From: an uncultured virus (IMG/VR IMGVR_UViG_2061766007_004328)
Lineage: Duplodnaviria; Heunggongvirae; Uroviricota; Caudoviricetes
DNA: 64,000 nt
Virus record (IMG/VR): IMGVR_UViG_2061766007_004328
Reading direction: 5' to 3' (one strand)
Shown: positions 1-64,000 of the stretch, piece by piece
How positions within the stretch are numbered: the stretch's first letter is position 1
Layout of the letters: each line of letters begins with the position of its first letter
The notes under the pieces: generated by a model
What the model was told of the DNA's origin: nothing
Database searches by the model: none
The model's input: the letters and a program-made list of their open reading frames with translations, nothing else
Translations under genes and position numbers: made by a program

Positions 1-1539
1 ATGAGAAACACTTTTACATATATCAGCCTGGCAGCCGCAATAATGGTGGCCGCCTGTTTCACAGCTTGCGAAAAAGTAGAAGTCTCCACGGGGGATGAAG
101 TTCCCGAAGAGATTGTTACCCCTGCCATTACCATGTCCGTAAACGCCACCAAGGTAGGGGAAACCAAGGCCCTTTCTGACAACGGCTCTGCCATCACGTC
201 CACCTGGACGCAGGGCGATGAAGTAGAAGTCTGGACCAGCGACGGCACCACTAAACAATACGGCACCATCACCGCCCAGAGCAGCGGGACAAGTACCAGG
301 CTCTCCGGCACATTGGACTCCACCCCTTCTAACGGCGAGTCGCTCCTGCTGAAGTATCTTTCACCGAAATACTCCACTCAGGACGGCACCCTCACGGGCT
401 TCGCCACCAGCATTGACAAAGTGTGCGACTACGCTACGGCCACTGTTACCGCCACTGTGGCTGGCGGTTCCGTCACTACTGACGATGCCGATTTCACCAG
501 CCAGCAGGCTATCCTGAAACTGAACCTCAAGAGCGACGGCAACGTGGACATCACCTCCGACGTCCGCCAACTGACGGTCACGCTTGGCGGCCAGACCGTC
601 ACCGTCAACCGCACCCCCGCCGCAGGGCCCGTCTACGTGGCTGTGCCCGCCGCCGAAGGCAGCATCGTCTTCTATGCCGCCAAAGGCAAGTACCTCTACA
701 CCAAGAGCGTCAGCAAGACCCTCACGGCCGAACACCTCTATCCCGTCAATCTCAGCATGTCAATCGTGGAAGGTGCACTCTCCGGCCTCTTCAGCGTCAG
801 CGCGAGCAAGAAGGTCTACTTCTCGAAAGGCAACCTGATGGCCGACTTCAACAGCGCAGGAAACAGCTACACTTGGAGTTTTGCCAACAACCAGTGGGGC
901 TGCGTGGGCGATCACGCCGCCAACAACGCCATCACCGGCACCGGCACCGTCTCGGCAGGTGGTGGTGCCGTGGACCTCTTCGGCTGGAGCGCCACTAACT
1001 ACAACACATACGGAATCGATAGCACATCATATGGTCAACACTACCGCGGCGATTTCCGCGACTGGGGCACCAATGCTATCACCAACGGCGGCAACACCGA
1101 GAACAGCGGCTGGTACACGCTGAGCGATACCGAATGGGATTACCTCAAAAGCCACGCCACTTGGGGCATGGCCACCGTGGCTGGCGTCTGCGGTCTTATC
1201 ATCCTGCCCGACAACTATTCCGGCTCTCCCATCACCTCCGGATACGACAACAAATGGAACACCAACAGCATCGACGCCTCCTCCTGGGCCTCCAACTATG
1301 AGGCCTACGGCGCAGTGTTCCTTCCCGCTGCGGGCTACCGCACCCGCACAACAATGTTTTACGATCCTTCTTTTAATGCCGCAAACAGACGTGGCTACTA
1401 CTGGTCGTCTAGGTCCTACGAATATGGCGGTAACTATGGCGGTCACTACGTGCTTTTCGATATTACAGGCTTCTCCTCCGAATACGACAGCAAAGGCCAC
1501 ATTGGGAAGTCCGTGCGCCTCGTCCGCGTCGCTAACTGA
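1..1539 (+). CDS. Host lipoprotein: fimbrillin-like N-terminus, CLec-like (Fibrobacter major-paralog-type) C-terminal domain
   Basis: Signal peptide with lipobox (..VAACFTAC); C-terminal motifs FLPAAGYR, GYYWSS, GKSVRLVR. Confidence 0.7.
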   Translation: MRNTFTYISLAAAIMVAACFTACEKVEVSTGDEVPEEIVTPAITMSVNATKVGETKALSDNGSAITSTWTQGDEVEVWTSDGTTKQYGTITAQSSGTSTRLSGTLDSTPSNGESLLLKYLSPKYSTQDGTLTGFATSIDKVCDYATATVTATVAGGSVTTDDADFTSQQAILKLNLKSDGNVDITSDVRQLTVTLGGQTVTVNRTPAAGPVYVAVPAAEGSIVFYAAKGKYLYTKSVSKTLTAEHLYPVNLSMSIVEGALSGLFSVSASKKVYFSKGNLMADFNSAGNSYTWSFANNQWGCVGDHAANNAITGTGTVSAGGGAVDLFGWSATNYNTYGIDSTSYGQHYRGDFRDWGTNAITNGGNTENSGWYTLSDTEWDYLKSHATWGMATVAGVCGLIILPDNYSGSPITSGYDNKWNTNSIDASSWASNYEAYGAVFLPAAGYRTRTTMFYDPSFNAANRRGYYWSSRSYEYGGNYGGHYVLFDITGFSSEYDSKGHIGKSVRLVRVAN

Positions 1540-1562
1540 TTTTTTAACCGACTCCTGCTACA

Positions 1563-1597
1563 CCGCCATCTCTTCAGTTGAAGGGGTGGCGGCTTTA
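1563..1597 (+). terminator. Probable intrinsic terminator
   Basis: Stem CCGCCATCTCTTCA/TGAAGGGGTGGCGG (with G-U pairs) followed by CTTTA, just after the stop codon. Confidence 0.55.
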
Positions 1598-1692
1598 ACA
1601 AGATACTGTAAATGCTCAAGACATCCTATGGCTCTTTGAAAAAACCATATGAGGAACTTGTTACATTACTTGAAAATGGAGATATATAAAAA

Positions 1693-1737
1693 TAAGGTTT
1701 TGTAGAATACTGATTATCAGTACAATACAAAACCTTA
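1693..1737. repeat. Inverted repeat next to the putative att site
   Basis: TAAGGTTTTGTA..TACTGA-TTA-TCAGTA..TACAAAACCTTA. Confidence 0.75.
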
Positions 1738-1739
1738 AT

Positions 1740-1754
1740 GTGCCCAGGACAAGA
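1740..1754 (-). other. Putative prophage att core (tRNA 3'-end-like, possibly tRNA-Leu)
   Basis: Minus strand TCTTGTCCTGGGCAC resembles a T-stem/acceptor 3' end and lies 120 bp past the integrase stop; the second copy is not in the window. Confidence 0.45.
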
Positions 1755-1873
1755 GCACACGGTGCAAAACGAAACGCTTTGTCCCGTAAAAAATTGACGG
1801 CCAGAGCGGTTTTGTTGGGCGTTTCTTGAACGAAATCGGGCATCTCGTTAAATCGTTTGGTTCAAAATTAGGT

Positions 1874-3160
1874 TCAAAGTTGGCAGTCCGGTTTCTTGAA
1901 GAAGTCGGACTGCTTCAGCATCTCCGTGTTCTCGTTCTCGGAGATGCGGATGTACCGCAGGAACGTGGATTCGCGCTTGTGGCCGGTTACCTTCATAATG
2001 GCTATGGTCGGTATGCCGGCTTTGTATGCGTTGGTGGCGAACGACCGCCGGGCCGTGTGGCTCGATATGAGCTCGTACTTCTTGTGGGTCGTCTCGATGA
2101 TCTTTCCGCCGGCGTTCCGCGTGACGAGGACGTCCTGGTCTATCCCGGCAACCCGTGCCACGTCCTTGATCTGTTCGTTCAGCTTCTGCTCGAACAGCGG
2201 ATGCTCGAAGTCGTAGCCGTTGTCGATGATTTCCTGCACAACCCAGTGAACGGGGACGGAGATGCTGATGCCGGTCTTCTTGTTCCGGCTGCGGAGTACC
2301 CCGTCGCTGAAGTTCTGCCGGCGGAGCCGGGAATAGTCCGAGAACCGAAGGCCGGTGAAGGCGCCGATGAGGAACATATCCCGGGCTTTCCGCATCGCAT
2401 CGACCTTGCGCTCCACGTTGTGGGGCCGCTTGTCCTCCATTATCTCCGCGACGGTTTCCGGGCTGATGTCGGCCCGGTAGATCTGCAGCAGCTCGTCCTC
2501 CGACAGATAGATGGTGTCGGATTCGCCCTGAGGCGTGACGAACCCCTTGACGAGATATGCGTCGTTGGTATGGAGGTGGTCGATCTCGCGGGCTTCGTTC
2601 AGCACGATCTTCAGCATCTTTATTTTCTCGCCGAGGTAGTTGATGGAGTAGTTCTTCGTGTTGAACCACGCGATGAAGCGGTGGTAGAACTCCATATCCA
2701 CGTCGTCGAAGCGGATGGGCTTGCCGATGTATTCCTCGAACTCCGCAAAGGTCTTCTTGCAGGTCTTGTAGTGCTTGATCTGCCCGTTGGTGCGGATGCC
2801 TGTGTACCGCTCGACATAGCGGTCGAAGTACGGCACGAGCAGGGTGGAATCGAGGTCTCGCTTCCCCCAGCGCTCCTGGTCGAGCCGGGCGATAAACTCC
2901 TGTTGCGTGGGCGCCGATTTGTACTTCCTGAAATGGTTTACCGTCCGCTCGGCGGCTTTCTCCCACTCGTCGAGACGGTCGTTGATGATGCTGTTCTCCG
3001 GCGTCTGCTGCGTCACGCGGACGCGCTTCGTCCGGGCGTTCCACTGCTTGACAGGGACGCTCTCGCCGATGCTCTTCCGATACTTGGCTCCCCGGAACGA
3101 GACGAGTATAGCGATGGACGATACCTCGCGGTTGCCGTGCAGCAGGATGAATGTGCTCAT
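1874..3160 (-). CDS. int: Tyrosine recombinase / phage integrase
   Basis: TGLRFSD, SHTARRSFAT and TGH..ESTFLRY catalytic motifs; start placed at the ATGA overlap with the upstream gene. Confidence 0.95.
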   Translation of the reverse strand: MSTFILLHGNREVSSIAILVSFRGAKYRKSIGESVPVKQWNARTKRVRVTQQTPENSIINDRLDEWEKAAERTVNHFRKYKSAPTQQEFIARLDQERWGKRDLDSTLLVPYFDRYVERYTGIRTNGQIKHYKTCKKTFAEFEEYIGKPIRFDDVDMEFYHRFIAWFNTKNYSINYLGEKIKMLKIVLNEAREIDHLHTNDAYLVKGFVTPQGESDTIYLSEDELLQIYRADISPETVAEIMEDKRPHNVERKVDAMRKARDMFLIGAFTGLRFSDYSRLRRQNFSDGVLRSRNKKTGISISVPVHWVVQEIIDNGYDFEHPLFEQKLNEQIKDVARVAGIDQDVLVTRNAGGKIIETTHKKYELISSHTARRSFATNAYKAGIPTIAIMKVTGHKRESTFLRYIRISENENTEMLKQSDFFKKPDCQL

Positions 3161-3423
3161 TTCTTGAAGATGTCCCCCTTGCCGAAGAACAGCCATTCCA
3201 GCGAGACGTTGTAGTCTCGCGCAATATAATAAAGGTATTCAACCTTGATCCGTTTCTCGTCCGGGTGGCTCTTGCTCCACTTCATAGCGAATTTCGATGC
3301 GCCCCATTCGCGGGCCAGGGTAGCCACGCCGCGTATCGTACGCTGCTGGCGAAGGATTTCAACGGCTTCGAAGAAGCGGTTGCAGATGTCGATGGAGATT
3401 TGCGGGATTTCGGTCGAAGGCAT
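3157..3423 (-). CDS. Small HTH-like DNA-binding protein
   Basis: Ends YNVSLEWLFFGKGDIF, typical of XRE/CI-like domains. Confidence 0.6.
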   Translation of the reverse strand: MPSTEIPQISIDICNRFFEAVEILRQQRTIRGVATLAREWGASKFAMKWSKSHPDEKRIKVEYLYYIARDYNVSLEWLFFGKGDIFKK

Positions 3424-3427
3424 AGTG

Positions 3428-3766
3428 TCAGTTGGTTCGTAGCTGGTCGCTGAGTCCGTCCAGCAGGCCGCGTTCCGTCTCGACATCTTCGTGGTCTTTG
3501 AGTGAACGATAGCAGAGCCGGATTACCCGGTTCGTTGGTTCGGGGTCTTTGCTCCCGGAGGCCAGGAACGTCTCGTAAGCGGTATTTGCGATGCGGACGA
3601 GGTTGTAGTTCGTAATGTGGTTCAGGGCCGCTTCCGCGTCGGAACGCGTCTGCGGGTCTTCGAGTTGGGTTTCGTCGAGCTGTTTCAGCAGGTCGGCGTG
3701 GATGGCGTTGAGCTGCTCCGCGGTTTCGGCGGTGCCGAGGCTCTCGATCTTGTCTTTGAGGTTCAT
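3428..3766 (-). CDS. Hypothetical protein
   Basis: Tightly packed in the immunity operon; AGTAAGTAAGCTATG start motif. Confidence 0.65.
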   Translation of the reverse strand: MNLKDKIESLGTAETAEQLNAIHADLLKQLDETQLEDPQTRSDAEAALNHITNYNLVRIANTAYETFLASGSKDPEPTNRVIRLCYRSLKDHEDVETERGLLDGLSDQLRTN

Positions 3767-3769
3767 AGC

Positions 3770-4378
3770 TTACTTACTGGTATTGGTTTGATAGGATTTT
3801 GCTTTGGCGAGCCGGTCTTCAAAGAAGGCCCGTTCCTTCGATTCCGCGTAGTTCTTCTGCTTCCATTCCGGCCGGGCCAGGCAGGTCTCGATGACACGGA
3901 TCTCGTTCTCGTAGTCCTTGAACTTGCGGTAGAGGACGCAGAGCCGGTGGTACGGATGAAGGGAGAAGTATGCGCTCGGCAGGATGTTCTCCTCGTACTT
4001 CGCGATGGCTGTATAGACGTCGCCCTTCTTCTCGAGGTCGATGCCTTCGTTGTTGTTGGCCGTGGCCAGCCGGAGCTTTTCGTTGAACTCTTCGGTCTTG
4101 CGCTGTTCTGCTTCGATGATGGCCATCTCGTCATCATAGACCTTTAGTTGCTGTCCGTCAGCCGATGCGTCCATATACCGAAAAAACACATCTTCGCCAA
4201 CGGTTTTGTCAAGCAGACCAAGAGCGTATGTATTGTAGAACGTTTCCGGGTCGTAATACTTGAAATGCCGACCATTCTCCACGCCGCCGTCCTGGGCCTT
4301 GCTGGCGGCACGACTCAGTAGATACCGTGACAGGATCACGATGCCGATGACGACGAGCACGATAACGAAAAGTGTCAT
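3770..4378 (-). CDS. Membrane-anchored protein with TPR-like helices
   Basis: N-terminal TM MTLFVIVLVVIGIVIL; NNEGIDLEKKGD..AIAKYEE..PYHRLCVLYRK. Confidence 0.6.
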   Translation of the reverse strand: MTLFVIVLVVIGIVILSRYLLSRAASKAQDGGVENGRHFKYYDPETFYNTYALGLLDKTVGEDVFFRYMDASADGQQLKVYDDEMAIIEAEQRKTEEFNEKLRLATANNNEGIDLEKKGDVYTAIAKYEENILPSAYFSLHPYHRLCVLYRKFKDYENEIRVIETCLARPEWKQKNYAESKERAFFEDRLAKAKSYQTNTSK

Positions 4379-4380
4379 AA

Positions 4381-4806
4381 CTATCTGGTTTTCAGTAGCT
4401 TGTCGATTATCCCGTGAAGCCGTGCTATCTCTTTGTCCTTCTCGGCGAGCTGCTCCCGGAGCAGGGATATTGCCTCCGAGTCGTTGCCGTTGTGGATATT
4501 GATGCCCTTCCCCTTGACATTGTTGCCGACAATGGTGTTCTTGGAGATGTTGCAGGAGTTTTCGATCAGCATATCGCCTTCGCCGTTCTCGAGCCACGGC
4601 CGGGAGAAGACGTCCCCGTACTCGAGGGCTATCTTCTTGAAGAGGTTGTCGGTCAGGTATCGTTCCTTTCCGTTGAGCGCCGCGTTGACGCTCTCCGTCC
4701 TGGTGCCGATGGCTTCGGCGAGATCCTTCTGCGTATGGATTCGCCCGATGCTGCGCAGGTGCTCATAAATAAGCTGCAACCGTTCGAGTCTGTCTTGCCT
4801 GTTCAT
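4381..4806 (-). CDS. XRE-family HTH repressor (CI-like; no peptidase domain evident)
   Basis: TQKDLAEAIGT..SVNAALNG and WLENGEGDM; divergent from the cro-like gene. Confidence 0.8.
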   Translation of the reverse strand: MNRQDRLERLQLIYEHLRSIGRIHTQKDLAEAIGTRTESVNAALNGKERYLTDNLFKKIALEYGDVFSRPWLENGEGDMLIENSCNISKNTIVGNNVKGKGINIHNGNDSEAISLLREQLAEKDKEIARLHGIIDKLLKTR

Positions 4807-4824
4807 AATAAAATCGCATAAATG

Positions 4825-4926
4825 TTTGGTAAAATCAGATACTTTGTCTATATTTGCATTATTATTTATGGCATTATCGCAAGTGCGATAAACAAATATA
4901 ATAAAAAGTGTTGCAAATTGCAACGC
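4825..4926. promoter_or_regulatory. Lysogeny switch: two opposed Bacteroidetes sigma70-type promoters and a palindrome
   Basis: TATATTTG at 4849-4856 (+) and 4893-4900 (-); palindrome GTGTTGCA-AAT-TGCAACGC ending at 4926. Confidence 0.7.
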
Positions 4927-4940
4927 GGAAAGTAAGTTTT

Positions 4941-5165
4941 ATGACACTGAATGATTACTACGAATCACTGCCGGAGGTGTCGGCGCCGAAAGCCGACTTC
5001 CTTCGTGAATTGGTAACGACTTGCGGGGTTGAGCTTGTCACCGCCCGTCTTTGGGTGAAAGGCAGGACGACTCCGAGCAACCCGGAGCACCGCCGTATCA
5101 TTGCAAGGGCGGTCGGCGTGCCGGAAGAAGAATTGTTCCCGAAGCTCAAAAAGAAAGAAGAGTAA
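4941..5165 (+). CDS. Cro-like HTH protein
   Basis: 74 aa; TARLWVKGRTTP..IARAVGVPEEELF; position next to the repressor. Confidence 0.7.
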   Translation: MTLNDYYESLPEVSAPKADFLRELVTTCGVELVTARLWVKGRTTPSNPEHRRIIARAVGVPEEELFPKLKKKEE

Positions 5166-5476
5166 TGGAAACGGCGGGCGAGAAACTCCTGGGCGACGTA
5201 TCGGTGTTCGTTGACGAATACAACCGGCTGCAGAGAAGGTGCAAAGAGCTCGAGCAGTCGCAAGTCAACGCGCAGAAGTTCTACGCGGTAGGACTGAATA
5301 CCGATACTGTAGCGCGTATGCACGACGTCTCGCCACATCTTGTCCGTAAGTACGTGGAGATGGGGCTGATCCCCCGTCACCCCAAGAGTACGCCCGCCAA
5401 AATTCTCGTCCGTGGATCGGACGCTTTGACACTTGATTTCGAACGCCTCAGACAAGAGGCAAAATCCGTCAGATAG
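5165..5476 (+). CDS. Excisionase-like/MerR-type HTH protein
   Basis: TVARMHDVSPHLVRKYVEMGLIP; TAATG coupling. Confidence 0.5.
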   Translation: METAGEKLLGDVSVFVDEYNRLQRRCKELEQSQVNAQKFYAVGLNTDTVARMHDVSPHLVRKYVEMGLIPRHPKSTPAKILVRGSDALTLDFERLRQEAKSVR

Positions 5477-5477
5477 T

Positions 5478-5936
5478 ATGGGAGTAAAGGTTGAAGGCAT
5501 CGACAGCGCTATGGCGTTCATCGAGCGCGAGGCGCAGAAGCGCGTCCGCGATTATCTTGCCGTATTGAACCGTATCGGCCTTGATGTGGTCAGGCAAATC
5601 AGGAACGGAACGGCGAGCTACTGGATTGACCAGACGGGAAACCTGCGAAACTCGATCGGATTCATCGTTATAGAAGACGGAAGGGTCGTGAACAGGAACT
5701 TCGCGTCCACCGTGCCTGGCGGAACGCTTGGCACCAAGGCCGGCGAATCGTTCGCCGAAGAGCTGGCGTCCAAGTACCCGAAGGGATATTGCCTGATTAT
5801 CGTGGCCGGTATGGACTACGCGGCCTACGTGGAGGCCGTCGAAAGCCGGTCGGTTCTCGCCGGCGGGGAACTGGTGGCCCACCGTCTGCATAAGGAACTG
5901 ACCGCAAAGCTCGAAGCAAGATGGCGTAGCAAATAA
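5478..5936 (+). CDS. HK97 gp10-like tail completion protein
   Basis: DQTGNLRNSIGFIV and VAGMDYAAYVE motifs. Confidence 0.65.
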   Translation: MGVKVEGIDSAMAFIEREAQKRVRDYLAVLNRIGLDVVRQIRNGTASYWIDQTGNLRNSIGFIVIEDGRVVNRNFASTVPGGTLGTKAGESFAEELASKYPKGYCLIIVAGMDYAAYVEAVESRSVLAGGELVAHRLHKELTAKLEARWRSK

Positions 5937-5940
5937 TTTG

Positions 5941-6001
5941 CGTAAATTATTGTAAATCAGATGTTTATATTTGCTTAATTCCGTAAAAATTCCTACCTTT
6001 A
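5941..6001 (+). promoter_or_regulatory. Class I repeated phage promoter
   Basis: CGTAAATTATTGTAAATCA..TTTGC..TACCTTTA; five more copies with the same spacing. Confidence 0.7.
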
Positions 6002-6034
6002 CTATACCAAAACAACACCCATACAAGTAAGTTT

Positions 6035-7999
6035 ATGAGACACGTACGAATTAAGCACCTCGACATCGAGAACTTCAAGGGCATCCGCCAGTTCTCGATG
6101 GACTTCGGCGACACGACAGCGGTCGTCGGAGCCAACGGCACGGGCAAGACATCCTTGCACGATGCCTACCTGTGGCTGCTGATGGGAACCGACTCGTCTA
6201 ACCGGGCGAGCTTCGCGGTTCAGCCGCTTGATGAAAAGGGCGGCACCATCGACCACCTGACCACGATCGTCAACGGGACGTTCGTCTTCGATGACGGAAC
6301 CGAAAAGGTCTTGAAGAAATGCCTCAGCCAGACCTGGACGCGTCGGCGCGGCACGAAGGAAGATGTCCTGACCGGCTCCGAGACGGAGCGTTTCATCGAC
6401 GGCGTTCCGATGAAGGCCGGCGAGTATGACAAGGCCGTGGCCGAGCTGTTCTGCTCGATGGCGGACTTCGAGCTGATCTCGTCCGTCAAGGCGTTCTGGA
6501 AGCTGGATATGAAGGCTAAGCGGGCCAAGCTGATTCAGATGGCCGGGCAGATGCCCGAGCTTATCAACAGCGAGGACTATCCGAATCTCGCTCCGTATTA
6601 CGCCAAGAATCCCAACGTGGACGCCATCAGGGCGCAGCTGCTCTATGAGCTGAAAGGGATGAAGGACAAGAAAGCTGAGATTCCCGTCCGCATCACGGAG
6701 AACGAGCGAGACCTACCGACCGGCTACGACTTCGATGCCATCCGTGGCCAGATAGCCGAGAAGCAGGACGAGATCGACGGCATCGACGCCAAGCTGCAAC
6801 GCGCAGCGGACAGTAGAACCGGCGCCTACGCAGCCCTCGATCCGCTGAACAAGGAGATGATGACCATCAATGCGGAGCTGCTCGAAATCCGAAACAGCCA
6901 CGCCAAGGAGCGCAACGACAGAATCGTGGCGCTTGAGAAGGAGGTATCGTCCCGGGGCATCGAGCTGACGGCTGCGGAGAGCGAGATCCGAACGATTGAG
7001 CGCGGACTGGATGACGCGAAAGACCGGAATACGAAACTCCTGCTCCGCAAGCACGAGTTGGGAGAGCTCTGGGAACAGAAGAACGCAGAGACCTGGCCGG
7101 ACACCATTGAAACGGTCTGCCCGACCTGCAACCGCCCGTACGACCCGGACAAGGTGACGGAGATGCGGAACGCGGCAATCCGGGCATTCAATGCCGGCAA
7201 GTCCGGCGTGCTGGCCAGAATCGAGAGCGAGGGCGACGACATCGTGAAGAAGATCGAGGCCGTGCAGAAAGAGATCCTTGAGGGAGAGGCGAAGCTGGAA
7301 GCCGTCTGGAAGAAGGAAGAGGCTGCAAAGAAGGCAAAGGCCGAGGCGCAGAAGAAGCTGGCGGACGTTCCCACGCTCGACAACCTTCTCGCTGCAAGCA
7401 CCGAATATCAGAACGTGCAGGCCAAGAAAGACGCTCTCGCGGCCCGTATCAAGGATGAGACGCCGCAGGAAACAGCCGGCGAGCTTCAGATGAAGAACCG
7501 CAAGGAGCAGCTGAAGGTCGAGGTATCGAAGCTGACGCGGGAGCTGGCCCTTGAGGACAACATCGCGAAGGTCGAGAAACGGCGCGATGAGCTGAACGCG
7601 GAGGAGGCGAAGATAGCGGCGGACATCGCCAAGGTAGAAGGTGTCCTCTACGAGATTCAGCAGTACCAGAAGTCGTACATCGAGCTGGTCGAGAGCCGGG
7701 TGTCCTCGATGTTCAAGTACGTCACTTGGAAGATGTACCAGAAGAACGTATCGAATGACGGAGAGCAGGAGATATGCGAGTGCCTGGTAAACGGAGTGCC
7801 CGTTTCGACGAACGTCAACACCGCCGGCGGAGTGAACGCCGGGGTTGACATCGTGAACGCCATATCGAAGTGGATCGGAATATCGGTTCCGTTATGGATC
7901 GACGGCAAGGAGTCCGTCTCTGACCTGTTGCCGACCGATGCTCAGATAATCACGCTGTCGGTTGTTCCCGGCAGTGAATTAAAGGTGTCGGCCATCTGA
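6035..7999 (+). CDS. SMC/Rad50-like ATPase
   Basis: Walker A GANGTGKT, coiled coils, CPTC zinc hook, C-terminal LWID. Confidence 0.85.
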   Translation: MRHVRIKHLDIENFKGIRQFSMDFGDTTAVVGANGTGKTSLHDAYLWLLMGTDSSNRASFAVQPLDEKGGTIDHLTTIVNGTFVFDDGTEKVLKKCLSQTWTRRRGTKEDVLTGSETERFIDGVPMKAGEYDKAVAELFCSMADFELISSVKAFWKLDMKAKRAKLIQMAGQMPELINSEDYPNLAPYYAKNPNVDAIRAQLLYELKGMKDKKAEIPVRITENERDLPTGYDFDAIRGQIAEKQDEIDGIDAKLQRAADSRTGAYAALDPLNKEMMTINAELLEIRNSHAKERNDRIVALEKEVSSRGIELTAAESEIRTIERGLDDAKDRNTKLLLRKHELGELWEQKNAETWPDTIETVCPTCNRPYDPDKVTEMRNAAIRAFNAGKSGVLARIESEGDDIVKKIEAVQKEILEGEAKLEAVWKKEEAAKKAKAEAQKKLADVPTLDNLLAASTEYQNVQAKKDALAARIKDETPQETAGELQMKNRKEQLKVEVSKLTRELALEDNIAKVEKRRDELNAEEAKIAADIAKVEGVLYEIQQYQKSYIELVESRVSSMFKYVTWKMYQKNVSNDGEQEICECLVNGVPVSTNVNTAGGVNAGVDIVNAISKWIGISVPLWIDGKESVSDLLPTDAQIITLSVVPGSELKVSAI

Positions 8000-8047
8000 C
8001 GCCAGTCCCCGAGTAAGTAAGTTTTTAACCCCCAAGTAAGTAAGTTT

Positions 8048-8824
8048 ATGGACAATCCAAACGAAGTTCAGGTTGTGGCTCCCGAGGAGCTGCAGATGAT
8101 CCAAGAGAAGCGCAAAGCGCAGTTCGAGATGACCCCGATGGGCCAGGAGATGCGCCGCTTCGAAATCCAGAACCGGATGGCTGCTATGTATGCACAGAGC
8201 ACGATCATCCCGGAAGCGTACAGGAACAACATCGGAAACTGCGTTATCGCCGTCGATATGGCGATGCGTATGAACGCCAGCATCCTGATGATTATGCAGA
8301 ACCTTGACACGATCAAGGGAAAGCCGTCGTTCTCCGCGAAGTTCCTTATCGCGACAATCAACGCCAGCGGACGGTTCACGCCGATCCGCTACGAGTTCAG
8401 AGGAAACCCGAATGACGACACCTACGCCTGCCGGGTTGTAGCCTACGAGACGACCGACAAGGCCCGCAAGGAGCCGCTGTACGGCACGTGGATCTCGATG
8501 GATATGGCCAAGAAGGAAGGCTGGTACGGCAAGGACGGGAGCAAGTGGAAGACGATGCCGGAGCAGATGCTTCGCTACCGTGCCGCCGCATTTTGGCAGA
8601 GGCTCTACTGCCCGGAGATCTCGATGGGCCTGATGACAACGGAAGAGTACGAAGACCTGTCGGATGGACGCAAGGAGTACATTCAGGAGATCGACGCGGA
8701 GGCCAACCGCCAGACGCTGCAGATTCCCGAGGAGAAGAAGCTGGAGGGGAAGCCGGAAGACACCGCTCCGGCGGAGGAAAAGCCGCTCGGTTCTACCGAA
8801 AGGAAACCGTCGTTTATGCAGTAG
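8048..8824 (+). CDS. RecT-like ssDNA annealing protein
   Basis: WKTMPEQMLRYRAAAFW motif; between ATPase and MBL hydrolase. Confidence 0.65.
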   Translation: MDNPNEVQVVAPEELQMIQEKRKAQFEMTPMGQEMRRFEIQNRMAAMYAQSTIIPEAYRNNIGNCVIAVDMAMRMNASILMIMQNLDTIKGKPSFSAKFLIATINASGRFTPIRYEFRGNPNDDTYACRVVAYETTDKARKEPLYGTWISMDMAKKEGWYGKDGSKWKTMPEQMLRYRAAAFWQRLYCPEISMGLMTTEEYEDLSDGRKEYIQEIDAEANRQTLQIPEEKKLEGKPEDTAPAEEKPLGSTERKPSFMQ

Positions 8825-8830
8825 TCCGTT

Positions 8831-9568
8831 ATGAGGTTGCACGTTCTCTCAAGCGGGTCGAAGGCCAACGGCTACGTTCTCTACAACGGCCGCGAGGCGC
8901 TGGTCATTGAGTGCGGTTGCACTTATGGCCAGTGCCTTCAGGCCATCGGCTACCGCCGGGAGATAATAGTCGGCGCCCTGGTAACGCACGAGCACGGCGA
9001 CCACTGCAAGTATGTATCACAGTACCTTGAAGGATGTATCAGAGTTCACGCCTCACAGGGAACTATTGCCGCGATGAAGGCAGATTCCCGGTATCTCGTC
9101 CCAGTCGAGGGCTTAAAGCCGTTCTCGCTGGGTGGTTTCACGATCTTGCCGTTCGACACGCAGCACGACAGCGCGGAGCCGTTCGGGTACCTGATCCGCC
9201 ACGAGGAGATGGGTCAGGTGCTGTTCGCGACGGACACGTTCTACCTGAAGTACAAGTTCTCGAACTTGTCATACGCGATGGTCGAGTGCAACTATTCCTC
9301 CGAGATAATCGAGAGGAACGTGGCGGAGAACGTGATCCCGGCCATCGTGAAGGAGAGGGTGTTCCGGTCGCATATGTCCCTGGACACGTGCATACGGACG
9401 CTGCAGGCGAACGACCTGACGACGGTCAACGCGGTTGTCCTGCTCCATCTGTCGGGGAATAACTCCGACCCGGATGCGTTCAAGCGCAGCGTGGAGCAGG
9501 CGACCGGGAAGCTGGTGTTCGTGGCGAAGAAGGGACTCGATATACCGTTCAACAAGAAAATGATCTGA
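8831..9568 (+). CDS. MBL-fold metallo-hydrolase (probable exonuclease)
   Basis: SSGSKAN, THEHGDH, HD, ATDT, HLS motifs. Confidence 0.9.
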   Translation: MRLHVLSSGSKANGYVLYNGREALVIECGCTYGQCLQAIGYRREIIVGALVTHEHGDHCKYVSQYLEGCIRVHASQGTIAAMKADSRYLVPVEGLKPFSLGGFTILPFDTQHDSAEPFGYLIRHEEMGQVLFATDTFYLKYKFSNLSYAMVECNYSSEIIERNVAENVIPAIVKERVFRSHMSLDTCIRTLQANDLTTVNAVVLLHLSGNNSDPDAFKRSVEQATGKLVFVAKKGLDIPFNKKMI

Positions 9569-9570
9569 AT

Positions 9571-9963
9571 ATGGAAAACCGCATAACGAAAGAAGTCGAG
9601 CAGGAGCTGGAGGAGATCCAGAAGTTCCTGGAGGACGACCACTCCGAAGAGCCGGAGTATCTCGTCGAGAGGCTTTCGATACTCAACTCGCTGATGGCGC
9701 GTACCGGCTTCCTGCTGGCCGTAGCCGAGGCGGATCGCGACAGGGCGGTTCGCGAGGTGTTCGAAGAATACCAGAGCGACATCCTGGCGATGCCGGCCAG
9801 TCTCGCCCAGAAGTTCATCTCGGCCAAGTGCGAACGCGAGAACTACTTCGCCAAGTGGCTTGACCGGCTGAACCGGGATTGCGTCCATCACAGCGACAAC
9901 ATCCGAACGCAGGTGTCGTTCGCAAAGCAGAACCTGATGCTTTCCGGGCGTAGCTACAATTAG
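9571..9963 (+). CDS. Hypothetical protein
   Basis: Operonic ORF. Confidence 0.65.
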   Translation: MENRITKEVEQELEEIQKFLEDDHSEEPEYLVERLSILNSLMARTGFLLAVAEADRDRAVREVFEEYQSDILAMPASLAQKFISAKCERENYFAKWLDRLNRDCVHHSDNIRTQVSFAKQNLMLSGRSYN

Positions 9964-10053
9964 GAAAAATAATTGCAAATTAATCGCGTAACGTTTTGAC
10001 ATTCACGCAATTATGACTATATTTACATACCAAAACTAAAGTAAGTAAGTTCT

Positions 10054-10416
10054 ATGAGACATCTTTGCAATGACAATCCGAACCCGGAGAGTTCGCAGAC
10101 GCAGAACGACCGGATTCGAAAGTATCTCGAGGAAGGCCGGACGGTGACGGCCCTCGAGTCCCTGTACCTGTTCGAGTGTTTGAATCTCAAGGGAAGAATG
10201 AATGATCTCAAGAAGGCGGACGTCCCGTGGGACGGCGTGTTCATCAAGGTCGGCAAGTGGAAGAAGTACGTCAAGGCGTACTACATCCCGGAGGCTTTCG
10301 CCAAGCGGCACGGCCTGGAGAACGACAAGGATCTGCCGGACAAGGTGGCGACCATCGCCATCGCCGCCGCCAAGAAGACGCTCAGAAGATTCGCGAGAAG
10401 ACTCGGGAGGATTTAG
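10054..10416 (+). CDS. HTH domain protein
   Basis: QNDRIRKYLEEGRTVTALE; start motif present. Confidence 0.6.
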   Translation: MRHLCNDNPNPESSQTQNDRIRKYLEEGRTVTALESLYLFECLNLKGRMNDLKKADVPWDGVFIKVGKWKKYVKAYYIPEAFAKRHGLENDKDLPDKVATIAIAAAKKTLRRFARRLGRI

Positions 10417-10419
10417 CCG

Positions 10420-11376
10420 ATGGCCGAAAGACGGGGAAAAGTCGGTCTGTCCTATTGGCCGTGCGACTGCACGTTCTTCGAGGACATCCGTATCAAGAAG
10501 CTGGTCAAGTATCAGGGTGGCAAGGCGCCGCTTGTTTACATCCGCCTGCTTTGTAGTATTTATGAGAGATATGGGTACTACGCCGAGTGGGATGACGAGT
10601 TGCCTTTCGCTGTCTCGTACGAATTGGGTGCGGGCTACGAAGAGGGTTACGTGTTGGAGGTAATCAAGACCTGTGTTCAGATTGGCCTGTTCGATGCGGG
10701 AATGTTTGAGAAGGGAGCGTTGACGTCGTTAGCGATTCAGCAACGGTATGTGGACATATGCCAGGGCCTCCGTCGCAAGTGTGTCATCGACAAGTTCAAC
10801 CTGATCTCGCCGGAACTGCCGCTACCGGAACCCGAGCCAGTCGTTCCGCAGCCCTTAAATGCTACAATTAACGAACAAAATGCAACAATTAAGGGCTTAA
10901 ATGCAGAGGATAAGCAAGGAATGAAAGGAAATGAAATTAATATCCCCCCTATCTCTGAAGAGATTGTCCCCCCTTACGACAATGATGGGGAGCCGGAAGA
11001 CATTCCGCCGGACGAAGATCCGCAGCCGGAGGTCAAGCCGGAAGCTCATCCGAAGAAAAAGTCGCTGGAGGTTCGGAGGGCCGAGTTCCTGGAGTCGCTT
11101 GTTCCCTATCGCACGAAGTACGGAAATGATATGGTGGACGCGTTCGCGGCGTACTGGTCTGAGAGTAACGACGGCGGGCTGAAGATGAAGTGGGAGATAA
11201 CGCGTGACCGCGGCGGGACGTTCAGTCTTTCCGGCCGGCTGGCCACGTGGAAGAAGAATGAGGAGAAGTTCGGCCCGAAGTATGGCCCGAAACGAGGGAT
11301 GACGATCGTGGAGGCGGTTCGCTCCGCATCCGTAGCCCCGCAAGTGGATTTAACGAAACTATTGGACAATGGATAA
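10420..11376 (+). CDS. Replication initiator (DUF4373-like N-terminus)
   Basis: YWPCDCTFFEDIRIKKL..GLFD..LTSLAIQQRY; internal AT-rich repeats. Confidence 0.75.
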   Translation: MAERRGKVGLSYWPCDCTFFEDIRIKKLVKYQGGKAPLVYIRLLCSIYERYGYYAEWDDELPFAVSYELGAGYEEGYVLEVIKTCVQIGLFDAGMFEKGALTSLAIQQRYVDICQGLRRKCVIDKFNLISPELPLPEPEPVVPQPLNATINEQNATIKGLNAEDKQGMKGNEINIPPISEEIVPPYDNDGEPEDIPPDEDPQPEVKPEAHPKKKSLEVRRAEFLESLVPYRTKYGNDMVDAFAAYWSESNDGGLKMKWEITRDRGGTFSLSGRLATWKKNEEKFGPKYGPKRGMTIVEAVRSASVAPQVDLTKLLDNG

Positions 11377-12067
11377 GAAGTTTATCAAGGCGCTTTTGGA
11401 AGCCGGGAAGAAGGTATCGGAGATGCCGCAGGATGAAGCCGTGGCTATGCTCAATAACGAGATAATGCGCGTCTATATCCTGAACGGCCTGCACCGGAAT
11501 ATGGGTTCGGAAGCGTTTCAGCAGGAGGTCGCAGCCTGTGCCGTGAATATGTACAACGACTTCGTTTCGGACTCGAAGTATGTCGGAATCCGGGACAAGG
11601 AGGTGCCGTACATCTTCTCGAACGGAATGAAGGGTCGGCTCGGGACGGACAAGGACATCGTGCTGACCTACAAGAGCCTGATCCGATGGGTGGAGGGCTA
11701 CGTGACACACAGGGAGCGCCAGGCCGCCGTCACGGACTTCATCAACGAGACGTTCGTGGAGCCGGCCCGTCAGATCCCGAGACACATCGTGACGGAGGAG
11801 GACACGCGGAACAATATCCGGCAGGCCCTGCAGGACTACATCGAGTACAAAAACGTCAAGCCGAAGCTGGGCCGCGGCGGAGAGCCGAGGAGGATGTTCG
11901 ACACGGCGGTGCCGTATCTCATCAAGGACTTGAGCGGTGCGTACATAGAGTATATGCGGAAGCACGGCTACGCCAGGGACGGAGAGACGTTCATCGACGT
12001 TCTTGACCGGGCGGTGGCCAACGGCGGAAAGTATGTGAAACTCGATAACCAACAAGTAAGTTTATGA
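11369..12067 (+). CDS. Hypothetical protein
   Basis: Overlap-coupled ORF. Confidence 0.65.
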   Translation: MDKKFIKALLEAGKKVSEMPQDEAVAMLNNEIMRVYILNGLHRNMGSEAFQQEVAACAVNMYNDFVSDSKYVGIRDKEVPYIFSNGMKGRLGTDKDIVLTYKSLIRWVEGYVTHRERQAAVTDFINETFVEPARQIPRHIVTEEDTRNNIRQALQDYIEYKNVKPKLGRGGEPRRMFDTAVPYLIKDLSGAYIEYMRKHGYARDGETFIDVLDRAVANGGKYVKLDNQQVSL

Positions 12068-12420
12068 AGGCAATAAATGCGATTATTACCCGCGCCGACA
12101 TCAAGCTCGACGGTGTTTTTCTGACGATGGGAATGACGCTCGATCTTGAAAATGGTGGTGCGGTCGGATTCGGTGGCTCGAGGCTTCTGTTTAACAAGGC
12201 AGAACAGTTCTCGCGTACCGGGAATAACTGTGCGGGATTTTTCATTACGAGGGTTATGACGATAGCCCGTGCTGAAAGATTCTCTGAGTTGAAGGGGAAA
12301 CCAATCCGCGCGATTTTCGAAAAGGACGCGAAAATAGGTGACAGGATCATCGGAATCCAGGACTTTCTCAATAACGAGAGGTTTATCCCGGAGGAAGTAT
12401 TTGATAATGAAGACAGATAA
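12064..12420 (+). CDS. Hypothetical protein
   Basis: Start motif, ATGA overlap. Confidence 0.65.
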   Translation: MKAINAIITRADIKLDGVFLTMGMTLDLENGGAVGFGGSRLLFNKAEQFSRTGNNCAGFFITRVMTIARAERFSELKGKPIRAIFEKDAKIGDRIIGIQDFLNNERFIPEEVFDNEDR

Positions 12421-12441
12421 CCATTCAAAAAGTAAGTAAGT

Positions 12442-12879
12442 ATGGAAAAGAACTTAGGACAAGACATCAAGGACGCTATCAGGAGGAAGCGGTTCCTTGA
12501 AGACAACGCGGACGAGGTGGTGAAGAAGACTTATATGAAGCCCTACACCGTCCCGGAGCTGCAAGGAAAGAAGGAAGATCTCGCCAGTATCGAGATCGAA
12601 ATATCGGAGACCGAGCAATATCGCTCCGAAGTACTGGCTGACATCAAGGGACGTCTCAAGCCCCTAAAGGAGCAGAAGTCCCGGCTGGTCGGCAATATAA
12701 AGGCGAAGGCCGAGCTGGTCACCGAGGACTGCTACCGCATCACCGACCGCGAGACCGGCGAGACCGGATTCTACAACGCAAACGGCGACCTGATCGAGAG
12801 CCGCCAGGCGACGGCGGACGAGCTGCAGGGAAANNNNNNNNNNNNNNNNNNNNNNNNNNNAAAAGACCGGCACGGATGA
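12442..12879 (+). CDS. Hypothetical protein (3' end crosses an N gap)
   Basis: Start motif; ORF. Confidence 0.6.
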   Translation: MEKNLGQDIKDAIRRKRFLEDNADEVVKKTYMKPYTVPELQGKKEDLASIEIEISETEQYRSEVLADIKGRLKPLKEQKSRLVGNIKAKAELVTEDCYRITDRETGETGFYNANGDLIESRQATADELQGXXXXXXXXXXKDRHG

Positions 12880-12928
12880 CGTGCAACCAGAATCAAGAGT
12901 GATTTAGTAAACCCCAAGTAAGTAAGTT

Positions 12929-13675
12929 ATGAATCAAGAAGAGAAAATCCAAATCAATCTCGCTCCCGGGCAGGAGCGGATGACGATCGTCAATCTGGAG
13001 GGCAAGGCGCCCGCGCAGCTTGACGAGAAAGCACCCATCAAGTGCGACATTAAGGGAACCATTTCGGCCGTCAGGAAATACCTCGAAAAGAGGGTCAGCG
13101 TCGGCCAGTTCCAGCAGAAGGATTGCCATATTCTCGTGAACCGGGAAGCTGGCACTATCCGTCTCGTGTTCAACGAATCCGACTATTACAACCGCGGAGA
13201 GGTTTCCGGCGCGCTGATCATCAACCCGAAAATTGCCGAGTTCGGTATCAACGACCCGACAAATGTGTGGAAGCCGGCGGAGCTCGGCATCTTCTTCAAG
13301 ATGAACCGCACGTACTTCACCGACCGCGACGAGAATATGAAGCTGGTGTCGGATCTGATGAATTTCACGGCCAACGTAAACAGCACGATCAACCGTTCGG
13401 TTAACCAGAACGGCAGCAGCGCGGACGAGTTCAGCCAGGCCGTCAACTCGAATCTGCCGGAAGTGTTCAAGGTCAAGATGCCGATCCTGAAAGGCGGTGA
13501 TCCGTGGGAGTTCGATGTCGAAACCTTCGCGAAAATCTCCGGCAAGGAGGTCGCGCTGGTTCTCATCTCGCCGGATGCTGCGGCTCTGATCGAGGATGCT
13601 AAGTCACAGACGATAGAAAAGGAATTGACGGCGATTGCCGAGATTGCCCCGGACATCGCGGTTATCGACGAATAG
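12929..13675 (+). CDS. Hypothetical phage protein
   Basis: Start motif; 248 aa ORF. Confidence 0.7.
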   Translation: MNQEEKIQINLAPGQERMTIVNLEGKAPAQLDEKAPIKCDIKGTISAVRKYLEKRVSVGQFQQKDCHILVNREAGTIRLVFNESDYYNRGEVSGALIINPKIAEFGINDPTNVWKPAELGIFFKMNRTYFTDRDENMKLVSDLMNFTANVNSTINRSVNQNGSSADEFSQAVNSNLPEVFKVKMPILKGGDPWEFDVETFAKISGKEVALVLISPDAAALIEDAKSQTIEKELTAIAEIAPDIAVIDE

Positions 13676-13726
13676 TTGAACGACGGGGGCCGGGCCGGTC
13701 TCGGCTCCCTGTTATTGACAAGCCGT

Positions 13727-14236
13727 ATGAAAAGAATCGTTTTCCCAATTCTTTTATTGCTGCTGACGCTGGTGGTTCCGACCATCTGCCTCGTAAAGTC
13801 TATACAGTTCAAGCAGCAGTGCTCCGGGTATCTAAAGCAGGCGGCGGACGCTAATACCGCAGAACTTGCGCTTGTCCGCCTCGACAACGCTCTTGTCTAT
13901 ATCGAGAGCCACAATCTCACGGATGGATATACTTCCGTCCTGTGGAAAACCGAGGATGAGAATATCGGTTTCTGGTATCAGAACATCAAGGCGTGCCAAG
14001 ACGAACTGCGCGATTGCCTTGACGGGACGCAGCTCGAAAAATCAAATGTGCTGATGAAAGTCCGCGAATCGCTCACGGACGAAGGAGAGAACGGAACCGT
14101 CCTTACGATACCGGCCGGAATATCCAGGTATCCGTACAACGCCCTGTGGGGCGCCCTTCGACTGATAGGCTATATTCTTATGGCCGTGTCGTTCGTATGG
14201 TTTTTCGCCATCCTCTATGACGAGGGTGTTATGTAA
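13727..14236 (+). CDS. Membrane protein
   Basis: Hydrophobic N- and C-terminal segments. Confidence 0.6.
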   Translation: MKRIVFPILLLLLTLVVPTICLVKSIQFKQQCSGYLKQAADANTAELALVRLDNALVYIESHNLTDGYTSVLWKTEDENIGFWYQNIKACQDELRDCLDGTQLEKSNVLMKVRESLTDEGENGTVLTIPAGISRYPYNALWGALRLIGYILMAVSFVWFFAILYDEGVM

Positions 14237-14249
14237 TACGTGACAAGAT

Positions 14250-14681
14250 ATGATAGTAAGATTCAAGAAATTGCACCCGGAGGCCGTCGTACCAACGAAG
14301 GCCCACCCGCAGGACGCCGGGTTTGACCTGACCTGCACAACCGTCGAGAACGACGACAACTGCATATCGTATGGAACCGGCATCGCCGTGGAAATCCCGG
14401 ACGGATATGTCGGACTGGTATTTCCGCGCAGCTCCGTCTATCGGAAGGATCTGATTCTGTCCAACAGCGTGGGCGTGATCGATTCCAACTACCGTGGAGA
14501 GATCAGTATGAAGTTCAAGACGGACGGAATCCCCGGTGGGTTCTCCGTCGCTGCATACGAGGTCGGCGACCGCATCGGCCAGTTGTTGATCATCCCGTAC
14601 CCGGAAATCGAGTTCGAGGAGGCCGATGAGCTGTCAGAGTCCGACCGGGGCGAAGGTGGCTACGGCAGCACTGGCGCATAG
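14250..14681 (+). CDS. dut: dUTP diphosphatase
   Basis: AGFDL, PRSS, GVIDSNYRGEI, RIGQL, RGEGGYGSTG motifs. Confidence 0.95.
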   Translation: MIVRFKKLHPEAVVPTKAHPQDAGFDLTCTTVENDDNCISYGTGIAVEIPDGYVGLVFPRSSVYRKDLILSNSVGVIDSNYRGEISMKFKTDGIPGGFSVAAYEVGDRIGQLLIIPYPEIEFEEADELSESDRGEGGYGSTGA

Positions 14682-14829
14682 ACAAAGCGNNNNNNNNNNN
14701 NNNNNNNNNNNNNNNNNNNNNNNNNNNNNNNNNNAGTTCGAAGTTTCACTCTGATCGATATAGTAAATAGTTGACATAGGCGGCGTTTCTCCCCCGCCGC
14801 TGATTGTCAGCAAAGAGGGTAAGTAAGTT

Positions 14830-15228
14830 ATGAATAACGTCTGTCTGAGGATATGCACGATGAAAAGCCGTCTCGGAATCGGGAAATACCCGGACACCGA
14901 GGTCAGCCGGTTGCTCAAGGTGGAGCCGAATGCCATCCGATTCGCGTACTACCACTTCGAGACAATCGACTTCGTGGATGAGGTGAAGGAAGCCGCCGGC
15001 ATCAAGATTATGATCGAGAAGCCCGGCGTCGATCACGAAAAGTATATCGAGAACTCCAGGATGCTCGTTTCGGAGATGCCGGATATGGAGCGCCTGAAAT
15101 ACATATCAAGTGTCACAAGAAGACGGAAGATAGAGCGCAGCAATCGTAACGCATCCGAGGGTGTCGGGACGCATATGAGCAAGCGCTACCTTCAGGCTGT
15201 CAATCACGGAAAAGCAAGTTACAAATGA
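14830..15228 (+). CDS. Hypothetical protein
   Basis: Start motif; ORF. Confidence 0.6.
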   Translation: MNNVCLRICTMKSRLGIGKYPDTEVSRLLKVEPNAIRFAYYHFETIDFVDEVKEAAGIKIMIEKPGVDHEKYIENSRMLVSEMPDMERLKYISSVTRRRKIERSNRNASEGVGTHMSKRYLQAVNHGKASYK

Positions 15229-15423
15229 AAATCGGTTCGATTCTCCGGGAAATGCTCCCGCTTCTGATAGTGATAGTCGTCATCCTGCTACTTACGGGCT
15301 GGGTGCTGGCCATCCGCTGGTGCTTCAATACCCACGGCGTCGTGGCAGGCGCCCTGGCGNNNNNNNNNNNNNTGGACGGTCGCTATAATCTGGCTCTGGT
15401 GCAAGAGATAAAAAGTTGAAGAT

Positions 15424-16230
15424 ATGGGAAATGCTATTTACAAGCCGAAAGGAAAAGCCGGCGAATATGCGGAGTGGGCCTGCAACATGTATGTCGGTTG
15501 CAGCAACGACTGCTCCTACTGCTACTGCAAGCGCGGCGTGCTGGCCCACGCTATGGGCGGCAAGACCGCGACATTGAAGAAGTGCTTCCGCGACGAGGTG
15601 GATGCGCTGAAAAAGTTTACCGCCGAACTGGAGAGGAACATCGACGAGCTTCGCAGGTCGAGCCTGTTCTTCACGTTCACGAGCGACCCGATGATTCCCG
15701 AGACGCGGCAGCTGACGATGGACTGCATCGCCGTTGCCCTGGATCGGGGCGTCAAGGTGCAGGTGCTGACAAAGAACGCCGATTTCGTGAACGACAGGAA
15801 GGCGATGTCAAAGCTGACGGGGTGGCCGGATGGTGTCCGTGACAAGATTGCTTGGGGATTCACGCTGACGGGTCGCGACGACCTGGAGCCGGGTGCTTCG
15901 CTGAATACCGAGCGGATAAGGACGATGCGGTATCTCCACGATGCCGGATTCCTAACGTTCGCTTCGCTGGAGCCTGTCATCGACCCGGTTTCGACGCTCG
16001 CCGTGTTCAACGAGTCAATGGACTGCTGTGATCTGTTCAAGGTTGGACTCCAGAGCGGCAGAAGCGGAGGATATGACCGGGGCGAGGTCATCAGGATGGT
16101 TCACGCGATGGAGGTGACCGATAAGATGCTGTACCTGAAGAAGAGTGTTACCGACTATCTCGAGGTGGAACCGCACAATCCGGTGGACGTGTTCCGCCTC
16201 GATCACTATTGGGACGGCGGGGCTGAATGA
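15424..16230 (+). CDS. Radical SAM protein
   Basis: CxxxCxxC motif (GCSNDCSYCYC). Confidence 0.8.
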   Translation: MGNAIYKPKGKAGEYAEWACNMYVGCSNDCSYCYCKRGVLAHAMGGKTATLKKCFRDEVDALKKFTAELERNIDELRRSSLFFTFTSDPMIPETRQLTMDCIAVALDRGVKVQVLTKNADFVNDRKAMSKLTGWPDGVRDKIAWGFTLTGRDDLEPGASLNTERIRTMRYLHDAGFLTFASLEPVIDPVSTLAVFNESMDCCDLFKVGLQSGRSGGYDRGEVIRMVHAMEVTDKMLYLKKSVTDYLEVEPHNPVDVFRLDHYWDGGAE

Positions 16231-16418
16231 GTGAAGAGGCTACAATCCGGGAGTTCCAGAACCTGAGAGACCAGCTGGAGGAAAAGATCTTCGAGGCCGT
16301 CATAGGATTCGAGGATCTTACCGGCGTTCAGGTGGACGGAATCAAGATAAGCCGTGAGCGGAAGATTGGCTTCGGCTCCGTCGATACGATGACGATAGAA
16401 GTTATTACGAACATATAA
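16227..16418 (+). CDS. Hypothetical protein
   Basis: ATGA-coupled small ORF. Confidence 0.55.
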   Translation: MSEEATIREFQNLRDQLEEKIFEAVIGFEDLTGVQVDGIKISRERKIGFGSVDTMTIEVITNI

Positions 16419-16430
16419 AAGACAAATGCT

Positions 16431-16703
16431 ATGAAACTTGGAAGAATCACAGTGCGACTTGCCGACAAGAACGACTACTCCGGCAAGCCGAAAGAAGAAG
16501 TCGAGGCCGCAATCGTTGATATGAAGAAGGGGTGCATCAATCAGATCGTCCGGGGAATCATCGAGCGCAATCTGCTGAAGTTCAGGCTGACGACCACCGA
16601 GAACGGCGGTTTCGAGGCCGTGGCCGTGATCGGCGTGTACAACATTGACGAGGCTGACGGCGTGATGGAGCAGCCCGAAATGAAGAAGGAGATGCCAAAC
16701 TGA
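16431..16703 (+). CDS. Hypothetical protein
   Basis: Operonic ORF. Confidence 0.55.
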   Translation: MKLGRITVRLADKNDYSGKPKEEVEAAIVDMKKGCINQIVRGIIERNLLKFRLTTTENGGFEAVAVIGVYNIDEADGVMEQPEMKKEMPN

Positions 16704-16704
16704 T

Positions 16705-17085
16705 ATGTCGAAGGAGAAGGGCTGGAACAAGTACAACGCCAGGAAGGTGACCACCTTCGGCCACACCTTTGATTCGACGAGGGAGGCCGTCTGCTACCTT
16801 GAATTGCGGGAGAGGCTCAAGAAGGGCGAGATCAAGAACCTGCGGCTGCAGGTGCCGTTCGAGCTTCTCCCTGAAATCTGGGAGGAGAAGGTCGTACACC
16901 TGAAGACGAAGGACAAGATCGTCAAGCGGCTCGTCCAGGATGCCACGACATACATCGCGGATTTTGTGTACGAAGAGAATGGTGTCGAGATCGTGGTCGA
17001 CGCGAAGGGGTACAAGACCGAGGTGTACAAGCTCAAGAAGAAGATGATGCGGGCACTGCTGGGGATAGACATCAAGGAGGTTTGA
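16705..17085 (+). CDS. DUF1064-like endonuclease
   Basis: KYNARKV..FDSTREA..YIADFVY..VVDAKG..YKLKKK. Confidence 0.8.
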   Translation: MSKEKGWNKYNARKVTTFGHTFDSTREAVCYLELRERLKKGEIKNLRLQVPFELLPEIWEEKVVHLKTKDKIVKRLVQDATTYIADFVYEENGVEIVVDAKGYKTEVYKLKKKMMRALLGIDIKEV

Positions 17086-17194
17086 CCGGGCCGACATATC
17101 TCGCGCTACGTACAACCAACAACCACCCATACACACCCTTCGACCGCTATGCGATTCTCAGTTACTTACAATAGAAAATCAATGAAAAAATTTT

Positions 17195-17255
17195 CGTAAG
17201 TTACTGAAAATAAACGAGTTATATTTTGTTAATTCAAAAATTATCACTACCTTTA
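17195..17255 (+). promoter_or_regulatory. Class I repeated phage promoter
   Basis: CGTAAGTTACTGAAAATAA..TTTG..TACCTTTA. Confidence 0.7.
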
Positions 17256-17296
17256 TTATGTCAAAATAATACACCAACCTAAAAGAAGTAAGTAAG

Positions 17297-17596
17297 ATGA
17301 ACGTGTCTGTAATCCCCATCGAAAGCCTTTCCGACATACTTGGGTCGGAGGAGTTCGGAAAGAGATTTACCACCTCCGGAGGCTTCGAGGTCATCCTGGT
17401 CTCGCCGGAGGAATGGAAGAAGCTGAAGCCCGAATTTGAGAAACGCGTCAACTGGATGCCGTACGACAGCAACCTGATCGAGATGCACATCGCCAACTGT
17501 GGCTATGGGGTCATCGACCCGGAATACCTGACGGCCATCGACAACGAGTTCAGTCTGGACGATGTTTATTCATCCATTAAAGCCGAAAGAAAATGA
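17297..17596 (+). CDS. Hypothetical protein
   Basis: First ORF after the promoter; start motif. Confidence 0.65.
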   Translation: MNVSVIPIESLSDILGSEEFGKRFTTSGGFEVILVSPEEWKKLKPEFEKRVNWMPYDSNLIEMHIANCGYGVIDPEYLTAIDNEFSLDDVYSSIKAERK

Positions 17597-17838
17597 GACA
17601 GCAGCAACTGAACCGCTACCGGGAGCTGTGCAGCACCATCTGCGAGGTGTTGACGGACACGTACGAAGACGACGGTCGCGAATCATACCCGTTCGCAGTG
17701 AACCCGGCCACCTTCGAAGTGGTGGCCGTAGGAAGCGAGGCTGCTACGCCCGACGGATGGATCTTCGAGAGCATCCCGAATCTTGAATGGACGAGCATCG
17801 AAGAGTGCGCCCAGCAGTATTTTGATTTCAGAAGATAG
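17593..17838 (+). CDS. Hypothetical acidic protein
   Basis: ATGA-coupled ORF. Confidence 0.6.
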   Translation: MRQQQLNRYRELCSTICEVLTDTYEDDGRESYPFAVNPATFEVVAVGSEAATPDGWIFESIPNLEWTSIEECAQQYFDFRR

Positions 17839-17850
17839 GAGGACAGGAAG

Positions 17851-18279
17851 ATGACGGCAGCTGAGACATACAAGAGATATGAAGAGATCAGAGACCGGCT
17901 GGATGCCGGCGGATTATCGATCGCGGAGCGTGACGAACTGAACAAGCAGTGGAACGAAGCGATTCGCGGTATCATCCCGGAAGTTGGCCGGGGATGCACG
18001 ATCTGTTACTACTCGGACAAGCGGGCGGCGACCATCACGGAAGTCGAATACACGAAGGACGGAAAGCCGAAGGCCGTGACGGTCACGCACAATAAGGTAA
18101 AGTGCCTCGATTACTACGCCGGCGACTACGAGGTTCTGCCAGAGCTGGAGGAGCGGCACAGAGACCGGTTCACGCTCCGAAAGAATGGCCGCTGGTATAT
18201 GGAGGGTCAAGAGACGTCACCGAACTCGGTCGTCCTGATGCTTCACTACCAAGAGCATTACATCGATCCAAGTTTTTGA
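17851..18279 (+). CDS. Hypothetical protein
   Basis: Operonic ORF. Confidence 0.6.
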   Translation: MTAAETYKRYEEIRDRLDAGGLSIAERDELNKQWNEAIRGIIPEVGRGCTICYYSDKRAATITEVEYTKDGKPKAVTVTHNKVKCLDYYAGDYEVLPELEERHRDRFTLRKNGRWYMEGQETSPNSVVLMLHYQEHYIDPSF

Positions 18280-18311
18280 AAAAACAAGTCAAACCAAAAT
18301 AAGTAAGTTTT

Positions 18312-18878
18312 ATGAAGAAAATCGAAATTGAAGAAGCGAAGCTCCGCAAAGCTTTCCAGGAAGGCGGCAGCGAGCTGAAAGAAGGTCTCGTCGAACTGTT
18401 TGGCGAGGAATTGTTCAAGAGCAAGGTCTTCGACCCGGAATCGGTCGAATGGGTGGATCTCGGATTGCCGTCCGGCCGTCTCTGGGCAAAGGAGAACGCG
18501 GAGGGCCTATACACCTATGATGAAGCCGTCGGGGCGTTCGGAAAGTATCTTCCGAAAGGCGCGGCGATGGCTGAGCTTATCGAAGAGTGCCAGGTCGAGT
18601 GGAACAGCAAGAAGAAGGGCCTCGATGTCACCGGCCCTAACGGAAACTCGATCTTCCTGCCGGCTGCTGGCTACCGTGACCTGGGCGGAAATCTGTGCAA
18701 CGTGGGTGAGGAAGGCGACTACTGGACGTCGATGCCTTACGCTCATTCCAAATCGTTTGCTCCGAACTCGCAGACCCACGCTCGCATCTTGAACTTCTAC
18801 AGCGGCTACGTCTGCCCGTTGTACGACAGCCGCCGGGCTTTCGGCTTCAGCGTGCGTCCCTCCCGAGAATTAAATTAA
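18312..18878 (+). CDS. Remote DGR target protein 2 (small CLec-like protein, no signal peptide)
   Basis: WVDLGLPSGRLWA and IFLPAAGYR motifs; 3' end matches TR. Confidence 0.9.
   Translation: MKKIEIEEAKLRKAFQEGGSELKEGLVELFGEELFKSKVFDPESVEWVDLGLPSGRLWAKENAEGLYTYDEAVGAFGKYLPKGAAMAELIEECQVEWNSKKKGLDVTGPNGNSIFLPAAGYRDLGGNLCNVGEEGDYWTSMPYAHSKSFAPNSQTHARILNFYSGYVCPLYDSRRAFGFSVRPSRELN
18753..18867 (+). repeat. DGR variable region VR2
   Basis: 115 bp aligns ungapped to TR 58814-58928 with 13 mismatches, all at TR adenines. Confidence 0.95.
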
Positions 18879-18917
18879 GATTTTTTACCGTCCGCGCCCT
18901 TTCTTTAGGCGCGGACA
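18868..18917 (+). promoter_or_regulatory. IMH-associated tail and hairpin of VR2
   Basis: 49/50 identical to 57889-57938; stem GTCCGCGCC/GGCGCGGAC at 18890-18916. Confidence 0.85.
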
Positions 18918-18936
18918 TAGATCAAGAAGTAAGTTT

Positions 18937-19653
18937 ATGTATATCGTTGGAAAAGAAGAGGCCCTCCGGTTCGCAAAGGAGAGGCTCACAAAAAGCAAGG
19001 AAACGGCTCTCCGGCAGATTGCCGGGGATCAATGCAGGAGCTATGTGGATGATCATCCGCAGATGCTGAAAGACGCACTTGTCATAGACGGAGTGACCAG
19101 GTTGGTAGATGTCTATACGTTCCGCGAGTTCTATCACATTGAAGACGGGAAGAAGGTGATCAGCATTGAGTTCGAGAATGCTGCCTACGCGGTGGAACTT
19201 ATCGAGACCGGCGAGATCGCCCGTCCATACCTCCCGTACGGTAAGGGGAGTACGTTCGAGCTGAGCTTAATGCCGGAAGACGAGGAGTTCGGCCCCAACG
19301 GTCGGAAGTCGTTCAGCGGGCTCCGATTCGAGATGCCAAAACCCGACCGTATCGGAAAGGGAACGGCCAAGAAGCTGATCGGCTGGTTCGACTATCTTCG
19401 AGCTGAGAACGAGGCCAAGAAGGAGTACACCCGGAAGGCCATCGAGCGGAACCGCAAGTTTCAGGAGGCCGTTAAGGTGAAATTCCCGAAGGCGCATATC
19501 AAGTTGATGGACGGTGGATGGATGGAGTATTGCCAGTTCTCCATCGGATATTTGTCCGTCACTCTCGAGGCGCTGGATGACGGCGGCGTAAGCCGGTCGC
19601 TGCATATCGATACAGCCAATCTGCCGTCTACGGCCGAGATGCTGGGATTATAG
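18937..19653 (+). CDS. Hypothetical protein
   Basis: Start motif; ORF. Confidence 0.65.
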   Translation: MYIVGKEEALRFAKERLTKSKETALRQIAGDQCRSYVDDHPQMLKDALVIDGVTRLVDVYTFREFYHIEDGKKVISIEFENAAYAVELIETGEIARPYLPYGKGSTFELSLMPEDEEFGPNGRKSFSGLRFEMPKPDRIGKGTAKKLIGWFDYLRAENEAKKEYTRKAIERNRKFQEAVKVKFPKAHIKLMDGGWMEYCQFSIGYLSVTLEALDDGGVSRSLHIDTANLPSTAEMLGL

Positions 19654-19676
19654 TTTCACAGAAAGTAAGTAAGTTT

Positions 19677-20147
19677 ATGAGCCAGTTTGAAAGAATCGAA
19701 GATGCCGTCAAGGACTACCTTGACGAGTACGCAAAGGGCGACCCGGTGTTCGCCGAGAAGCTCGCCAATCCGAACAAGAGCATCGAGCAGTGTATGGAGT
19801 ATATCCAGTCGGAGATATTCCACGAGTTCATCAAGAACGGTGGTGGCCGGAGGGTTGCCGTGGCCTGCCCGTCACGGCAGCAGTGCTTCGGCCTTGCCGT
19901 CCACTATTACGACGAAGAAAAGATCGAGATCCGTCCGATGCCCGGCGTGACCTCCGTAAGCCACGCGACACCCGACGTACCGCTGACCGAAGAAGACAAG
20001 GAGAAAGCCCGGGAGAAGGCTATTCAGAAGCTCGCTGACGAAGAGGCAAGGAAGATTAAGGACGAGGAGGAGAAGAAGCGTCAGAAGGCGAAAGAGAAGC
20101 GAAAGAAGGACGAAGAGGCCGGGGTGTTGTTCCTGTTTGACGAATAA
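19677..20147 (+). CDS. PcfK-like (AcrIIA9-related family) protein
   Basis: KDYLDEYA..DPVFAEK..KSIEQCMEYI..FGLAVHYYDE; precedes PcfJ-like gene. Confidence 0.7.
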   Translation: MSQFERIEDAVKDYLDEYAKGDPVFAEKLANPNKSIEQCMEYIQSEIFHEFIKNGGGRRVAVACPSRQQCFGLAVHYYDEEKIEIRPMPGVTSVSHATPDVPLTEEDKEKAREKAIQKLADEEARKIKDEEEKKRQKAKEKRKKDEEAGVLFLFDE

Positions 20148-20160
20148 GGGTTGCGGGGAT

Positions 20161-21591
20161 ATGAAACCGAGGAACAAACACCAGCGGATGATCGTCGAAA
20201 TGGCGTCTCGGCTCCGGCCGCTCAATTACCGGGAGAAGGAATATGCAAAGTCGCTGTTCCCTGCCGAGGCGCTGTACTTTTCGCGGCGCGGCAATCACTG
20301 CGAGTTCCACTGTATGTGCTGCGGAGCCGTAGTGCCGGAGCTCGGGAAATGGCCGTTCGACGACTTCAATGAAGACACCTGGACTTGCCCGGAGTGCGGG
20401 GCGGAGTGTAAGGTTTGTCCGCAATACTCCGGCGGGTTCAGTCGGAATATGAACAGGAAGACCGGTGCTTTTTCGGTGCTGCCGACCGTATCGAGGTACA
20501 TAACGCTGCTGGACACGCACGGAGATTATCAGGTGCTCCGAACTTTTGTGTTTTCGCGCTGCAACGGAAGGACTACGGAGAACGGGATCGTCCGAGGACT
20601 GCCGACTGAGTTCTACCACCACGAGATTTACCAGAACTGGATAGATCCCAAAGGAGGGGAGACGATAGTCAGCAAGAGCTATCAGCGCAGTTTCAATTAT
20701 CACAACTGGGACTATGCTTCTCCGTGGGGGATCGGGACGCATAACGCGCACTGCTCCGGGTACTATATGATGGGTGACGTGTACGACAACACCGGGAACT
20801 TCTATTTCCCGAAGTTCGGCATCTCCCGGACGATCCGCCGGAACGGATTGAACACGAAGGTCGTGAGGACACTCTGTCCGAACTTGGATATCGGGACGCT
20901 GGCGATAAAGCTGCTGACGGACAATACCTACGAGGAGCTCGTGAAGACCGGCCAGCTGGAGCTTGTCCGATATTTTCTCGGGAACAGCCACGGGCGCAGG
21001 GCCGAAGACTATCTGCAGCAGATTCGCGTCTGTACGCGGCACGGTTACAAGGTCAAGGACGCTAACCTTTGGCTCGACTATGTTCACGACCTGATGTATC
21101 TCGGGCTTGACACCCACAGTCCGCATTACCTGTGCCCGGAGAATCTCGCCCAGGCCCACGCCCGGACGCAGAGAAGAAGGGAGAGGCTGGAGGCGAAGCG
21201 GGAAGCCGCCAAGGACATCGAGATAGCAAAGAAGTACGAGAAGGAATACTCGAAGCAGAAGCGCCGGTTCTTCGGAATTGCGTTCGGCGACGACAAGGTT
21301 ACGATATCCGTGATCCCGACCGTGGAAGGAATCCGGCAGGAGGGCGCAGCGATGCACCACTGCGTTTTCAGGAACGGGTACTACAAGTATAAGAACAGCG
21401 TGATCCTGTCGGCCAGAGACAAGTACGGAAACCGGCTCGAGACCATCGAGATTGGATTGAAGCCGCTGACAGTCCTTCAGAGCCGAGGGCTGCAGAACTT
21501 GCCGACCCCGGAACACGAGAGGATAGTCGCCCTCTGCACGGAGCATCTCCGGGATTTCCAGCTGCCGGAAAGGAAGCGAAAAATAGCGTAA
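20161..21591 (+). CDS. PcfJ-like domain protein
   Basis: WLDYVHDL..CPENLAQAH..EGAAMHHCV..ETIEI..QSRGLQN. Confidence 0.8.
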   Translation: MKPRNKHQRMIVEMASRLRPLNYREKEYAKSLFPAEALYFSRRGNHCEFHCMCCGAVVPELGKWPFDDFNEDTWTCPECGAECKVCPQYSGGFSRNMNRKTGAFSVLPTVSRYITLLDTHGDYQVLRTFVFSRCNGRTTENGIVRGLPTEFYHHEIYQNWIDPKGGETIVSKSYQRSFNYHNWDYASPWGIGTHNAHCSGYYMMGDVYDNTGNFYFPKFGISRTIRRNGLNTKVVRTLCPNLDIGTLAIKLLTDNTYEELVKTGQLELVRYFLGNSHGRRAEDYLQQIRVCTRHGYKVKDANLWLDYVHDLMYLGLDTHSPHYLCPENLAQAHARTQRRRERLEAKREAAKDIEIAKKYEKEYSKQKRRFFGIAFGDDKVTISVIPTVEGIRQEGAAMHHCVFRNGYYKYKNSVILSARDKYGNRLETIEIGLKPLTVLQSRGLQNLPTPEHERIVALCTEHLRDFQLPERKRKIA

Positions 21592-21647
21592 ATTATTGAA
21601 AATCAAGCCGTTAAATTTGCGTAACTCGCTGATAATCACTATCTTTA
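21587..21647 (+). promoter_or_regulatory. Class I repeated phage promoter
   Basis: CGTAAATTATTGAAAATCA..TTTGC..TATCTTTA. Confidence 0.7.
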
Positions 21648-21683
21648 CATATCCCAAATAATAACCCAAAAGGAGTAAGTAAG

Positions 21684-21905
21684 ATGTTAACGCGAAACGA
21701 ACGAATACTGATCGAGGCGATCCGAAAGGCGCCGTCAGTGACAATCATCATTCCCGGCGACGGGATTTGCGGCGATTGCCAGATTAAGATTTCAAGCAGG
21801 ACTGTCAGTCACGATGTGGCGCTGGCGGTTCAGTCACACCTGAACAGCTGCAGCAACAGCGAGCGGCCGGAGATTCCAGTACGAAGACAATACCGATGGA
21901 ACTGA
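21684..21905 (+). CDS. Hypothetical protein
   Basis: Start motif. Confidence 0.55.
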   Translation: MLTRNERILIEAIRKAPSVTIIIPGDGICGDCQIKISSRTVSHDVALAVQSHLNSCSNSERPEIPVRRQYRWN

Positions 21906-22168
21906 GTATGGTCGCAATCTACGTAGCGGTATCGCTCGTGAACGTGTTCCTGCATATCGTCAGGAGTATCCTCGTAATCAAGTCGAGCAAGGTCATCGCA
22001 TCGTCCGCCAACTGTATCTGCTACACGTTCTCGGCGGTCGTCATCAAGTTTATAGCCGAGGTGGATCTGTGGGTGGCGATAGTGGTTCAGGCGACAACGA
22101 ATTTTGTCGGATGCTATCTCGCAATGTGGTTCTGCGAGAAAGTGATGGCAAGACGGAAGGAGGTATAG
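21896..22168 (+). CDS. Small multi-pass membrane protein
   Basis: Three hydrophobic segments. Confidence 0.6.
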   Translation: MELSMVAIYVAVSLVNVFLHIVRSILVIKSSKVIASSANCICYTFSAVVIKFIAEVDLWVAIVVQATTNFVGCYLAMWFCEKVMARRKEV

Positions 22169-22324
22169 ATATGGGATGTGATTGCTGCAAGAAATGGAAC
22201 CCCGTTCTTGACAAATGCGAGGCTTCCAGGAAATACCGAATAGCGACCTGCGGTTGCGACCCAGAGCCAAAAGGTCGCGGAAGTAATTATACCAAACCCC
22301 AAAAGAGAAGGAAGAAGAGATAGT

Positions 22325-22585
22325 ATGAAGATAACACCGATATTCAGATTTGTCGAAGGAAGTTTCGACACCGAGACAAACAAGATGGTTTGTGTTGCCA
22401 GCGATCATCGCGGCACCGTTGACCTGTGTTTCAAAGAGGAAGGCTCCAGTTGGAATATCCCGTTCGCAACAATAGAGCTGTACGACAGCGAGCTGTATAA
22501 GGATTTCAAGGCAACCTTCGGGGATGCAAAAAAGCTCGGCGAGGAGATCTGCCGGCGCTGGAACGAGTGCGGCAATAAAAAGTAG
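22325..22585 (+). CDS. Hypothetical protein
   Basis: Operonic ORF. Confidence 0.55.
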   Translation: MKITPIFRFVEGSFDTETNKMVCVASDHRGTVDLCFKEEGSSWNIPFATIELYDSELYKDFKATFGDAKKLGEEICRRWNECGNKK

Positions 22586-22589
22586 CGAT

Positions 22590-23195
22590 ATGAACGAGAG
22601 GAACTACATTTACCCGGATAAATTGAGCGGCCTGATGCGGGAAGTATGGGAGATTGCCGTGTCTCACGGATGGCACGACAAGCCGATTTCCAGAGAGCAG
22701 TACCTTGGCCTTATTGTAACAGAGGCTTCGGAAGCTGTAGAGGCCGACCGGAATGGCAGACGGGCTAAGACCGATATGATGGCCAATGTAATAAGGATGC
22801 AAGCAGGGAGCGAGACCGGGTTGTGCCAGGGCTGGTACGAATCGTGGTTTGAGATATATTACGACGAGTATGTCAGGGGCAGTATCGAGGAAGAGTTTGC
22901 GGATGTCGTTATCCGGCTCCTCGATATGGCGCAAGGAGTTCACGGCGAGAAGATGTACTGGTGTGGCTACGATCACTATGGCGAGAGCTTCGACGCAAAC
23001 AAGAGCTTTATCGAGAGTTTTTGGTATTTCGTTCGGGAGGTGCTGGGTTGGGGTAAGATGAATATCACCGATTCTGTGGCATATATGTACGCCTGGGCCG
23101 AATCTCTCGGTATCGATAATCTCGACGATCATATTCGCTGGAAGATGAAATTCAATGAACTTAGACCGTATAAGCACGGAGGTAAAAAGTATTAG
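22590..23195 (+). CDS. MazG-like NTP pyrophosphohydrolase-fold protein
   Basis: LIVTEASEAVEADR..EEEFADVVIRLLD..KMKFNELRPYKHGGK. Confidence 0.7.
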   Translation: MNERNYIYPDKLSGLMREVWEIAVSHGWHDKPISREQYLGLIVTEASEAVEADRNGRRAKTDMMANVIRMQAGSETGLCQGWYESWFEIYYDEYVRGSIEEEFADVVIRLLDMAQGVHGEKMYWCGYDHYGESFDANKSFIESFWYFVREVLGWGKMNITDSVAYMYAWAESLGIDNLDDHIRWKMKFNELRPYKHGGKKY

Positions 23196-23198
23196 ACT

Positions 23199-23450
23199 AT
23201 GAACATTAAGGAATTTTATATGAAATACTGTAGCGGTCCAAACGAGATGATGGACTGCCATCAGTTCACTTGGGACTTGATTGAAAGTATCGGCGAAAAG
23301 CTGGAGAATGAGGACATTGATTTCGAGACAAGAGTCGGCGCGGTAAGCTATGAGATCGACGTGGTTCTCGAGATATGCAGGGAGGATATTGCGGACCACC
23401 AGTTCTTGGAGAAGATCAAAGAAGAAATTAAGAATCTGAGGGAGAAATGA
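23199..23450 (+). CDS. Hypothetical acidic protein
   Basis: Operonic ORF. Confidence 0.55.
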   Translation: MNIKEFYMKYCSGPNEMMDCHQFTWDLIESIGEKLENEDIDFETRVGAVSYEIDVVLEICREDIADHQFLEKIKEEIKNLREK

Positions 23451-24103
23451 AGAAGATACTGTTTAATGATCGATACCGGCTCACGGGCGCTGTTCTGGAG
23501 GGCCGCAAGACGATGACCAGGCGGATTGTTCCGGCGAACGAATCCGGCAGATATACAGTGAGTGCCCTGAAGAGTTCGAGGTATAAGCAAGGGGATGTCG
23601 TGGCAATAGCGCAGCCGTACATACATTGTTATAGGGATGCGCTCAGAACTCTCAGAGAGGTAAGTATCGGGGCGATTATGGAATCGGCCGGGTGGATGAA
23701 CAAGATGTTCGTTCGCTCGGAGTGGATGCCGAATCGGATCAAGATAACCAAAGTCGATGTCGAGCGACTGCAGGATATTAGCGACGAGGATTGTTTAAGG
23801 GAGGGCGTCCAGGCGGTCAAGACTCCGTACGGAATCCGTTATGTGGCCGGCGGAGAGAAGGTGCCGGATTTCGAGGTGCCGCTTTCGGTGAAGTGTTCGT
23901 TCAAGACGCCGAGAGAGGCTTTCGCAGCTCTGATAGACAGGGTGTCCGGCAAGGGGACGTGGGCAGACAACCCGCTGGTCTTCGTTTATTCGTTCGAGCT
24001 GATAAAAACACCGGAGCCAGCGTTTCCGCCAGCCCCGGCACAGTCAGCTCGAAAAAGTTTTGTAGCGGGAGTCGGATTTGAACCGACGACCTCCGGGTTA
24101 TGA
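23447..24103 (+). CDS. ASCH/PUA-like phage protein
   Basis: AVLEGRKTMTRR, ERLQDISDEDCLREG, WADNPLVFVYSF. Confidence 0.7.
   Translation: MKKILFNDRYRLTGAVLEGRKTMTRRIVPANESGRYTVSALKSSRYKQGDVVAIAQPYIHCYRDALRTLREVSIGAIMESAGWMNKMFVRSEWMPNRIKITKVDVERLQDISDEDCLREGVQAVKTPYGIRYVAGGEKVPDFEVPLSVKCSFKTPREAFAALIDRVSGKGTWADNPLVFVYSFELIKTPEPAFPPAPAQSARKSFVAGVGFEPTTSGL
24003..24038 (-). terminator. Intrinsic terminator of tRNA-fMet
   Basis: Minus strand CCGGGGCTGGCG-GAAA-CGCTGGCTCCGG then TGTTTTTA. Confidence 0.75.
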
Positions 24104-24136
24104 GCCCAGCGAGCTACCGAACTGCTCCACCCCGCG
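24063..24136 (-). tRNA. tRNA-Met(CAT), initiator type
   Basis: Full cloverleaf; C1:U72 mismatch; GGG/CCC anticodon stem; loop CT-CAT-AA. Confidence 0.92.
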
Positions 24137-24145
24137 ATGTGGATG

Positions 24146-24178
24146 CAAAGATATGAAAAGAATTTCAAAATGCAACGG
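24146..24178 (-). promoter_or_regulatory. Promoter of tRNA-fMet (class II layout)
   Basis: Minus strand CCGTTGCA-TTT-TGAAATTC-TTTT-CA-TATCTTTG. Confidence 0.7.
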
Positions 24179-24267
24179 TTATGATAGAATCTAAAGAGAA
24201 AGTGCAAGATTGCCCGAATCGCAAATCGCCATTCGCCAGTCGAACAGATTTGGGAGGAGGAAGTGAT

Positions 24268-24543
24268 ATGGAGTTCAGTGAAGAATTGGCTCGGAATATT
24301 ACGGATAGCTTCAAAGCTATCGCTGATGCCACGCAGAGGATAACCGAAACGGCATCGATGCTCACTTGCATGATGACGAAACTTGTTATTCAGTCGGAGA
24401 TTGCCAAGTGCAGCAAATATGCCGATAAGTACATCAATGGCGGTCCAATCTTGAGGCGATACTGTAAAAGAAAGCTGGAGAAGGAATTTGCTGTTTTCGT
24501 GAATCTATTGGATAAACTTGAACACATGGATGAAAATGAATGA
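24268..24543 (+). CDS. Hypothetical protein
   Basis: ORF; start uncertain. Confidence 0.5.
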   Translation: MEFSEELARNITDSFKAIADATQRITETASMLTCMMTKLVIQSEIAKCSKYADKYINGGPILRRYCKRKLEKEFAVFVNLLDKLEHMDENE

Positions 24544-25843
24544 GTTTGAGAAAAAGTACAAAGAGGCCCTCGGCTGGATGCGCGATGTATATCCGACTTT
24601 GACGGGGGCCGCAAAAGAGGATGCAGAGCACTTCTTTCCAGAGCTGAAGGATTCGGAGGACGAGAGGATAAGGAAGGATTTGATATCCTTTCTTATTGAC
24701 ATGAAAGACGGCGATGTCGGTTGTTTCCCTTCGCAGTCATTGTATCAACGGTGGATTGCTTGGCTCGAAAAGCGGAAAGAGCAGAAGCCCGCAGAATGGA
24801 GCAAGGAGGACGAGGCTAATCTTGACTACCTGATTGACTATTGTAATTCGCAAGAAAATGGTCAACATCGAATTCTTGTGACATCGATTGCGAGAAAAAT
24901 CAGTCTTTGGTTGTATCGCCTTAAGTCTGGTGAGATTACTATAAAGAGACAAGCGAATGAAGGTTGGTCTAATGATGATGAAGAACGTTTTGATAGCGTT
25001 TGTAGCGTTTTACGAAGCAAACTTGATGAGGGTAATTGGAAGCCACTGATTGACCTTCTTCTTCGACTGAAAACAGCTTATTGTTATCAAAGAGCATACA
25101 ACGAAAAAGACGATAAGGCAATCCATCTTGCTTGCGAGTTCATACGACACCATTCGGGACGCAAGGATAGTATCGGCGGTGTCGACTGTTCTGAATTGAT
25201 TGAGAGACTTAAATCGATCCAACGGCCCAAGTGTAAGTCAGTTGGGTGGGAAGATTGCCGCGAAGAAGAACTTCAGACCCGCTTTGCTTTCTACACCTAC
25301 AAGGATGAGCCTGGCGTTCTCTATTTGTCAAATCTGTTCGTTGAAGAAGCAAGCCGTAATGCTGGCTTCGGCACACGAATCCTGCATGCCGCCGAAAAGG
25401 TTGCCGAAACCATTGGCGCAAGCTCCATCCGATTGAAGGTAAAGCGGGATTCTCCGGCGAACGCCTGGTATCGAAAGCATGGCTACAGGTACATGGCCTT
25501 CGAGGATGGGCACGACTGGCTCGAGAAGAGACTGGAGTATCTGAAGCCTGGCAATCAGGCGGATTGGAGCGAGACGGATGATAGGATGATCGGCAGTATA
25601 AGGTCCATTCTCGAGCAGCACGCCCTTGCCAATAACGCGGTCGATGTCAACGGGGAGCTCTGCGAGGGCGAGTATATCGAAATGGATCTGTGGCTCCAAT
25701 CCCTCAGTTCCCGGCTGAAGCTGGATGACAGGTTCATGGAAGGTTATCACAAGGGGCAGGCGGACGCCGAGGCAAGCTATAACAAGCGTGTGTCGTACCA
25801 CGTGGACTGCCCCAGATATACAGAAACGAGGAATACAAAATGA
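24536..25843 (+). CDS. Mosaic repeat protein with an internal GNAT acetyltransferase domain
   Basis: Repeats EWSKEDE/GWSNDDE/DWSETDD; YLSNLFVEEASRNAGFGTRIL..AWYRKHGY. Confidence 0.7.
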   Translation: MNEFEKKYKEALGWMRDVYPTLTGAAKEDAEHFFPELKDSEDERIRKDLISFLIDMKDGDVGCFPSQSLYQRWIAWLEKRKEQKPAEWSKEDEANLDYLIDYCNSQENGQHRILVTSIARKISLWLYRLKSGEITIKRQANEGWSNDDEERFDSVCSVLRSKLDEGNWKPLIDLLLRLKTAYCYQRAYNEKDDKAIHLACEFIRHHSGRKDSIGGVDCSELIERLKSIQRPKCKSVGWEDCREEELQTRFAFYTYKDEPGVLYLSNLFVEEASRNAGFGTRILHAAEKVAETIGASSIRLKVKRDSPANAWYRKHGYRYMAFEDGHDWLEKRLEYLKPGNQADWSETDDRMIGSIRSILEQHALANNAVDVNGELCEGEYIEMDLWLQSLSSRLKLDDRFMEGYHKGQADAEASYNKRVSYHVDCPRYTETRNTK

Positions 25844-26157
25844 GAAAGATCGATGGAATAGAAATCCCGACCAAGACGAAGGTTTTTACGGACTGTAACA
25901 ACCTTGAATGCGAAGTCGGTACAACTGGTCACATGGGCGGTGACTCCGGTCATGGCGGCAGGACATACTTCAAGCTCAAAGACCTCGGAAGCACGGATAT
26001 GCGTGCTGGCATCAAAGATTGGTGCGCACCGGCTCTCTCGAGAAAAGATGTCGAGACCGTAGTCATAGCTTTTGGCGGCGACGCGGAACTGGACACGTTT
26101 ATCGATGCCCTGGAGTTCGCTGTCAAAACGCTTAAAGAAATGAGGAAAAGAAAATGA
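25840..26157 (+). CDS. Hypothetical phage protein
   Basis: GTTGHMGGDSGHGGRTY; ATGA coupling. Confidence 0.65.
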   Translation: MRKIDGIEIPTKTKVFTDCNNLECEVGTTGHMGGDSGHGGRTYFKLKDLGSTDMRAGIKDWCAPALSRKDVETVVIAFGGDAELDTFIDALEFAVKTLKEMRKRK

Positions 26158-26654
26158 GCGCAACCGATTCCCTGCATTACCAGCTATGCTGCGAGGCCGC
26201 AAAGTGGTTGAAACGCCGGAAGAACGCCGAGCGATGGAGAACCCCATGGAAGTACATCGCGGTGGAGCTTGTCTGCTACGCGGCAGAGAATGCCGATGTA
26301 TGGGCCACGAACGGCGAGTGTTCCATCGTGATAGAGGTGAAGACCTCCAGGGCCGACTTCATCAAAGACGGGAAGAAGTGGCACCGTGCCGAGTCAATGA
26401 AAGAATACCAGTCCGGGAATTTCCGTTACTACCTCGCTCCCGCTGGCATGATCCGAACGGACGAACTGCCGGAAGGATGGGGTTTGCTTGAATGGGACGG
26501 AAGGGAAATATCGAGAGTCTCGCAGTCGAAGTACCGTACCGTAAACAACCACGCAGACCTGATCATTCTTTCGTCTATCCTTCGCCGTGAGGGTTTTCCG
26601 GAGAAGATATACAACTACCGTGGAGCGCCCACGACAATACACCCGAAACAATGA
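26154..26654 (+). CDS. PD-(D/E)xK nuclease-like protein
   Basis: ENADVW..IVIEVKTSRADF..ELPEGWGLL. Confidence 0.65.
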   Translation: MSATDSLHYQLCCEAAKWLKRRKNAERWRTPWKYIAVELVCYAAENADVWATNGECSIVIEVKTSRADFIKDGKKWHRAESMKEYQSGNFRYYLAPAGMIRTDELPEGWGLLEWDGREISRVSQSKYRTVNNHADLIILSSILRREGFPEKIYNYRGAPTTIHPKQ

Positions 26655-27151
26655 ATGAGAAACCGAAATTTAGCGAACCAAGCAGGTTCTACCTAAAGCT
26701 GCCGGAAACGGATAATTTTGTCGAAATCGGACTCGCTGGAAATGGCACGAAGTTAATGTCGGCAAGGATTCCTAAAGACCCGAAGTTTGATTCCGGCATC
26801 TTCGATACTCACTCCTATGAATTTTCGTTCCTTATTAACCCAGACCCCAAGACGCGGGAGGGTATTGAACAGCTGCGGAAGATGTGGATGGAAGACATTG
26901 AAAGAGACATTCGGGAATTTCAGCGCCATGTTCGCGAGTTCGTTGAAGACACCCTTCGCACAAGGGTTAAGCCATTGCTCAAGGGCGAAATCACTCCCGG
27001 AAAGATTCGTTATCGCGGACTGAGCCTATTGTATTCGCAAGAAGAACCAGGATTCTACGGAATCCTCCAGCGGGATAAGATTCTTTATTGTGTGGATGGT
27101 AACACCTATGATGTGACCAGCCCGGAGTGGAAACTGATAAAATGCGACTGA
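26651..27151 (+). CDS. Hypothetical protein
   Basis: Coupled ORF. Confidence 0.55.
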   Translation: MNEKPKFSEPSRFYLKLPETDNFVEIGLAGNGTKLMSARIPKDPKFDSGIFDTHSYEFSFLINPDPKTREGIEQLRKMWMEDIERDIREFQRHVREFVEDTLRTRVKPLLKGEITPGKIRYRGLSLLYSQEEPGFYGILQRDKILYCVDGNTYDVTSPEWKLIKCD

Positions 27152-27152
27152 G

Positions 27153-27818
27153 ATGAGTTTTAAGACAGGAGGCCTAAAGGCCAAGTATAAGCCGTTAATC
27201 AATCAATATGAGCCGAATAGGGAGTATACCGTATATGCCGCACTCGAAAGCTGTAGCGATATTTGGTGTGTCGGGGCGAGGGATATAAACGGGAGGTTTA
27301 CGGATCTGTCGTTTGGGCCTGAAGACGATTGCGCGAAAGGTGCGAGTTCTATAATCGATGTGATGTACTACCTGAAGCACAACGGGCCGGGGACATACAA
27401 GTTTGGTGGGGGTGATGATATTGTGATAGAGGAAATGACAAATGACGAGATGAGAGATGTGTTCGAATCAGGTCGCTATTGCGAGAATGAGAGGGTGCGG
27501 GATGAATTAACGCCGTTTACGGCCAAGTGGTTGCAAGATAATATCGACAGGAATAGCATCTTGTATCGCACAGATGTCCAGATTATGATCAGCGATGTCA
27601 TTTCCGACGAGCGAGGCGATGCTGGATGTATCGACATTATCTATAACGGGATGTTCTGGTGTATCAGCAAAGGATTGGCATCGAAAGAGTGGCTATGTAC
27701 CTGTTCCAATGAATTTCGCAATGACTGCTGGATTCCTAACGTCAGATCGATCGCCGACTTCAAGCGACTGTGGCGTGTGGCAACGGGTTTTGTTCTACCG
27801 TTGAAAGATGAAAAGTAG
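27153..27818 (+). CDS. Hypothetical protein
   Basis: Operonic ORF. Confidence 0.55.
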   Translation: MSFKTGGLKAKYKPLINQYEPNREYTVYAALESCSDIWCVGARDINGRFTDLSFGPEDDCAKGASSIIDVMYYLKHNGPGTYKFGGGDDIVIEEMTNDEMRDVFESGRYCENERVRDELTPFTAKWLQDNIDRNSILYRTDVQIMISDVISDERGDAGCIDIIYNGMFWCISKGLASKEWLCTCSNEFRNDCWIPNVRSIADFKRLWRVATGFVLPLKDEK

Positions 27819-27936
27819 GCCGCAATATAACAAGGATGGGTTTTTCTCCACTGCCCGGAAGGGGCCGAAAAGCGGCCCGGCCCCTGAAGGGCAATTATCA
27901 GAATTGATAAGTTTGTAACCAATCAGATAGAAGAAA

Positions 27937-28311
27937 ATGGCAAAGATTGAATTTGTACACAAGGCTGGCCCGCACAGCGACGAGACCACCACCTATGATG
28001 TGATCACTGACGCAAAGACCGTCGGTGAGTTTATCCCGCTCGCCCTGGAAAAAGACAATCACGGGCAGTTCTGCATCACCAAGGAAGGAAGACCGTTGAG
28101 CGGGGATGAGGTATGTGTTGCATCCTTCTTCAGCAAGAAGATCAACAGGAAGGCGAAGGAGTACGAAACGTACCTGAAATGCGAGATCGAGAGCATAATG
28201 TCGAACGGCGGCTGGGGAATGATGGGGTACACGATTACCGTGAAGAAGGAGTCCGACGTTCCGAAGCAGAGCCGGGAGGAGTTCCTTTACGTTTATTTCG
28301 GTCACAGCTGA
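27937..28311 (+). CDS. Hypothetical protein
   Basis: ORF. Confidence 0.6.
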   Translation: MAKIEFVHKAGPHSDETTTYDVITDAKTVGEFIPLALEKDNHGQFCITKEGRPLSGDEVCVASFFSKKINRKAKEYETYLKCEIESIMSNGGWGMMGYTITVKKESDVPKQSREEFLYVYFGHS

Positions 28312-28312
28312 T

Positions 28313-28495
28313 ATGGCGGGGGTAAAGAGATACGTAGTACGCAGGGGCGGGATGCTCCTGCTGTTCGACAGCCGGTACTCGCAGTACCCGGAAAAGCTGG
28401 ACACCTCGGAGTTTGACAAGGATGACTTCGAGAAGATGGAAGAAGGAAGGTATTACGAGGCGGAGCTTTCCGTCAAAATCGGGATGAAGGTATGA
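28313..28495 (+). CDS. Hypothetical protein
   Basis: Small coupled ORF. Confidence 0.5.
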   Translation: MAGVKRYVVRRGGMLLLFDSRYSQYPEKLDTSEFDKDDFEKMEEGRYYEAELSVKIGMKV

Positions 28496-29172
28496 CCAAC
28501 AAGGAGATGGTGGACAAGTGGCTGCTGTCACGCGGAATGGAGCGGACTTCCGGAAACGGCCTCGACCCGGTGATCCCGTTCTTTATGCTTGACATCGCCT
28601 GGAATATGTGGGCGAAGACCGTCCACCCGCTGCCGGTCAAGTTCGAGCTGAAGCGCCTCCGAAACCAGTTCAACGAAACCTACCGGGTGTTCAGCTCCAG
28701 GTTCCTCTCGGCGTTCTCGCTCGACGAATCCATCGAGATAACCGACAAGATGGACGAGTTCGAGCAGTACATCGCCAACGACCTCACGATCACGAGGGTG
28801 CAGGTGATGAACTACCTGACGGAACTGGACTACCAGCACAAGATGGTCTGCGGCTCGCTGATGATCGTCAATATCTTGTGCCAAGCAGCCGACATACTTT
28901 GGAAGGCGGTGTACCGGGGCCTGCGCTCCTGGGAGTCGCACGGGTCGGAGATCGATATGCTGGAGAAGCTCTCCCTGAAGTTTATGAGCGGGTACCATTC
29001 GGCCATCTGCAAGGAGGCGGTCGATCCGAACCGCTGCGACCCCATTGTAGCCGCCGTGTACGCGCTCTGTCATAAGATGACCGCGTGGCTCAACCAAGAG
29101 AAGGAAGTGCCGGAAAATGAGCCAAAAATGGCAATTTTGCCACAAAAAAGCGTTTCAATTTGCAACTCTTAA
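28492..29172 (+). CDS. Hypothetical protein
   Basis: ATGA-coupled ORF. Confidence 0.6.
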   Translation: MTNKEMVDKWLLSRGMERTSGNGLDPVIPFFMLDIAWNMWAKTVHPLPVKFELKRLRNQFNETYRVFSSRFLSAFSLDESIEITDKMDEFEQYIANDLTITRVQVMNYLTELDYQHKMVCGSLMIVNILCQAADILWKAVYRGLRSWESHGSEIDMLEKLSLKFMSGYHSAICKEAVDPNRCDPIVAAVYALCHKMTAWLNQEKEVPENEPKMAILPQKSVSICNS

Positions 29173-29190
29173 AAATTATTATTAACTTTA
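29146..29190 (+). promoter_or_regulatory. Class II palindrome plus promoter
   Basis: AAAAGCGTTTCA-ATT-TGCAACTCTT then TAACTTTA. Confidence 0.55.
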
Positions 29191-29207
29191 CAACACCAAA
29201 CGGAAAA

Positions 29208-29684
29208 ATGAACTTTTACACTTCATACTTCGCAAGGGAAAGGGCGCTGAAGGAGGCGGGTTTAGTCACGATAGGCATTTCGATCTGGCCGCCGAAGTTT
29301 TACGGAGGAATGCACTACCAGAAGCTGGCTCCGAAGGCGTATATGATGAAAAGGGAGATTACTGACGAGGAGTACACGGTGATGTATCGCCGGGATGTTC
29401 TCGGAAGACTGAGGCCGGAGGTCGTAATCCGGGAGATCGAGGAGCTGACGAGGGGACGGGATGCCGCCCTGCTCTGTTTCGAGAAGCCCGGAGAGTTTTG
29501 CCACAGAAGGCTCGTAGCACAGTGGCTGACGGAACAGACCGGACTCGTAGTGGATGAGTGGNNNNNNNNNNNNNNNNNNNNNNNNNNNNNNNNNNNNNNN
29601 NNNNNNNNNNNNNNNGGAAGGCAGAGGAGGAAGAGAAGATCCGGCAAGCGGCGATGGAGCCGACCCTTTTCTGAAAGTGAATAG
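29208..29684 (+). CDS. DUF488-like protein (3' end uncertain, N gap)
   Basis: FYTSYFA..LAP..ALLCFEKPGEFCHRRLVAQWL. Confidence 0.7.
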   Translation: MNFYTSYFARERALKEAGLVTIGISIWPPKFYGGMHYQKLAPKAYMMKREITDEEYTVMYRRDVLGRLRPEVVIREIEELTRGRDAALLCFEKPGEFCHRRLVAQWLTEQTGLVVDEWXXXXXXXXXXXXXXXXXXGRQRRKRRSGKRRWSRPFSESE

Positions 29685-29715
29685 TTGTCCGAAAGACGGA
29701 CTTTGACATATTCAG

Positions 29716-29787
29716 CCGCCGGTAGTTCAATGGATAGAACCCTGTTAATCGTAGCAGGAGATGGTCGTTCGATTCGATCCCGGCGGT
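29716..29787 (+). tRNA. tRNA-like gene (Arg-like D arm) with a non-canonical anticodon loop
   Basis: Acceptor CCGCCGG/CCGGCGG; D arm GTTC-AATGGATA-GAAC; T arm GGTCG-TTCGATT-CGATC; anticodon region CCTGT-TAATCGTA-GCAGG. Confidence 0.6.
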
Positions 29788-29803
29788 CAATTTTTATCTC
29801 GTT

Positions 29804-31255
29804 ATGGCAGGCGGCTTCAATTCCCCGAACATCTTGTTCTTGAACACGTACGACGCTCTCGATAGGAAGTATATCGCGGAGATCGTCCCGAAACTGCAAC
29901 GCGCCGGGTACAACAGATACGTAGAGTTGTACGCCGGCGGTTTTGCTATGCCGTTTGTCGTGGCCTCGCAGGGTATGAAGCCCGAGAATATGGCGTGCTA
30001 CGACATCTCGCTCTATTCGTCCATCCTGGGCTACACGTTCTCCGGGCAAGACCTCCGGCTGCTGGATGTATGCCTCGACGGGGAGCCCATCGAACTGAAC
30101 GGCAAGGATGCCTGCGCGAACGCGGCCATCCTTCTGTATGAGCAGGCGCTGGCCCGGCTGGAGAAGGCCGCGCATATCCATTATTTCAAGATGCTGGTCG
30201 ATAACCTCAAGGCCCGGCGAAAGGAGCATATCGCCTATATCGAAGGGCGCGTCCGCAGGATGGACGAGGCCCTGCACGGCCTGCACTTCGAGCAGCTGTA
30301 CATCTGGGACGCCTTCGCTAAGGAACACGACAGCGAAGGGACGTTCATCTGCAGCAATCCGCCGACCTACAAGGGCGCGTACGAGAAGTTCTTCGACACG
30401 GGTGGACGCATCACGTGGACGGGCGACAGCATCGAGTATGAAATCTGGGAAGGAAAGGTTCATTGCAAGGAGCTGATGGAGCTGGCCGAGGACGCGAAGC
30501 CCCTGGTCTTCCTGCTCCAGCAAGCGGACAAGGGAAAGGCCGCGACCGAGCACCCGGTGTCGTCTCGGTACCTGTCGCTGACGCAGAACGTGTACTACAA
30601 CTCGAACCGGCCGGAGGAGGTCGAGGAGATCAACGGCCTGAAAGGCTCGACGCTCAAGGAAGCCGTGCGGATGAAGTCGAAGTACCCGATTATGCCGTCC
30701 GACTACCTTATAAACCGCGATTCGCAGGTGCGCGTGTTCGTGGAGAAGACCCAGGTGGCGGAATACTACCGCCGGATATGGCTCCATAGGATCAACGGCA
30801 AGGGCGTGTCGTTCAACCTCTGCGTCGTAGTGGATGGCTACCTCGCGGGATTTATCGGACTGGACTTCAATCCGCTGATCCGCTCGTACAACGACGCGAA
30901 GGACTTCTTCATCCTGTCGTACGCCGTCCCTGCACCGAACAACCGGCTCCGTAACGCCCGGCTGCTGGTGCATATCGCCAAGAGCCGGCATATCATCAAT
31001 AAGTGTCTCGTCGGCTCGTCCTACAACCAGTACACGTTCTATCTCGTCCAGGCGAAGCGGATCTGCACCGTGGAGTATTCGCGCTACCACGAGGTGAAGG
31101 GACTGCGTGGCCTGATGAAGATAGAGAGCAAGAAGAAAATCAACGACGAGCTGAACGCGCTGTCGTATTATGGTGACCTGAACGAGAAAACCGAGGCCGA
31201 TGTGCTGAAGGACTTCCTCGATGTTGAAGAACGCTACGCAAATGGAAAAAAATAA
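29804..31255 (+). CDS. Adenine methyltransferase-like protein with an extra C-terminal domain
   Basis: YVELYAGG (SAM motif I-like) and NPPTY (motif IV-like). Confidence 0.55.
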   Translation: MAGGFNSPNILFLNTYDALDRKYIAEIVPKLQRAGYNRYVELYAGGFAMPFVVASQGMKPENMACYDISLYSSILGYTFSGQDLRLLDVCLDGEPIELNGKDACANAAILLYEQALARLEKAAHIHYFKMLVDNLKARRKEHIAYIEGRVRRMDEALHGLHFEQLYIWDAFAKEHDSEGTFICSNPPTYKGAYEKFFDTGGRITWTGDSIEYEIWEGKVHCKELMELAEDAKPLVFLLQQADKGKAATEHPVSSRYLSLTQNVYYNSNRPEEVEEINGLKGSTLKEAVRMKSKYPIMPSDYLINRDSQVRVFVEKTQVAEYYRRIWLHRINGKGVSFNLCVVVDGYLAGFIGLDFNPLIRSYNDAKDFFILSYAVPAPNNRLRNARLLVHIAKSRHIINKCLVGSSYNQYTFYLVQAKRICTVEYSRYHEVKGLRGLMKIESKKKINDELNALSYYGDLNEKTEADVLKDFLDVEERYANGKK

Positions 31256-31988
31256 GAAGATTGCCGATCTCGGCAACGGACTTGAACTTTGGAGTCTCGT
31301 CATCTCCACGCTGAAGGAGCAGGACATCAACGCGCAGGTTATGGACGACCGGCGGATGAAGATCCTGACGTCGAACATCAAGAACCGGGGGGCGCTCGAA
31401 AGCCTCCCGTACGTCTATAAGGACGGTGACACGTTCTCGATCATCAGCGGGCACCACCGCGTAAGGGCCGCGAACGCCGCTGGCCTGAAGACCATCTATG
31501 CGCTCGTAGAGACGAACACCCTCACGAAGTCGCAGATTGTCTCGAAGCAGATCGCACACAACGAGCTTGTCGGCACCGCCGACAGCGAAATTCTCGGGGA
31601 ACTGGTCAAGCAGATGCAGGAAGTGGACGATATCATCGCGTCCGGCCTCCCCGAACAGTTCCTCAATTCAATCAACGCCGAAAGTCCCGTGATGGACTTG
31701 CCCCAACTGGAGTTCGACTGGAGGACGATACAGCTCGTCTTTCTGCCGGAGAAGATGGAAGATTTCCAGACGCTCGTCAAGGCTGTGGAAACGAAGGCCG
31801 AGTATGTCGGAGTTGCCCCCGTCAGCCAGTTCAAGGAGTTCAGCAAGGCGATGGTTGAATTTGGTAAAACGCAGAATATCAAGTCAATAGGCGCAACGAT
31901 TCAGTTCCTCACGGAGCTGGCGCTTGAGGAGGTAGAGAAATGGCACGCAAGTCAAAGTTCAACCCAAAGTACCACATCCCGTGGATAG
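31242..31988 (+). CDS. ParB/Srx N-terminal domain protein
   Basis: EQDINAQVM..IISGHHRVRAA. Confidence 0.75.
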   Translation: MEKNKKIADLGNGLELWSLVISTLKEQDINAQVMDDRRMKILTSNIKNRGALESLPYVYKDGDTFSIISGHHRVRAANAAGLKTIYALVETNTLTKSQIVSKQIAHNELVGTADSEILGELVKQMQEVDDIIASGLPEQFLNSINAESPVMDLPQLEFDWRTIQLVFLPEKMEDFQTLVKAVETKAEYVGVAPVSQFKEFSKAMVEFGKTQNIKSIGATIQFLTELALEEVEKWHASQSSTQSTTSRG

Positions 31989-32425
31989 CAGGTCTCGCAG
32001 CCCGTGGCTACACCATAGAGGATATGGCGGAGGACATTGGCGTGGCCCAATCGACTCTGCATAAGTGGATAAACGAGAACGAAGAATTATCGGAGGCCTT
32101 AAAAAACGGTCGGTCGCTGCCGGACACCATCGTCGAGAACTCGCTGTACAAGCGGGCTACCGGCTATAAGATCACGAAGCGGAAGACCATCATTTCGAGT
32201 GCCGCCAACGGCGAACAGAAGCCGGTACGGGTGGAGGTGTCGGAGGAGGAGATCGCTCCCGATGTCACCGCCGCCATCTTTTGGTTGAAGAACAGACGGC
32301 CCGACCTGTGGCGTGACCGCCAGGATGTCACTATCAATTCCGAGGATTGGGTCGATGCGCTAACGGACGCAGTAAAGGAGTACGACAAAGATGCCGTCGC
32401 TGGTACGAAGGAAGGAGCTGATTAG
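31940..32425 (+). CDS. terS: Terminase small subunit
   Basis: HTH, VENSLYKRATGY, PDVTAAIFWLKNRRPDLWRD; precedes TerL. Confidence 0.75.
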   Translation: MARKSKFNPKYHIPWIAGLAARGYTIEDMAEDIGVAQSTLHKWINENEELSEALKNGRSLPDTIVENSLYKRATGYKITKRKTIISSAANGEQKPVRVEVSEEEIAPDVTAAIFWLKNRRPDLWRDRQDVTINSEDWVDALTDAVKEYDKDAVAGTKEGAD

Positions 32426-33962
32426 GAAGGCCGTTGCGTATTGGCGCAGCGACTGGAACGCCTTCATTCGGGACTGCTTGGGCGCAAGATTGGATTCGGA
32501 ACAGCAGGCCATAGTAAACTCCGTCCAGTACAATCCGCTGACATCTGTATCGAGTGGCACGGCGAGGGGCAAGGATTTCGTTGCCGCCTGCTGTGCTATC
32601 TCGTTTTTATACCTGACGCCGAGGTTCGACCCATCCGGCGCTCTGGTCGAGAACACGAAGGTCGCCCTTACGGCGCCGACGAACCGTCAGGTTCACGACA
32701 TTATGCTGCCGGAGATCAGCCGTCTGATAAGGGCGGCGAGGGCGAAGTTCCCGTTCGCCTGCCCCGGGCGGCTCGTCTCGAACGACATCCGTACGGAATA
32801 TGAGGAGTGGTTCCTGACCGGCTTCAAGTCGGACGACAACACGATGGAGGTGTGGTCGGGTTTCCACGCCGTCCATACGATGTTTGTCGTGACCGAGGGT
32901 TCCGGCATCTCCGAGACGATATTTCAGGGCATTGAGGGTAACCTGCAGGGTGATTCGCGGCTGCTGGTCGTGTTTAACCCGAATATCGTGTCCGGCTACG
33001 CGGCCCGTTCGATGGCCTCAGACCGTTTCTCGCACTTCCGGCTGTCCAGCCTGAACGCCGAGAACGTGGTCAAGAAGGAGTCGCTCATCCCGGGCCAGGT
33101 GGACTACCGCTGGGTGGAGGACAAGGTGAAGATATGGTGCGTCCCGATCCAAGCGGCCGACTTCAACGAAGGAGAGGGTGACTTTTGGTGGGAGGGCCGG
33201 TCGTACCGCCCGAACGACCTGTTCCGCGTCAAGGTGCTGGGTATCTTCCCGAAGGCCGCGTCCGACTGCCTCATTCCGTACGAGTGGGTTTCCATCGCCC
33301 AGGAGAGGTGGAAGAAGAAGGTCGAGGAAATGGGCGAAGACTGGATTCCTGACGTGGATCTCGACCTCGGAGTGGACGTTGCCGGTATGGGCCGGGACAG
33401 CTCGAACCTCTGTCCGCGCTACGGAAACTTCGTGGCGAACTTCGTGGCACATCAGTCCGCTGGCCAGGCCGATCATATGAAGGTCGTGGGGATGACCGTC
33501 AACGAGTTGTACAAGTGTAAGACGAAGAACGCCTGGGCGATGATCGATACCATCGGCGAGGGCGCCGGCGTGTACTCCCGGCTGAAGGAGATGAAGGTCG
33601 AGGGCGCCGTGTCCTGCAAGTTCAGCGAGGGCGCGAAGGATCTGTCCGACATCACCGGGCAGTACAAGTTCGCCAATATGAGGGCGTACCTGCACTGGTG
33701 CGTCCGCGACTGGCTCAATCCGAAGAACAAGACAGGGGCGATGCTGCCGCCGGATGACGATCTGCTTGAAGAGGCCACGGCCATCCGCTGGGAGTTCCGC
33801 AGCGACGGCTCTATTCTGATAGAGAAGAAGGAAGACATCAAGTCGCGCCTGGGTCGTTCGCCGGATAAGTGGGACTCTCTCTGCAACACGTTCTACCCGT
33901 ACAAGGAGAAAGAGACGGCCGGCCTGACCGAAGAGGAGATTTTGGAGGGCTGGGACGGATAG
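32391..33962 (+). CDS. terL: Terminase large subunit
   Basis: SGTARGKD Walker A-like, VVTEGSG, LGVDVAGMGRD nuclease motif, GRSPD. Confidence 0.85.
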   Translation: MPSLVRRKELIRKAVAYWRSDWNAFIRDCLGARLDSEQQAIVNSVQYNPLTSVSSGTARGKDFVAACCAISFLYLTPRFDPSGALVENTKVALTAPTNRQVHDIMLPEISRLIRAARAKFPFACPGRLVSNDIRTEYEEWFLTGFKSDDNTMEVWSGFHAVHTMFVVTEGSGISETIFQGIEGNLQGDSRLLVVFNPNIVSGYAARSMASDRFSHFRLSSLNAENVVKKESLIPGQVDYRWVEDKVKIWCVPIQAADFNEGEGDFWWEGRSYRPNDLFRVKVLGIFPKAASDCLIPYEWVSIAQERWKKKVEEMGEDWIPDVDLDLGVDVAGMGRDSSNLCPRYGNFVANFVAHQSAGQADHMKVVGMTVNELYKCKTKNAWAMIDTIGEGAGVYSRLKEMKVEGAVSCKFSEGAKDLSDITGQYKFANMRAYLHWCVRDWLNPKNKTGAMLPPDDDLLEEATAIRWEFRSDGSILIEKKEDIKSRLGRSPDKWDSLCNTFYPYKEKETAGLTEEEILEGWDG

Positions 33963-34011
33963 GACGGCTATTTCCGTTGCTGATAGTCGATTATCGACTG
34001 ATTGTCGGTTA

Positions 34012-34048
34012 AAAAGCGTTGTATTTTGCAACGCTTTTGTTATATTTG
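34012..34048 (+). promoter_or_regulatory. Class II palindrome plus promoter
   Basis: AAAAGCGTTGTA-TTT-TGCAACGCTTTT-GT-TATATTTG. Confidence 0.75.
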
Positions 34049-34078
34049 CGAAGTCGGTTCCAGTAAAAGTAAGTAAGT

Positions 34079-35497
34079 ATGAAAACCATTGAAGAAATTT
34101 TCGCGGACGGTAACACGCCGGACAAGATTGTCGGTATCCTTACCGGGCAGCAGAAGGACTGCCCGAAATGGGAAGTTCTCGAGCCGTTTTTCGATATGCG
34201 CAAGCACCCCGTGGTGGCAGACCCGACCCGCAGGCCAAAGACCAAGACAAAGGGCGGTCAGCGCGAGGTGCCAGCGAAGCTGCTCTACCCTGCCGAGCAG
34301 ATTGCGGCCCGGCGTATGAACCAGATGGCGTTCTCTATCCCGGTCAAGCGTATCTACAGCAAGCCGCAGAATGATGAGGAGAAAGCGTTCCAGCGCTCAA
34401 TCGAGAAGGTGTACGATGCCGTCCGTATCAACGGCGTCAACGCCAAGCGAATGTATGCCTACTTCGCATCCTGCGAGGTCTGCACGTTCTGGTATGTTGT
34501 CGAGGGTACGGTCGAGCACGAGAAATACGGCTTCAAGACCAAGGACAAGATCCGCTGCCGCAGCTTCTCGCCGATGCCGAAGAAGTTCTCGGGCGTCCGC
34601 CAGGCCGACATCTTCCCGTACTTCGACGATATGGACGACCTGATTGTCCTGAGCGTCCGTTATAAGGACGCGGAGAACGTGGAGCACTTCGACGCCTACA
34701 CTGCCGAGACCGCGTATTATTATGAACGCGGCGGCAATTCCGCTAAGTGGCAGCTGTCTGACGTGCCGAACCCGCTCGGGAAGATTCCGGCGGTTTACTT
34801 GTCGCGGTCGCTCCCTGTGTACTACGGTATCTCCGAAGACCGGGATGACATCGAGTTCACGATCAGCCGCAGCAGCGACAATATCCGCAAGAACTCCACG
34901 CCGATTCTGAAGATCAAGGGCAAGCTGCAGGGTGAGATGCCGGTAGGCGACACCGCTCGTCAGGTGTACCAGCTGGAAAACGACGGCGACCTCGACCTTG
35001 TGTCGCCCGTCCTGACCACCCAGGACGCCAAGACGCACGTCGGTATGCTGAAGGAGATCATCCAAGAGACCACGCAGCTGCCTGACCTGTCGCTGGAGAA
35101 CATCAAGGGTATCGGAGCGCAGAGCGGCGAGGCCCGGAAGACGCTTCTGATGGATCCGCACCTGAAGGTCGGGGACGAGTCGCACGACATCATCTGGGCG
35201 CTCGACCGCGAGTTTGAGATCGTGAAGGCCATTATCTGCGATATGAACCCCGCGTGGAAGCCGTACCAGTACACCACGACCTGCCGTCAGAAGATCACGC
35301 CGTTCATCCAGAACGACCGTACGACCGACATCGACAACTTCTCGAAGGCAAGCGGCGTGCTGATGTCCCAGAAGAGCGCGTTCGAGCAGGCCGACCTGGT
35401 GGAAGACCCCGAAGCCGACTACCAGCAGTACCTTGCAGAGACCGCACAGAAGGCCGAGGCCGAGCGGATGGTGAATGTCTTTGAAGCGGCTGAATAA
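34079..35497 (+). CDS. Portal protein (SPP1 gp6-like)
   Basis: Size and position after TerL; NPLGKIPAVY; TQLPDLSLEN..SGEA. Confidence 0.8.
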   Translation: MKTIEEIFADGNTPDKIVGILTGQQKDCPKWEVLEPFFDMRKHPVVADPTRRPKTKTKGGQREVPAKLLYPAEQIAARRMNQMAFSIPVKRIYSKPQNDEEKAFQRSIEKVYDAVRINGVNAKRMYAYFASCEVCTFWYVVEGTVEHEKYGFKTKDKIRCRSFSPMPKKFSGVRQADIFPYFDDMDDLIVLSVRYKDAENVEHFDAYTAETAYYYERGGNSAKWQLSDVPNPLGKIPAVYLSRSLPVYYGISEDRDDIEFTISRSSDNIRKNSTPILKIKGKLQGEMPVGDTARQVYQLENDGDLDLVSPVLTTQDAKTHVGMLKEIIQETTQLPDLSLENIKGIGAQSGEARKTLLMDPHLKVGDESHDIIWALDREFEIVKAIICDMNPAWKPYQYTTTCRQKITPFIQNDRTTDIDNFSKASGVLMSQKSAFEQADLVEDPEADYQQYLAETAQKAEAERMVNVFEAAE

Positions 35498-37392
35498 TGA
35501 GCGTAGAAGGCAGCTACAAGAAACTGGCCGCTGCCAACCTCTCGCGGATTGAGCAATATGTAGCACGAATCAGGAAGCTGTTCGAGGCCGCTCAGTCCCG
35601 GTTCGCAGACCTGTCCTCCGGGGTGGATTACGATCCGTCCGGGGGGCAGTTCTATTTCTCTGACTATCCCGAGCTGAAGAAGGAAGTGGAGAAGGCCGTC
35701 CGGGGGCTTGCTACGGGTATGCAGCAGGCCATCGTTAGTGCCACCAAGTCCGAGTGGACGAGGGGCACGAAGGATGCGGACGGCATTGTCGATTACGTGA
35801 TGAAGCAGGCTGGCCTCGATTCCCGGTCCGACATTCCGGCCCGCATCGTCGGTCAGAAGTTGAACAACCACGCTTCCGCCCTGGCTGCTTTCGAGAAGCG
35901 GGCCATCGGTGGCCTTCCGCTGTCGCGGAGAGTCTGGAACTATGCCGAACACCAGAAGATCGAGGCGGAGCTGGCCCGTTCCATAGCGAGCGGCTCCAGC
36001 GCAGCTGCGATATCACGCAGCGTCCGTCAGTACCTGAAGGAGCCGGACAAGCTGTTCCGCCGCGTCAGGGACGAGTTCGGCGTCCTACGTCTGTCGAAGA
36101 ACGCCCGGGCTTACACCCCCGGCGAGGGGACGTACCGCAGCAGCTACAAGAACGCGATGCGGCTGGCCCGGACGGAAATCAATATGGCGTACCGCAACGC
36201 GGAGCTGGCCGCATACGCCGACAATGAGCAGGTGGTCGGCATCGAGATCAAGCGCAGCGCGAACCCCTACCCGTGTCCGCTCTGCGAGTCGCTGGCCGGC
36301 CGGTACCCGAAGGACTTCAAGTGGAGCGGATGGCATCCGCACTGCCGCTGCTATATGGTGCCTATCATCGTCACGGAGGACGAGTTCTTCGAGATGCTCG
36401 ACAACGAAGACTATGACCCGACCACCTCAGAGAACTATGTCGGTGACGTGCCGGACGGATTCAAGGAGTGGGTCGGCGACAACTCGCTCCGCATCGAAGA
36501 CGCGCAGCTGCGTGGCGTAGGCCCGTACTTCATCCAAGATAACCCGGAGGTCGTTCAGCGGAACCTTCAGCTGCCGATTGACGAGTGGGGTGAGGTCGCC
36601 CGAACAAAGGGCGGTCTCGAGCTGGGCGAGATAGAGGCCATCCTGGACGATGCGCCGGAGATTGTCACGGAAGATCTGTTTGCCGTGGACGGTGCGTACA
36701 GTACCCAGCGGAAGAAGCTGCACCGGGACATCGTGGCCAAGTATATCGGAGATAACGATTCGGTGTCTGACGTCGTACATATGCTCGGCGGTGCGCCGGC
36801 CAACGGCAAGTCCACGCTCGTTGATAGCGGGCTGCTGAAATTCCCGGAAGGAAGTCTCGTAATCGACGCGGATAAGGTCAAGGCGATGATCCCAGAATAC
36901 AAGGAGATGGTCAGGAGCGGTAGCGATGCCCTGAAGGGAGCCGCCGCCAACTTCGTTCACGAGGAAAGCTCGATGCTGGGCCGCGCCATTCAGGAGAAGG
37001 CGTTCAAAAAGGACATCAGTGTCGTCATCGATGGTGTCAATGACGGTTCCTTCGAGAAGGTCAGGGGCAACGTGGAGCGGATCAAGAGGCTTACCGGCGG
37101 AAAGAGAATCCGGGCGGACTACGTGACGCTCGACACCGACCTTTCGCTCAAGCTGGCTGAGGCCAGGGCGAAGAAGACCGGCCGTCTGGTGCCACACGAT
37201 GTCATCGTCAAGGGGAATACCGGCATCGCGAAGGTCGTTCCGCAGCTGATAGAGAACAAGACCTTCGACGAGCTGTACCTGTGGGACACGAATATCAACG
37301 GGAAGCCGAGACTGATTCTCCGGCAGATTGACGGGAAGCTGGAGATTCTCGACCAGAAACTGTACGACGCGTTCCTCAAGAAAGCGAAATAA
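35497..37392 (+). CDS. MuF-like minor head protein fused to a zeta-toxin-like P-loop kinase
   Basis: RLARTEINMAY, CPLC, WHPHCRC; C-terminal GGAPANGKST, IDADKVK, VHEESS. Confidence 0.8.
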   Translation: MSVEGSYKKLAAANLSRIEQYVARIRKLFEAAQSRFADLSSGVDYDPSGGQFYFSDYPELKKEVEKAVRGLATGMQQAIVSATKSEWTRGTKDADGIVDYVMKQAGLDSRSDIPARIVGQKLNNHASALAAFEKRAIGGLPLSRRVWNYAEHQKIEAELARSIASGSSAAAISRSVRQYLKEPDKLFRRVRDEFGVLRLSKNARAYTPGEGTYRSSYKNAMRLARTEINMAYRNAELAAYADNEQVVGIEIKRSANPYPCPLCESLAGRYPKDFKWSGWHPHCRCYMVPIIVTEDEFFEMLDNEDYDPTTSENYVGDVPDGFKEWVGDNSLRIEDAQLRGVGPYFIQDNPEVVQRNLQLPIDEWGEVARTKGGLELGEIEAILDDAPEIVTEDLFAVDGAYSTQRKKLHRDIVAKYIGDNDSVSDVVHMLGGAPANGKSTLVDSGLLKFPEGSLVIDADKVKAMIPEYKEMVRSGSDALKGAAANFVHEESSMLGRAIQEKAFKKDISVVIDGVNDGSFEKVRGNVERIKRLTGGKRIRADYVTLDTDLSLKLAEARAKKTGRLVPHDVIVKGNTGIAKVVPQLIENKTFDELYLWDTNINGKPRLILRQIDGKLEILDQKLYDAFLKKAK

Positions 37393-37397
37393 TTTGT

Positions 37398-37458
37398 TGT
37401 AAATCATTGTGTATCAACGAAATAAATTTGCATTATTCCGTTAAAATCACTACCTTTA
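37398..37458 (+). promoter_or_regulatory. Class I repeated phage promoter
   Basis: TGTAAATCATTGTGTATCA..TTTGC..TACCTTTA. Confidence 0.65.
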
Positions 37459-37519
37459 TTATGCAATTCTAATACACCAACTACCAGTTGTTGGAAAGAT
37501 AGAGTTCTTTGAAATCCGA

Positions 37520-37715
37520 TAAAAAGCCCCGGCTCGAGGGTCGGGGCAGAGTGGAAGGGAGCACTCGGACATTCTCCCATAACTTAAAAAGCTTCCTGAT
37601 ATGAAAATCCGGTTTTCTATCAGGCTTTGGAAGTTGTCGGTGGTCATTACGCTGACCATCGGTAGCTGATAAGCCGGGGGCGGGTAGCCAAAAGCACATC
37701 GGAGCCCGCCCTTCG
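37520..37715 (-). ncRNA. Candidate antisense RNA covering the 22-aa ORF
   Basis: Minus-strand TTG-N20-TACCTTTG promoter (37721-37751); GCCCCG..CGGGGC-TTTTT terminator (37521-37547). Confidence 0.4.
37601..37669 (+). CDS. 22-aa basic/hydrophobic peptide MKIRFSIRLWKLSVVITLTIGS
   Basis: Translated by hand; A-rich leader; below the ORF track size cutoff. Confidence 0.45.
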   Translation: MKIRFSIRLWKLSVVITLTIGS

Positions 37716-37770
37716 GAAGCCAAAGGTACAAAGAACCATCGGAACAAGCAACAAAAAAGCAAGTAAGTTT

Positions 37771-38187
37771 ATGAGTACGAGAGCACACATCAGAATTAAA
37801 GATGGCAATGGAGTGATAATGCTCTATCATCACAGCGACGGGTATCCGTCTGGAATCGGAAAGGATATCAAGCGGTTCATTGCTGAGAACTACGCCGGCA
37901 TCGATATCTGGGAGGCGGACAGAATCGCTACGGATATCGTTCGGGGATGCATTCGCACTTTGCGCAGCATATGGACCTTCTCTGGCGACTGGAGGAAAGA
38001 GGCAGCGCCGGATATGAACTACGATGTCACCAGTTGTGTCCACGGGGACGAGGAGTATATCTATGTCATTGACTGCGAAGAACGGACGCTGAAATGCTAT
38101 GACAGAAAACTGTCGGATGCTTCCGTGGAAGAAACCTGCGTTCCGGAGCGAGAATGCGAAATCCCGGACGATCGTAACGACAAATGA
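37771..38187 (+). CDS. Hypothetical protein
   Basis: MSTRAHI..LYHHSDGYPSGIG..HGDEEYIYVID; start motif. Confidence 0.7.
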   Translation: MSTRAHIRIKDGNGVIMLYHHSDGYPSGIGKDIKRFIAENYAGIDIWEADRIATDIVRGCIRTLRSIWTFSGDWRKEAAPDMNYDVTSCVHGDEEYIYVIDCEERTLKCYDRKLSDASVEETCVPERECEIPDDRNDK

Positions 38188-38444
38188 GGCGGGAAGTCTA
38201 CGAGGCGCTGAAAACGCGTCTGACGGTCAAATTCGTGAGGATTGGTGTTGCGACAATAGAATTTGACAATGAGGGATTGAATGATGGTTTTTCCTGCTTT
38301 GACGAGGGGTACATCGATATGATAAAGGTCGAACTCCGATCGAGGAGGTTCAGTCTCTGGAACGCAGCCCAGCGGGTTCATCAGATCATCCGTCGGTTCG
38401 CCCCGGATTGTGACGCCAGGCTGATTGACAATCCGTGGAAATAA
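38184..38444 (+). CDS. Hypothetical protein
   Basis: ATGA coupling. Confidence 0.55.
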   Translation: MRREVYEALKTRLTVKFVRIGVATIEFDNEGLNDGFSCFDEGYIDMIKVELRSRRFSLWNAAQRVHQIIRRFAPDCDARLIDNPWK

Positions 38445-38471
38445 GTAAATTTGTAAATCTGTTGTATTGCT

Positions 38472-38693
38472 ATGAGTGGGAAAACCAAAGCGAAGAAGTA
38501 TGTTGCGCCAGACGGGAGAGAGTACCCGTCTTACGAGGCGTATTGCAACGACCCGGATCTCGACCTCGACCTCATCCAGACGAAGCTGCTCTCCGGCGCG
38601 CGTAAGCCGCAGAACGACTTCGAGCGAAAGCTGCTGAAGGATATGCAGGCCGCTCTGAAGGAGGGGAAGTATTACGAGATTTACCCGGAGTGA
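38472..38693 (+). CDS. Hypothetical protein
   Basis: ORF. Confidence 0.55.
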   Translation: MSGKTKAKKYVAPDGREYPSYEAYCNDPDLDLDLIQTKLLSGARKPQNDFERKLLKDMQAALKEGKYYEIYPE

Positions 38694-38790
38694 TCCGGCC
38701 AACAACAGCGCTACAATCGAGCCGGGTTGAACCCACCAACCCCACCACCAACCGGGGCTTCCGCTATGAGATTCTCGGCGACTTATCGGA

Positions 38791-38828
38791 CAAGTTGGAA
38801 CCAAGTCGGGACCAAGTTGCGGACAAGT
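38791..38828 (+). repeat. Four CAAGT units at exact 11-bp period
   Basis: CAAGT at 38791, 38802, 38813, 38824. Confidence 0.65.
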
Positions 38829-38839
38829 CGAAAAATTAT

Positions 38840-38900
38840 CGTAACTCATTGAAAATAAATGCGTTAAATTTGCCTATTTCCCGTTAATTTCCTACCTTTA
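38840..38900 (+). promoter_or_regulatory. Class I repeated phage promoter
   Basis: CGTAACTCATTGAAAATAA..TTTGC..TACCTTTA. Confidence 0.7.
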
Positions 38901-38943
38901 CTATGTCAAAATAATACACCAACCATTTAGAAGTAAGTAAGTT

Positions 38944-39675
38944 ATGACGGACAGAGAAAAGCTCCTGCTCAAGACCTATGAGATCAGGAATCAAATCAAA
39001 GAACTGAAGGGCGAAGAGCTCTTCGACATCGAATCCTTCGCCGGCAGCTGGACATTCCGCAGCGATGCGAAGAAAGAAACGGTCGCAAGCCTCCAGCAGA
39101 AAATCGAGAACCTGACACGGGAGCTCGAGGCGGCAAAGAAGGCGAAGGCCCTCAAGGACAAGATCGACGCTTACCTGTCAACGGAGGAAGGCAAGCAGAG
39201 GATGGCCACCCTGGAGGAGCAGAAAGCCCTCGAGCTGGCGGTCTTCAGAAACTACCGGGACGAGAGCTTCGCCCGGCTCAACAGATTCGCAAAGGAAGTC
39301 ATTGGTGACGGATGGGCACTCGAATCGCTCTGCGACAATTTCGTCAAGTTCTCGATCGAAGACCCCCAGCGGCGCAACGGCCGGGATTTCGTCTTCGGGC
39401 AGAGCGTAGAGGTCTATTTCGAGCAGCACAGCTTCTTCGACAGAGAGAAGGGGCGTTTCGAGATGTCAATCGGCTCCACTGGATGCTTTGACATTCAGGC
39501 CACGGAGTACGGTGACCGCTCCCGGTTCTACATTGAGGTCGGAAAGTTCCTCGGAAACGAGGTAGCCGTCCAGCAGCTGAAGGAGATGCTGTTCCTCTAC
39601 GAAGAGAATATGAACGGCATCAAGACCCGCGTCCGCAAGCTGAACGAGCAGATCAAGAACCCCCTCGCGGCATAG
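38944..39675 (+). CDS. Hypothetical coiled-coil protein
   Basis: Start motif; ORF. Confidence 0.65.
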   Translation: MTDREKLLLKTYEIRNQIKELKGEELFDIESFAGSWTFRSDAKKETVASLQQKIENLTRELEAAKKAKALKDKIDAYLSTEEGKQRMATLEEQKALELAVFRNYRDESFARLNRFAKEVIGDGWALESLCDNFVKFSIEDPQRRNGRDFVFGQSVEVYFEQHSFFDREKGRFEMSIGSTGCFDIQATEYGDRSRFYIEVGKFLGNEVAVQQLKEMLFLYEENMNGIKTRVRKLNEQIKNPLAA

Positions 39676-39698
39676 TCGAACCTTAAAAGAAGCGAGTT

Positions 39699-40484
39699 AT
39701 GGGAGAATACGCAACACGAATCAAGGACGGCGAGCGGGTCAAGCTCGGCTCCTGCGAAGATTTGTTCTACTGCCGCTGGAACCAGCGGTACGATGTCACT
39801 GATTTCCCGGGAACGATGGAGAAGCGCTTTTGGCGCCTCCCGTTCCCGGATGAAGACTACATTCCGGTAGGCGACTTCGAGGATTACGAAGGCTGGAAGA
39901 GGAACTACTATTCGGCGCTCCATCGGTCGTTCGCCGAGAAGCTGAAGGAGGAGGAGAACATAATGGCGAAGCCGGGCAGCGTCACACTACGGCACGAAGA
40001 AAGCGGCCTGCAGGTGAGAATCCCCTGCTTCCACGGAATCAAGCTGCCGGATAATATCGGCGACTGCGCGGTAACGTGGAACGGGTACTGCTTCCCCGTC
40101 AGGCTGGTAGCTGTCAAGAACTACGAGAAGGAGCTGCGGATCGTTGCTGGATGCACCGCCTGCGGGCGGATTTGGAGCTTCTCGTTCGATGAGATCCAGC
40201 AGTACATTTTGAGCTACGAGATGCGGATGCGGCTCCTCAAGAGCTGCCAGGCATACTGGAACGACACGCACCCGGATGACGAGCCGAGCGGATATGTGGT
40301 CAGTGACCAGCTGGTCAAACGGGAGAACGGCAAGATCGAGATGAAGTGGGATTCGGAAGAAGACCTGTATCAGATTCTCATTGACGGAAAGCCGAGCAAG
40401 CAAGGCCACTGGTCGGAAATGAAGCGGGTCTATCTCGAGGAGTTGATAGCCGACCGGGGCGTGAGATATGTGGATTTGAAGTAG
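39699..40484 (+). CDS. Hypothetical protein
   Basis: ORF. Confidence 0.65.
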   Translation: MGEYATRIKDGERVKLGSCEDLFYCRWNQRYDVTDFPGTMEKRFWRLPFPDEDYIPVGDFEDYEGWKRNYYSALHRSFAEKLKEEENIMAKPGSVTLRHEESGLQVRIPCFHGIKLPDNIGDCAVTWNGYCFPVRLVAVKNYEKELRIVAGCTACGRIWSFSFDEIQQYILSYEMRMRLLKSCQAYWNDTHPDDEPSGYVVSDQLVKRENGKIEMKWDSEEDLYQILIDGKPSKQGHWSEMKRVYLEELIADRGVRYVDLK

Positions 40485-40507
40485 AATTGTAACAGAGTTG
40501 TTATAAA

Positions 40508-40810
40508 ATGGAAAAGACGATGATTACCAAAGCCGATGCAGTCTCCGAGATTTCGGAGCTGCTCGGCATTAAGGAGTGGAAGCAGGAGGCCGGCGAGGAC
40601 AAGCCTGCCGGTGAACTGTCGTTCTTCGTCCGGGATGACGATAACGGCGGCGCGTCCTTCTTCGTTGACAAGCGGCATATCCCGCACGACGATGTGATCA
40701 AAAAGCTGATGAGCTATTTCGAAGACCGCGAGTTCTCCGATGACGGAGAGTGCGCCGTCTCGCCGATCGTGGCCCTATACACCGTATTTTCGATTCAAGG
40801 AAAGGAGTGA
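40508..40810 (+). CDS. Hypothetical acidic protein
   Basis: ORF. Confidence 0.55.
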   Translation: MEKTMITKADAVSEISELLGIKEWKQEAGEDKPAGELSFFVRDDDNGGASFFVDKRHIPHDDVIKKLMSYFEDREFSDDGECAVSPIVALYTVFSIQGKE

Positions 40811-40812
40811 GT

Positions 40813-41001
40813 ATGGCAGCGAAGAAGAAATACGATTTCACGATCCACGTGGAAGACCAGGGCCTGTACGAAGTGTATTTCCATATCAAGGCCGACACCG
40901 TGGCCGAGGCGAAGGAGAAGGCACGCAAGCGGTTCATCCGCGAGAACTGGAACCGGCGCCACCTGAAGGCGTACACGGTCGAGAAGAGCTACAATTTTTA
41001 A
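40813..41001 (+). CDS. Hypothetical protein
   Basis: Small operonic ORF. Confidence 0.5.
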   Translation: MAAKKKYDFTIHVEDQGLYEVYFHIKADTVAEAKEKARKRFIRENWNRRHLKAYTVEKSYNF

Positions 41002-41022
41002 CGAAATAGAGTAAGTAAGTCT

Positions 41023-41259
41023 ATGAAAGATCTGTTTTCACGAGTCCTGTCAAAGATACGAGACGGGATGAAAATTACGTTCACGCCGGACAATGTGGCA
41101 GAGGATGACAACTTTCTGCTGCTCGGCGAGAAAGGCAGTTGCACGGTCACGTTCCACACGAAGAACGTCCCCTACTGGCTGGAGTTTGACAACGACGAGC
41201 CGATGCGTCTCGAGGACGTGCCGAGCTCGTTCCTTCGTTCGATCCTTAAAAACGTGTAG
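41023..41259 (+). CDS. Hypothetical protein
   Basis: Start motif. Confidence 0.55.
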   Translation: MKDLFSRVLSKIRDGMKITFTPDNVAEDDNFLLLGEKGSCTVTFHTKNVPYWLEFDNDEPMRLEDVPSSFLRSILKNV

Positions 41260-41262
41260 GCT

Positions 41263-41505
41263 ATGAACTGTACGGAGTGTATCTCGTGGATTCCGAAGGA
41301 GAAGCGATGCGGCCGAGGAATCAAGGTGGCCATCCCAGAGAGGACGATCTGCCGGTTCTGCCTCAAGCATACTGTGGTCCAGTTCGGAGAAAAGGGTGGC
41401 GGAGAGCGGCACTACCTGACGAACGCCGCCGGACGGTCGTTCGACATCACGGATCAGATAATTAAGAAAGCGAAGAAGGAGGAAGACGATGAAGCTAAGA
41501 AATAG
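41263..41505 (+). CDS. Small Cys-containing hypothetical protein
   Basis: CxxC motifs. Confidence 0.5.
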   Translation: MNCTECISWIPKEKRCGRGIKVAIPERTICRFCLKHTVVQFGEKGGGERHYLTNAAGRSFDITDQIIKKAKKEEDDEAKK

Positions 41506-41818
41506 GATTACGGGCGAGGTTTTCGAGGCGGAGAGATTTACATCAGATTACGTCACTGTCGTCCGGCGCAATGAGAGGGGCGAGATGACAAAGGAAGTCT
41601 ATCGACCGGGAGTTATCGAGCCGGTCTTTATGTATGACCGTGACGCATTCATCCGCGAAACGGCGAAGGCGTGTCTCGCCGGACTGATGGCCAACACGAA
41701 CTGCCCCGTGTCGAGCGGGGCCGAAATGATGGCCGGGCTTGCGCTGACCGCGGCCCGGTGTCTTGCGGATCAGATCGATGCTGCGTCCGCGAAAGAGAAT
41801 GAAGCCGCCAGGCAGTAG
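41489..41818 (+). CDS. Hypothetical protein
   Basis: Overlap-coupled ORF. Confidence 0.55.
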   Translation: MKLRNRITGEVFEAERFTSDYVTVVRRNERGEMTKEVYRPGVIEPVFMYDRDAFIRETAKACLAGLMANTNCPVSSGAEMMAGLALTAARCLADQIDAASAKENEAARQ

Positions 41819-41913
41819 GCGGCGACGGTACCTCCGGGACTTGCTTCCGTTGGTTATTATTTTGGCAGGAGGCTCGCTGTGGTGGCGGGCCTCCATTTTT
41901 TGCGAAAAATTTG

Positions 41914-41974
41914 CATAAATCATTGATATTCAGTGCGTTATATTTGCATATATTCGTACTTTTTCCTACCTTTA
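41914..41974 (+). promoter_or_regulatory. Class I repeated phage promoter
   Basis: CATAAATCATTGATATTCA..TTTGC..TACCTTTA. Confidence 0.7.
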
Positions 41975-42049
41975 CAATACCAAAGGAAACACCCAAACCC
42001 CAACGGAGTGAAGGGTGAGACGCCAAAAAGTAACCAAGTAAGTAAGTTT

Positions 42050-42244
42050 ATGGAAAAGATGTTGAACAAGACGATGGAGGTGATTGGAATCATCCTCTTC
42101 GTAGCAGCGATCGCGGCTTTCATCGCCGCCTTCGTCAGAAAGCAGGGCTACCTGTTCTTCGTAGCCATCGTAAGTTGGGAGCTCGGCAAAGCAGTCGTGG
42201 CCTCCAGCAAGGTTGAACCCAAAGCAGAGGAGGAGTCGAAATGA
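42050..42244 (+). CDS. Small membrane protein
   Basis: Start motif; hydrophobic segments. Confidence 0.55.
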   Translation: MEKMLNKTMEVIGIILFVAAIAAFIAAFVRKQGYLFFVAIVSWELGKAVVASSKVEPKAEEESK

Positions 42245-42864
42245 GCACCACGGTCTATTCGATGGCTCTGATTCAGGGCAAGCTCGGAGAGGTAAAGATT
42301 ACTTGCGAGATGACAAGTGGCATCGGCATCCACGTGGTCGGGTTGTTCGATTCCCAGGTCAAGGAGAGCCTGCTGCGGGTCATAACCGCAATGCAGGCGG
42401 GCGGGNNNNNNNNNNNNNNNNNNNNNNNNNNNNNNNNNNNNNNNNNCGAGCCGAGAATCCCGAAGCGCTGGGATGTCAAGGGGTCGCAGCTGGATCTTCC
42501 GATAGCCGTGGCCATACTGGCGGAGAGCGGACAGGCTGAGCTGAACGGCTTTACCCTTCCGATGTTCTGCATCCTCGGAGAGTTGTCCCTGGACGGTCAG
42601 GTTCGGGACTTCAGCGGCCTTTCCGGATTCGAGATTATCAAGGAAGGCCGGCGGGCGTTCTCCGACATCGTGCTCCCGGTAGAGAAGGCAAAGGAGGCGG
42701 TGTCGCTGATGTCCGACACGATGTTCGTCCCCAAGACGCTGAAGGAGGTCATTGAGCTGCTGAAATCGACGGACGAAGAAGAACAGAGGTTTTCGTTCTG
42801 GAAGTCGGCGGAATGGCGGGAGCTGTTCGGACGCCTTTCGGAGATGAACGATTGGAGCAAGTAG
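42241..42864 (+). CDS. Stand-alone N-terminal domain of the ComM/YifB Mg-chelatase-like family
   Basis: VVGLFDSQVKESLLRV, KGSQLDLPIAVAIL, LGELSLDGQVR; no AAA+ domain; spans an N gap. Confidence 0.7.
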   Translation: MSTTVYSMALIQGKLGEVKITCEMTSGIGIHVVGLFDSQVKESLLRVITAMQAGGXXXXXXXXXXXXXXEPRIPKRWDVKGSQLDLPIAVAILAESGQAELNGFTLPMFCILGELSLDGQVRDFSGLSGFEIIKEGRRAFSDIVLPVEKAKEAVSLMSDTMFVPKTLKEVIELLKSTDEEEQRFSFWKSAEWRELFGRLSEMNDWSK

Positions 42865-42868
42865 TGTT

Positions 42869-43321
42869 ATGAAGACCTACAAGTTCACGATCCAGCGGAG
42901 GGTCATCGGGGATGGCGCTCCCGTGAAGGCGGTCAATCCCGAGACCGTTGTCCGATACCTGATGAAGAATTGTTTCAAGACGGAAGAGATGTTCCGGGAG
43001 AACTGCTGGCTGCTGCTTTTGGACAGAGGTCAGCAGATAGTAGGAACGCACCACCTGTCGATGGGCGGCATCGGATTCACCGCGATTGACATCAAGATAG
43101 CTTGTAAGGCGGCGATCGATACGCTGGCTTCCGGCGTAATCCTCGCCCACAACCACCCGTCAGGAAACCCGATGCCGGGAAACCTCGACAGGGATGCTAC
43201 GAAGCATCTCAAGAAGGCTCTCCGCATCTTCGACATAGAACTGATCGACAGCATCATCGTCACGGACGAGAAGTATTTCAGCTTCGAGGACGAGGTTGTC
43301 AAAGCAATGCCGGAGGAATGA
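42869..43321 (+). CDS. RadC-like JAB domain protein
   Basis: ILAHNHPSGNPMP..D..LIDSIIV. Confidence 0.85.
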   Translation: MKTYKFTIQRRVIGDGAPVKAVNPETVVRYLMKNCFKTEEMFRENCWLLLLDRGQQIVGTHHLSMGGIGFTAIDIKIACKAAIDTLASGVILAHNHPSGNPMPGNLDRDATKHLKKALRIFDIELIDSIIVTDEKYFSFEDEVVKAMPEE

Positions 43322-44382
43322 GTATGGCCTGGACGTTCACGATTCACTACAAGAGCCAGAAGTCGGAGCATAACGAGTTCGTCTGTAATGCGGCCGACGC
43401 GGAAAAGGCGGTCGAGAAACTGAAGGCTACATACCCGGACCTGAAGGTGACGGTCACGAAGATCTCGCAGAAGAAATGCAAGAGCGTCTATCAGATCGTC
43501 ACCGATCGGGTGCTGGAGGAGATGAAGAAGGGTGTCATCCCGTGGCAGCGGCCCTGGCACGGAATTATGGACGGAGCCGTTTCCTACGAGACTCTCCGCC
43601 CCTACTCGTTCCTGAACCAGCTGCTGCTCGGAAAGCCTGGCGAGTGGCTCACGTGGAACTATATCCACCAGCACGGCGGAAGCGTCAAGAAAGGTGCGAA
43701 GTCCGGCTTGATCACGTTCTGGAAGACCTACGTGGCCGGACGGGACGAAGATGAGACCGCGGAAGAGGAGAAGGACGGCAAGGCGCCGGAGAAGCGGTGG
43801 GTGCTGCGGTACTATCGCGCGTATCATATAGAAGATGTTGTCGGCATCGAAAGCAAGCTGGCCAAGATAGCCAAGGCCGACCGTCAGGTAGAGCCGATAG
43901 ATGCGGCAGACAAGGTGGTGCAGGGATATATCGGTCGGAACCGTCCGCTCAGGCTGGAGGTGGAGGCCAGTAACCGGGCCTGCTATTCCCCGTCAAGGGA
44001 CGTGGTAACCGTCCCGCTGCTGGAGCAATTCGACCTCCCGGAGCAGTTCTACGGGACGCTGTTCCACGAACTCGGTCACAGTACAGGTCATCCCAGCCGG
44101 CTCAACCGAAACGACGGGATGAAGGGCCACTTCGGAGATTCGGACTACGCCAAGGAGGAACTCGTAGCGGAGCTGACCTCGGCTATGGTCTGCGACCACC
44201 TCGAACTGGACTGCGAGAAGGCGTTCAAGAACACGGTCGCCTATCTACAGAACTGGATGCAGGCCCTCGAGAACGACGAGCGGCTGATCGTCTTTGCGGC
44301 TTCCAGGGCGGAGGCCGCTGCGAAGTACATTCTCAACATTAAAGAAACGGGCGAAGGAGGCCCGGATAGCAATGGAAACTGA
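43318..44382 (+). CDS. ArdC-like antirestriction ssDNA-binding/zincin protein
   Basis: VYQIVTDRVL..PWQRPW, LFHELGHSTGH, YAKEELVAE, AASRAEAA. Confidence 0.85.
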   Translation: MSMAWTFTIHYKSQKSEHNEFVCNAADAEKAVEKLKATYPDLKVTVTKISQKKCKSVYQIVTDRVLEEMKKGVIPWQRPWHGIMDGAVSYETLRPYSFLNQLLLGKPGEWLTWNYIHQHGGSVKKGAKSGLITFWKTYVAGRDEDETAEEEKDGKAPEKRWVLRYYRAYHIEDVVGIESKLAKIAKADRQVEPIDAADKVVQGYIGRNRPLRLEVEASNRACYSPSRDVVTVPLLEQFDLPEQFYGTLFHELGHSTGHPSRLNRNDGMKGHFGDSDYAKEELVAELTSAMVCDHLELDCEKAFKNTVAYLQNWMQALENDERLIVFAASRAEAAAKYILNIKETGEGGPDSNGN

Positions 44383-44737
44383 ATATCTGAACAGAGTTGA
44401 ACTCCGTGGCCGTGTCGGTCACGAGCCGAAAATCTTCAGCGTCGGCGACAGTAAGCTGGCGCGGTTCTCGGTAGCTACGAACGAATCGTACAGAGCCAGG
44501 AACGGCGAGCTGCGGGAAGAGGTGACGTGGCACAACGTGTCCGCTTGGGACAACCGTAAGGTGGCGCCGCTCGAGACCATCAGGAAGGGGTGTTTCGTTC
44601 ATCTCGTTGGTCGCATCCGCACCACGCGGTACACAGCAAGCGACGGAAGTGAGCGCACACTGGTCGAAATCGTGGCTGGGGAGCTCGAAGTGGTCACAGA
44701 ACCGCCGCAGTCCCAGACCGGCTCCGTAGATAGCTAA
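44372..44737 (+). CDS. ssb: Single-stranded DNA-binding protein
   Basis: LNRVELRGRVG..FSVATNESY..TWHNV..KG..GRIRT. Confidence 0.9.
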   Translation: METEYLNRVELRGRVGHEPKIFSVGDSKLARFSVATNESYRARNGELREEVTWHNVSAWDNRKVAPLETIRKGCFVHLVGRIRTTRYTASDGSERTLVEIVAGELEVVTEPPQSQTGSVDS

Positions 44738-44786
44738 AAAGCCGTTTTGCCGGACAAATTTGAAGTTGCGGCTATATTTTTTCTGC

Positions 44787-44823
44787 AAAAGCGTTGCAAA
44801 ATGCAACGCTTTTCTTATATTTG
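44787..44823 (+). promoter_or_regulatory. Class II perfect palindrome plus promoter upstream of head genes
   Basis: AAAAGCGTTGCA-AAA-TGCAACGCTTTT-CT-TATATTTG. Confidence 0.8.
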
Positions 44824-44827
44824 CATC

Positions 44828-44906
44828 GAGCCTCCCGATTCGCGGGCTAAGTCTCATAAACTTACTTCGCTGAGGCAGCCCCGGGATTTGGGGTTGCCTC
44901 AGTTAT
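44828..44906 (+). ncRNA. Candidate multi-target antisense sRNA / structured leader
   Basis: Hairpin, then GTCTCATAAACTTACTT (reverse complement of the gene start motif), then 13-bp stem CTGAGGCAGCCCC/GGGGTTGCCTCAG followed by TTAT. Confidence 0.5.
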
Positions 44907-44929
44907 AAAAACAAAAGCAAGTTACACTT

Positions 44930-45649
44930 ATGAAGACTAAAGTCCTCGAAGAATTGAAACCGAAAGCGGCGTCGCTCGGGTTCAATGATGAAGAGCTCAC
45001 CACCGCGAGCGAGAACATCGCAGGCGGGCTCAAGGAAGACGCCACCACTGAGGAGATTGCAGCGGCTGTTGACGCGGCGATCCCGTATCTGAAGCTTTCG
45101 CAGAGTGCGGCCAATCGGTCAATCGAACGGTTCAAGACGCAATTTGAGAAGGATCACCCCACGAAGACAAAAGAACAGGAGGAAGAGGAGCGCAAGGCCA
45201 AAGAAGAAGCCGAGCGCAAGAAGAAAGAGGAGGAGGAACGCCTGGCCAAGCAGGAGCCCGAGTATTTCAAGAAGTACCGGGAAGCTATGGAGAAGCGTTT
45301 CGATGCTTTGGAGAAGGAGAATGAAAGGCTCAAGTCCGAGAAGCAGGATTCCGATTTCCGCAAACGCGCGGTTACTGGTCTTGAAGGAGTTGACGAAGAC
45401 TTCTATCAGATGCTGCTCGACGGCAGGAAGTTCAAGGACAACGACGATGTTGACGCGTTCGTTGCCGACGTCAAGTCGAAGTGGGAAAAGCTGAACGAGA
45501 AGTTCGGAAAGAAGCCCCTCGCAAGTATGCGCCCGCCGAAAACCGGCACCCCTGCGGCAGATCAGCCCAGCCAGGAAGTCAAGGATCGGATCGAGCGCCG
45601 AAAGGCACAGAAAAAGGCGTCCCCGATTCGCGGGCTTGAATCAAAGTGA
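44930..45649 (+). CDS. Probable capsid scaffolding protein
   Basis: Charged coiled coil upstream of capsid genes. Confidence 0.6.
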   Translation: MKTKVLEELKPKAASLGFNDEELTTASENIAGGLKEDATTEEIAAAVDAAIPYLKLSQSAANRSIERFKTQFEKDHPTKTKEQEEEERKAKEEAERKKKEEEERLAKQEPEYFKKYREAMEKRFDALEKENERLKSEKQDSDFRKRAVTGLEGVDEDFYQMLLDGRKFKDNDDVDAFVADVKSKWEKLNEKFGKKPLASMRPPKTGTPAADQPSQEVKDRIERRKAQKKASPIRGLESK

Positions 45650-45681
45650 TGCCGCAGTATTAACCGTTTATCGTTCTAACA

Positions 45682-46419
45682 ATGAACAAGGACAATTTCA
45701 AAGTAAACGAAGAGCCCGGCAAGATGCCGGTCATCTTCGACCAGGTTTTCGCTGAGAAGGCTGGTGGTGGCATTGTGAAGAACGCGGCCTATGACCGTCA
45801 TCCCGGCCTGGCCGTTTCCGAGGACGGTGTCTGCCTGAAGGCAGCTCGTCTGGTGGAAGCAATCACCGCCGTCAGTACGACCATCAAGGTCACGAAGGAC
45901 AACGGCTTCGCTGTGAACGATTACGTCGCTACCGGCAAGGTCGCCGTCCAGATCACCGCCATCGACAAGTCCCACGCCGACTATGACATCCTGACCGCTT
46001 CGTTGGGTGTCGCTCTCCCGAAGGGCGCAGTCGTGTTCGAAGCTACCACGGCCAGTGTCGAGGCTGTCGAGGAAGTGGCCTACGGCTACTACGACGCCGA
46101 CAGCGAGACCGAAGGCGCACTCAAGGTTGTCGCCAGCTCCGCCGGTGAAGGCGAAATCGCCCTCGCCGATGTCACCCCGTACCACGGCATCAAGAATCTC
46201 GCCGCAGACGACTACGTTGTTCTGAAGAACAAGGTCGATGGCGTCGCCGGTGTCGATGCCACCCCGAAGGTCGTCCCGGCTTTCGTTCTCGGTACGTTCC
46301 TCCCGGCCAACTGCGGCGATGAGCTCGCCAAGCTGGTCAACGGCGCGAACGTTCGCAAAGAAACCGCCCTGTTCCCGGCCGAAATCGCCGATATGATGAA
46401 GGGCATCCACCTCATTTAA
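45682..46419 (+). CDS. Probable head decoration protein
   Basis: Ala/Val-rich; between scaffold and major capsid. Confidence 0.5.
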   Translation: MNKDNFKVNEEPGKMPVIFDQVFAEKAGGGIVKNAAYDRHPGLAVSEDGVCLKAARLVEAITAVSTTIKVTKDNGFAVNDYVATGKVAVQITAIDKSHADYDILTASLGVALPKGAVVFEATTASVEAVEEVAYGYYDADSETEGALKVVASSAGEGEIALADVTPYHGIKNLAADDYVVLKNKVDGVAGVDATPKVVPAFVLGTFLPANCGDELAKLVNGANVRKETALFPAEIADMMKGIHLI

Positions 46420-46438
46420 CGCATAGGAGAGAAAGACT

Positions 46439-47558
46439 ATGGCAGATATGAACAAGCCTCTGATGGATATCGATCAGCCGTCGATGCAGGCGGAGATCGA
46501 GTCCTACGAGATGGGCGAAGGCAAGGTATGGCCCATCCTGTTCCCTCTGAAGCCTACCAGCAAGTTCGACATCAAGTCGCTCGCCGGCAAGGAGGGTGTT
46601 CCCATTTCCGCTGACCGCGTTGCGTTCAACGTCAAGGCGAAAGCCAAGACCCGCAAGACCATCGGTTCGTGGAGCGGCAAGCTCGGTAAGATTTCCATCG
46701 AGCGTGACAAGAACGAAATCGACATCAACGAGTATCAGGATCTGTCCGCTATCGTGGCGGCTCTTCCCGAAGGCTCCGACAACTCCGCAAAGCAGGAGTT
46801 GGTCGATATGGTGTACGATGACGTCGAGTACGTGAACGTCGGTATGGACACCAAGGTCGAGGTCGATGCCTGCCGCATCGGCTCGNNNNNNNNNNNNNNN
46901 NNNNNNNGGCGACAACGCCACCGAGGACATCATCAACTTCAACGTTCCGGCTGAGAACTTCAACGGCGTGGCCGTCGTCTGGAGCAACCACAAGGACGCT
47001 GACGGTATCTCCGATATCGCCAATCGCTACAAAGCGATGCGTGCGAAAGGTAAGCATCTCCGCTACGCCATTATGGAGCAGCAGGCTTTCGAGCATCTGT
47101 GCGCCCAGGAGGCTACGCTGAAGAAGCTGTCGGGCTACAACGCCCTGACCGGCAAGTCGCTCATCCTGACCCAGAACTCGGTCACGATCGAGGCCATCAA
47201 CTCGTTTATGATCTCCCAGGGCTTCCCTCAGATTCTCGTCATCGAGACCGAGGCTGGCATCGAGGGCGACGACGGCGAGGTGACCACGATCAAGCCGTGG
47301 GCTCAGAATGTCGTCACCCTGGCTCCGACGATCCAGCTCGGCTGGACGTACTGGAAGACCGTCCCGACCGTGCCGAACACCGACGCTGTGCAGGCGTACG
47401 GCCCGTTCTACAAGGTCACTCGCTACTCGCAACTGAACCCGATGCTGGAGGTCACTCTGGCGGAGGCGTACATCCAGTGCGTGCTCATCAACCGTTCCAC
47501 CGTGAACTTCCTGAACACGCAGTACGTGAGCACTTGGAACGGCGGCGAACCCGCCTAA
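46439..47558 (+). CDS. Major capsid protein (frame broken by N gap 46886-46907)
   Basis: Two ORF halves joined across the gap; SADRVAFN, WSGKLGKISIER; size and position. Confidence 0.7.
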
Positions 47559-47571
47559 AGCAGTCTGACCT

Positions 47572-47892
47572 ATGGATGTAAGGAAAGCGCTCTTGAGCAC
47601 GGTGTCATTTCCCCTGTCCGCCGGACAGGTGGAAGTGATTGCCGAGGATAGAGACCTCAAGCTCGATGCTGAGTACACGAAGAAGATTGGCAAGACCGAA
47701 GGCTTCCAGCTGGCCAAAGCCGATATGATCCGCTGCATCATCACGGCACCCAACGTGTCGGAGGGCGGCGTCAGCATATCGATCGAAGACCGCAAGACGC
47801 TCATCGGAATCGCCAACGGAATCTATGCGAAGTACGAGCCCGAATCCTTTATCCAAGAGGCCATCCCGACGGTAACACCGATTGAAGACTGA
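47572..47892 (+). CDS. Head-tail adaptor-like protein
   Basis: APNVSEGGVSIS; position after capsid. Confidence 0.6.
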   Translation: MDVRKALLSTVSFPLSAGQVEVIAEDRDLKLDAEYTKKIGKTEGFQLAKADMIRCIITAPNVSEGGVSISIEDRKTLIGIANGIYAKYEPESFIQEAIPTVTPIED

Positions 47893-47904
47893 CACGGAGG
47901 AGCT

Positions 47905-48252
47905 ATGATCGAAGTCAGGTTCAGACCTCATACGATTTCCCTGCTGGATGTGGTCGCCGGTGGATATGACGACAAAGCCGAAGGCGTCGTCCCCGGTGAC
48001 TACATTCCCGGCACGGAGGTTTGGTCGGAAAGAATCCCCTGCCGCTACGAACCGAACGGGCGTGCCCGTACGATACCCGTAGGCAACGGCAAGGACTATG
48101 TGTACGAGTACACAGTTTATCTCAACACGGACTGCCCCGACGTGAGGTACGGGCAAGAGTGCCGGTTGTACGACCAGAATGGGGTCTGTATCGGAAAGTT
48201 CAAGGTTCAGGGCTTCCACCGTGGTCAGCTGGACGCGAAAATCTGGGTCTGA
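47905..48252 (+). CDS. Head closure-like protein
   Basis: Position; VQGFHRGQLDAKIWV end. Confidence 0.55.
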   Translation: MIEVRFRPHTISLLDVVAGGYDDKAEGVVPGDYIPGTEVWSERIPCRYEPNGRARTIPVGNGKDYVYEYTVYLNTDCPDVRYGQECRLYDQNGVCIGKFKVQGFHRGQLDAKIWV

Positions 48253-48272
48253 CACCGAAAACAGCAACGGAT

Positions 48273-48674
48273 ATGGGAAAGATTTCCGAAATCGAAATCA
48301 AGGACAAGTTGTACTCCCTGCTCGTATCGAAGGGGGTTGACACGAAGATCACCGGGCATATCTACAAGGATAAGCGCCCGACGAACTCGATGTCCGAGGA
48401 TATCTGGATCAGCGTGCTGGACAGCGATACCGAGCAGGTTCAGGGTTTCATCGTCAACGTGAACGCGTATGTGCCGAATGTCAAGCGCGGCGACGAGCTG
48501 ATCATCAACGATCCGAGGATTCGCGAGCTGTCCGCCATCCTGCTCGAGGCCCTCGCCAGCACGGTCGCCGGCGGCTTCCAGATCGCCATCGCAAAGCAGA
48601 GGGTGATGGAAGTTAACGACACGCCGCTTCACGTCATTAACAACCGCGTTATCGTACAGTATTGCACTGCGTAG
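48273..48674 (+). CDS. Tail terminator-like protein
   Basis: ITGHIYKDKRP..EDI..VNVNAYVPN; position before tail tube. Confidence 0.55.
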   Translation: MGKISEIEIKDKLYSLLVSKGVDTKITGHIYKDKRPTNSMSEDIWISVLDSDTEQVQGFIVNVNAYVPNVKRGDELIINDPRIRELSAILLEALASTVAGGFQIAIAKQRVMEVNDTPLHVINNRVIVQYCTA

Positions 48675-48744
48675 TAACCGAGTGACTATCAGTCGCTTAA
48701 AGCGAAAGTAATTCGTTAGTAACATCGTTAACACCTGTAAAGCT

Positions 48745-49320
48745 ATGACTCAACAGAAACTGTCTATTGCGTGGGGTAAGCCGAAAATCTTCTACCGCAA
48801 GGTTACCGATTCCTTCTGGAAAAAGGTTCCTGACGTAGTGGAGGATTCGTATCAGCTCACGCCGACGAAGGGTGACAAGAAGACTGCGAACGTTGAAGGT
48901 GGTGAGGCCGAGGCTGTGAAGCACAAGGCCAATTCGTATGAGGCCGCTTACGCACTGCGCCTGGCCGCAGAGCGCGAGATGCACATCGACCACACGAACG
49001 GTCTCGTGGATGACGAATACGCCCTCTGTGTCATCCCGGAAGACGCCAATGTCCCCGGCCCGTACATCGAGCGTTCCGAGGTGTCCGTCGAAGACCCGAT
49101 GAACGCCGAGGATGGTTCCAACTGGACTTACACGCACTCCTGCTTGAAGCCGGTTTCCGGCGGCAAGATCGTGAAGTGGGGCAAGTTCACCGCGACCGAG
49201 GGTACCGGCGCCGATGCCGGCAAGTACACCATCGCCGCCGCCCAGGGCTACGACTTCGCAGCTGCCACCCAGCTGCAGCCCTCCGGCAGCGGTAGCGGCA
49301 GTGGCTCCGGCTCTGCTTAG
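48745..49320 (+). CDS. Major tail (tube) protein
   Basis: AWGKPKI..LTPTKGDKKTANVEGGE; C-terminal GS repeat. Confidence 0.65.
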   Translation: MTQQKLSIAWGKPKIFYRKVTDSFWKKVPDVVEDSYQLTPTKGDKKTANVEGGEAEAVKHKANSYEAAYALRLAAEREMHIDHTNGLVDDEYALCVIPEDANVPGPYIERSEVSVEDPMNAEDGSNWTYTHSCLKPVSGGKIVKWGKFTATEGTGADAGKYTIAAAQGYDFAAATQLQPSGSGSGSGSGSA

Positions 49321-49368
49321 AAACCTAAACCGCTCTTCGCCCGTCGGAGCATAAACGACGGGCTATAC

Positions 49369-49447
49369 ATCCCCGTAGCTCAGTTGGTAGAGCGCTACGG
49401 ACGGCCTGTAGCCGTAGGGGTCGCTGGTTCGAATCCAGTCGGGGAAA
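49369..49447 (+). tRNA. tRNA-like gene with an enlarged anticodon loop
   Basis: TCCCCG/CGGGGA acceptor; GCTC-AGTTGGTA-GAGC D arm; GCTGG-TTCGAAT-CCAGT T arm; CTACGG-ACGGCCTGTAG-CCGTAG anticodon arm. Confidence 0.65.
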
Positions 49448-49605
49448 CAAAGCAGTTTGCCGGATGCAGGTGGGCGACACTATACAATGGGACACCGTGA
49501 AAGGTGTGGTGGATGGCGTTGTAGAGAGCGTTGCCGGTACGCGGTGCCTCGCCCGACTCGATAACGGCAAGTGCGTAATTGTTGACCAATCAAGCATCAT
49601 CGAAG

Positions 49606-50106
49606 ATGGCAAAGAAAAAGATTGAAGAACGTGTCGCCGATACCATCCTGCAGCGCGACATCACTGTTTCGGCCGGTGGCCGGAGCTTTACCGTCCCGGC
49701 GCCAACGCTCGGGACTCTCATTATGGTTTCAGAGCGAATCGCGGAGATACCGTATCTGGGCGCCGAGAAGAACGCGGCGGTCATTCTCGCGAACGCACGG
49801 CAGGGCCACGCCATCGCGGAGGTGCTTGCCATTTATATCCTCGGAGCAAAAGCCATCAAGGAGGACGTAAACGCCCCAAAAAAGAGACTTTCGTTCCTCT
49901 CCAAAGGTAACACCCCGAAGAGCAAGCTGGAGGAGCTGACGGAGGATATAGAGCTATCTATGACACCCGGGGATATGAACGCCCTGTACGCCCAGCTGAT
50001 CGAAGCAACCGACTTTTCGGATTTTTTCGAAGTTTCCACTTTCCTGAGAGAAGCAAGTCTGACAAGGCCGACGAAAGTGGAAACGACAGCATCTGGGCAG
50101 TCGTAG
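49606..50106 (+). CDS. Tail assembly chaperone
   Basis: Between tail tube and tape measure; slippery T TTT TTC at 50022-50028. Confidence 0.7.
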   Translation: MAKKKIEERVADTILQRDITVSAGGRSFTVPAPTLGTLIMVSERIAEIPYLGAEKNAAVILANARQGHAIAEVLAIYILGAKAIKEDVNAPKKRLSFLSKGNTPKSKLEELTEDIELSMTPGDMNALYAQLIEATDFSDFFEVSTFLREASLTRPTKVETTASGQS

Positions 50107-50291
50107 CAGGCATTGTCAAGTCGTTCAACGTCACTTTCGAGTACGTGTTGTATGAAATGAGCTACCAGAATCTGTCGCTCTACAGCGCCGTTTTGCCCCG
50201 ATACGACTCGAAGAAACAAGAAAGCAAGCCGATGTACAACGGCGATAATCTGGAAAGCGTAGAGGCATTTATCCGAGCAAATAACTACTGA
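50022..50291 (+). CDS. -1 frameshift extension of the tail assembly chaperone
   Basis: Open -1 frame (..DSIWAVVAGIVKSFNVTFEYVLYEMSYQNL..) to TGA at 50291. Confidence 0.6.
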   Translation, partial: FFRSFHFPERSKSDKADESGNDSIWAVVAGIVKSFNVTFEYVLYEMSYQNLSLYSAVLPRYDSKKQESKPMYNGDNLESVEAFIRANNY

Positions 50292-50293
50292 TT

Positions 50294-53200
50294 ATGGCTG
50301 ACGACGGAAGAATCCATATAGTAATTGACGGTGACGCATCGGCGTTGAAGAAGGCGCTGACTGACGTCAAATCGTCCCTCAATGAGACCGACAAGCAGGC
50401 GAAGGCCGCCGGTACTTCCGTGGAGAAGTCCACGTCGAAGATCGGCCAGTCGCTCAGTTCGATGGCTGCGAAGTATCTTTCAGTGGCCGCTGCCGCTGCC
50501 CTGGTCGCAAAGACGATCAAGAACGTCATCGAGACCAACAAGCAGTTCGAGCGCAAGGCGTCCGAACTTGCGTCCATTCTGAATACCACGAAAGACGGTG
50601 TAGAGGATCTGACGAAAGCGGCAAGCGAGCTGGGCCGCACAACGGAGTTCACGGCTTCGGAGGTGGTCGATCTGCAGATGGCTCTCGCCCGTCTCGGCTT
50701 CACGCAGTCGCAGATTCTTGATATGGAAGGTCCGGTGCTGAAGTTTGCCGCCGCAGTCGGCGCAGACCTCGGATCTGCGGCCAACTTTGCCGGTGCAGCC
50801 CTTCGCGGCTTCGGCCTTGAGGCAAAGGATGCGAACCATCTGCTCGATGTGATGGCCGCTTCGACCACGAAATCCGCCCTCGACTTCCACAAGCTGGAAA
50901 CCTCGATCGCTATCGTGGCGCCGGTCGCCCATTCGTTCGGCCTGTCAGTCGAGGATGCGATTACCCTGCTCGGCTCGCTGTCCAACGCGGGCTTCGGTGC
51001 ATCTATGGCAGCTACGGCAACCCGTAGAATCCTGTTGAACCTCGCGGATGCCAACGGCAAGCTGGCGAAGGGTCTTGGTCACACGGCGCAGACGTTCCCG
51101 GAAATCATAGCCGCCCTGAAGGAGTGCCAGGAGAAAGGCATCGACCTGAACGATACTCTCGAGATGACCGACACGCAGTCCGTGGCTGCGTTCTCTGCTC
51201 TCATCAACGGAGCCGACTCCGCAGAAGAGCTCCGTAAGGCTCTCGGCGATGTGGACGGAACGCTGAACGATATGTACGAGACGATGACGGACAACCTTGC
51301 AGGTGCCATCAAGCAGCTGTCGTCCGCGTGGGAAGGTCTGGTACTTACGATGCAGAACTCCACCGGGCCGATGGCCAGCGTGGTGAAGCGTCTTGCCCGT
51401 GGAATCAATATCCTGACCGACCTCGCGGAAGGAAAGACGCTCAGCGAGGCGAAGCAGAAGCAGATGGGTGAAGCCATTATGGCAACCGGCCAGTTCAGCA
51501 CTGTCGAGGATTACGACAAAGAGATCAACCGTCTGCTTTATAAAGAGGGGGGCGCAAGAGGGAAAGAGCTTCAGTACCTTGAGGGCCTGCGATACGCCCG
51601 TATGCAGACATATATCAAGGAGCAGAACGCCGCCATAGAAGCGATGTTCGCCGAAGATTCGGGCACCAACGGTGGTGGTGGCGGTGGTGGTAATCACGTG
51701 CTGACCGATGCCGAGAAGAAAGCCATCCAGCGATATAGGGAAGCCTACGAGAAGGCTGTCACGCAAATGTGGAAGGAGGTCGATAACTCGACCGTAGCAG
51801 CTATGCAGGAAGGCACAGCGAAGAAGCTGGCGCAGATCCACAACGAGGAGAAGCAGGCCATTGCCGCAATCGACGAGGAGCAGGACGAGCTGGAGAAGGC
51901 CGCGAAGAAGGCCGGCAAGACCGTCTCTCAGGAAACATACGACCAGTTGCAGCAGCGCAGGGAGAACGCCCACAAGGTCGCTCGCAACAAGGAGGATGAC
52001 GTTCTGATGGAGCAGCTGCAGAACCAGTGGGACTACCTGACTACATACGGCAGCTACAAAGAGCGGGAGCTGGCCATCACGAAGAAGTATGACGAGGAAA
52101 TCGCACGTGAGCAGGATGAGTTCAAGAAGAAGATTCTCGAGAAGCAGAAGGAGGCAGAGCTGGCGCAGAATGAGCTGGCGCAGCTGCAAGAGACATACGG
52201 CGATCCGGAAGACTACCAGAACGTCGAGAAGGCGAAGGAAGCCACGGAGAAACTGTACGAGGCGCAGATAAAGGTGGCGCAGGCGAAGGGCGACACCGCC
52301 GAGGCGATGAAGCTCCAGCTGGAGCTGCAGAAGAAGCTCGATGACATCGACAAGCGGAAGGGCGGCAAGTTCTACAACGTGTTCCGTGACACCGACCGGA
52401 TGAACATCGTGCAGATCCAGGAGGCCATACAGACCGCCGAGGAGCAGATCGAGAAGATGTCGGCTGACGCCAACGCGAAAGCCAGTGATATAGACGCCTG
52501 GCGGCAGGCCCTTCAGAACCTCAAGCAAGCCGCCAACGATTTCTCGCTGCCCGGCGTGCTGAAAAGCCTGTTCTCCATAGATAAGGACAACCCGAATGAG
52601 GGTGCCAGCCTTGCGGATCGCCTCAAGGCGCTGAAGAAGGCTTGGGACAATATGTCCGCAGAGGACAAGTGGAAGAATATCGGTGGATGGGCTGCCAAGA
52701 TCGGTGAAAGTCTCGGCAGGGCCGCTGAGTTTATGAATCAGCTCGCCGACATAAGCGGTGACGGACGGCTGAAGGAATCCGCCGAGCAGCTGGGCGCCGT
52801 GGCGCAGAACTTCGCTGCTGCTGGTCAGGGTGCCGCGGCCGGAGGATGGATCGGAGCCATCGTAGGAGGAGCGGGCGATATGCTCTCGCAAACCATAGCT
52901 GCGATAACCGAATCCGCGCTGATGGAGGCCCAGGCCAAGAAGAACGCCGAGGATTGGGCGATGGCCCTGAAGAACGTCGGCGTGGAGATGGATATTCTCT
53001 CTTACGAATCGCCTTTCGGCGACCGGAAGCTGGCGAAGGGTCGCGAGGCGATGCGTTCGTCGCTCGAGGCCACGAAGCGGTATAGCGAGGAGCTTGCGGC
53101 CCTCAATAAGAAATACTCCGAGCAGGAGATAGAGCAGTACACCCAGCGGTCGATCGGCTCCACGGTGTTCGGCTTCGGAGCCGGTGGCCTTATCGATATG

Positions 53201-54229
53201 ATGACCGCCGGTACGACCCTCGGCCTCGCGTTCCTGTCGCCGCTCCTCGGCATCGAGAAGAAGAAGGTGACGAACGAGTTCAAGGCGTATCAGGATGCCA
53301 TTCAGAAGGGTTACGACGGCTTGCAGCGGATGATGGTCAAGACCAAAGACCGCAGCGGCTGGGCGAACTTTTGGGGCAAGCAGGACGAGTACACCGCGCT
53401 TGCCGACCTGTACCCGGAGTTGTTCAAGAACGGCGAGCTGGTCATCGAGAACGCCAAGAAGCTGCTCGAGACCAACAATGCCCTCGATGAAAGCCAGAAG
53501 GAGCAGATCAAGAATCTCGTAGAGCTGAAGGAGAAGTATGACGAGGCTATGAAGGCCGTTGACGAGGCCATCTCCGATACCTTCGGAAACATCGCTTCGG
53601 ATATGACGGACGTCATCTGGGACAGCGTGGTCAACGGTGGGGAGAATGCCTGGGAACGGTTCGGTGAGATCGGCTCGCAGACCATCGTGAAGCTCGGAAA
53701 GGATCTGATTCAGGAGATGATTATCACGGAGTACCTCGAGCAGTACCGGGAGCAGATGCGTAACGCCTACGGACTGAACGATGCGACCGCAACCTCGCAG
53801 GCCCTGCGTGGTATCGTCGCGCAGATCTTCGGCGGTATGGAGATGATGTTCGATGCCGGCAGCGCCGTGGCGAAGGAATGGGACGAGTGGGCGAAGGCTT
53901 ACGGCTTCAACCTCTCCGAGAACTCCGAAGACACGCGGAAGGCCGCTACGAAGTCTGCGCTCGGTGCCTCGCAGGATTCCATCGACGAGAGCAACGGCCG
54001 TCTCGCCACGGTGCAGACGCACACCTTCGAGCTGAACGAGAACGTGAAGGAGATGAAGAACCAGCACAACCAGCTGGTGGCACAGACCGCCGCCCTGTTG
54101 GAACACGTCCAGGGCATCCACTCCGACACCGGCGCGATGCGGTTGGCCATCGCCGACCTGAACGTGGCGGTAGCGGCTATCAAGAGTAATGTAGGAACCA
54201 TCGTTGACGCAGGAGTAAGGGTAAGATGA
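50294..54229 (+). CDS. Tail tape measure protein
   Basis: 1311 aa, helical Ala-rich; LGRTTEFTASEV..LARLGF. Confidence 0.92.
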   Translation: MADDGRIHIVIDGDASALKKALTDVKSSLNETDKQAKAAGTSVEKSTSKIGQSLSSMAAKYLSVAAAAALVAKTIKNVIETNKQFERKASELASILNTTKDGVEDLTKAASELGRTTEFTASEVVDLQMALARLGFTQSQILDMEGPVLKFAAAVGADLGSAANFAGAALRGFGLEAKDANHLLDVMAASTTKSALDFHKLETSIAIVAPVAHSFGLSVEDAITLLGSLSNAGFGASMAATATRRILLNLADANGKLAKGLGHTAQTFPEIIAALKECQEKGIDLNDTLEMTDTQSVAAFSALINGADSAEELRKALGDVDGTLNDMYETMTDNLAGAIKQLSSAWEGLVLTMQNSTGPMASVVKRLARGINILTDLAEGKTLSEAKQKQMGEAIMATGQFSTVEDYDKEINRLLYKEGGARGKELQYLEGLRYARMQTYIKEQNAAIEAMFAEDSGTNGGGGGGGNHVLTDAEKKAIQRYREAYEKAVTQMWKEVDNSTVAAMQEGTAKKLAQIHNEEKQAIAAIDEEQDELEKAAKKAGKTVSQETYDQLQQRRENAHKVARNKEDDVLMEQLQNQWDYLTTYGSYKERELAITKKYDEEIAREQDEFKKKILEKQKEAELAQNELAQLQETYGDPEDYQNVEKAKEATEKLYEAQIKVAQAKGDTAEAMKLQLELQKKLDDIDKRKGGKFYNVFRDTDRMNIVQIQEAIQTAEEQIEKMSADANAKASDIDAWRQALQNLKQAANDFSLPGVLKSLFSIDKDNPNEGASLADRLKALKKAWDNMSAEDKWKNIGGWAAKIGESLGRAAEFMNQLADISGDGRLKESAEQLGAVAQNFAAAGQGAAAGGWIGAIVGGAGDMLSQTIAAITESALMEAQAKKNAEDWAMALKNVGVEMDILSYESPFGDRKLAKGREAMRSSLEATKRYSEELAALNKKYSEQEIEQYTQRSIGSTVFGFGAGGLIDMMTAGTTLGLAFLSPLLGIEKKKVTNEFKAYQDAIQKGYDGLQRMMVKTKDRSGWANFWGKQDEYTALADLYPELFKNGELVIENAKKLLETNNALDESQKEQIKNLVELKEKYDEAMKAVDEAISDTFGNIASDMTDVIWDSVVNGGENAWERFGEIGSQTIVKLGKDLIQEMIITEYLEQYREQMRNAYGLNDATATSQALRGIVAQIFGGMEMMFDAGSAVAKEWDEWAKAYGFNLSENSEDTRKAATKSALGASQDSIDESNGRLATVQTHTFELNENVKEMKNQHNQLVAQTAALLEHVQGIHSDTGAMRLAIADLNVAVAAIKSNVGTIVDAGVRVR

Positions 54230-55269
54230 TGCACGATGTAATCATAGACGGTGTGAACATCCGGCAGAAGTTCCGGGCGTACCTTCAGGATGGAGCTTAC
54301 GGCCCCGTCCTGCAGTGGCCTTCCACCAAGCAGGTAAAGCAGAACGAGTGGCAGGAGGAAGACGGCACGGAGCCGGATCTGTCGGACATCAAGCTCGATA
54401 CCCGGTCGCTGGTCATCCCGTTCATCCTGAAGGGATATGCCGACGAGATCACCGCGTTCTACAAGTTCTTCGGAGAAAAGCCGAGCCGGGAGTTCCAGTT
54501 CTCCGCCCTCGGTCAGACGCTGACGCTCCGGCTGGAGTCAATGGCGAGTCTCGACTATGCGATGACGTTCCATATCCTGCCGATACAGTTCGCGGCGGAC
54601 ATTCCGCTGGAGGGATATACGTACGCCGATCCGGTGTCTTCGCTTGCCGACTCCCGGGACTTCATCCTCGACGGATGGTTGTTCTCCGACTACGGGATGA
54701 CGATTCTTGAGGGCTCGATAGAGACTGTCGTGAAGGGTCAGCCGGTGCGTCCCCTGCTCGTTCGCAGGCCGTCCGTGATTGACGGTGCGACCTACGACCA
54801 GAACCCGGTGCTGAACGACCCGAACGACGAGCTGCCGGACGATGAATACGAATCCGTCGGCTCGTCATATGACGGCGTGGCCGGCACGTGGAAGCGCAGC
54901 ATCTCCGTCGGCGAGGTGACATACAAGGGCAAGGAGATAACGCTGAACTGCCTGCTCCGCGACACCACGGCGGCAGCGGCCCTGCGGAACTACTACGCCC
55001 TGCTGTACAATCTCGTCAGGAAGGACAACACCGTGGACGACGCCCTGGATGCCTGCAAGCGGACGCTATACTGCGCAGCGAACAGCACGTACTACGAAGG
55101 GTACTACAAGAGCCAGCGGGTGAAGGACGCCTACTTCCGCGACGGCCTCGCGTGGATCGAGTTCTCGATGACGCTGGCCATCACTAAGGAGTTCACGTTG
55201 CACCGCGTCCTGCAGGCCGAGAGCGGCCACGTGGTACTGACCGAAAACGGATACGCAATACTTGTCTAA
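54226..55269 (+). CDS. Distal tail-like protein
   Basis: Follows tape measure; NEWQEEDGTEPDLS. Confidence 0.55.
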   Translation: MMHDVIIDGVNIRQKFRAYLQDGAYGPVLQWPSTKQVKQNEWQEEDGTEPDLSDIKLDTRSLVIPFILKGYADEITAFYKFFGEKPSREFQFSALGQTLTLRLESMASLDYAMTFHILPIQFAADIPLEGYTYADPVSSLADSRDFILDGWLFSDYGMTILEGSIETVVKGQPVRPLLVRRPSVIDGATYDQNPVLNDPNDELPDDEYESVGSSYDGVAGTWKRSISVGEVTYKGKEITLNCLLRDTTAAAALRNYYALLYNLVRKDNTVDDALDACKRTLYCAANSTYYEGYYKSQRVKDAYFRDGLAWIEFSMTLAITKEFTLHRVLQAESGHVVLTENGYAILV

Positions 55270-55288
55270 CCGCCAAAACCAACAGAAT

Positions 55289-56557
55289 ATGAGTGACGAA
55301 CTTGAGTTTGTAAAAATATCGGAACTGCCCCCGCTGCCGAATAACGACTTCACGGGATTCTATATCATCGGAACGAAGGAGAACGCATCCGGCGTTCCGA
55401 CGTCCTATGCCGTCAGCTTGACCGTGCTGGGGCAAGCCATAGCCGCCGCCACGCAAGCGGCCACCGCTGCGAACAACGCCGCTGAAGCTGCCGACGCGGC
55501 TGCACGGGCGTTCCTCGCCATCATCGTACAGCAGACCGGGCAGAACACCGACAAGGTGATGAGCCAGAAGGCCGTCACCGATGCCATCGGAAACAAGGTG
55601 GACAAGAGTGCCGGCGTGACCGGCGTGTCCTACGATACCGGCGAGAAGAAGCTGAAGAAGACCATCAACGGCGCGACAAGCGAGGTGGTCACCGCAGCGA
55701 AGGTCGTGCAAGACGGCGGTGCCGTGATCAAGGTGCAGGTGAACCACGCCGAGCAGGCCGTCACGAACAACATTGTAAACATCGACGTCCCGGTCGCATC
55801 CGATGCCGACCCGAAGATGGACGGCTCGAAGTCGCCCGGCACCGGTACGGCGTTCTCCCGTTCGGATCACGTCCACCCGTCCGACAGTTCGAAGGCCAAC
55901 AAGTCCGAAACGGTGTCCGACGTCAGCTGGGATGACAGCAACGGAAAGCTGAAGAAAACCGTCAACGGCACGACGAGCGACATCGTGACGCTCGATACCA
56001 CCCCGACCACGAACTCCAAGAAGCCGATCACGTCCGGCGGTGTGAAGAACGCCATCGCCGACTTCATTACGAAGTCCGTGAACGACCTGGTGTACTACTA
56101 CACGAAGTCACAGACCTACACGAAGGACGAGGTGCAGCAAATCATCGCCACCGTCCGGCAGTTCACGTACGAGGTGGTCAACTCACTGCCTACGGCTTCC
56201 GCCGACACTATGAACAAGATCTATCTCGTCCCGTCCACGAATCCGCAGACGCAGAATGTCAAGGACGAATACATCACAGTTCGCAGCGGCAGCGAGGGAA
56301 GCTACACCTACGCCTGGGAGCAGATCGGCTCGACGACCATCGACCTGTCCGGCTACTACACGAGCGCTCAGACCGACACGGCCATCTCCAACGCCCTGAG
56401 CGCCGCGCTCGCCAGCTACTCGACCACCACGCAGATGCAGAGTTACATTGCCGGCATCATCGCCAGCTACTACACCAAGGCCGAGGTTGACCAGAAGTTC
56501 ACCGACCTCAGTCTTTCGGTCGTGAACGGCAAGCTGTGCCAGACCTTCGTTGAATAA
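55289..56557 (+). CDS. Tail fibre / structural protein with internal repeats
   Basis: VKISELP start; two KLKKT(I/V)NG repeats; YYTK repeats. Confidence 0.6.
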   Translation: MSDELEFVKISELPPLPNNDFTGFYIIGTKENASGVPTSYAVSLTVLGQAIAAATQAATAANNAAEAADAAARAFLAIIVQQTGQNTDKVMSQKAVTDAIGNKVDKSAGVTGVSYDTGEKKLKKTINGATSEVVTAAKVVQDGGAVIKVQVNHAEQAVTNNIVNIDVPVASDADPKMDGSKSPGTGTAFSRSDHVHPSDSSKANKSETVSDVSWDDSNGKLKKTVNGTTSDIVTLDTTPTTNSKKPITSGGVKNAIADFITKSVNDLVYYYTKSQTYTKDEVQQIIATVRQFTYEVVNSLPTASADTMNKIYLVPSTNPQTQNVKDEYITVRSGSEGSYTYAWEQIGSTTIDLSGYYTSAQTDTAISNALSAALASYSTTTQMQSYIAGIIASYYTKAEVDQKFTDLSLSVVNGKLCQTFVE

Positions 56558-56576
56558 CCCATAAAAATGATTCTAT

Positions 56577-57899
56577 ATGAGTGAAGTAACAAAACCCGTA
56601 ATGCTCGACGAGACCGGAAAGGAGATCGTTGAACAGCTTAAACGGCTTGCCGACCAGGGCTCCGCGACCATCGACGGCATCGACCTGTCGTTCCGCGACA
56701 TCCTCGGCGTGAACCTCGTGCTCCGCAACACGGCGAATATGTATGTCTGCCGTGCTGCCGGACTGTACCGCTTCCCGTTGGTCTATGGCAACGGCATCAA
56801 GAACGGCAGCGAGAACGCTCAGGCGTACACCAGCGGTGGCGGCGCCTATCAAGCCAACTTCGTGAACCACCTCGGCAACACGCTCGTCAGTCCGTTCATC
56901 GAACGCAACCCTGGCTGCGCTGCCGCATCCGCCGTCCTGCTCGGCCAGACCGCGCAGGGAATGATTACCGAGGTCAAGCTTATGGCCGGCCCTGACTGCC
57001 GCTATCTCCAGTTCACGCTTGCCTCCGTCCCTGCCACGAACGGCGTGGCCGTCCTGGCCATCAAGGACACCAACGACAAGGTGATTTGGAGCTGGACGAT
57101 CTGGGTGACCACCGACAACCTTGTAGCCGAGAACTACAAGAACAACACGAACGTGGACTACTACCTGCTGAACGAAGCCATCGGCACGATCTGGAACGCA
57201 GACCGCACGCGATGTATGAACCCGTTCTATCAGTGGGGTCGTAAGGATATGCTCGGCATCCCGGCGGCGTACAACAGCAACTCGCTGATGACGATGTACG
57301 ACATCGCCGGCAACACCGTCACGTGGGGCAATTATGGCGTGGCCAACGACGCAGACCAGGGCGGAACCGTCCGCTCCGTTGCTAACTCGATCCAGATGCC
57401 GGACAAGTTCTTCCTGCAGTACGACGAAACGAACTACAACTGGAACAACCTTGCCTGGTTCAACAACTTCTGGAACGCGGCCCTGAACGTCACGGGCGAC
57501 CTGGCCGACAATCAGGCCACGGCCATCAAGACCATCTACGACCCGTGCCCCGTGGGCTATATGCTCCCGGCAGGACGCTTCGCAACGGGATTCACGACCA
57601 CCGGCTCCAATGAGTCCGATTCCTCGAAGTTCAATGTCGTAGGCGAGTTTGCCAACGGCTGGAATTTCAAGAAGAACTCCGCAGACGCCGTAGGCGCATA
57701 TTGGCCCGCGTCCGGCTGCCGGAACAGAACGAGTGGCGGCTTGAACGGTGTCGGGTCGTACGGCTACTTCTGGTCGTTTGCTCCGTACTCGCAGACCATC
57801 GCTCGCAACTTGTACTTCTACAGCGGCAACGTCTACCCGTTGTACAGCAACCTCCGGGCTTACGGCTTCAGCGTGCGTCCCTCCCGAGAATTAAATTAA
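56577..57899 (+). CDS. DGR target protein 1 (probable receptor-binding protein, CLec-like C-terminus)
   Basis: IWSWTIW, YQWGRKD, DPCPVGY, PASG..WS..GFSVRP; 3' VR. Confidence 0.9.
   Translation: MSEVTKPVMLDETGKEIVEQLKRLADQGSATIDGIDLSFRDILGVNLVLRNTANMYVCRAAGLYRFPLVYGNGIKNGSENAQAYTSGGGAYQANFVNHLGNTLVSPFIERNPGCAAASAVLLGQTAQGMITEVKLMAGPDCRYLQFTLASVPATNGVAVLAIKDTNDKVIWSWTIWVTTDNLVAENYKNNTNVDYYLLNEAIGTIWNADRTRCMNPFYQWGRKDMLGIPAAYNSNSLMTMYDIAGNTVTWGNYGVANDADQGGTVRSVANSIQMPDKFFLQYDETNYNWNNLAWFNNFWNAALNVTGDLADNQATAIKTIYDPCPVGYMLPAGRFATGFTTTGSNESDSSKFNVVGEFANGWNFKKNSADAVGAYWPASGCRNRTSGGLNGVGSYGYFWSFAPYSQTIARNLYFYSGNVYPLYSNLRAYGFSVRPSRELN
57707..57888 (+). repeat. DGR variable region VR1
   Basis: 182 bp ungapped against TR 58747-58928; 15 mismatches, all at TR adenines. 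Confidence 0.97.
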
Positions 57900-57938
57900 G
57901 AATTTTTACCGTCCGCGCCCTTTCTTTAGGCGCGGACA
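57889..57938 (+). promoter_or_regulatory. IMH-associated tail and hairpin of VR1
   Basis: Diverges from TR after CTCCCGAG; stem GTCCGCGCC/GGCGCGGAC at 57911-57937. Confidence 0.85.
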
Positions 57939-57965
57939 GGGTTGCACTTTGAAATCCGCCATCCG

Positions 57966-58118
57966 ATGAGCAAGAAGACAGTCATCAAAATCAAGAACTC
58001 CGTTGTCGTCCTCGGCGCCAACCCGGTCGATGAAATCAAGAATTTCGACCTCGCTACCGCGACGCCGATGGATTGCTTCGAGTTTGTCAAGAAACTGAAG
58101 GAGCGCTATGGCAACTGA
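57966..58118 (+). CDS. 50-aa DGR-associated protein with a MutS C-terminus-like motif
   Basis: Hand translation MSKKTVIKIKNSVVVLGANPVDEIKNFDLATATPMDCFEFVKKLKERYGN; overlaps the avd start. Confidence 0.55.
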   Translation: MSKKTVIKIKNSVVVLGANPVDEIKNFDLATATPMDCFEFVKKLKERYGN

Positions 58119-58485
58119 GGGAAGGCTTCCGTTGTACAACAAGGTGCGTCAGATCTTCGACCAGTTCGAGATGTCCACGCGCAAGAATCCCGTCAACATC
58201 AAGAGGGGTATCGTTGCCGTGGTCGAGAATCAGCTGATTGAGGCGCTGGTGCTGCTGAGTTATGCCGAGGAGGTCACCGGCGATGACTGTGCGGAAGACC
58301 GGATGGATCTCATTGACAAGATCGGCAAGATACTGAAGGAAGTGAGAATCCGCATCCGCGTCATGCACGACCTGAAGTTTATGAAGGACACTGGCTTTGA
58401 TGCTCTCGGAAAGTTGCAGAACAATGCCAACGACCAGCTCGCCGGATGGCGGAATAAAACAGAGAAGATAATTGAAAAACGTTAA
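58108..58485 (+). CDS. avd: DGR accessory variability determinant (Avd-like four-helix bundle)
   Basis: 125 aa, helical; LPLY..IRIRVMHDLK..QLAGW; between target and TR. Confidence 0.75.
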   Translation: MATEGRLPLYNKVRQIFDQFEMSTRKNPVNIKRGIVAVVENQLIEALVLLSYAEEVTGDDCAEDRMDLIDKIGKILKEVRIRIRVMHDLKFMKDTGFDALGKLQNNANDQLAGWRNKTEKIIEKR

Positions 58486-58746
58486 ACCATACTTCCCGCT
58501 GCGAGATAGGCAGAAGGCGGTCGAACCTGCGGTAAATCGTATTCGCTCCGCACAGTCCTTCCCAATTCAGTGGCCCACCCTGCTGAAAGGCAGGATATTC
58601 CAGATTGTGCTGGTGCTGTTGGTGGTGGCGTTTGCGGCACAAGAAGTCTATGAGGCCGATGGTTCGGAGCCTTCGACCGCATCGCCCACAGAGTGGCGGC
58701 GTTGCGAAGAAGCAGCGTATTCAACAAAAGGGACACTCATCACGGA

Positions 58747-58928
58747 CGCGTCCGGCTACCGGAACAGAACGAGTGGCGGCTTGAACAATGTCGGGTCGAA
58801 CGGCAACTTCTGGTCGTTTGCTCCGAACTCGCAGACCAACGCTCGCAACTTGAACTTCAACAGCGGCAACGTCAACCCGTTGAACAACAACAACCGGGCT
58901 AACGGCTTCAGCGTGCGTCCCTCCCGAG
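58747..58928 (+). ncRNA. DGR template region (TR)
   Basis: 17 AAY codons in the target reading frame; template for both VR1 and VR2. Confidence 0.95.
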
Positions 58929-58966
58929 CATTGGGGGTAGTGGCGGGAAGTTTTCATTTCGATAGA

Positions 58967-60141
58967 ATGAGGTACACTTACGATGAGATCCACTCGCTCG
59001 TCACGTTCGCTTATCTGAAGGCTCGGGAGAAGGAACGTGCCACCGATTCGCAGGTGGAATTCGAGGTGGACCTGGAGAAGAACATCAGTGACCTCGCCAG
59101 GGAGTTGTACCGCCGGGAGTGGCTCCCCCAGCNNNNNNNNNNNNNNNNNNNNNNNNNNNNNNNACCGTCCGTGAGGTGTTCGCCCCGAAGTTCCGCGACC
59201 GCGTGGTCAGCCACGTGCTGTTTATGATGATATCGCCCATCTTTGAGCGGTACTTCGTATATGACAGCTTCTCGTGCCGTGTCGGAAAGGGAACGCTCGT
59301 CGGCATCGAGCGCCTGGAGCATCATATCCGCAGCGTGACGGACAACTACCGGCGCGAGGCGTTCATCCTGAACTACGACATCAAGGCGTACTTTATGAGC
59401 ATCGTTCGGAGCCGTCTGTACGACATCATCCGCACCACGCTCGCCAAGCACCAGAGACGGTTCCCGGACGCCATCGACTACGATTTTGCGGACTGGCTGA
59501 TACACACCGTCATTATTCTGAAAGATCCGCTCGAGGGCTGCGTGTACCACGGTGACCCGGCCCTCATCAAGCTGATACAGCCCGGAAAGAGTCTTCGCGA
59601 CCAGCCTCCGGGCGTTGGCATCCCTATCGGCGATGTGCAGAATCAGCTCTGCTCGAATATCTATCTGAACGTGTTCGACTGGTTCATCCTGCTGGCCCTC
59701 AAAGTCAGGCACGCCGTACGCTATGTCGATGACGGAAAGATGCTGCACCAAAGCTACGCCTACCTTGAGGATTGCTGGGGACGCTCGGAAGAGTTCCTGA
59801 AGAACGAGCTCGAACTGACGCTCCATCCGCTGAAGACGCAGATCACAAGCACGAACGAAACGACGTTCTTCCTCGGTGCGGCCATCAAGCCGTACCGCAG
59901 ATACGCCACGAACGAGGCCATCACCCGTATGAAGCAGCGCTTCATAGAGATTGACGGGCTGCTCGCAGACGGCACCGGGAACACGGAGCAGCTGATGGCC
60001 CGGATCAACTCGCACCTCGGCTATATGTCCCACTTCGATGAGAAAAAGATGATTGCGAAGGCACTGGCCAACGCACCGCATATCCTGCAATACTTCGACA
60101 TTTCGAAAGACCTGACGAAAGCAACTGTTAAAACAATATGA
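58967..60141 (+). CDS. DGR reverse transcriptase (frame broken by N gap 59133-59163)
   Basis: REVFAPKFRDRVV, DSFSCRVGKG, YDIKAYF, GIPIGDVQNQ, RYVDD, FLG. Confidence 0.92.
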
Positions 60142-60144
60142 CCT

Positions 60145-60852
60145 ATGGAAGAAGCACGCTACAAATTCCTTGAGCGCATGACCCACGAAGCGCTCCCCGG
60201 CGGAGGATTCCGCATCTACTATGACGAGCAGGAAGGCACCGAGTCCGCCAAGCACATCGATGAGCAGACGGGCGAGGAAACGACCGACACCTACACCGTT
60301 TACAGCTACCGGGCCGTTGATGTCTCGGCCCTGGAGCGCACGGAAATCATCGTGGCCCTGATCCGCGACACGTATTCCTCGGACGATGAACTCGCCATCC
60401 AGAGGCAGAAGGACGACAAGCCGGGCGCCTACAACGCCTACAACGCCTATGCGGAGAAGTGCAAGGCCATCGCGAAGAGCATCCTCGAAGGCGAAACCCT
60501 CGACACAGTGAAGGCGCTAAAGGAAGCCGACCTCGGCATCTTCGACGCATCGGATGAGGTCAACTCGTTCTCTGTGGGAGGTAAGTCTATGTGGCTGTCC
60601 CCTGACCGTCGCGGCAACCTGAAGAACGCCTGCGAATCTATGCAGGGTGCCGGCCGCGAGACCGTCCCGTTCGAGGGCGTCATCCTCCCTGTGGACACGG
60701 CCCTGCAGATGCTCTCCGCCATCGAGAATTACGCTGCCGAGTGCTCTATTGTCACGGCCACCCACCGTGCGGCCATCGAAGCCAAGCGCAGCATCAACAC
60801 CGTCCGCAGTTATGACTTCACGACGGGTTATCCCGAGAAACTGGTATTCTGA
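60145..60852 (+). CDS. Tail-associated protein (DUF4376-like C-terminus)
   Basis: YSSDDELAIQRQK; FDASDEVNSF..YDFTTGYPEKL. Confidence 0.6.
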   Translation: MEEARYKFLERMTHEALPGGGFRIYYDEQEGTESAKHIDEQTGEETTDTYTVYSYRAVDVSALERTEIIVALIRDTYSSDDELAIQRQKDDKPGAYNAYNAYAEKCKAIAKSILEGETLDTVKALKEADLGIFDASDEVNSFSVGGKSMWLSPDRRGNLKNACESMQGAGRETVPFEGVILPVDTALQMLSAIENYAAECSIVTATHRAAIEAKRSINTVRSYDFTTGYPEKLVF

Positions 60853-60877
60853 CACACATCGCTAAAACTATACTGAT

Positions 60878-61429
60878 ATGTCAACTTTCGCCCTTGTATT
60901 CGCAATCGTAAGCCTGTTGATCATTGCCGGCTTCGTTGCGCTGTCCATCCGCAAGTTCGGGATGCAGCGTTCCTACTCCGCCTTCGCACCGAAATGGAGC
61001 GAGGCCGTACCCATCAAGAATATGAACCTTTGGAGCATCGTGACCGTGGTCGTGGCGTTCCTGTTCGTGTTCGGATCTATCGAGCGCGGTACTGACAACC
61101 CGTGGCAGTTCCTGGGATTCTTTATGTCGGTGTTCCTGATTATCGTGGCTCTCGACCCTCTGCTGGAGCCGAAGCCCGATGACACGGAAGCCGAGAAGAA
61201 GAGGAAGCACACCCTGCTTATCGTACACACCGTTGCGGCTCTGCTCTGTGCAGCAGCCGTCATCCTGTGGACGATCCTTGTCTGCCATAGGTGGTGGCTG
61301 TACCCCGTTGCGTTCGCGCTGATGGCCTTTCAGGGATTCGCCTCGAAGACCTTGAAATCGTCGTTTGTTTTCTGGGCCGAGATGGCTCTGTTTGTTTCCG
61401 GCTATGCCGGTATTCTGATAGGAGGCTGA
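60878..61429 (+). CDS. Multi-pass membrane protein
   Basis: Five to six hydrophobic segments. Confidence 0.65.
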   Translation: MSTFALVFAIVSLLIIAGFVALSIRKFGMQRSYSAFAPKWSEAVPIKNMNLWSIVTVVVAFLFVFGSIERGTDNPWQFLGFFMSVFLIIVALDPLLEPKPDDTEAEKKRKHTLLIVHTVAALLCAAAVILWTILVCHRWWLYPVAFALMAFQGFASKTLKSSFVFWAEMALFVSGYAGILIGG

Positions 61430-61433
61430 GACG

Positions 61434-62051
61434 ATGGAAGAGATGGAGATTATAACCGAGGCCACGAGCAAGCTCCCGTTGTGGGCGAATGTCGTCATCG
61501 GTATCACGGTATCATTCGGCGGTCTGGAGTTCATCAAATATCTCGTGGGTCTGTTCGTGAACTGGCGTGCCAACAAGCGGAAGAACTCCGCTGAGGCGAA
61601 GGAATCCGAGGCCGTGGCCCATCAGCAGGTGGCCACCGCCGGCCAGCAGGATGCCGACTGGCGACAGAAGGAGCTCGAGCTGATGACTTCGTTCGTCGAT
61701 ACGGCAAAGAAGCAGTATGCGGATCTGACGCAGAGATATGAGGAACTGAAGGAGGAGAAAGAGGAAGACCATAAGATCAAGCAGGAGCTCCGAAAGGAGA
61801 TTCGTGCGCTCAACTTGTGGAAGCTGGAGCAGGAGCGGAAGACAGAAGGGCTGCAGAGGGCCTTCACAGAAAGCGAGTCGCGCAGGATAGCCGCCGAACG
61901 GCTCTACTGCTCCCGTGAGGAATGCAAGAAGCGTAAGCCGCCCATCGGCACGTATTCGTCCGACGGCCCGCAGCCGCAGCCGACTGTCGTCATCGAGCGC
62001 AAGCGTGACGCTGGCGGGCGGTTCGTCAAGCTGGCCGTTTCCCCGGCATAA
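61434..62051 (+). CDS. Single-TM coiled-coil protein (possibly holin-like)
   Basis: N-terminal TM with GGLEFIKYL, coiled coil, C..C.KRKPP. Confidence 0.5.
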   Translation: MEEMEIITEATSKLPLWANVVIGITVSFGGLEFIKYLVGLFVNWRANKRKNSAEAKESEAVAHQQVATAGQQDADWRQKELELMTSFVDTAKKQYADLTQRYEELKEEKEEDHKIKQELRKEIRALNLWKLEQERKTEGLQRAFTESESRRIAAERLYCSREECKKRKPPIGTYSSDGPQPQPTVVIERKRDAGGRFVKLAVSPA

Positions 62052-62085
62052 CGGAATACAGTAACAACGTTCAAAACCTGAATCT

Positions 62086-64000
62086 ATGGTCATTTATAGC
62101 GCAAGCGGAGTACCTGTCATCGCGATCGACGTCGATGACAGCTCCTATCGTTACCGCGAGATAATGGGCGACTGCAAGGTGTACCTGGAGTTCGCCCTTA
62201 CGATGCACGTGGAAATTTTGCCGGGCAGCTTTATCCGGCATCAAGGCGAGGTCTATACGCTGATGACGTATCAGGACGTGACCATCCGGCACAACCGTGA
62301 TTACGAATACAAGGCCACGTTCGAAGGGCCGACCGCCAGGTTCCGCAAGTACCGTGTCCACAATCTCGTGGACGGCCGTCTGAAGTTCGACTACATCGCC
62401 AAGCCGATCGACCATCTGCGGCTGGTCGTTGGCAACCTCTGCGAACGCGAGGGTGCCGGTGCCTGGGAGGTCGGCGACTGTGTGGACGGCAAGGAGGTCC
62501 TCGTGTCGTACAACCACACCCGTCTGGACGAGGCGATGAACACCATCGCGGAGGCCTGCGGCACGGAGTGGGAAGGAGCCGGCGGGCTGCTCTCGCTGAA
62601 GAAGGTGGAGTACAACGCGGACGAGCCGCTTGCGCTGGCCTACGGCAAGAACCTCGGCTTCAAGCCCGGTGTTGGCCGTCTGAACTACGGGGAGTTTGGG
62701 CAGATCGAGAAGGTGTACATACAGGGCAGCGAGAGGAATATCGTGTTGAAGGACTATGGCAGCGCAACGCTGCTGCTCCCGAAGGGCCTGACATTCTTCT
62801 TCGACGGCGCCAAGCTGAAGTACACGATTGACGGCACGACCTACACGGAGTCCGGCTTCGATGCAGACAAGGCCGTGAAGATGGTCACGGACGCCAACGG
62901 CTTCTCCGTCCGTCTGTACGATGCGCCGGTGGACTGCAACGAGGACTCGCTGGATATGACCGAGATTTACCCGAAGCGTGTCGGAACGGTGACCGACGTC
63001 CGCTACGAATATGAGGGCGGGTACTACACGTACGCCGAACTGATAGCCGCATATCCGAACCTCACGGACGAGGAGTGGGCGAAGGTGCAGGTCGATGTCT
63101 TCGACAACACCATCCCTGCCGCCCTGGACTTCGCGGAATGCCTTATCGCCAACGACGAACCGCTGACGGTTATATTTCAATCCGGGATGCTGGCGGGCAA
63201 GGAGTTCAATGCCACGTTCTACAAGGAGCCGAAGACAAAGACGGTGTTCGACGGAAGTGGCAACCCGTCCACGGTGCAGGTCAAGGCCGGCAACCGCTTC
63301 GAGCTGGTGAAGGCCAGCATCGACGGCTACGAGATGCCGGGCGGAGCTTTCCGTCCGAACGCAAGTTCCGGCCAAGACGAATACATCGTTGTGAACGTCT
63401 CGATGCCCGAGGCGTATATCTGCAACTATCCGTCCTTCGAGGGTGCCGAGATTGACGCCCTGCGTGCCTCTGCCAAGCATCTGTACGAGAACAAGGACGC
63501 GCAGTTCACTTTCAAGGGCGAGGTGGACGGCCTGTTCGCAAAGCGCAACTGGACGGAGGTCGGCCCGAAGCTGATCCTCGGCGGCTGCGTTTCGTTCTCG
63601 CACCCGTCCGTACAGCCGGACGCACTGGTCACGCGGATCAAGGCCATCAAGGACTATATCAACAACCCGTACTCGCCGGAGGTGACGCTGAGCAACGAGA
63701 CCGTCAAGGGCGGTCTCTCGTCGCGTCTGTCGGAGATGGAGGGTGCAACGGAGCACGTCAACCGCAGGGTGGACGATTCCGTCAGGTACACCCGCCGCAG
63801 CTGGAGGGACGCGAAGGAGTCGCAGGAGATGCTGGTGCGTATGGCGCTGGAGGAGTTCACGGGCACGATAAGCCCGATTGCCGTCAACACGATGCAGATG
63901 CTTGTCGGCAGCGAGAACCTGCAGTACAGCTTCATCACGTCGCTGACGAATATGACGCCCGTGGCGCACAACCTGTCGTTCGATACCTATGGGCGCATCG
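62086..64000 (+). CDS. Large tail/baseplate protein (partial, runs off window)
   Basis: Starts MVIYSASGVPVIAIDVDDSSYRYREIMG; appears open to the window edge, so it is missing from the ORF track. Confidence 0.75.
   Translation, partial: MVIYSASGVPVIAIDVDDSSYRYREIMGDCKVYLEFALTMHVEILPGSFIRHQGEVYTLMTYQDVTIRHNRDYEYKATFEGPTARFRKYRVHNLVDGRLKFDYIAKPIDHLRLVVGNLCEREGAGAWEVGDCVDGKEVLVSYNHTRLDEAMNTIAEACGTEWEGAGGLLSLKKVEYNADEPLALAYGKNLGFKPGVGRLNYGEFGQIEKVYIQGSERNIVLKDYGSATLLLPKGLTFFFDGAKLKYTIDGTTYTESGFDADKAVKMVTDANGFSVRLYDAPVDCNEDSLDMTEIYPKRVGTVTDVRYEYEGGYYTYAELIAAYPNLTDEEWAKVQVDVFDNTIPAALDFAECLIANDEPLTVIFQSGMLAGKEFNATFYKEPKTKTVFDGSGNPSTVQVKAGNRFELVKASIDGYEMPGGAFRPNASSGQDEYIVVNVSMPEAYICNYPSFEGAEIDALRASAKHLYENKDAQFTFKGEVDGLFAKRNWTEVGPKLILGGCVSFSHPSVQPDALVTRIKAIKDYINNPYSPEVTLSNETVKGGLSSRLSEMEGATEHVNRRVDDSVRYTRRSWRDAKESQEMLVRMALEEFTGTISPIAVNTMQMLVGSENLQYSFITSLTNMTPVAHNLSFDTYGRI

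Follow-up and report, generated by a model that had tools for sequence, protein, structure and literature searches.

The window, the whole 64,000-nucleotide stretch of viral DNA analysed here, carries a single DGR together with two genes that end in variable repeats (Table 1). VP1, the first target, lies beside the cassette that holds the Avd accessory gene, the template repeat (TR) and the reverse transcriptase (RT) gene, and shows a weak FISUMP match (0.0023). VP2 lies in a remote part of the window, 13 kb ahead of the terminase genes and 36 kb ahead of the tail genes, and the genome also supplies the RT, accessory protein and TR that are cognate to VR2, the variable repeat of VP2. Bases 59133-59163 of the RT gene are masked (N) in the window.

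Table 1. Features of the VP2 operon and of the DGR cassette, in window positions
Feature	Position	Strand	Remarks
Promoter-like cassette	17186..17285	+	About 100 nt; one of six copies of repeat family D1; TTG ... TAnnTTTG-type motif pair; ahead of VP2 operon
Three small ORFs	17297..18279	+	99, 81 and 142 aa; upstream in VP2 operon
VP2	18312..18878	+	ORF, 188 aa; second DGR target
VR2	18753..18867	+	Variable repeat; last 38 codons ahead of the final residues of VP2
IMH-like element	18843..18889	+	G+C-rich VR end, then 22-nt A+T-rich stretch
Hairpin/cruciform element	18890..18916	+	9-bp stem, 9-nt loop; same as hairpin after VR1
Downstream operon ORFs	18937..21591	+	238-aa ORF, then PcfK-like and PcfJ-like
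PcfK-like	19677..20147	+	Pfam PcfK, 9.2e-27
PcfJ-like	20137..21591	+	Pfam PcfJ, 4.2e-31
VP1	56577..57899	+	440 aa; first DGR target; directly 3' of tape-measure and tail genes
VR1	57707..57888	+	In VP1; 15 mismatches to TR 58747-58928, all at A
Avd accessory protein	58108..58485	+	phrog_3206 'Avd protein of DGR', 1.6e-05
TR	58747..58928	+	Template repeat, 182 nt; VR2 uses only the 3' 115 nt (58814-58928)
DGR reverse transcriptase	59119..60141	+	phrog_1423, 1.4e-63; Pfam RVT_1, 9.3e-08

Aligned with the 3' part of TR, VR2 has 13 mismatches in 115 nt and all 13 fall at TR adenines (A>T 7, A>G 4, A>C 2); given 29 A among the 115 TR positions, the hypergeometric probability of this outcome is 1.4e-9. 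The count of 13 in 115 nt, all at adenines, is exactly that of an earlier sequence-only reading of the DNA, which had also described the substitutions as unlike those of VR1: the two repeats differ at 12 of 115 positions and so represent two distinct alleles in one genome. The same reading had spoken of 12 AAY codons open to mutation, and there are indeed 12 TR-AAC codons in the VR2 stretch, 10 of which are altered. The first 24 nt of VR2 (18753-18776) match TR perfectly, and 11 nt separate its end from the VP2 stop codon.

The 3' flanks of VR2 (18868-18917) and VR1 (57889-57938), hairpin included, agree at 49 of 50 positions, again as first reported, and beyond 18917 the likeness collapses (24 differences in 30 nt). 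The G+C-rich part of the IMH-like element is common to VR2, VR1 and TR, while its A+T-rich part occurs at VR2 and VR1 only, and TR departs from both VRs immediately past the last 25 nt that all three have in common. Folded as DNA, the hairpin downstream of VR2 reaches -12.8 kcal/mol (z -3.97), a value equalled by none of 200 shuffles. VR2 therefore combines the marks of a target site, namely adenine-only differences from TR, a place at the 3' end of an ORF, an IMH unlike the IMH* of TR, and a hairpin. Because exactly three copies of the 25-nt VR end exist within the window (VR2, VR1 and TR), we find no third DGR target in it. Scanned for exact copies of the 38-nt VR end plus IMH, IMG/VR returned no match.

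Comparison between samples places the variation at the same codons, with VP2 orthologues differing at 10 to 12 of the 12 AAC codons. The closest orthologue (P0001) differs from VP2 at 11 of the 12 TR-AAC codons and at 1 of 176 other residues, and two others differ at all 12 sites and at 8 (P0002) or 16 (P0003) of the 176 residues elsewhere. The VR of a further orthologue (L002) has 14 mismatches in 115 nt to the TR of the window, 13 of them at A. Across 82 members of the VP2 family, columns average 2.87 bits of entropy at the 12 AAC sites vs 1.19 bits at 131 others (Mann-Whitney P 2e-7).

A small target with a partial VR recurs in three other lineages, whose RTs are 56-59% identical. VR and TR differ there at 19 of 121 nt with 15 at A, the remaining 4 lying at both ends (L004); at 14 of 122 with 13 at A, in a Bacteroidales MAG whose TR is on a separate contig (G001); and at 14 of 114 with 12 at A, in a 43-kb IMG/VR phage where the target lies about 12 kb from the RT (G002). 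The last of these also holds a tandem paralogue with a decayed VR, recognisable by 26 mismatches in 98 nt, many at non-A positions, and by a degenerate IMH. Among GenBank phages, blastn with 17800-19700 gave no match and tblastn with VP2 gave none at E <= 1e-5, with one unrelated 4-kb fragment at 1e-4; the TerL of the window is at most 31.5% identical to that of any GenBank phage record.

Within samples, we looked at VR2 variation in assembled contigs of four runs (X2, X4, X6 and X10) at 85% likeness, all 24 runs found being contigs. Those of the source run carry a single VR2 form. Most contigs that match VR2 in the four runs are TR and VR1 contigs cross-mapping, and the T>A and G>A differences at 18787-18832 come from such contigs, which are recognised by their loose ends. 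Flank contigs end at 18776 (X4) and 18764 (X10), where the variable sites start. In X6, one contig over 17600-18861 has 25 differences, at least 11 of which fall before 18753, the split being approximate.

Two readings would deprive VR2 of its standing as a target. It might be a relic, copied long ago from the end of VR1 and since lost to the DGR as a substrate, as the restriction of the TR match to the 3' 115 nt of 182 nt and the want of within-sample VR2 variants in the source-run contigs could suggest. We consider this very improbable, given that every difference in the 115 nt is at A and that 49 of 50 nt match downstream, yet the rest of VP2 is only 39% identical to VP1, that orthologues bear other alleles at the AAC codons, and that the truly decayed paralogue described above looks quite unlike VR2. 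The locus might instead be an assembly artefact, a chimeric join produced by the 76-nt exact repeat common to VR1 and VR2; contigs do break at this repeat, and none in the four runs bridges 18842-18917. However, a source-run contig over 17600-18871 joins the unique body of VP2 to VR2 in frame with 0 differences, and full-length orthologues come from independent assemblies (L002, and P0001 on a 63.6-kb contig). Exchange of the right flanks of a direct repeat would, moreover, be expected to split the genome and not to move a gene, and an artefact seems to us even less credible than a relic.

The cis-elements, the orthologue variation confined to TR-AAC codons and the same layout in three lineages support the sequence-only reading in its view that the one DGR of this phage has a second target, VP2, far from its cassette. 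Judged by its sequence, the ORF at 18312-18878 is a genuine target that appears to have been diversified in nature.

How such a site could be reached is suggested by work on the Bordetella phage BPP-1 (PMC3240598), where, as described, IMH and hairpin are enough to target a gene and sequence 5' of the VR is dispensable, a VR truncated at its 5' end still homes, and homology of at least 8 bp, or better at least 19 bp, completes 5' integration. VR2 agrees with these targeting rules as they are given in that report. On the BPP-1 model, the RT/Avd complex would copy TR RNA into adenine-mutagenised cDNA, and this cDNA would replace VR2 from the IMH leftwards, with its 5' end resolved inside the perfect stretch at 18753-18776. 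Resolution there would account both for the use of only the 3' two thirds of TR at VR2 and for the untouched state of a family-specific 9-residue loop just upstream of it. The product would be small and soluble, one C-type-lectin domain preceded by three short helices, with its variable residues on a beta-hairpin.

Structure prediction, which had been put forward as a check, bears out such an arrangement. In the AlphaFold2 model of VP2 (mean pLDDT 88.5), residues 1-40 form three short helices (pLDDT 55-85), residues 41-188 form a C-type-lectin-fold domain, and the VR2 codons map to a predicted beta-hairpin with strands at 156-163 and 166-174, on the exposed C-terminal face of the fold. All top VIA-align rows are lectin-fold, among them the Lcl C-terminal domain (8q4e, Z 8.7), TvpA (2y3c, Z 7.9), Mtd (1yu0, Z 7.7) and TaqVP (Z 6.3), the highest-ranking of them being domains of adhesins or fibre tips (Lcl, Bd2740, InvE, Mtd). 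Foldseek found no PDB structure at E <= 0.001, and phmmer against PDB sequences gave chance-level rows only. With the C-terminal domain of VP1, VP2 shares 39% identity (E 8e-21). It has no virion-anchoring domain comparable to those at the N-terminus of Mtd or to the first 300 aa of VP1.

VP2 itself has no match in Pfam or NCBIfam (even at E <= 10), PHROGs or PADLOC. Its homologues at 52-61% identity bear precomputed PF26707 (DUF8237), and some bear PF07603 or PF09603, while the nearest ESM Atlas clusters are DUF8237 (score 0.97); the same Pfam scan leaves PF26707 unmatched in those homologues too, and the profile may be absent from the Pfam copy used. DUF6273 gave no Pfam match to VP2 at E <= 10 and appears only as a weak BFVD structural row (E 7e-3, prob 0.20). 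The domain family as a whole (FISUMP / Lcl_C / DUF1566-like) is otherwise typical of surface or adhesin proteins.

Phage virion proteins in general carry no signal peptide. The N-terminus of VP2 is charged, and since the Kyte-Doolittle maxima are 1.03 for a 10-aa mean in the first 50 residues and 0.77 for a 19-aa window over the whole protein, it has no hydrophobic core for a signal peptide, in agreement with the first reading. VP1, the tail-associated target, has no signal peptide either, and, because virion proteins do without one as well, its absence from VP2 is uninformative on location.

The VP2 gene is flanked by a Holliday-junction resolvase gene and by PcfK and PcfJ genes, the latter (near VP2 also in the sequence-only reading) 0.8-2.7 kb 3' of it, and lies within a replication/recombination block at 6-32 kb; terminase-to-tail genes occupy 32-57 kb. 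No + strand terminator-like site was found between the cassette at 17186-17285 and the next cassette at 21578. The three small ORFs upstream have no Pfam or PADLOC match, and the 142-aa one has the sole PHROGs match among them (phrog_33370, unknown function). PADLOC found no defence or anti-defence family among VP2 and its 8 operon neighbours. ArdC-like and RadC genes occur elsewhere in the window, at 42.9-44.4 kb.

Neighbourhoods were annotated with PHROGs for 5 of the 15 relatives' loci fetched (L001-L015). A gene for an HTH regulator or repressor, an integrase, a primase-like protein or an exonuclease lies within 4 kb of the small target in 4 of the 5, and a tail gene in 0 of the 5. By tblastn, 26 other window proteins are absent from the 15 loci, save the RT and the 235-aa ORF after the RT, both in L004, and VP2 thus has no conserved partners among its neighbours. 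The operon had been described as early and non-structural. Gene context here and in the relatives upholds the second term, but the cassette does not prove early timing, as D1 copies also occur within the structural half, ahead of genes at 37.4, 38.8 and 41.9 kb.

As the first reading assumed, most characterised phage targets are tail proteins; second targets that are remote and non-structural have nonetheless already been published for phages. The remote second target is described in Quimbyvirus, Shimadzu, the Bacuni phages, nd4/nd12 and Lelie/CP11, and the arrangement here is not new in kind. In Quimbyvirus ('Quimbyviridae', Bacteroides phages; PMC8008677), by the published description, one DGR likewise serves two C-type-lectin targets in a Bacteroidota host, one after the tail-fibre genes and the other distal to the structural module and judged non-structural; in our window, too, the second VR lies outside the structural module (VP2 at 18.3 kb vs 32-57 kb). 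Adenine-specific variation is reported there between near-identical genomes, which resembles the orthologue variation seen here. The distal target of Quimbyvirus is given as running on the opposite strand, with methyltransferases, a nuclease and a tRNA ligase around it, whereas for VP2 the strand is the same and the neighbours are recombination/replication genes and PcfK/PcfJ, and that phage is described as having about 75 kb and a myovirus-like TerL, against about 64 kb and a tape-measure gene here.

In the Roseburia phage Shimadzu (10.1101/575076), VR1 is likewise reported in a tail gene beside the RT and VR2 elsewhere (orf43/44, function unknown); its host is a Firmicute, and diversification of both VRs is documented there by read data from culture and mice, compared with contigs only in our case. 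The Bacuni phages of Bacteroides uniformis (PMC8143477) are described as siphoviruses with Avd-TR-RT, one adjacent and one distant target (ORF43), DUF1566/Fib_succ_major-type lectin motifs and a VR in the last ~35 residues, and their authors view both targets as adhesion proteins akin to fimbrial tips. The nd4/nd12 (PMC10743442) and Faecalibacterium Lelie/CP11 (PMC11792537) systems are presented as pairing a large and a small target on one TR, with VR2 shorter than VR1 and hypervariable residues on a beta-hairpin; their small targets (nd4_tgt2 and nd12_tgt2 in the former), like VP2, are single lectin-fold globules with short flanking helices, but are reported to bear DUF6273, whereas relatives of VP2 bear DUF8237, Lcl_C or Fib_succ_major. 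Mtd of BPP-1 and TvpA of Treponema denticola have, like VP2, a lectin-fold variable domain and a C-terminal VR, and the Mtd target also has the IMH and hairpin architecture. Unlike them, at ~10% sequence identity, VP2 has only ~40 residues before the lectin domain and no beta-prism or beta-sandwich anchors, and Mtd-type N-terminal tail-fibre anchoring domains are absent, residues 1-40 being all that precedes the domain.

The role of small second DGR targets is acknowledged as an open question in the published discussions (PMC10743442, PMC11792537, PMC8008677). To these systems the present case adds a rumen Bacteroidales lineage in which a small target is kept in four related phages, its place beside immunity and replication genes, a natural pair of active and decayed paralogues, a clear instance of partial TR use consistent with the BPP-1 rules for 5' cDNA integration, and a link between a small target and a large, mostly viral protein family. 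A large DGR survey states that remote targets were undetectable by its approach (PMC8144416), and remote target sites are for that reason probably under-counted.

As to what VP2 does, its gene position makes a non-virion role plausible, and from that position we suggest that VP2 is most likely a non-virion binder co-produced with the replication/recombination genes, with somewhat better than even odds. Its ligand would be a variable one of the host or of a rival phage, e.g., a defence or takeover target, met within the infected cell or once lysis has occurred, and VP2 would not be the receptor-binding tip of the tail. Taken as a whole, a genuine diversified second target that is probably a non-virion binder is the best explanation of our observations, at a probability of about 0.6.

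Possible too, though in our judgement rather unlikely, is a virion-associated auxiliary adhesin, a copy of the tail-tip lectin that would dock by its N-terminal helices and give a second, independently evolving specificity for a host receptor or rumen glycans. The homology of VP2 to the C-terminal domain of tail-associated VP1 with the same TR as template, a fold that resembles receptor-binding DGR proteins and adhesin tips, and the Mtd-like receptor-binding role proposed for small 'target2' proteins in the account of PMC10743442 are all consistent with it, and an absent signal peptide would be normal for a virion protein. The distance of the gene from terminase and tail genes, within a replication/recombination block, argues against it, as do the repressor, integrase, primase or exonuclease genes that adjoin the small targets of relatives and the many family members of 150-160 aa that lack N-terminal helices; selection in infected mice, moreover, is reported to have acted less strongly on the VR2 alleles of Shimadzu than on its tail VR1 (10.1101/575076). 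A soluble lectin working outside the cell after lysis, either masking receptors or debris to spare progeny or binding environmental glycans, fits the lectin fold, the adhesin-like relatives and the small size and solubility of VP2, which has no conserved need for disulfides (C93 is the sole invariant Cys among 18 close homologues). This is improbable, however, as VP2 has no export signal and the VR1 and VR2 alleles of one genome differ at 12 of 115 nt, which makes a common receptor unlikely.

Several observations count against the non-virion binder. VP2 is in effect a free-standing copy of the VP1 tip domain, which fits an auxiliary adhesin, and both the FISUMP / Lcl_C / DUF1566-like family and the structural matches of VP2 are of surface or adhesin type. 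In one relative (L012), a head-maturation protease gene lies 2.3 kb downstream of the small target. The promoter cassette is not particular to the replication block, and PADLOC is silent at VP2 and its 8 neighbours.

A broader and more tentative idea, which we regard as unlikely, is that DUF8237-type small lectins are widespread phage DGR-programmed intracellular binders, made with the first genes after infection or induction as an antibody-like tool, able to evolve, against rival phages or host defence proteins that vary. If true, one retroelement would serve two arms races, entry via VP1 and intracellular conflict via VP2. The DUF8237-type family runs to thousands of proteins of 140-190 aa, most of them viral, and the positions at which they vary coincide with TR-AAC codons.

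The window carries a single DGR cassette, placed 3' of the tape-measure and tail genes, and the small protein VP2 is a real second target of this DGR that varies in nature. Besides VR1, in the tail-associated target VP1, and the template repeat (TR), a repeat finder located a third repeat copy inside the VP2 gene. Ungapped comparison of its variable repeat, VR2, with the 3' part of TR gave 13 mismatches in 115 nt, 13/13 at TR adenines (seven A>T, four A>G and two A>C), and the probability of all 13 landing by chance on the 29 adenines of this stretch is 1.4e-9. VR1 likewise departs from TR (compared from 58747) at 15 positions, 15/15 at adenines, and the two VRs differ from each other at 12 positions. 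The 50 nt 3' of VR2 match those 3' of VR1 at 49/50 positions, and the likeness ends there. These values exactly reproduce those of a sequence-only reading, which had proposed a remote second target. The window has exactly three occurrences of the 25-nt VR end common to both VRs and TR (0 expected), and a third target is therefore absent from it.

Features of the two DGR targets, their cassette and other parts of the window
Feature	Position	Details
VP2 gene (188 aa)	18312-18878 (+)	second DGR target
Third repeat copy	18686-18871	
VR2	18753-18867	aligned with TR 58814-58928
VP2 loop, residues 123-133	18678-18716	aligns with unused 5' TR part
Inverted repeat	18890-18916	9-bp stem, 9-nt loop; -12.8 kcal/mol, z -3.97, 0/200 shuffles as good
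VP1 gene (440 aa)	56577-57899	first DGR target; last 182 nt are VR1
Avd gene	58108-58485	phrog_3206, 1.6e-05
TR	58747-58928	
Reverse transcriptase (RT)	59119-60141	phrog_1423, 1.4e-63; RVT_1, 9.3e-08
Replication/recombination block	6-32 kb	PHROG and Pfam scans
Structural block	32-57 kb	small and large terminase subunits, portal, head, tape measure, tail; DGR next
Promoter-like cassettes, six copies	5932-6031, 17186-17285, 21578-21677, 37389-37488, 38831-38930, 41905-42004	
DAM-like/GNAT-like protein	29804-31985	PF22555, 4e-47; PF22559, 7.5e-20; range includes the ParB-like nuclease
Mu-F-like head protein fused to Zeta-toxin-like domain	35497-37389	Zeta_toxin 4.4e-17, residues 426-593; PHROGs "Bxa ADP-ribosyl transferase", 3.9e-68
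RadC-like JAB and ArdC-like proteins	42869-44379	
ORF open at window start	1-1539	
Large tail-type ORF open at window end	62086-63999	phrog_22546, 3.2e-100

Variation was followed in contigs and in orthologues. All or part of the stretch is contained in 20 of the 24 listed runs, which come from 12 studies (mostly bovine/gut metagenomes) and all consist of contigs; those of four runs were compared with the VR2 region. In the probable source run, one contig (17600-18871) links the unique gene body to VR2 with 0 differences. For two further studies the flank contig ends at 18776 or 18764, the start of the variable sites; in a third a contig covering 17600-18861 carries 25 differences, at least 11 of them in the 1150 nt 5' of VR2, the remainder being approximate. 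Contigs of VR1 and TR cross-map onto VR2, which explains what look like T>A and G>A changes there. The sequence-only reading had seen the codons of VR2 as open to mutation; adenine-specific variation is present between orthologues, and none was seen within a sample in the assembled contigs of the four runs.

Among 6763 VP2 homologues (103-329 aa), the nearest are complete 188-aa proteins that were assembled independently. Three of these, P0001, P0002 and P0003, differ from VP2 at 11, 12 and 12 of the 12 VR2 codons that read AAC in TR, and at 1, 8 and 16 of 176 residues elsewhere. At the DNA level, the VR of a relative's locus (L002) shows 14 mismatches in 115 nt to the window TR, 13 at A, and 18 differences from VR2, 17 at TR-A positions. 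Across 82 aligned family members, mean entropy is 2.87 bits at the 12 AAC sites versus 1.19 at 131 other sites (P 2e-7). The concentration of orthologue differences at these codons, together with the adenine-only mismatches, bears out the assignment of VP2 to the DGR.

Three more lineages, with RTs 56-59% identical to that of the window, carry this small target too, again with a partial VR. At locus L004 the VR, with TR and RT 5 kb upstream, departs from TR at 19 of 121 nt; 15 of these mismatches are at A, and the four others fall at both ends of the aligned stretch. In a goat omasum Bacteroidales MAG the target lies on a 189-kb contig and TR/RT on another; its VR has 14 mismatches in 122 nt, 13 at A, and shares IMH and hairpin with its element's VR1. 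In a 43-kb IMG/VR phage (95% complete) the VR, ~12 kb from the RT, has 14 mismatches in 114 nt, 12 at A. Adjoining this intact gene is a tandem paralogue (L001:2518-2928, equal to L013:9518-9928) whose decayed VR differs from its own phage's TR at 26 of 98 positions, many of them non-A, and has a degenerate IMH, providing a useful picture of an inactive site.

Another locus, L003:550-1080, aligns with window 18426-18940 at 97% DNA identity in the gene body (317/327). Its VR differs from VR2 at 12 positions where the window TR has no A, and its IMH and hairpin differ too, so that the same gene appears, from these alignments, to have been re-fitted to another phage's TR by a modular swap of the target end.

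Both VRs share a G+C-rich end with TR, followed by a 22-nt A+T-rich stretch that is absent from TR and then by an inverted repeat. This order is the layout of BPP-1 as described in the available part of PMC3240598, according to which a recipient VR requires an IMH made up of a (GC)14 element and one of 21 bp, with a hairpin/cruciform required 3' of it. The same text states that 5' cDNA integration needs TR homology (at least 8 bp being enough, at least 19 bp better), that no sequences upstream of VR are needed, and that a VR truncated at its 5' end still homes. That VR2 draws on TR's 3' 115 nt alone is thus expected from the known BPP-1 mechanism. The first 24 nt of VR2 match TR perfectly, and homing would resolve within this stretch. 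Directly 5' of it lies a 27-nt (9-codon) stretch missing from TR and VR1, beyond which likeness to TR is at the level of homologous proteins, with many non-A differences. The loop at residues 123-133 is among the family's most variable parts (entropy 3.0-3.6 bits at 123-125, 129, 130 and 133), and N130G, whose codon aligns with a TR AAC, is the sole VP2-P0001 difference outside VR. These features could stem from homing tracts that were longer in the past or are so occasionally, or from ordinary selection acting on a binding loop.

VP2 had no match in Pfam, NCBIfam, PHROG or PADLOC, and its AlphaFold2 model (82 sequences; mean pLDDT 88.5) comprises three short helices at residues 8-36 followed by a mixed alpha/beta domain. 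A search against 48,161 PDB representatives returned lectin-fold rows only, matching over residues 41-188: the Legionella Lcl C-terminal domain (8q4e, Z 8.7), the Bdellovibrio Bd2740 tip (8oks, 8.6), InvE (5n40, 8.0), TvpA (2y3c, 7.9), Mtd (1yu0, 7.7) and TaqVP (5vf4, 6.3). Z near 8 is middling, yet all rows are of one fold, and DGR variable proteins already known account for three of them. Among viral proteins VP2 best matches a "Fibrobacter succinogenes major paralogous domain" protein (E 6e-4); homologues bear precomputed PF26707, PF07603 or PF09603, and in the ESM Atlas VP2 adjoins small, mostly viral DUF8237 clusters (score 0.97). VP2 also shares 39% identity with the C-terminal ~120 residues of VP1 (E 8e-21). 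In the model, the VR2 codons map to a beta-hairpin (strands 156-163 and 166-174), a feature likewise described for the small targets in the accessible text of PMC10743442. What these analyses establish is a hypervariable lectin-fold binding domain.

The replication/recombination block runs in the order SbcC-like, RecT, replication initiator, dUTPase, radical-SAM-like and Holliday-junction resolvase (DUF1064) genes, then the operon of VP2, which also holds PcfK and PcfJ, and after it a MazG-like pyrophosphatase and a ParB-like nuclease. VP2 is the fourth gene behind the second copy of a ~100-nt promoter-like cassette, and no + strand terminator-like site was found between this copy and the next. 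The copies have in common a motif pair of the TTG ... TAnnTTTG type, a CTACCTTTA box that is conserved and a AAGGAGTAAG-type leader, and probably represent a family of phage-specific promoters/leaders for use in a Bacteroidota host. As the six copies extend beyond the replication block, they give no date for VP2 expression; of the early non-structural operon suggested from sequence, the placement with replication genes and PcfK/PcfJ stands and the timing does not follow from the cassette.

Five of the 15 fetched relatives' loci were annotated. At L004 the small target leads the rightward genes, with a 260-aa ORF, an HTH repressor and an integrase opposite it and an exonuclease downstream; at L015 a divergent HTH regulator lies just left of the target and a primase-like protein downstream. 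The target is directly 3' of a primase-like protein at L013 and L012, with a head protease 2.3 kb further on in the latter, and L008 (transposase and RNase H neighbours) is uninformative. A tail gene beside the small target was found in 0/5 of these loci, and none of VP2's neighbours in the window is kept beside it in the 15 fetched loci.

The interesting part is what the small target binds, and where. Its gene is found alongside genes for immunity and replication. We favour, at a probability of roughly 55-60%, a non-virion binder that is produced along with the replication genes, on the grounds of gene position, the lack of an anchoring domain, and, in the available text on phage Shimadzu (bioRxiv 10.1101/575076), selection that was weaker on VR2 than on VR1 of the tail. 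The main rival, a virion-associated auxiliary adhesin, draws on the close kinship of VP2 with the VP1 tip domain and on its adhesin-like relatives; we consider it unlikely, though worth weighing. The missing signal peptide is undecisive, since VP1 also lacks one.

A tail target paired with a remote small target has published precedents and is not new in kind. In the parts of these reports available, many phage-associated DGRs have an adjacent target and a second one, non-adjacent, within 50 kb (PMC5758913); Quimbyvirus has one 3' of the tail fibres and a distal, non-structural one in a defence-related island (PMC8008677); in Bacuni phages a distant target, ORF43, bears DUF1566/Fib_succ_major motifs (PMC8143477); nd4/nd12 (PMC10743442) and Lelie/CP11 (PMC11792537) have a large and a small target; and diversification of both Shimadzu VRs was shown experimentally (bioRxiv 10.1101/575076). 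By its own account in the available text, the survey of PMC8144416 could not detect remote targets.

Several other genes were recorded. The DAM-like/GNAT-like protein may be a DNA-modification module and is followed by the ParB-like nuclease, just 5' of the terminase. The Mu-F-like minor head protein with its Zeta-toxin-like domain may be an ejected effector. The two terminal ORFs fail to join in frame on closing, so the window was cut out of a record that is longer or permuted; were the map a circle of ~64 kb, VR2 and TR would be ~24 kb apart going the opposite way. RadC-like, ArdC-like and PcfK/PcfJ genes are better known from conjugative elements. Here the RadC-like protein and the ArdC-like one, an anti-restriction protein (ArdcN plus zincin metallopeptidase), are found midway along the structural half, preceded by the last promoter cassette.

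Follow-up and report, generated by a model that had tools for sequence, protein, structure and literature searches.

A conserved late-operon leader RNA carrying an anti-start sequence in Bacteroidota-type phages

The window, a stretch of 64,000 nt from an uncultured virus (IMG/VR record IMGVR_UViG_2061766007_004328), reads as a Bacteroidota-type prophage according to its PHROG matches, on which the following gene assignments are based. An integrase gene lies on the minus strand (1874-3196), and early recombination and replication genes (SbcC/SMC-like, RecT-like, replication initiator, dUTPase and resolvase) begin at 6035. The genes of the terminase (31940-33962), the portal protein (34079-35497) and a minor head protein (35497-37392) follow. 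Besides head-morphogenesis families, the latter also matched the ADP-ribosyl transferase family phrog_16625 (E 3.9e-68). A block of early-type genes (37771-44737) ends with an antirestriction-like gene and an SSB gene (44372-44737; phrog_44, E 5.7e-20). The late head-tail operon is headed by a scaffold-like gene on the plus strand (44930-45649; phrog_5824, E 2.5e-22), downstream of which the tape measure gene (50294-54229) and tail genes are located. The window contains seven N runs (12834-12860, 14690-14734, 15360-15372, 29562-29615, 42406-42446, 46886-46907 and 59133-59163). As two of them fall in likely genes, some ORF calls near N runs are incomplete.

The leader studied here lies in the 192 nt that separate the SSB gene from the scaffold-like gene. 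The early-type block is closed after the SSB gene by a terminator hairpin of 12 pairs with a T-rich tail on the plus strand (44787-44813), which relatives keep with a different stem sequence. It is followed by the box TATATTTG (44816-44823, plus strand), which presumably represents the Bacteroidota -7 consensus TAnnTTTG; a sigma-70-style scan additionally flagged 44794-44821. A module of hairpin terminator and TTATATTTGC promoter is shared between the scaffold leader (44787-44825) and the portal gene (34010-34050). The leader RNA proper is placed at 44830-44906 on the plus strand, with an approximate 5′ end deduced from the box and with a 3′ end at this position only if the hairpin terminates. 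It comprises the anti-start sequence GTCTCATAAACTTACTT (44851-44867), here termed seed, and a GC-rich, terminator-like hairpin with a U-rich tail (44869-44903).

Folding of 44826-44912 gave a small 5′ hairpin, the unpaired seed and the long hairpin with -37.8 kcal/mol (z -4.76), and none of 200 shuffled sequences was as stable. The layout of promoter, small hairpin, unpaired seed and GC stem described in the earlier note was confirmed, but the stem has 15 pairs, three of them G.U, and not 13. The tail of the hairpin is a weak TTAT in the window and TTTTAT, TTTTTATT, TTTAT or ATATTT(T) in relatives, with good U-tails in G001 and L034 (TTTTTATT and ATATTTTTTTT). The leader hairpin was not called in a terminator scan of the window, and no family described as antiterminator was found in a PHROG scan of 78 ORFs. 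Rfam models at gathering thresholds detected two tRNAs only in the whole window. At E ≤ 10, five Rfam matches were obtained for 44700-45000, none of which overlapped the leader past 44823, and their scores were 10.6-16.3 bits compared to gathering thresholds of 50-97. A literature search found no publication on the leader or on the GTAAGT motif described below.

Part of the stretch is contained in seven RNA-labelled runs, and the contigs of four of them, from two studies, were examined. In these four runs, the contigs start at 44843, 44851, 44853 and 44843, that is 20-30 nt downstream of the -7 box, and no contig covered 44586-44842. One contig of 4520 nt extends from 44843 through the hairpin and the scaffold-like gene into late genes. 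Leader and late genes are joined in RNA libraries, and because the contigs run into late genes, the element is at minimum the 5′ UTR of the late mRNA. As contigs give no strand, ends or levels, their starts hint only weakly at a 5′ end located shortly before 44843; the plus-strand orientation is supported by the promoter box and by the order of hairpin and U-tail. The discrete RNA of about 75 nt that had been postulated finds no support in the contigs, which cannot resolve 3′ ends and read through the hairpin into late genes.

Bacteroidota phages initiate translation without Shine-Dalgarno pairing, and to our knowledge almost nothing is known about the timing of their gene expression. In the Bacteroidota themselves, initiation is likewise not led by Shine-Dalgarno sequences (PMC6847099). 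The start motif of the window has the form (AGTA)nAGT and is followed by ATG after 0-5 nt. On the plus strand, 25 GTAAGT clusters were counted, and for 19 of them the next 8 nt contain the ATG start codon of an ORF with a length of 40 aa or more, which agrees with the proposal of a start motif common to about 19 phage genes. Two of seven minus-strand clusters precede such an ATG, namely at the gene starting at 3766 and at the antisense of the seed. The motif had been thought to be limited to early and inserted genes. This does not hold, since the portal gene (34079) carries it as well, with only 8-9 nt of pairing with the leader, and the term ‘early regulon’ is too neat because this late gene also bears the motif. 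It had also been claimed that the motif is missing from 44930 onwards. This stands insofar as the sole ATG-adjacent GTAAGT past this position (60581) lies, in the ORF list, out of frame inside ORF 60145-60852, but the scaffold-like gene itself has a degenerate copy (AAGCAAGTTACACTTATG).

At all of its sites, the motif places TAA stops immediately ahead of the ATG through its repeated TAAG, in as many as three reading frames (e.g. 8035-8050 and 19664-19679). A composite promoter module was found five times before early and moron genes (5965-6034, 21612-21683, 37423-37480, 38865-38943 and 41938-42010). It consists, in this order, of GCGTAAATTATTG..., TAnATTTGC, about 20 nt, TACCTTTAC, a conserved CAAAATAATACACC leader and the start motif.

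As the earlier note had stated, the seed complements the SbcC/SMC-like start region (6025-6041, plus strand) without a mismatch (17/17), and this start is its best predicted partner in trans in the window. The 17-mer AAGTAAGTTTATGAGAC has one plus-strand site (6025-6041) and one minus-strand site (44851-44867) in the window. When up to three mismatches were allowed, seven matches were found versus 0.08 expected, a number reached in none of 100 shuffles. The perfect pairing of 13-15 nt with six further gene starts was confirmed, too. Uninterrupted complements of the leader on the plus strand had lengths of 17 nt (6025), 15 nt (19667 and 37761), 14 nt (18926 and 12054) and 13 nt (8038 and 42040), the one at 37761-37775 belonging to the start of gene 37771. 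Each of the seven extends into the ATG of an ORF of 64-654 aa or ends shortly after it, and no complement of the leader reached 9 nt on the minus strand elsewhere in the window.

Relatives were searched for at the nucleotide and protein level. A scan of viral contigs with the 17-mer led to the 72-kb relative G001, which was also the only viral contig matching a leader 20-mer with one N; an exact 32-mer of the leader had no match in viral contigs. For the scaffold-like protein, 82 relatives were found at E ≤ 1e-10. Of the best 29, 26 were aligned with the protein of the window; P0001 was left out as 99% identical, and P0024 and P0028 as short fragments. A search with the scaffold-protein alignment yielded 19 viral and 14 metagenome loci. 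No relative was found with the scaffold-like protein in genome contigs by single-protein or alignment-based search or in viral contigs by single-protein locus search, and 43300-46500 gave no blastn match among GenBank phages. The leader could be aligned at 14 loci, which represent nine distinct sequences from at least four lineages. They are grouped into window/L030; L031 and L041; G001/L032; L040; and a third lineage (L012-16, L033 and L034). The remaining loci are distant, and their leaders were neither alignable nor matched by the covariance model.

Among the nine distinct leaders, the -7 box is conserved as TATATTTG or TATCTTTG, and GAGC, GTCTC and ACTTACT are invariant. The sequence of the hairpin turns over, yet it stays paired: five of 15 RNAalifold pairs changed on both sides, and in the hairpin test this applied to four of nine pairs with 87.7% of cells paired. 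In the RNAalifold consensus, the seed is unpaired between a 5′ stem and the hairpin. The covariance model R1, which was built from the nine leaders, scored the window with 85.2 bits over 44828-44916. It found a single copy in each phage, which invariably precedes the scaffold-like gene directly, and none in three distant genomes. The element is a conserved late-operon leader RNA with an anti-start sequence and is new to Rfam.

The start motif was also counted in relatives. AGTAAGT occurs 14 times on the gene strand of G002 and 12 times on that of G003, compared to two and three occurrences of the reversed-pattern control, and the single AGTAAGT on the opposite strand of each is the seed. The distant genomes G004, G005 and G006, with four, zero and four occurrences against five, 14 and 11 of the control, showed neither an enrichment of AGTAAGT nor an anti-start complement at gene starts. 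Motif and anti-motif co-occur and are jointly absent in distant relatives; as anticipated, the seed is kept in relatives that retain the GTAAGT start motif and absent from distant ones without it. A block of early-type genes with its own promoters and start motifs separates the minor-head gene from the scaffold leader in the window (37771-44737), in G001 (∼43300-52100 in window orientation) and in G002 (∼23600-29950), and is SSB-terminated in the window. This block is present in all three lineages; it is ancient within the clade and was not inserted recently.

It is highly improbable that a minus-strand gene (ORF 44339-44857) using the shared start motif is expressed from the seed site. Motif and ATG do open a frame of 172 aa, and a true minus-strand gene, the one starting at 3766, does use the motif. 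The frame is, however, antisense to the whole SSB gene and itself without a PHROG match, and the U-tail of the hairpin lies on the plus strand. Its ATG is changed to ACG in G001/L032 and L040, and only three codons are left in lineage 3. A minus-strand protein-coding gene was rejected since neither start codon nor open frame is conserved, and the view of the site as a plus-strand RNA feature was upheld. A signal at the DNA level, with the inverted copy as a regulator binding site or recombination site shared with the first gene of the early operon, is very unlikely as well. The exact inverted 17-mer does occur at two promoter-proximal sites (6025 and 44851), but about 19 further copies of the motif have a single orientation and a fixed distance to the ATG, which indicates a signal at the level of RNA or translation. 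In addition, the two sites of G001 differ by an insertion and a transition with RNA pairing preserved, and the site is situated in an unpaired stretch flanked by two conserved RNA structures.

The 5′ half of the seed overlaps with a second predicted structure. Full-length leaders were folded with the first 21 nt of the gene, and the 5′ arm paired with its own start region in nine of nine cases, in MFE structures as well as in pair probabilities. The probability of the seed being paired with its own start region ranged between 0.35 and 0.91. In the window, the 5′ arm of this cis helix (44839-44858, plus strand) pairs with 44929-44950. The 3′ arm is formed by the scaffold-like start region with the first seven codons (44913-44950, plus strand), and the AUG (44930-44932) lies within the helix.

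A set of 18 long-range pairs plus the hairpin was tested on an alignment in which the additional codon of one lineage is correctly positioned. Of 241 cells, 88.4% were paired in comparison to 35-45% with a slid partner, the former value being inflated because the structure was derived from one member. The covariation score was 0.275 versus 0.180 for shuffled alignments and was matched in 0 of 500, with about four independent lineages contributing. Four of ten pairs of the outer helix changed on both sides. The compensatory changes reach into the coding sequence, where a G-C to A-U change lies opposite the codon change CTC to TTT and a U-A to C-G change opposite GAA to GAG. The AUG is covered by the pairs 27-124, 28-123 and 29-122, helix 2 is 93% paired, and the CAT-to-CGT change, which is the plus-strand counterpart of the ATG-to-ACG change in the minus frame, preserves a G.U pair with the AUG (pair 28-123: AU in seven and GU in two leaders). 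The leader thus has the AUG inside a helix whose pairing is kept by compensatory substitutions, as would be expected of a self-inhibitory cis leader. Against composition-matched shuffles, the cis duplex reached z values of -4.6, -2.5, -2.9, -2.8, -0.9, -2.2 and -2.0. Its energy is ordinary against random windows of these GC-rich genomes, as 21-68% of 3000 do as well, and the long-range helix was missing from the prediction by RNAalifold alone, which contained the 5′ stem and the hairpin. Given that the seed forms one side of a covarying helix whose other side is the start of the gene downstream, a cis role is at least as well supported as a trans regulon.

The ordinary energy of the cis duplex would also be compatible with a stretch that exerts no regulatory pairing and acts as an insulating terminator-promoter junction with a stabilising 5′ structure, its likeness to gene starts resulting from A/T-rich starts and common descent. 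Terminator-promoter modules do recur as a building block of the phage. We consider this reading quite unlikely in view of the 17/17 match accompanied by six of 13-15 nt where 0.08 are expected, the invariant GTCTC and ACTTACT in a leader whose hairpin sequence turns over, the compensatory changes extending into the coding sequence and the G.U pair kept by the CAT-to-CGT change.

Pairing in trans was studied by duplex scans. These were repeated with the unpaired seed core only, because the GC-rich flanks of the seed had swamped the scan with GC-rich coding windows. The best non-self duplex in the window was formed with the SbcC-like start (-24.6 kcal/mol), and the orthologous start was also the top partner in G001 (-24.4 kcal/mol). 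Gene starts accounted for eight of the ten best non-self peaks in the window, but for only three of ten in G001 and in G002 with its own seed. Complements in trans were no longer than 12 nt in G001; in G002, whose own seed belongs to the CAC type of lineage 3, they were no longer than 9 nt with that seed. CAC is a mismatch to AUG and is carried by four lineage-3 phages, while the CAT-type seed of lineage 3 is an exact complement of the G002 SbcC-like start over 14 nt. The SbcC-like start was rejected as a single conserved target, as other starts outscore it in G002 and it ranked second even for module 1 alone.

The seed is nevertheless matched more closely by foreign starts than by its own. 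The longest exact complement to the own start is only 6-7 nt (7/7 leaders) versus 17 nt in trans in the window, 12 nt in G001 and 14 nt for the CAT type of lineage 3. In all three lineages in which the SbcC-like start is known, its ATGAGAC is complemented by GTCTCAT without interruption, yet a 1-nt bulge opposite the leader’s own start (ATG-R-AGAC) is kept in nine of nine leaders. The spacing of the seed partly tracks that of the start motif: the seed of the window has three A’s, matching GTAAG-TTT-ATG, and those of L040 and of lineage-3 module 1 have two A’s, matching AGTTATG in their own contigs. The seed of the G001 group has one A in excess, which results in a 1-nt bulge. Lineage 3 has two anti-start modules in tandem. 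The mean probability of the seed being unpaired was 0.53-0.66 in the short form and 0.09-0.54 in the full-length form of the leader.

These data bear on the possibility that an sRNA is the main function, that is, a hairpin-terminated RNA of about 75 nt whose free seed blocks many phage starts, with pairing to the own gene being incidental and with a role in early-to-late shut-off or in silencing in the lysogen. Such a function as a whole appears possible but rather doubtful. The layout of promoter, unpaired seed, hairpin and U-rich tail is sRNA-like, with a stronger tail in relatives (e.g. TTTTTATT), and StxS is a precedent for an sRNA from a late leader (PMC7547250). The better fit of the seed to other starts, the bulge that is kept opposite the own start, the tandem modules of lineage 3 and the joint presence and absence of motif and anti-motif point in the same direction. 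On the other hand, RNA contigs cross the hairpin, the TTAT tail of the window was not called as a terminator, covariation favours the cis helix, seeds are weaker in G001 and the CAC-type phages, and the portal gene has the motif with short pairing only. The central claim of the earlier note, one RNA blocking the initiation of a whole regulon, is thus retained in part: the anti-start is conserved and gene starts are the top partners in the window, but the matches are weaker in relatives and the anti-start belongs to a covarying cis helix. Both the discrete sRNA and the regulon are putative.

On balance, we slightly favour the stretch as a cis-acting anti-start leader of the late head-tail operon, which possibly also acts in trans. 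The leader would be read on the plus strand from the TATATTTG box and consist of the 5′ arm, the strong hairpin with its U-rich tail, an A-rich spacer and the start of the scaffold-like gene. Its 5′ arm would hold the anti-start, the complement of the phage start signal AAGTAAGT-TT-AUG-AGAC. In the full-length late mRNA, the arm may close over the scaffold start and thereby limit or time the access of ribosomes. As it matches the starts of other genes uninterruptedly, it could also pair with them in trans, above all with that of the first early gene (SbcC-like), and block initiation there. This would be easiest in transcripts ending at the hairpin, because the arm is then unpaired. Cis sequestration of the scaffold start seems the better supported part, and the trans role is plausible but unproven. 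Whether it acts mainly on its own message or on early genes, the leader probably controls translation by base-pairing, since it carries the complement of the start signal of about 20 other genes as well as of its own. A helix over the AUG of an abundantly needed gene is counter-intuitive and speaks against this explanation.

A further but unlikely reading is a reciprocal switch between mRNAs in a phage-private start code. The late leader would shut the capsid-assembly genes via their own imperfect start region, and abundant early messages with a perfect start signal (GTAAGT-TT-AUG) would invade the leader helix. This invasion would unlock late translation and at the same time block the starts of the early messages themselves. 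If true, one sequence of 20 nt would time the change from early to late without the need for a protein, and GTAAGT would serve specifically as a signal for initiation, with a reader predicted to be cellular, in a phylum whose translation starts without Shine-Dalgarno pairing.

Several known systems resemble the leader in some respects. The small antisense RNAs of phage immunity, P1 C4, P4 CI and P22 sar, pair with phage genes at their start sites or close by and thereby shut off an operon. They have one or two targets and belong to the immunity region, and C4 and CI are cut from a precursor and have their targets in the same operon. Unlike these RNAs, the leader, which is not known to be processed, precedes capsid genes, lying between the SSB and scaffold-like genes about 40 kb from the integrase end, and an immunity RNA of this type was rejected due to this location outside the immunity region. 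Self-inhibitory 5′ leaders are found in E. coli rpoS, which is opened by DsrA, RprA and ArcZ, and in lambda N, which is opened by RNase III. As in these two, an upstream segment of the 5′ UTR is predicted to pair with the start region including the AUG, and the cis helix is imperfect with a conserved bulge like metastable regulatory helices. The difference is that the arm is a near-perfect complement of the starts of about seven other genes.

Late leaders are also the origin of lambda 6S RNA, which arises from PR′-tR′. StxS is an sRNA from the PR′-tR′ late leader of lambdoid phages (PMC7547250). The arrangement is alike in that a promoter directly before the late genes produces a short structured leader with a hairpin and with a seed able to pair with other messages, as a by-product of the wiring of the late operon. 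The predicted partners here are, however, the phage’s own starts, and not the host rpoS or a toxin message. The StxS and 6S type involves an intrinsic terminator directly after the late promoter, an antiterminator that reads through it or a chaperone, and the accumulation of a discrete short RNA; the present leader is known from sequence and RNA contigs. It has a covarying helix with its own downstream start, of which we know no counterpart in StxS, and no sequence or Rfam relation to StxS or lambda 6S.

T4 RegA is a protein repressor which competes with the ribosome at the starts of about 30 early and middle messages (PMC3014915). One phage-made factor would likewise act on many start regions here; RegA is a protein with loosely defined A/U-rich sites, whereas here an RNA would recognise a sharply delimited motif through base-pairing. 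GibS and other Bacteroides sRNAs act by base-pairing at start regions (PMC7366714). They are chromosomal and metabolic, and the present leader is phage-borne and directed at a phage-private start motif.

In an entire clade of uncultured siphophages from rumen and gut, about 8-19 gene starts per genome bear a sharp motif that is private to these phages, and each phage keeps exactly one RNA complementary to it, which is built into the leader of the capsid operon. Acting in cis, in trans or in both, this leader is a mutable handle for testing RNA-based translation control in these phages and for asking what reads GTAAGT, and it can help to annotate the late promoters and leaders of phage genomes from metagenomes. 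If the cis reading alone is true, it is a fairly ordinary new leader family.

The distant relatives L021 (2880-3000), L023, L024 and L017 have an unrelated leader sequence upstream of the scaffold-like gene with the same layout, in which the 5′ arm is followed by a terminator-like hairpin ending in a long run of U and then by a 3′ arm covering the start codon. Complementarity between the arms of distant unrelated leaders exceeded that of shuffles in three of five cases (z of -0.4 and +0.3 for the other two). L021 and L023 contain an internal CTTCAT that is paired with ATGAAG further upstream. A leader peptide in L021 (22 codons, ending in ATGA) was rejected, as it is not kept in the close relative L037.

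Three tRNA or tRNA-like genes were observed in the window. A tRNA-like call with a four-base anticodon (29716-29788, plus strand) was made by ARAGORN only and is absent from the Rfam matches. A phage-borne tRNA-Met (24062-24136, minus strand) has its own TATCTTTGC box at 24153, and a tRNA-Pro(CGG) (49369-49448, plus strand) is located within the late operon.
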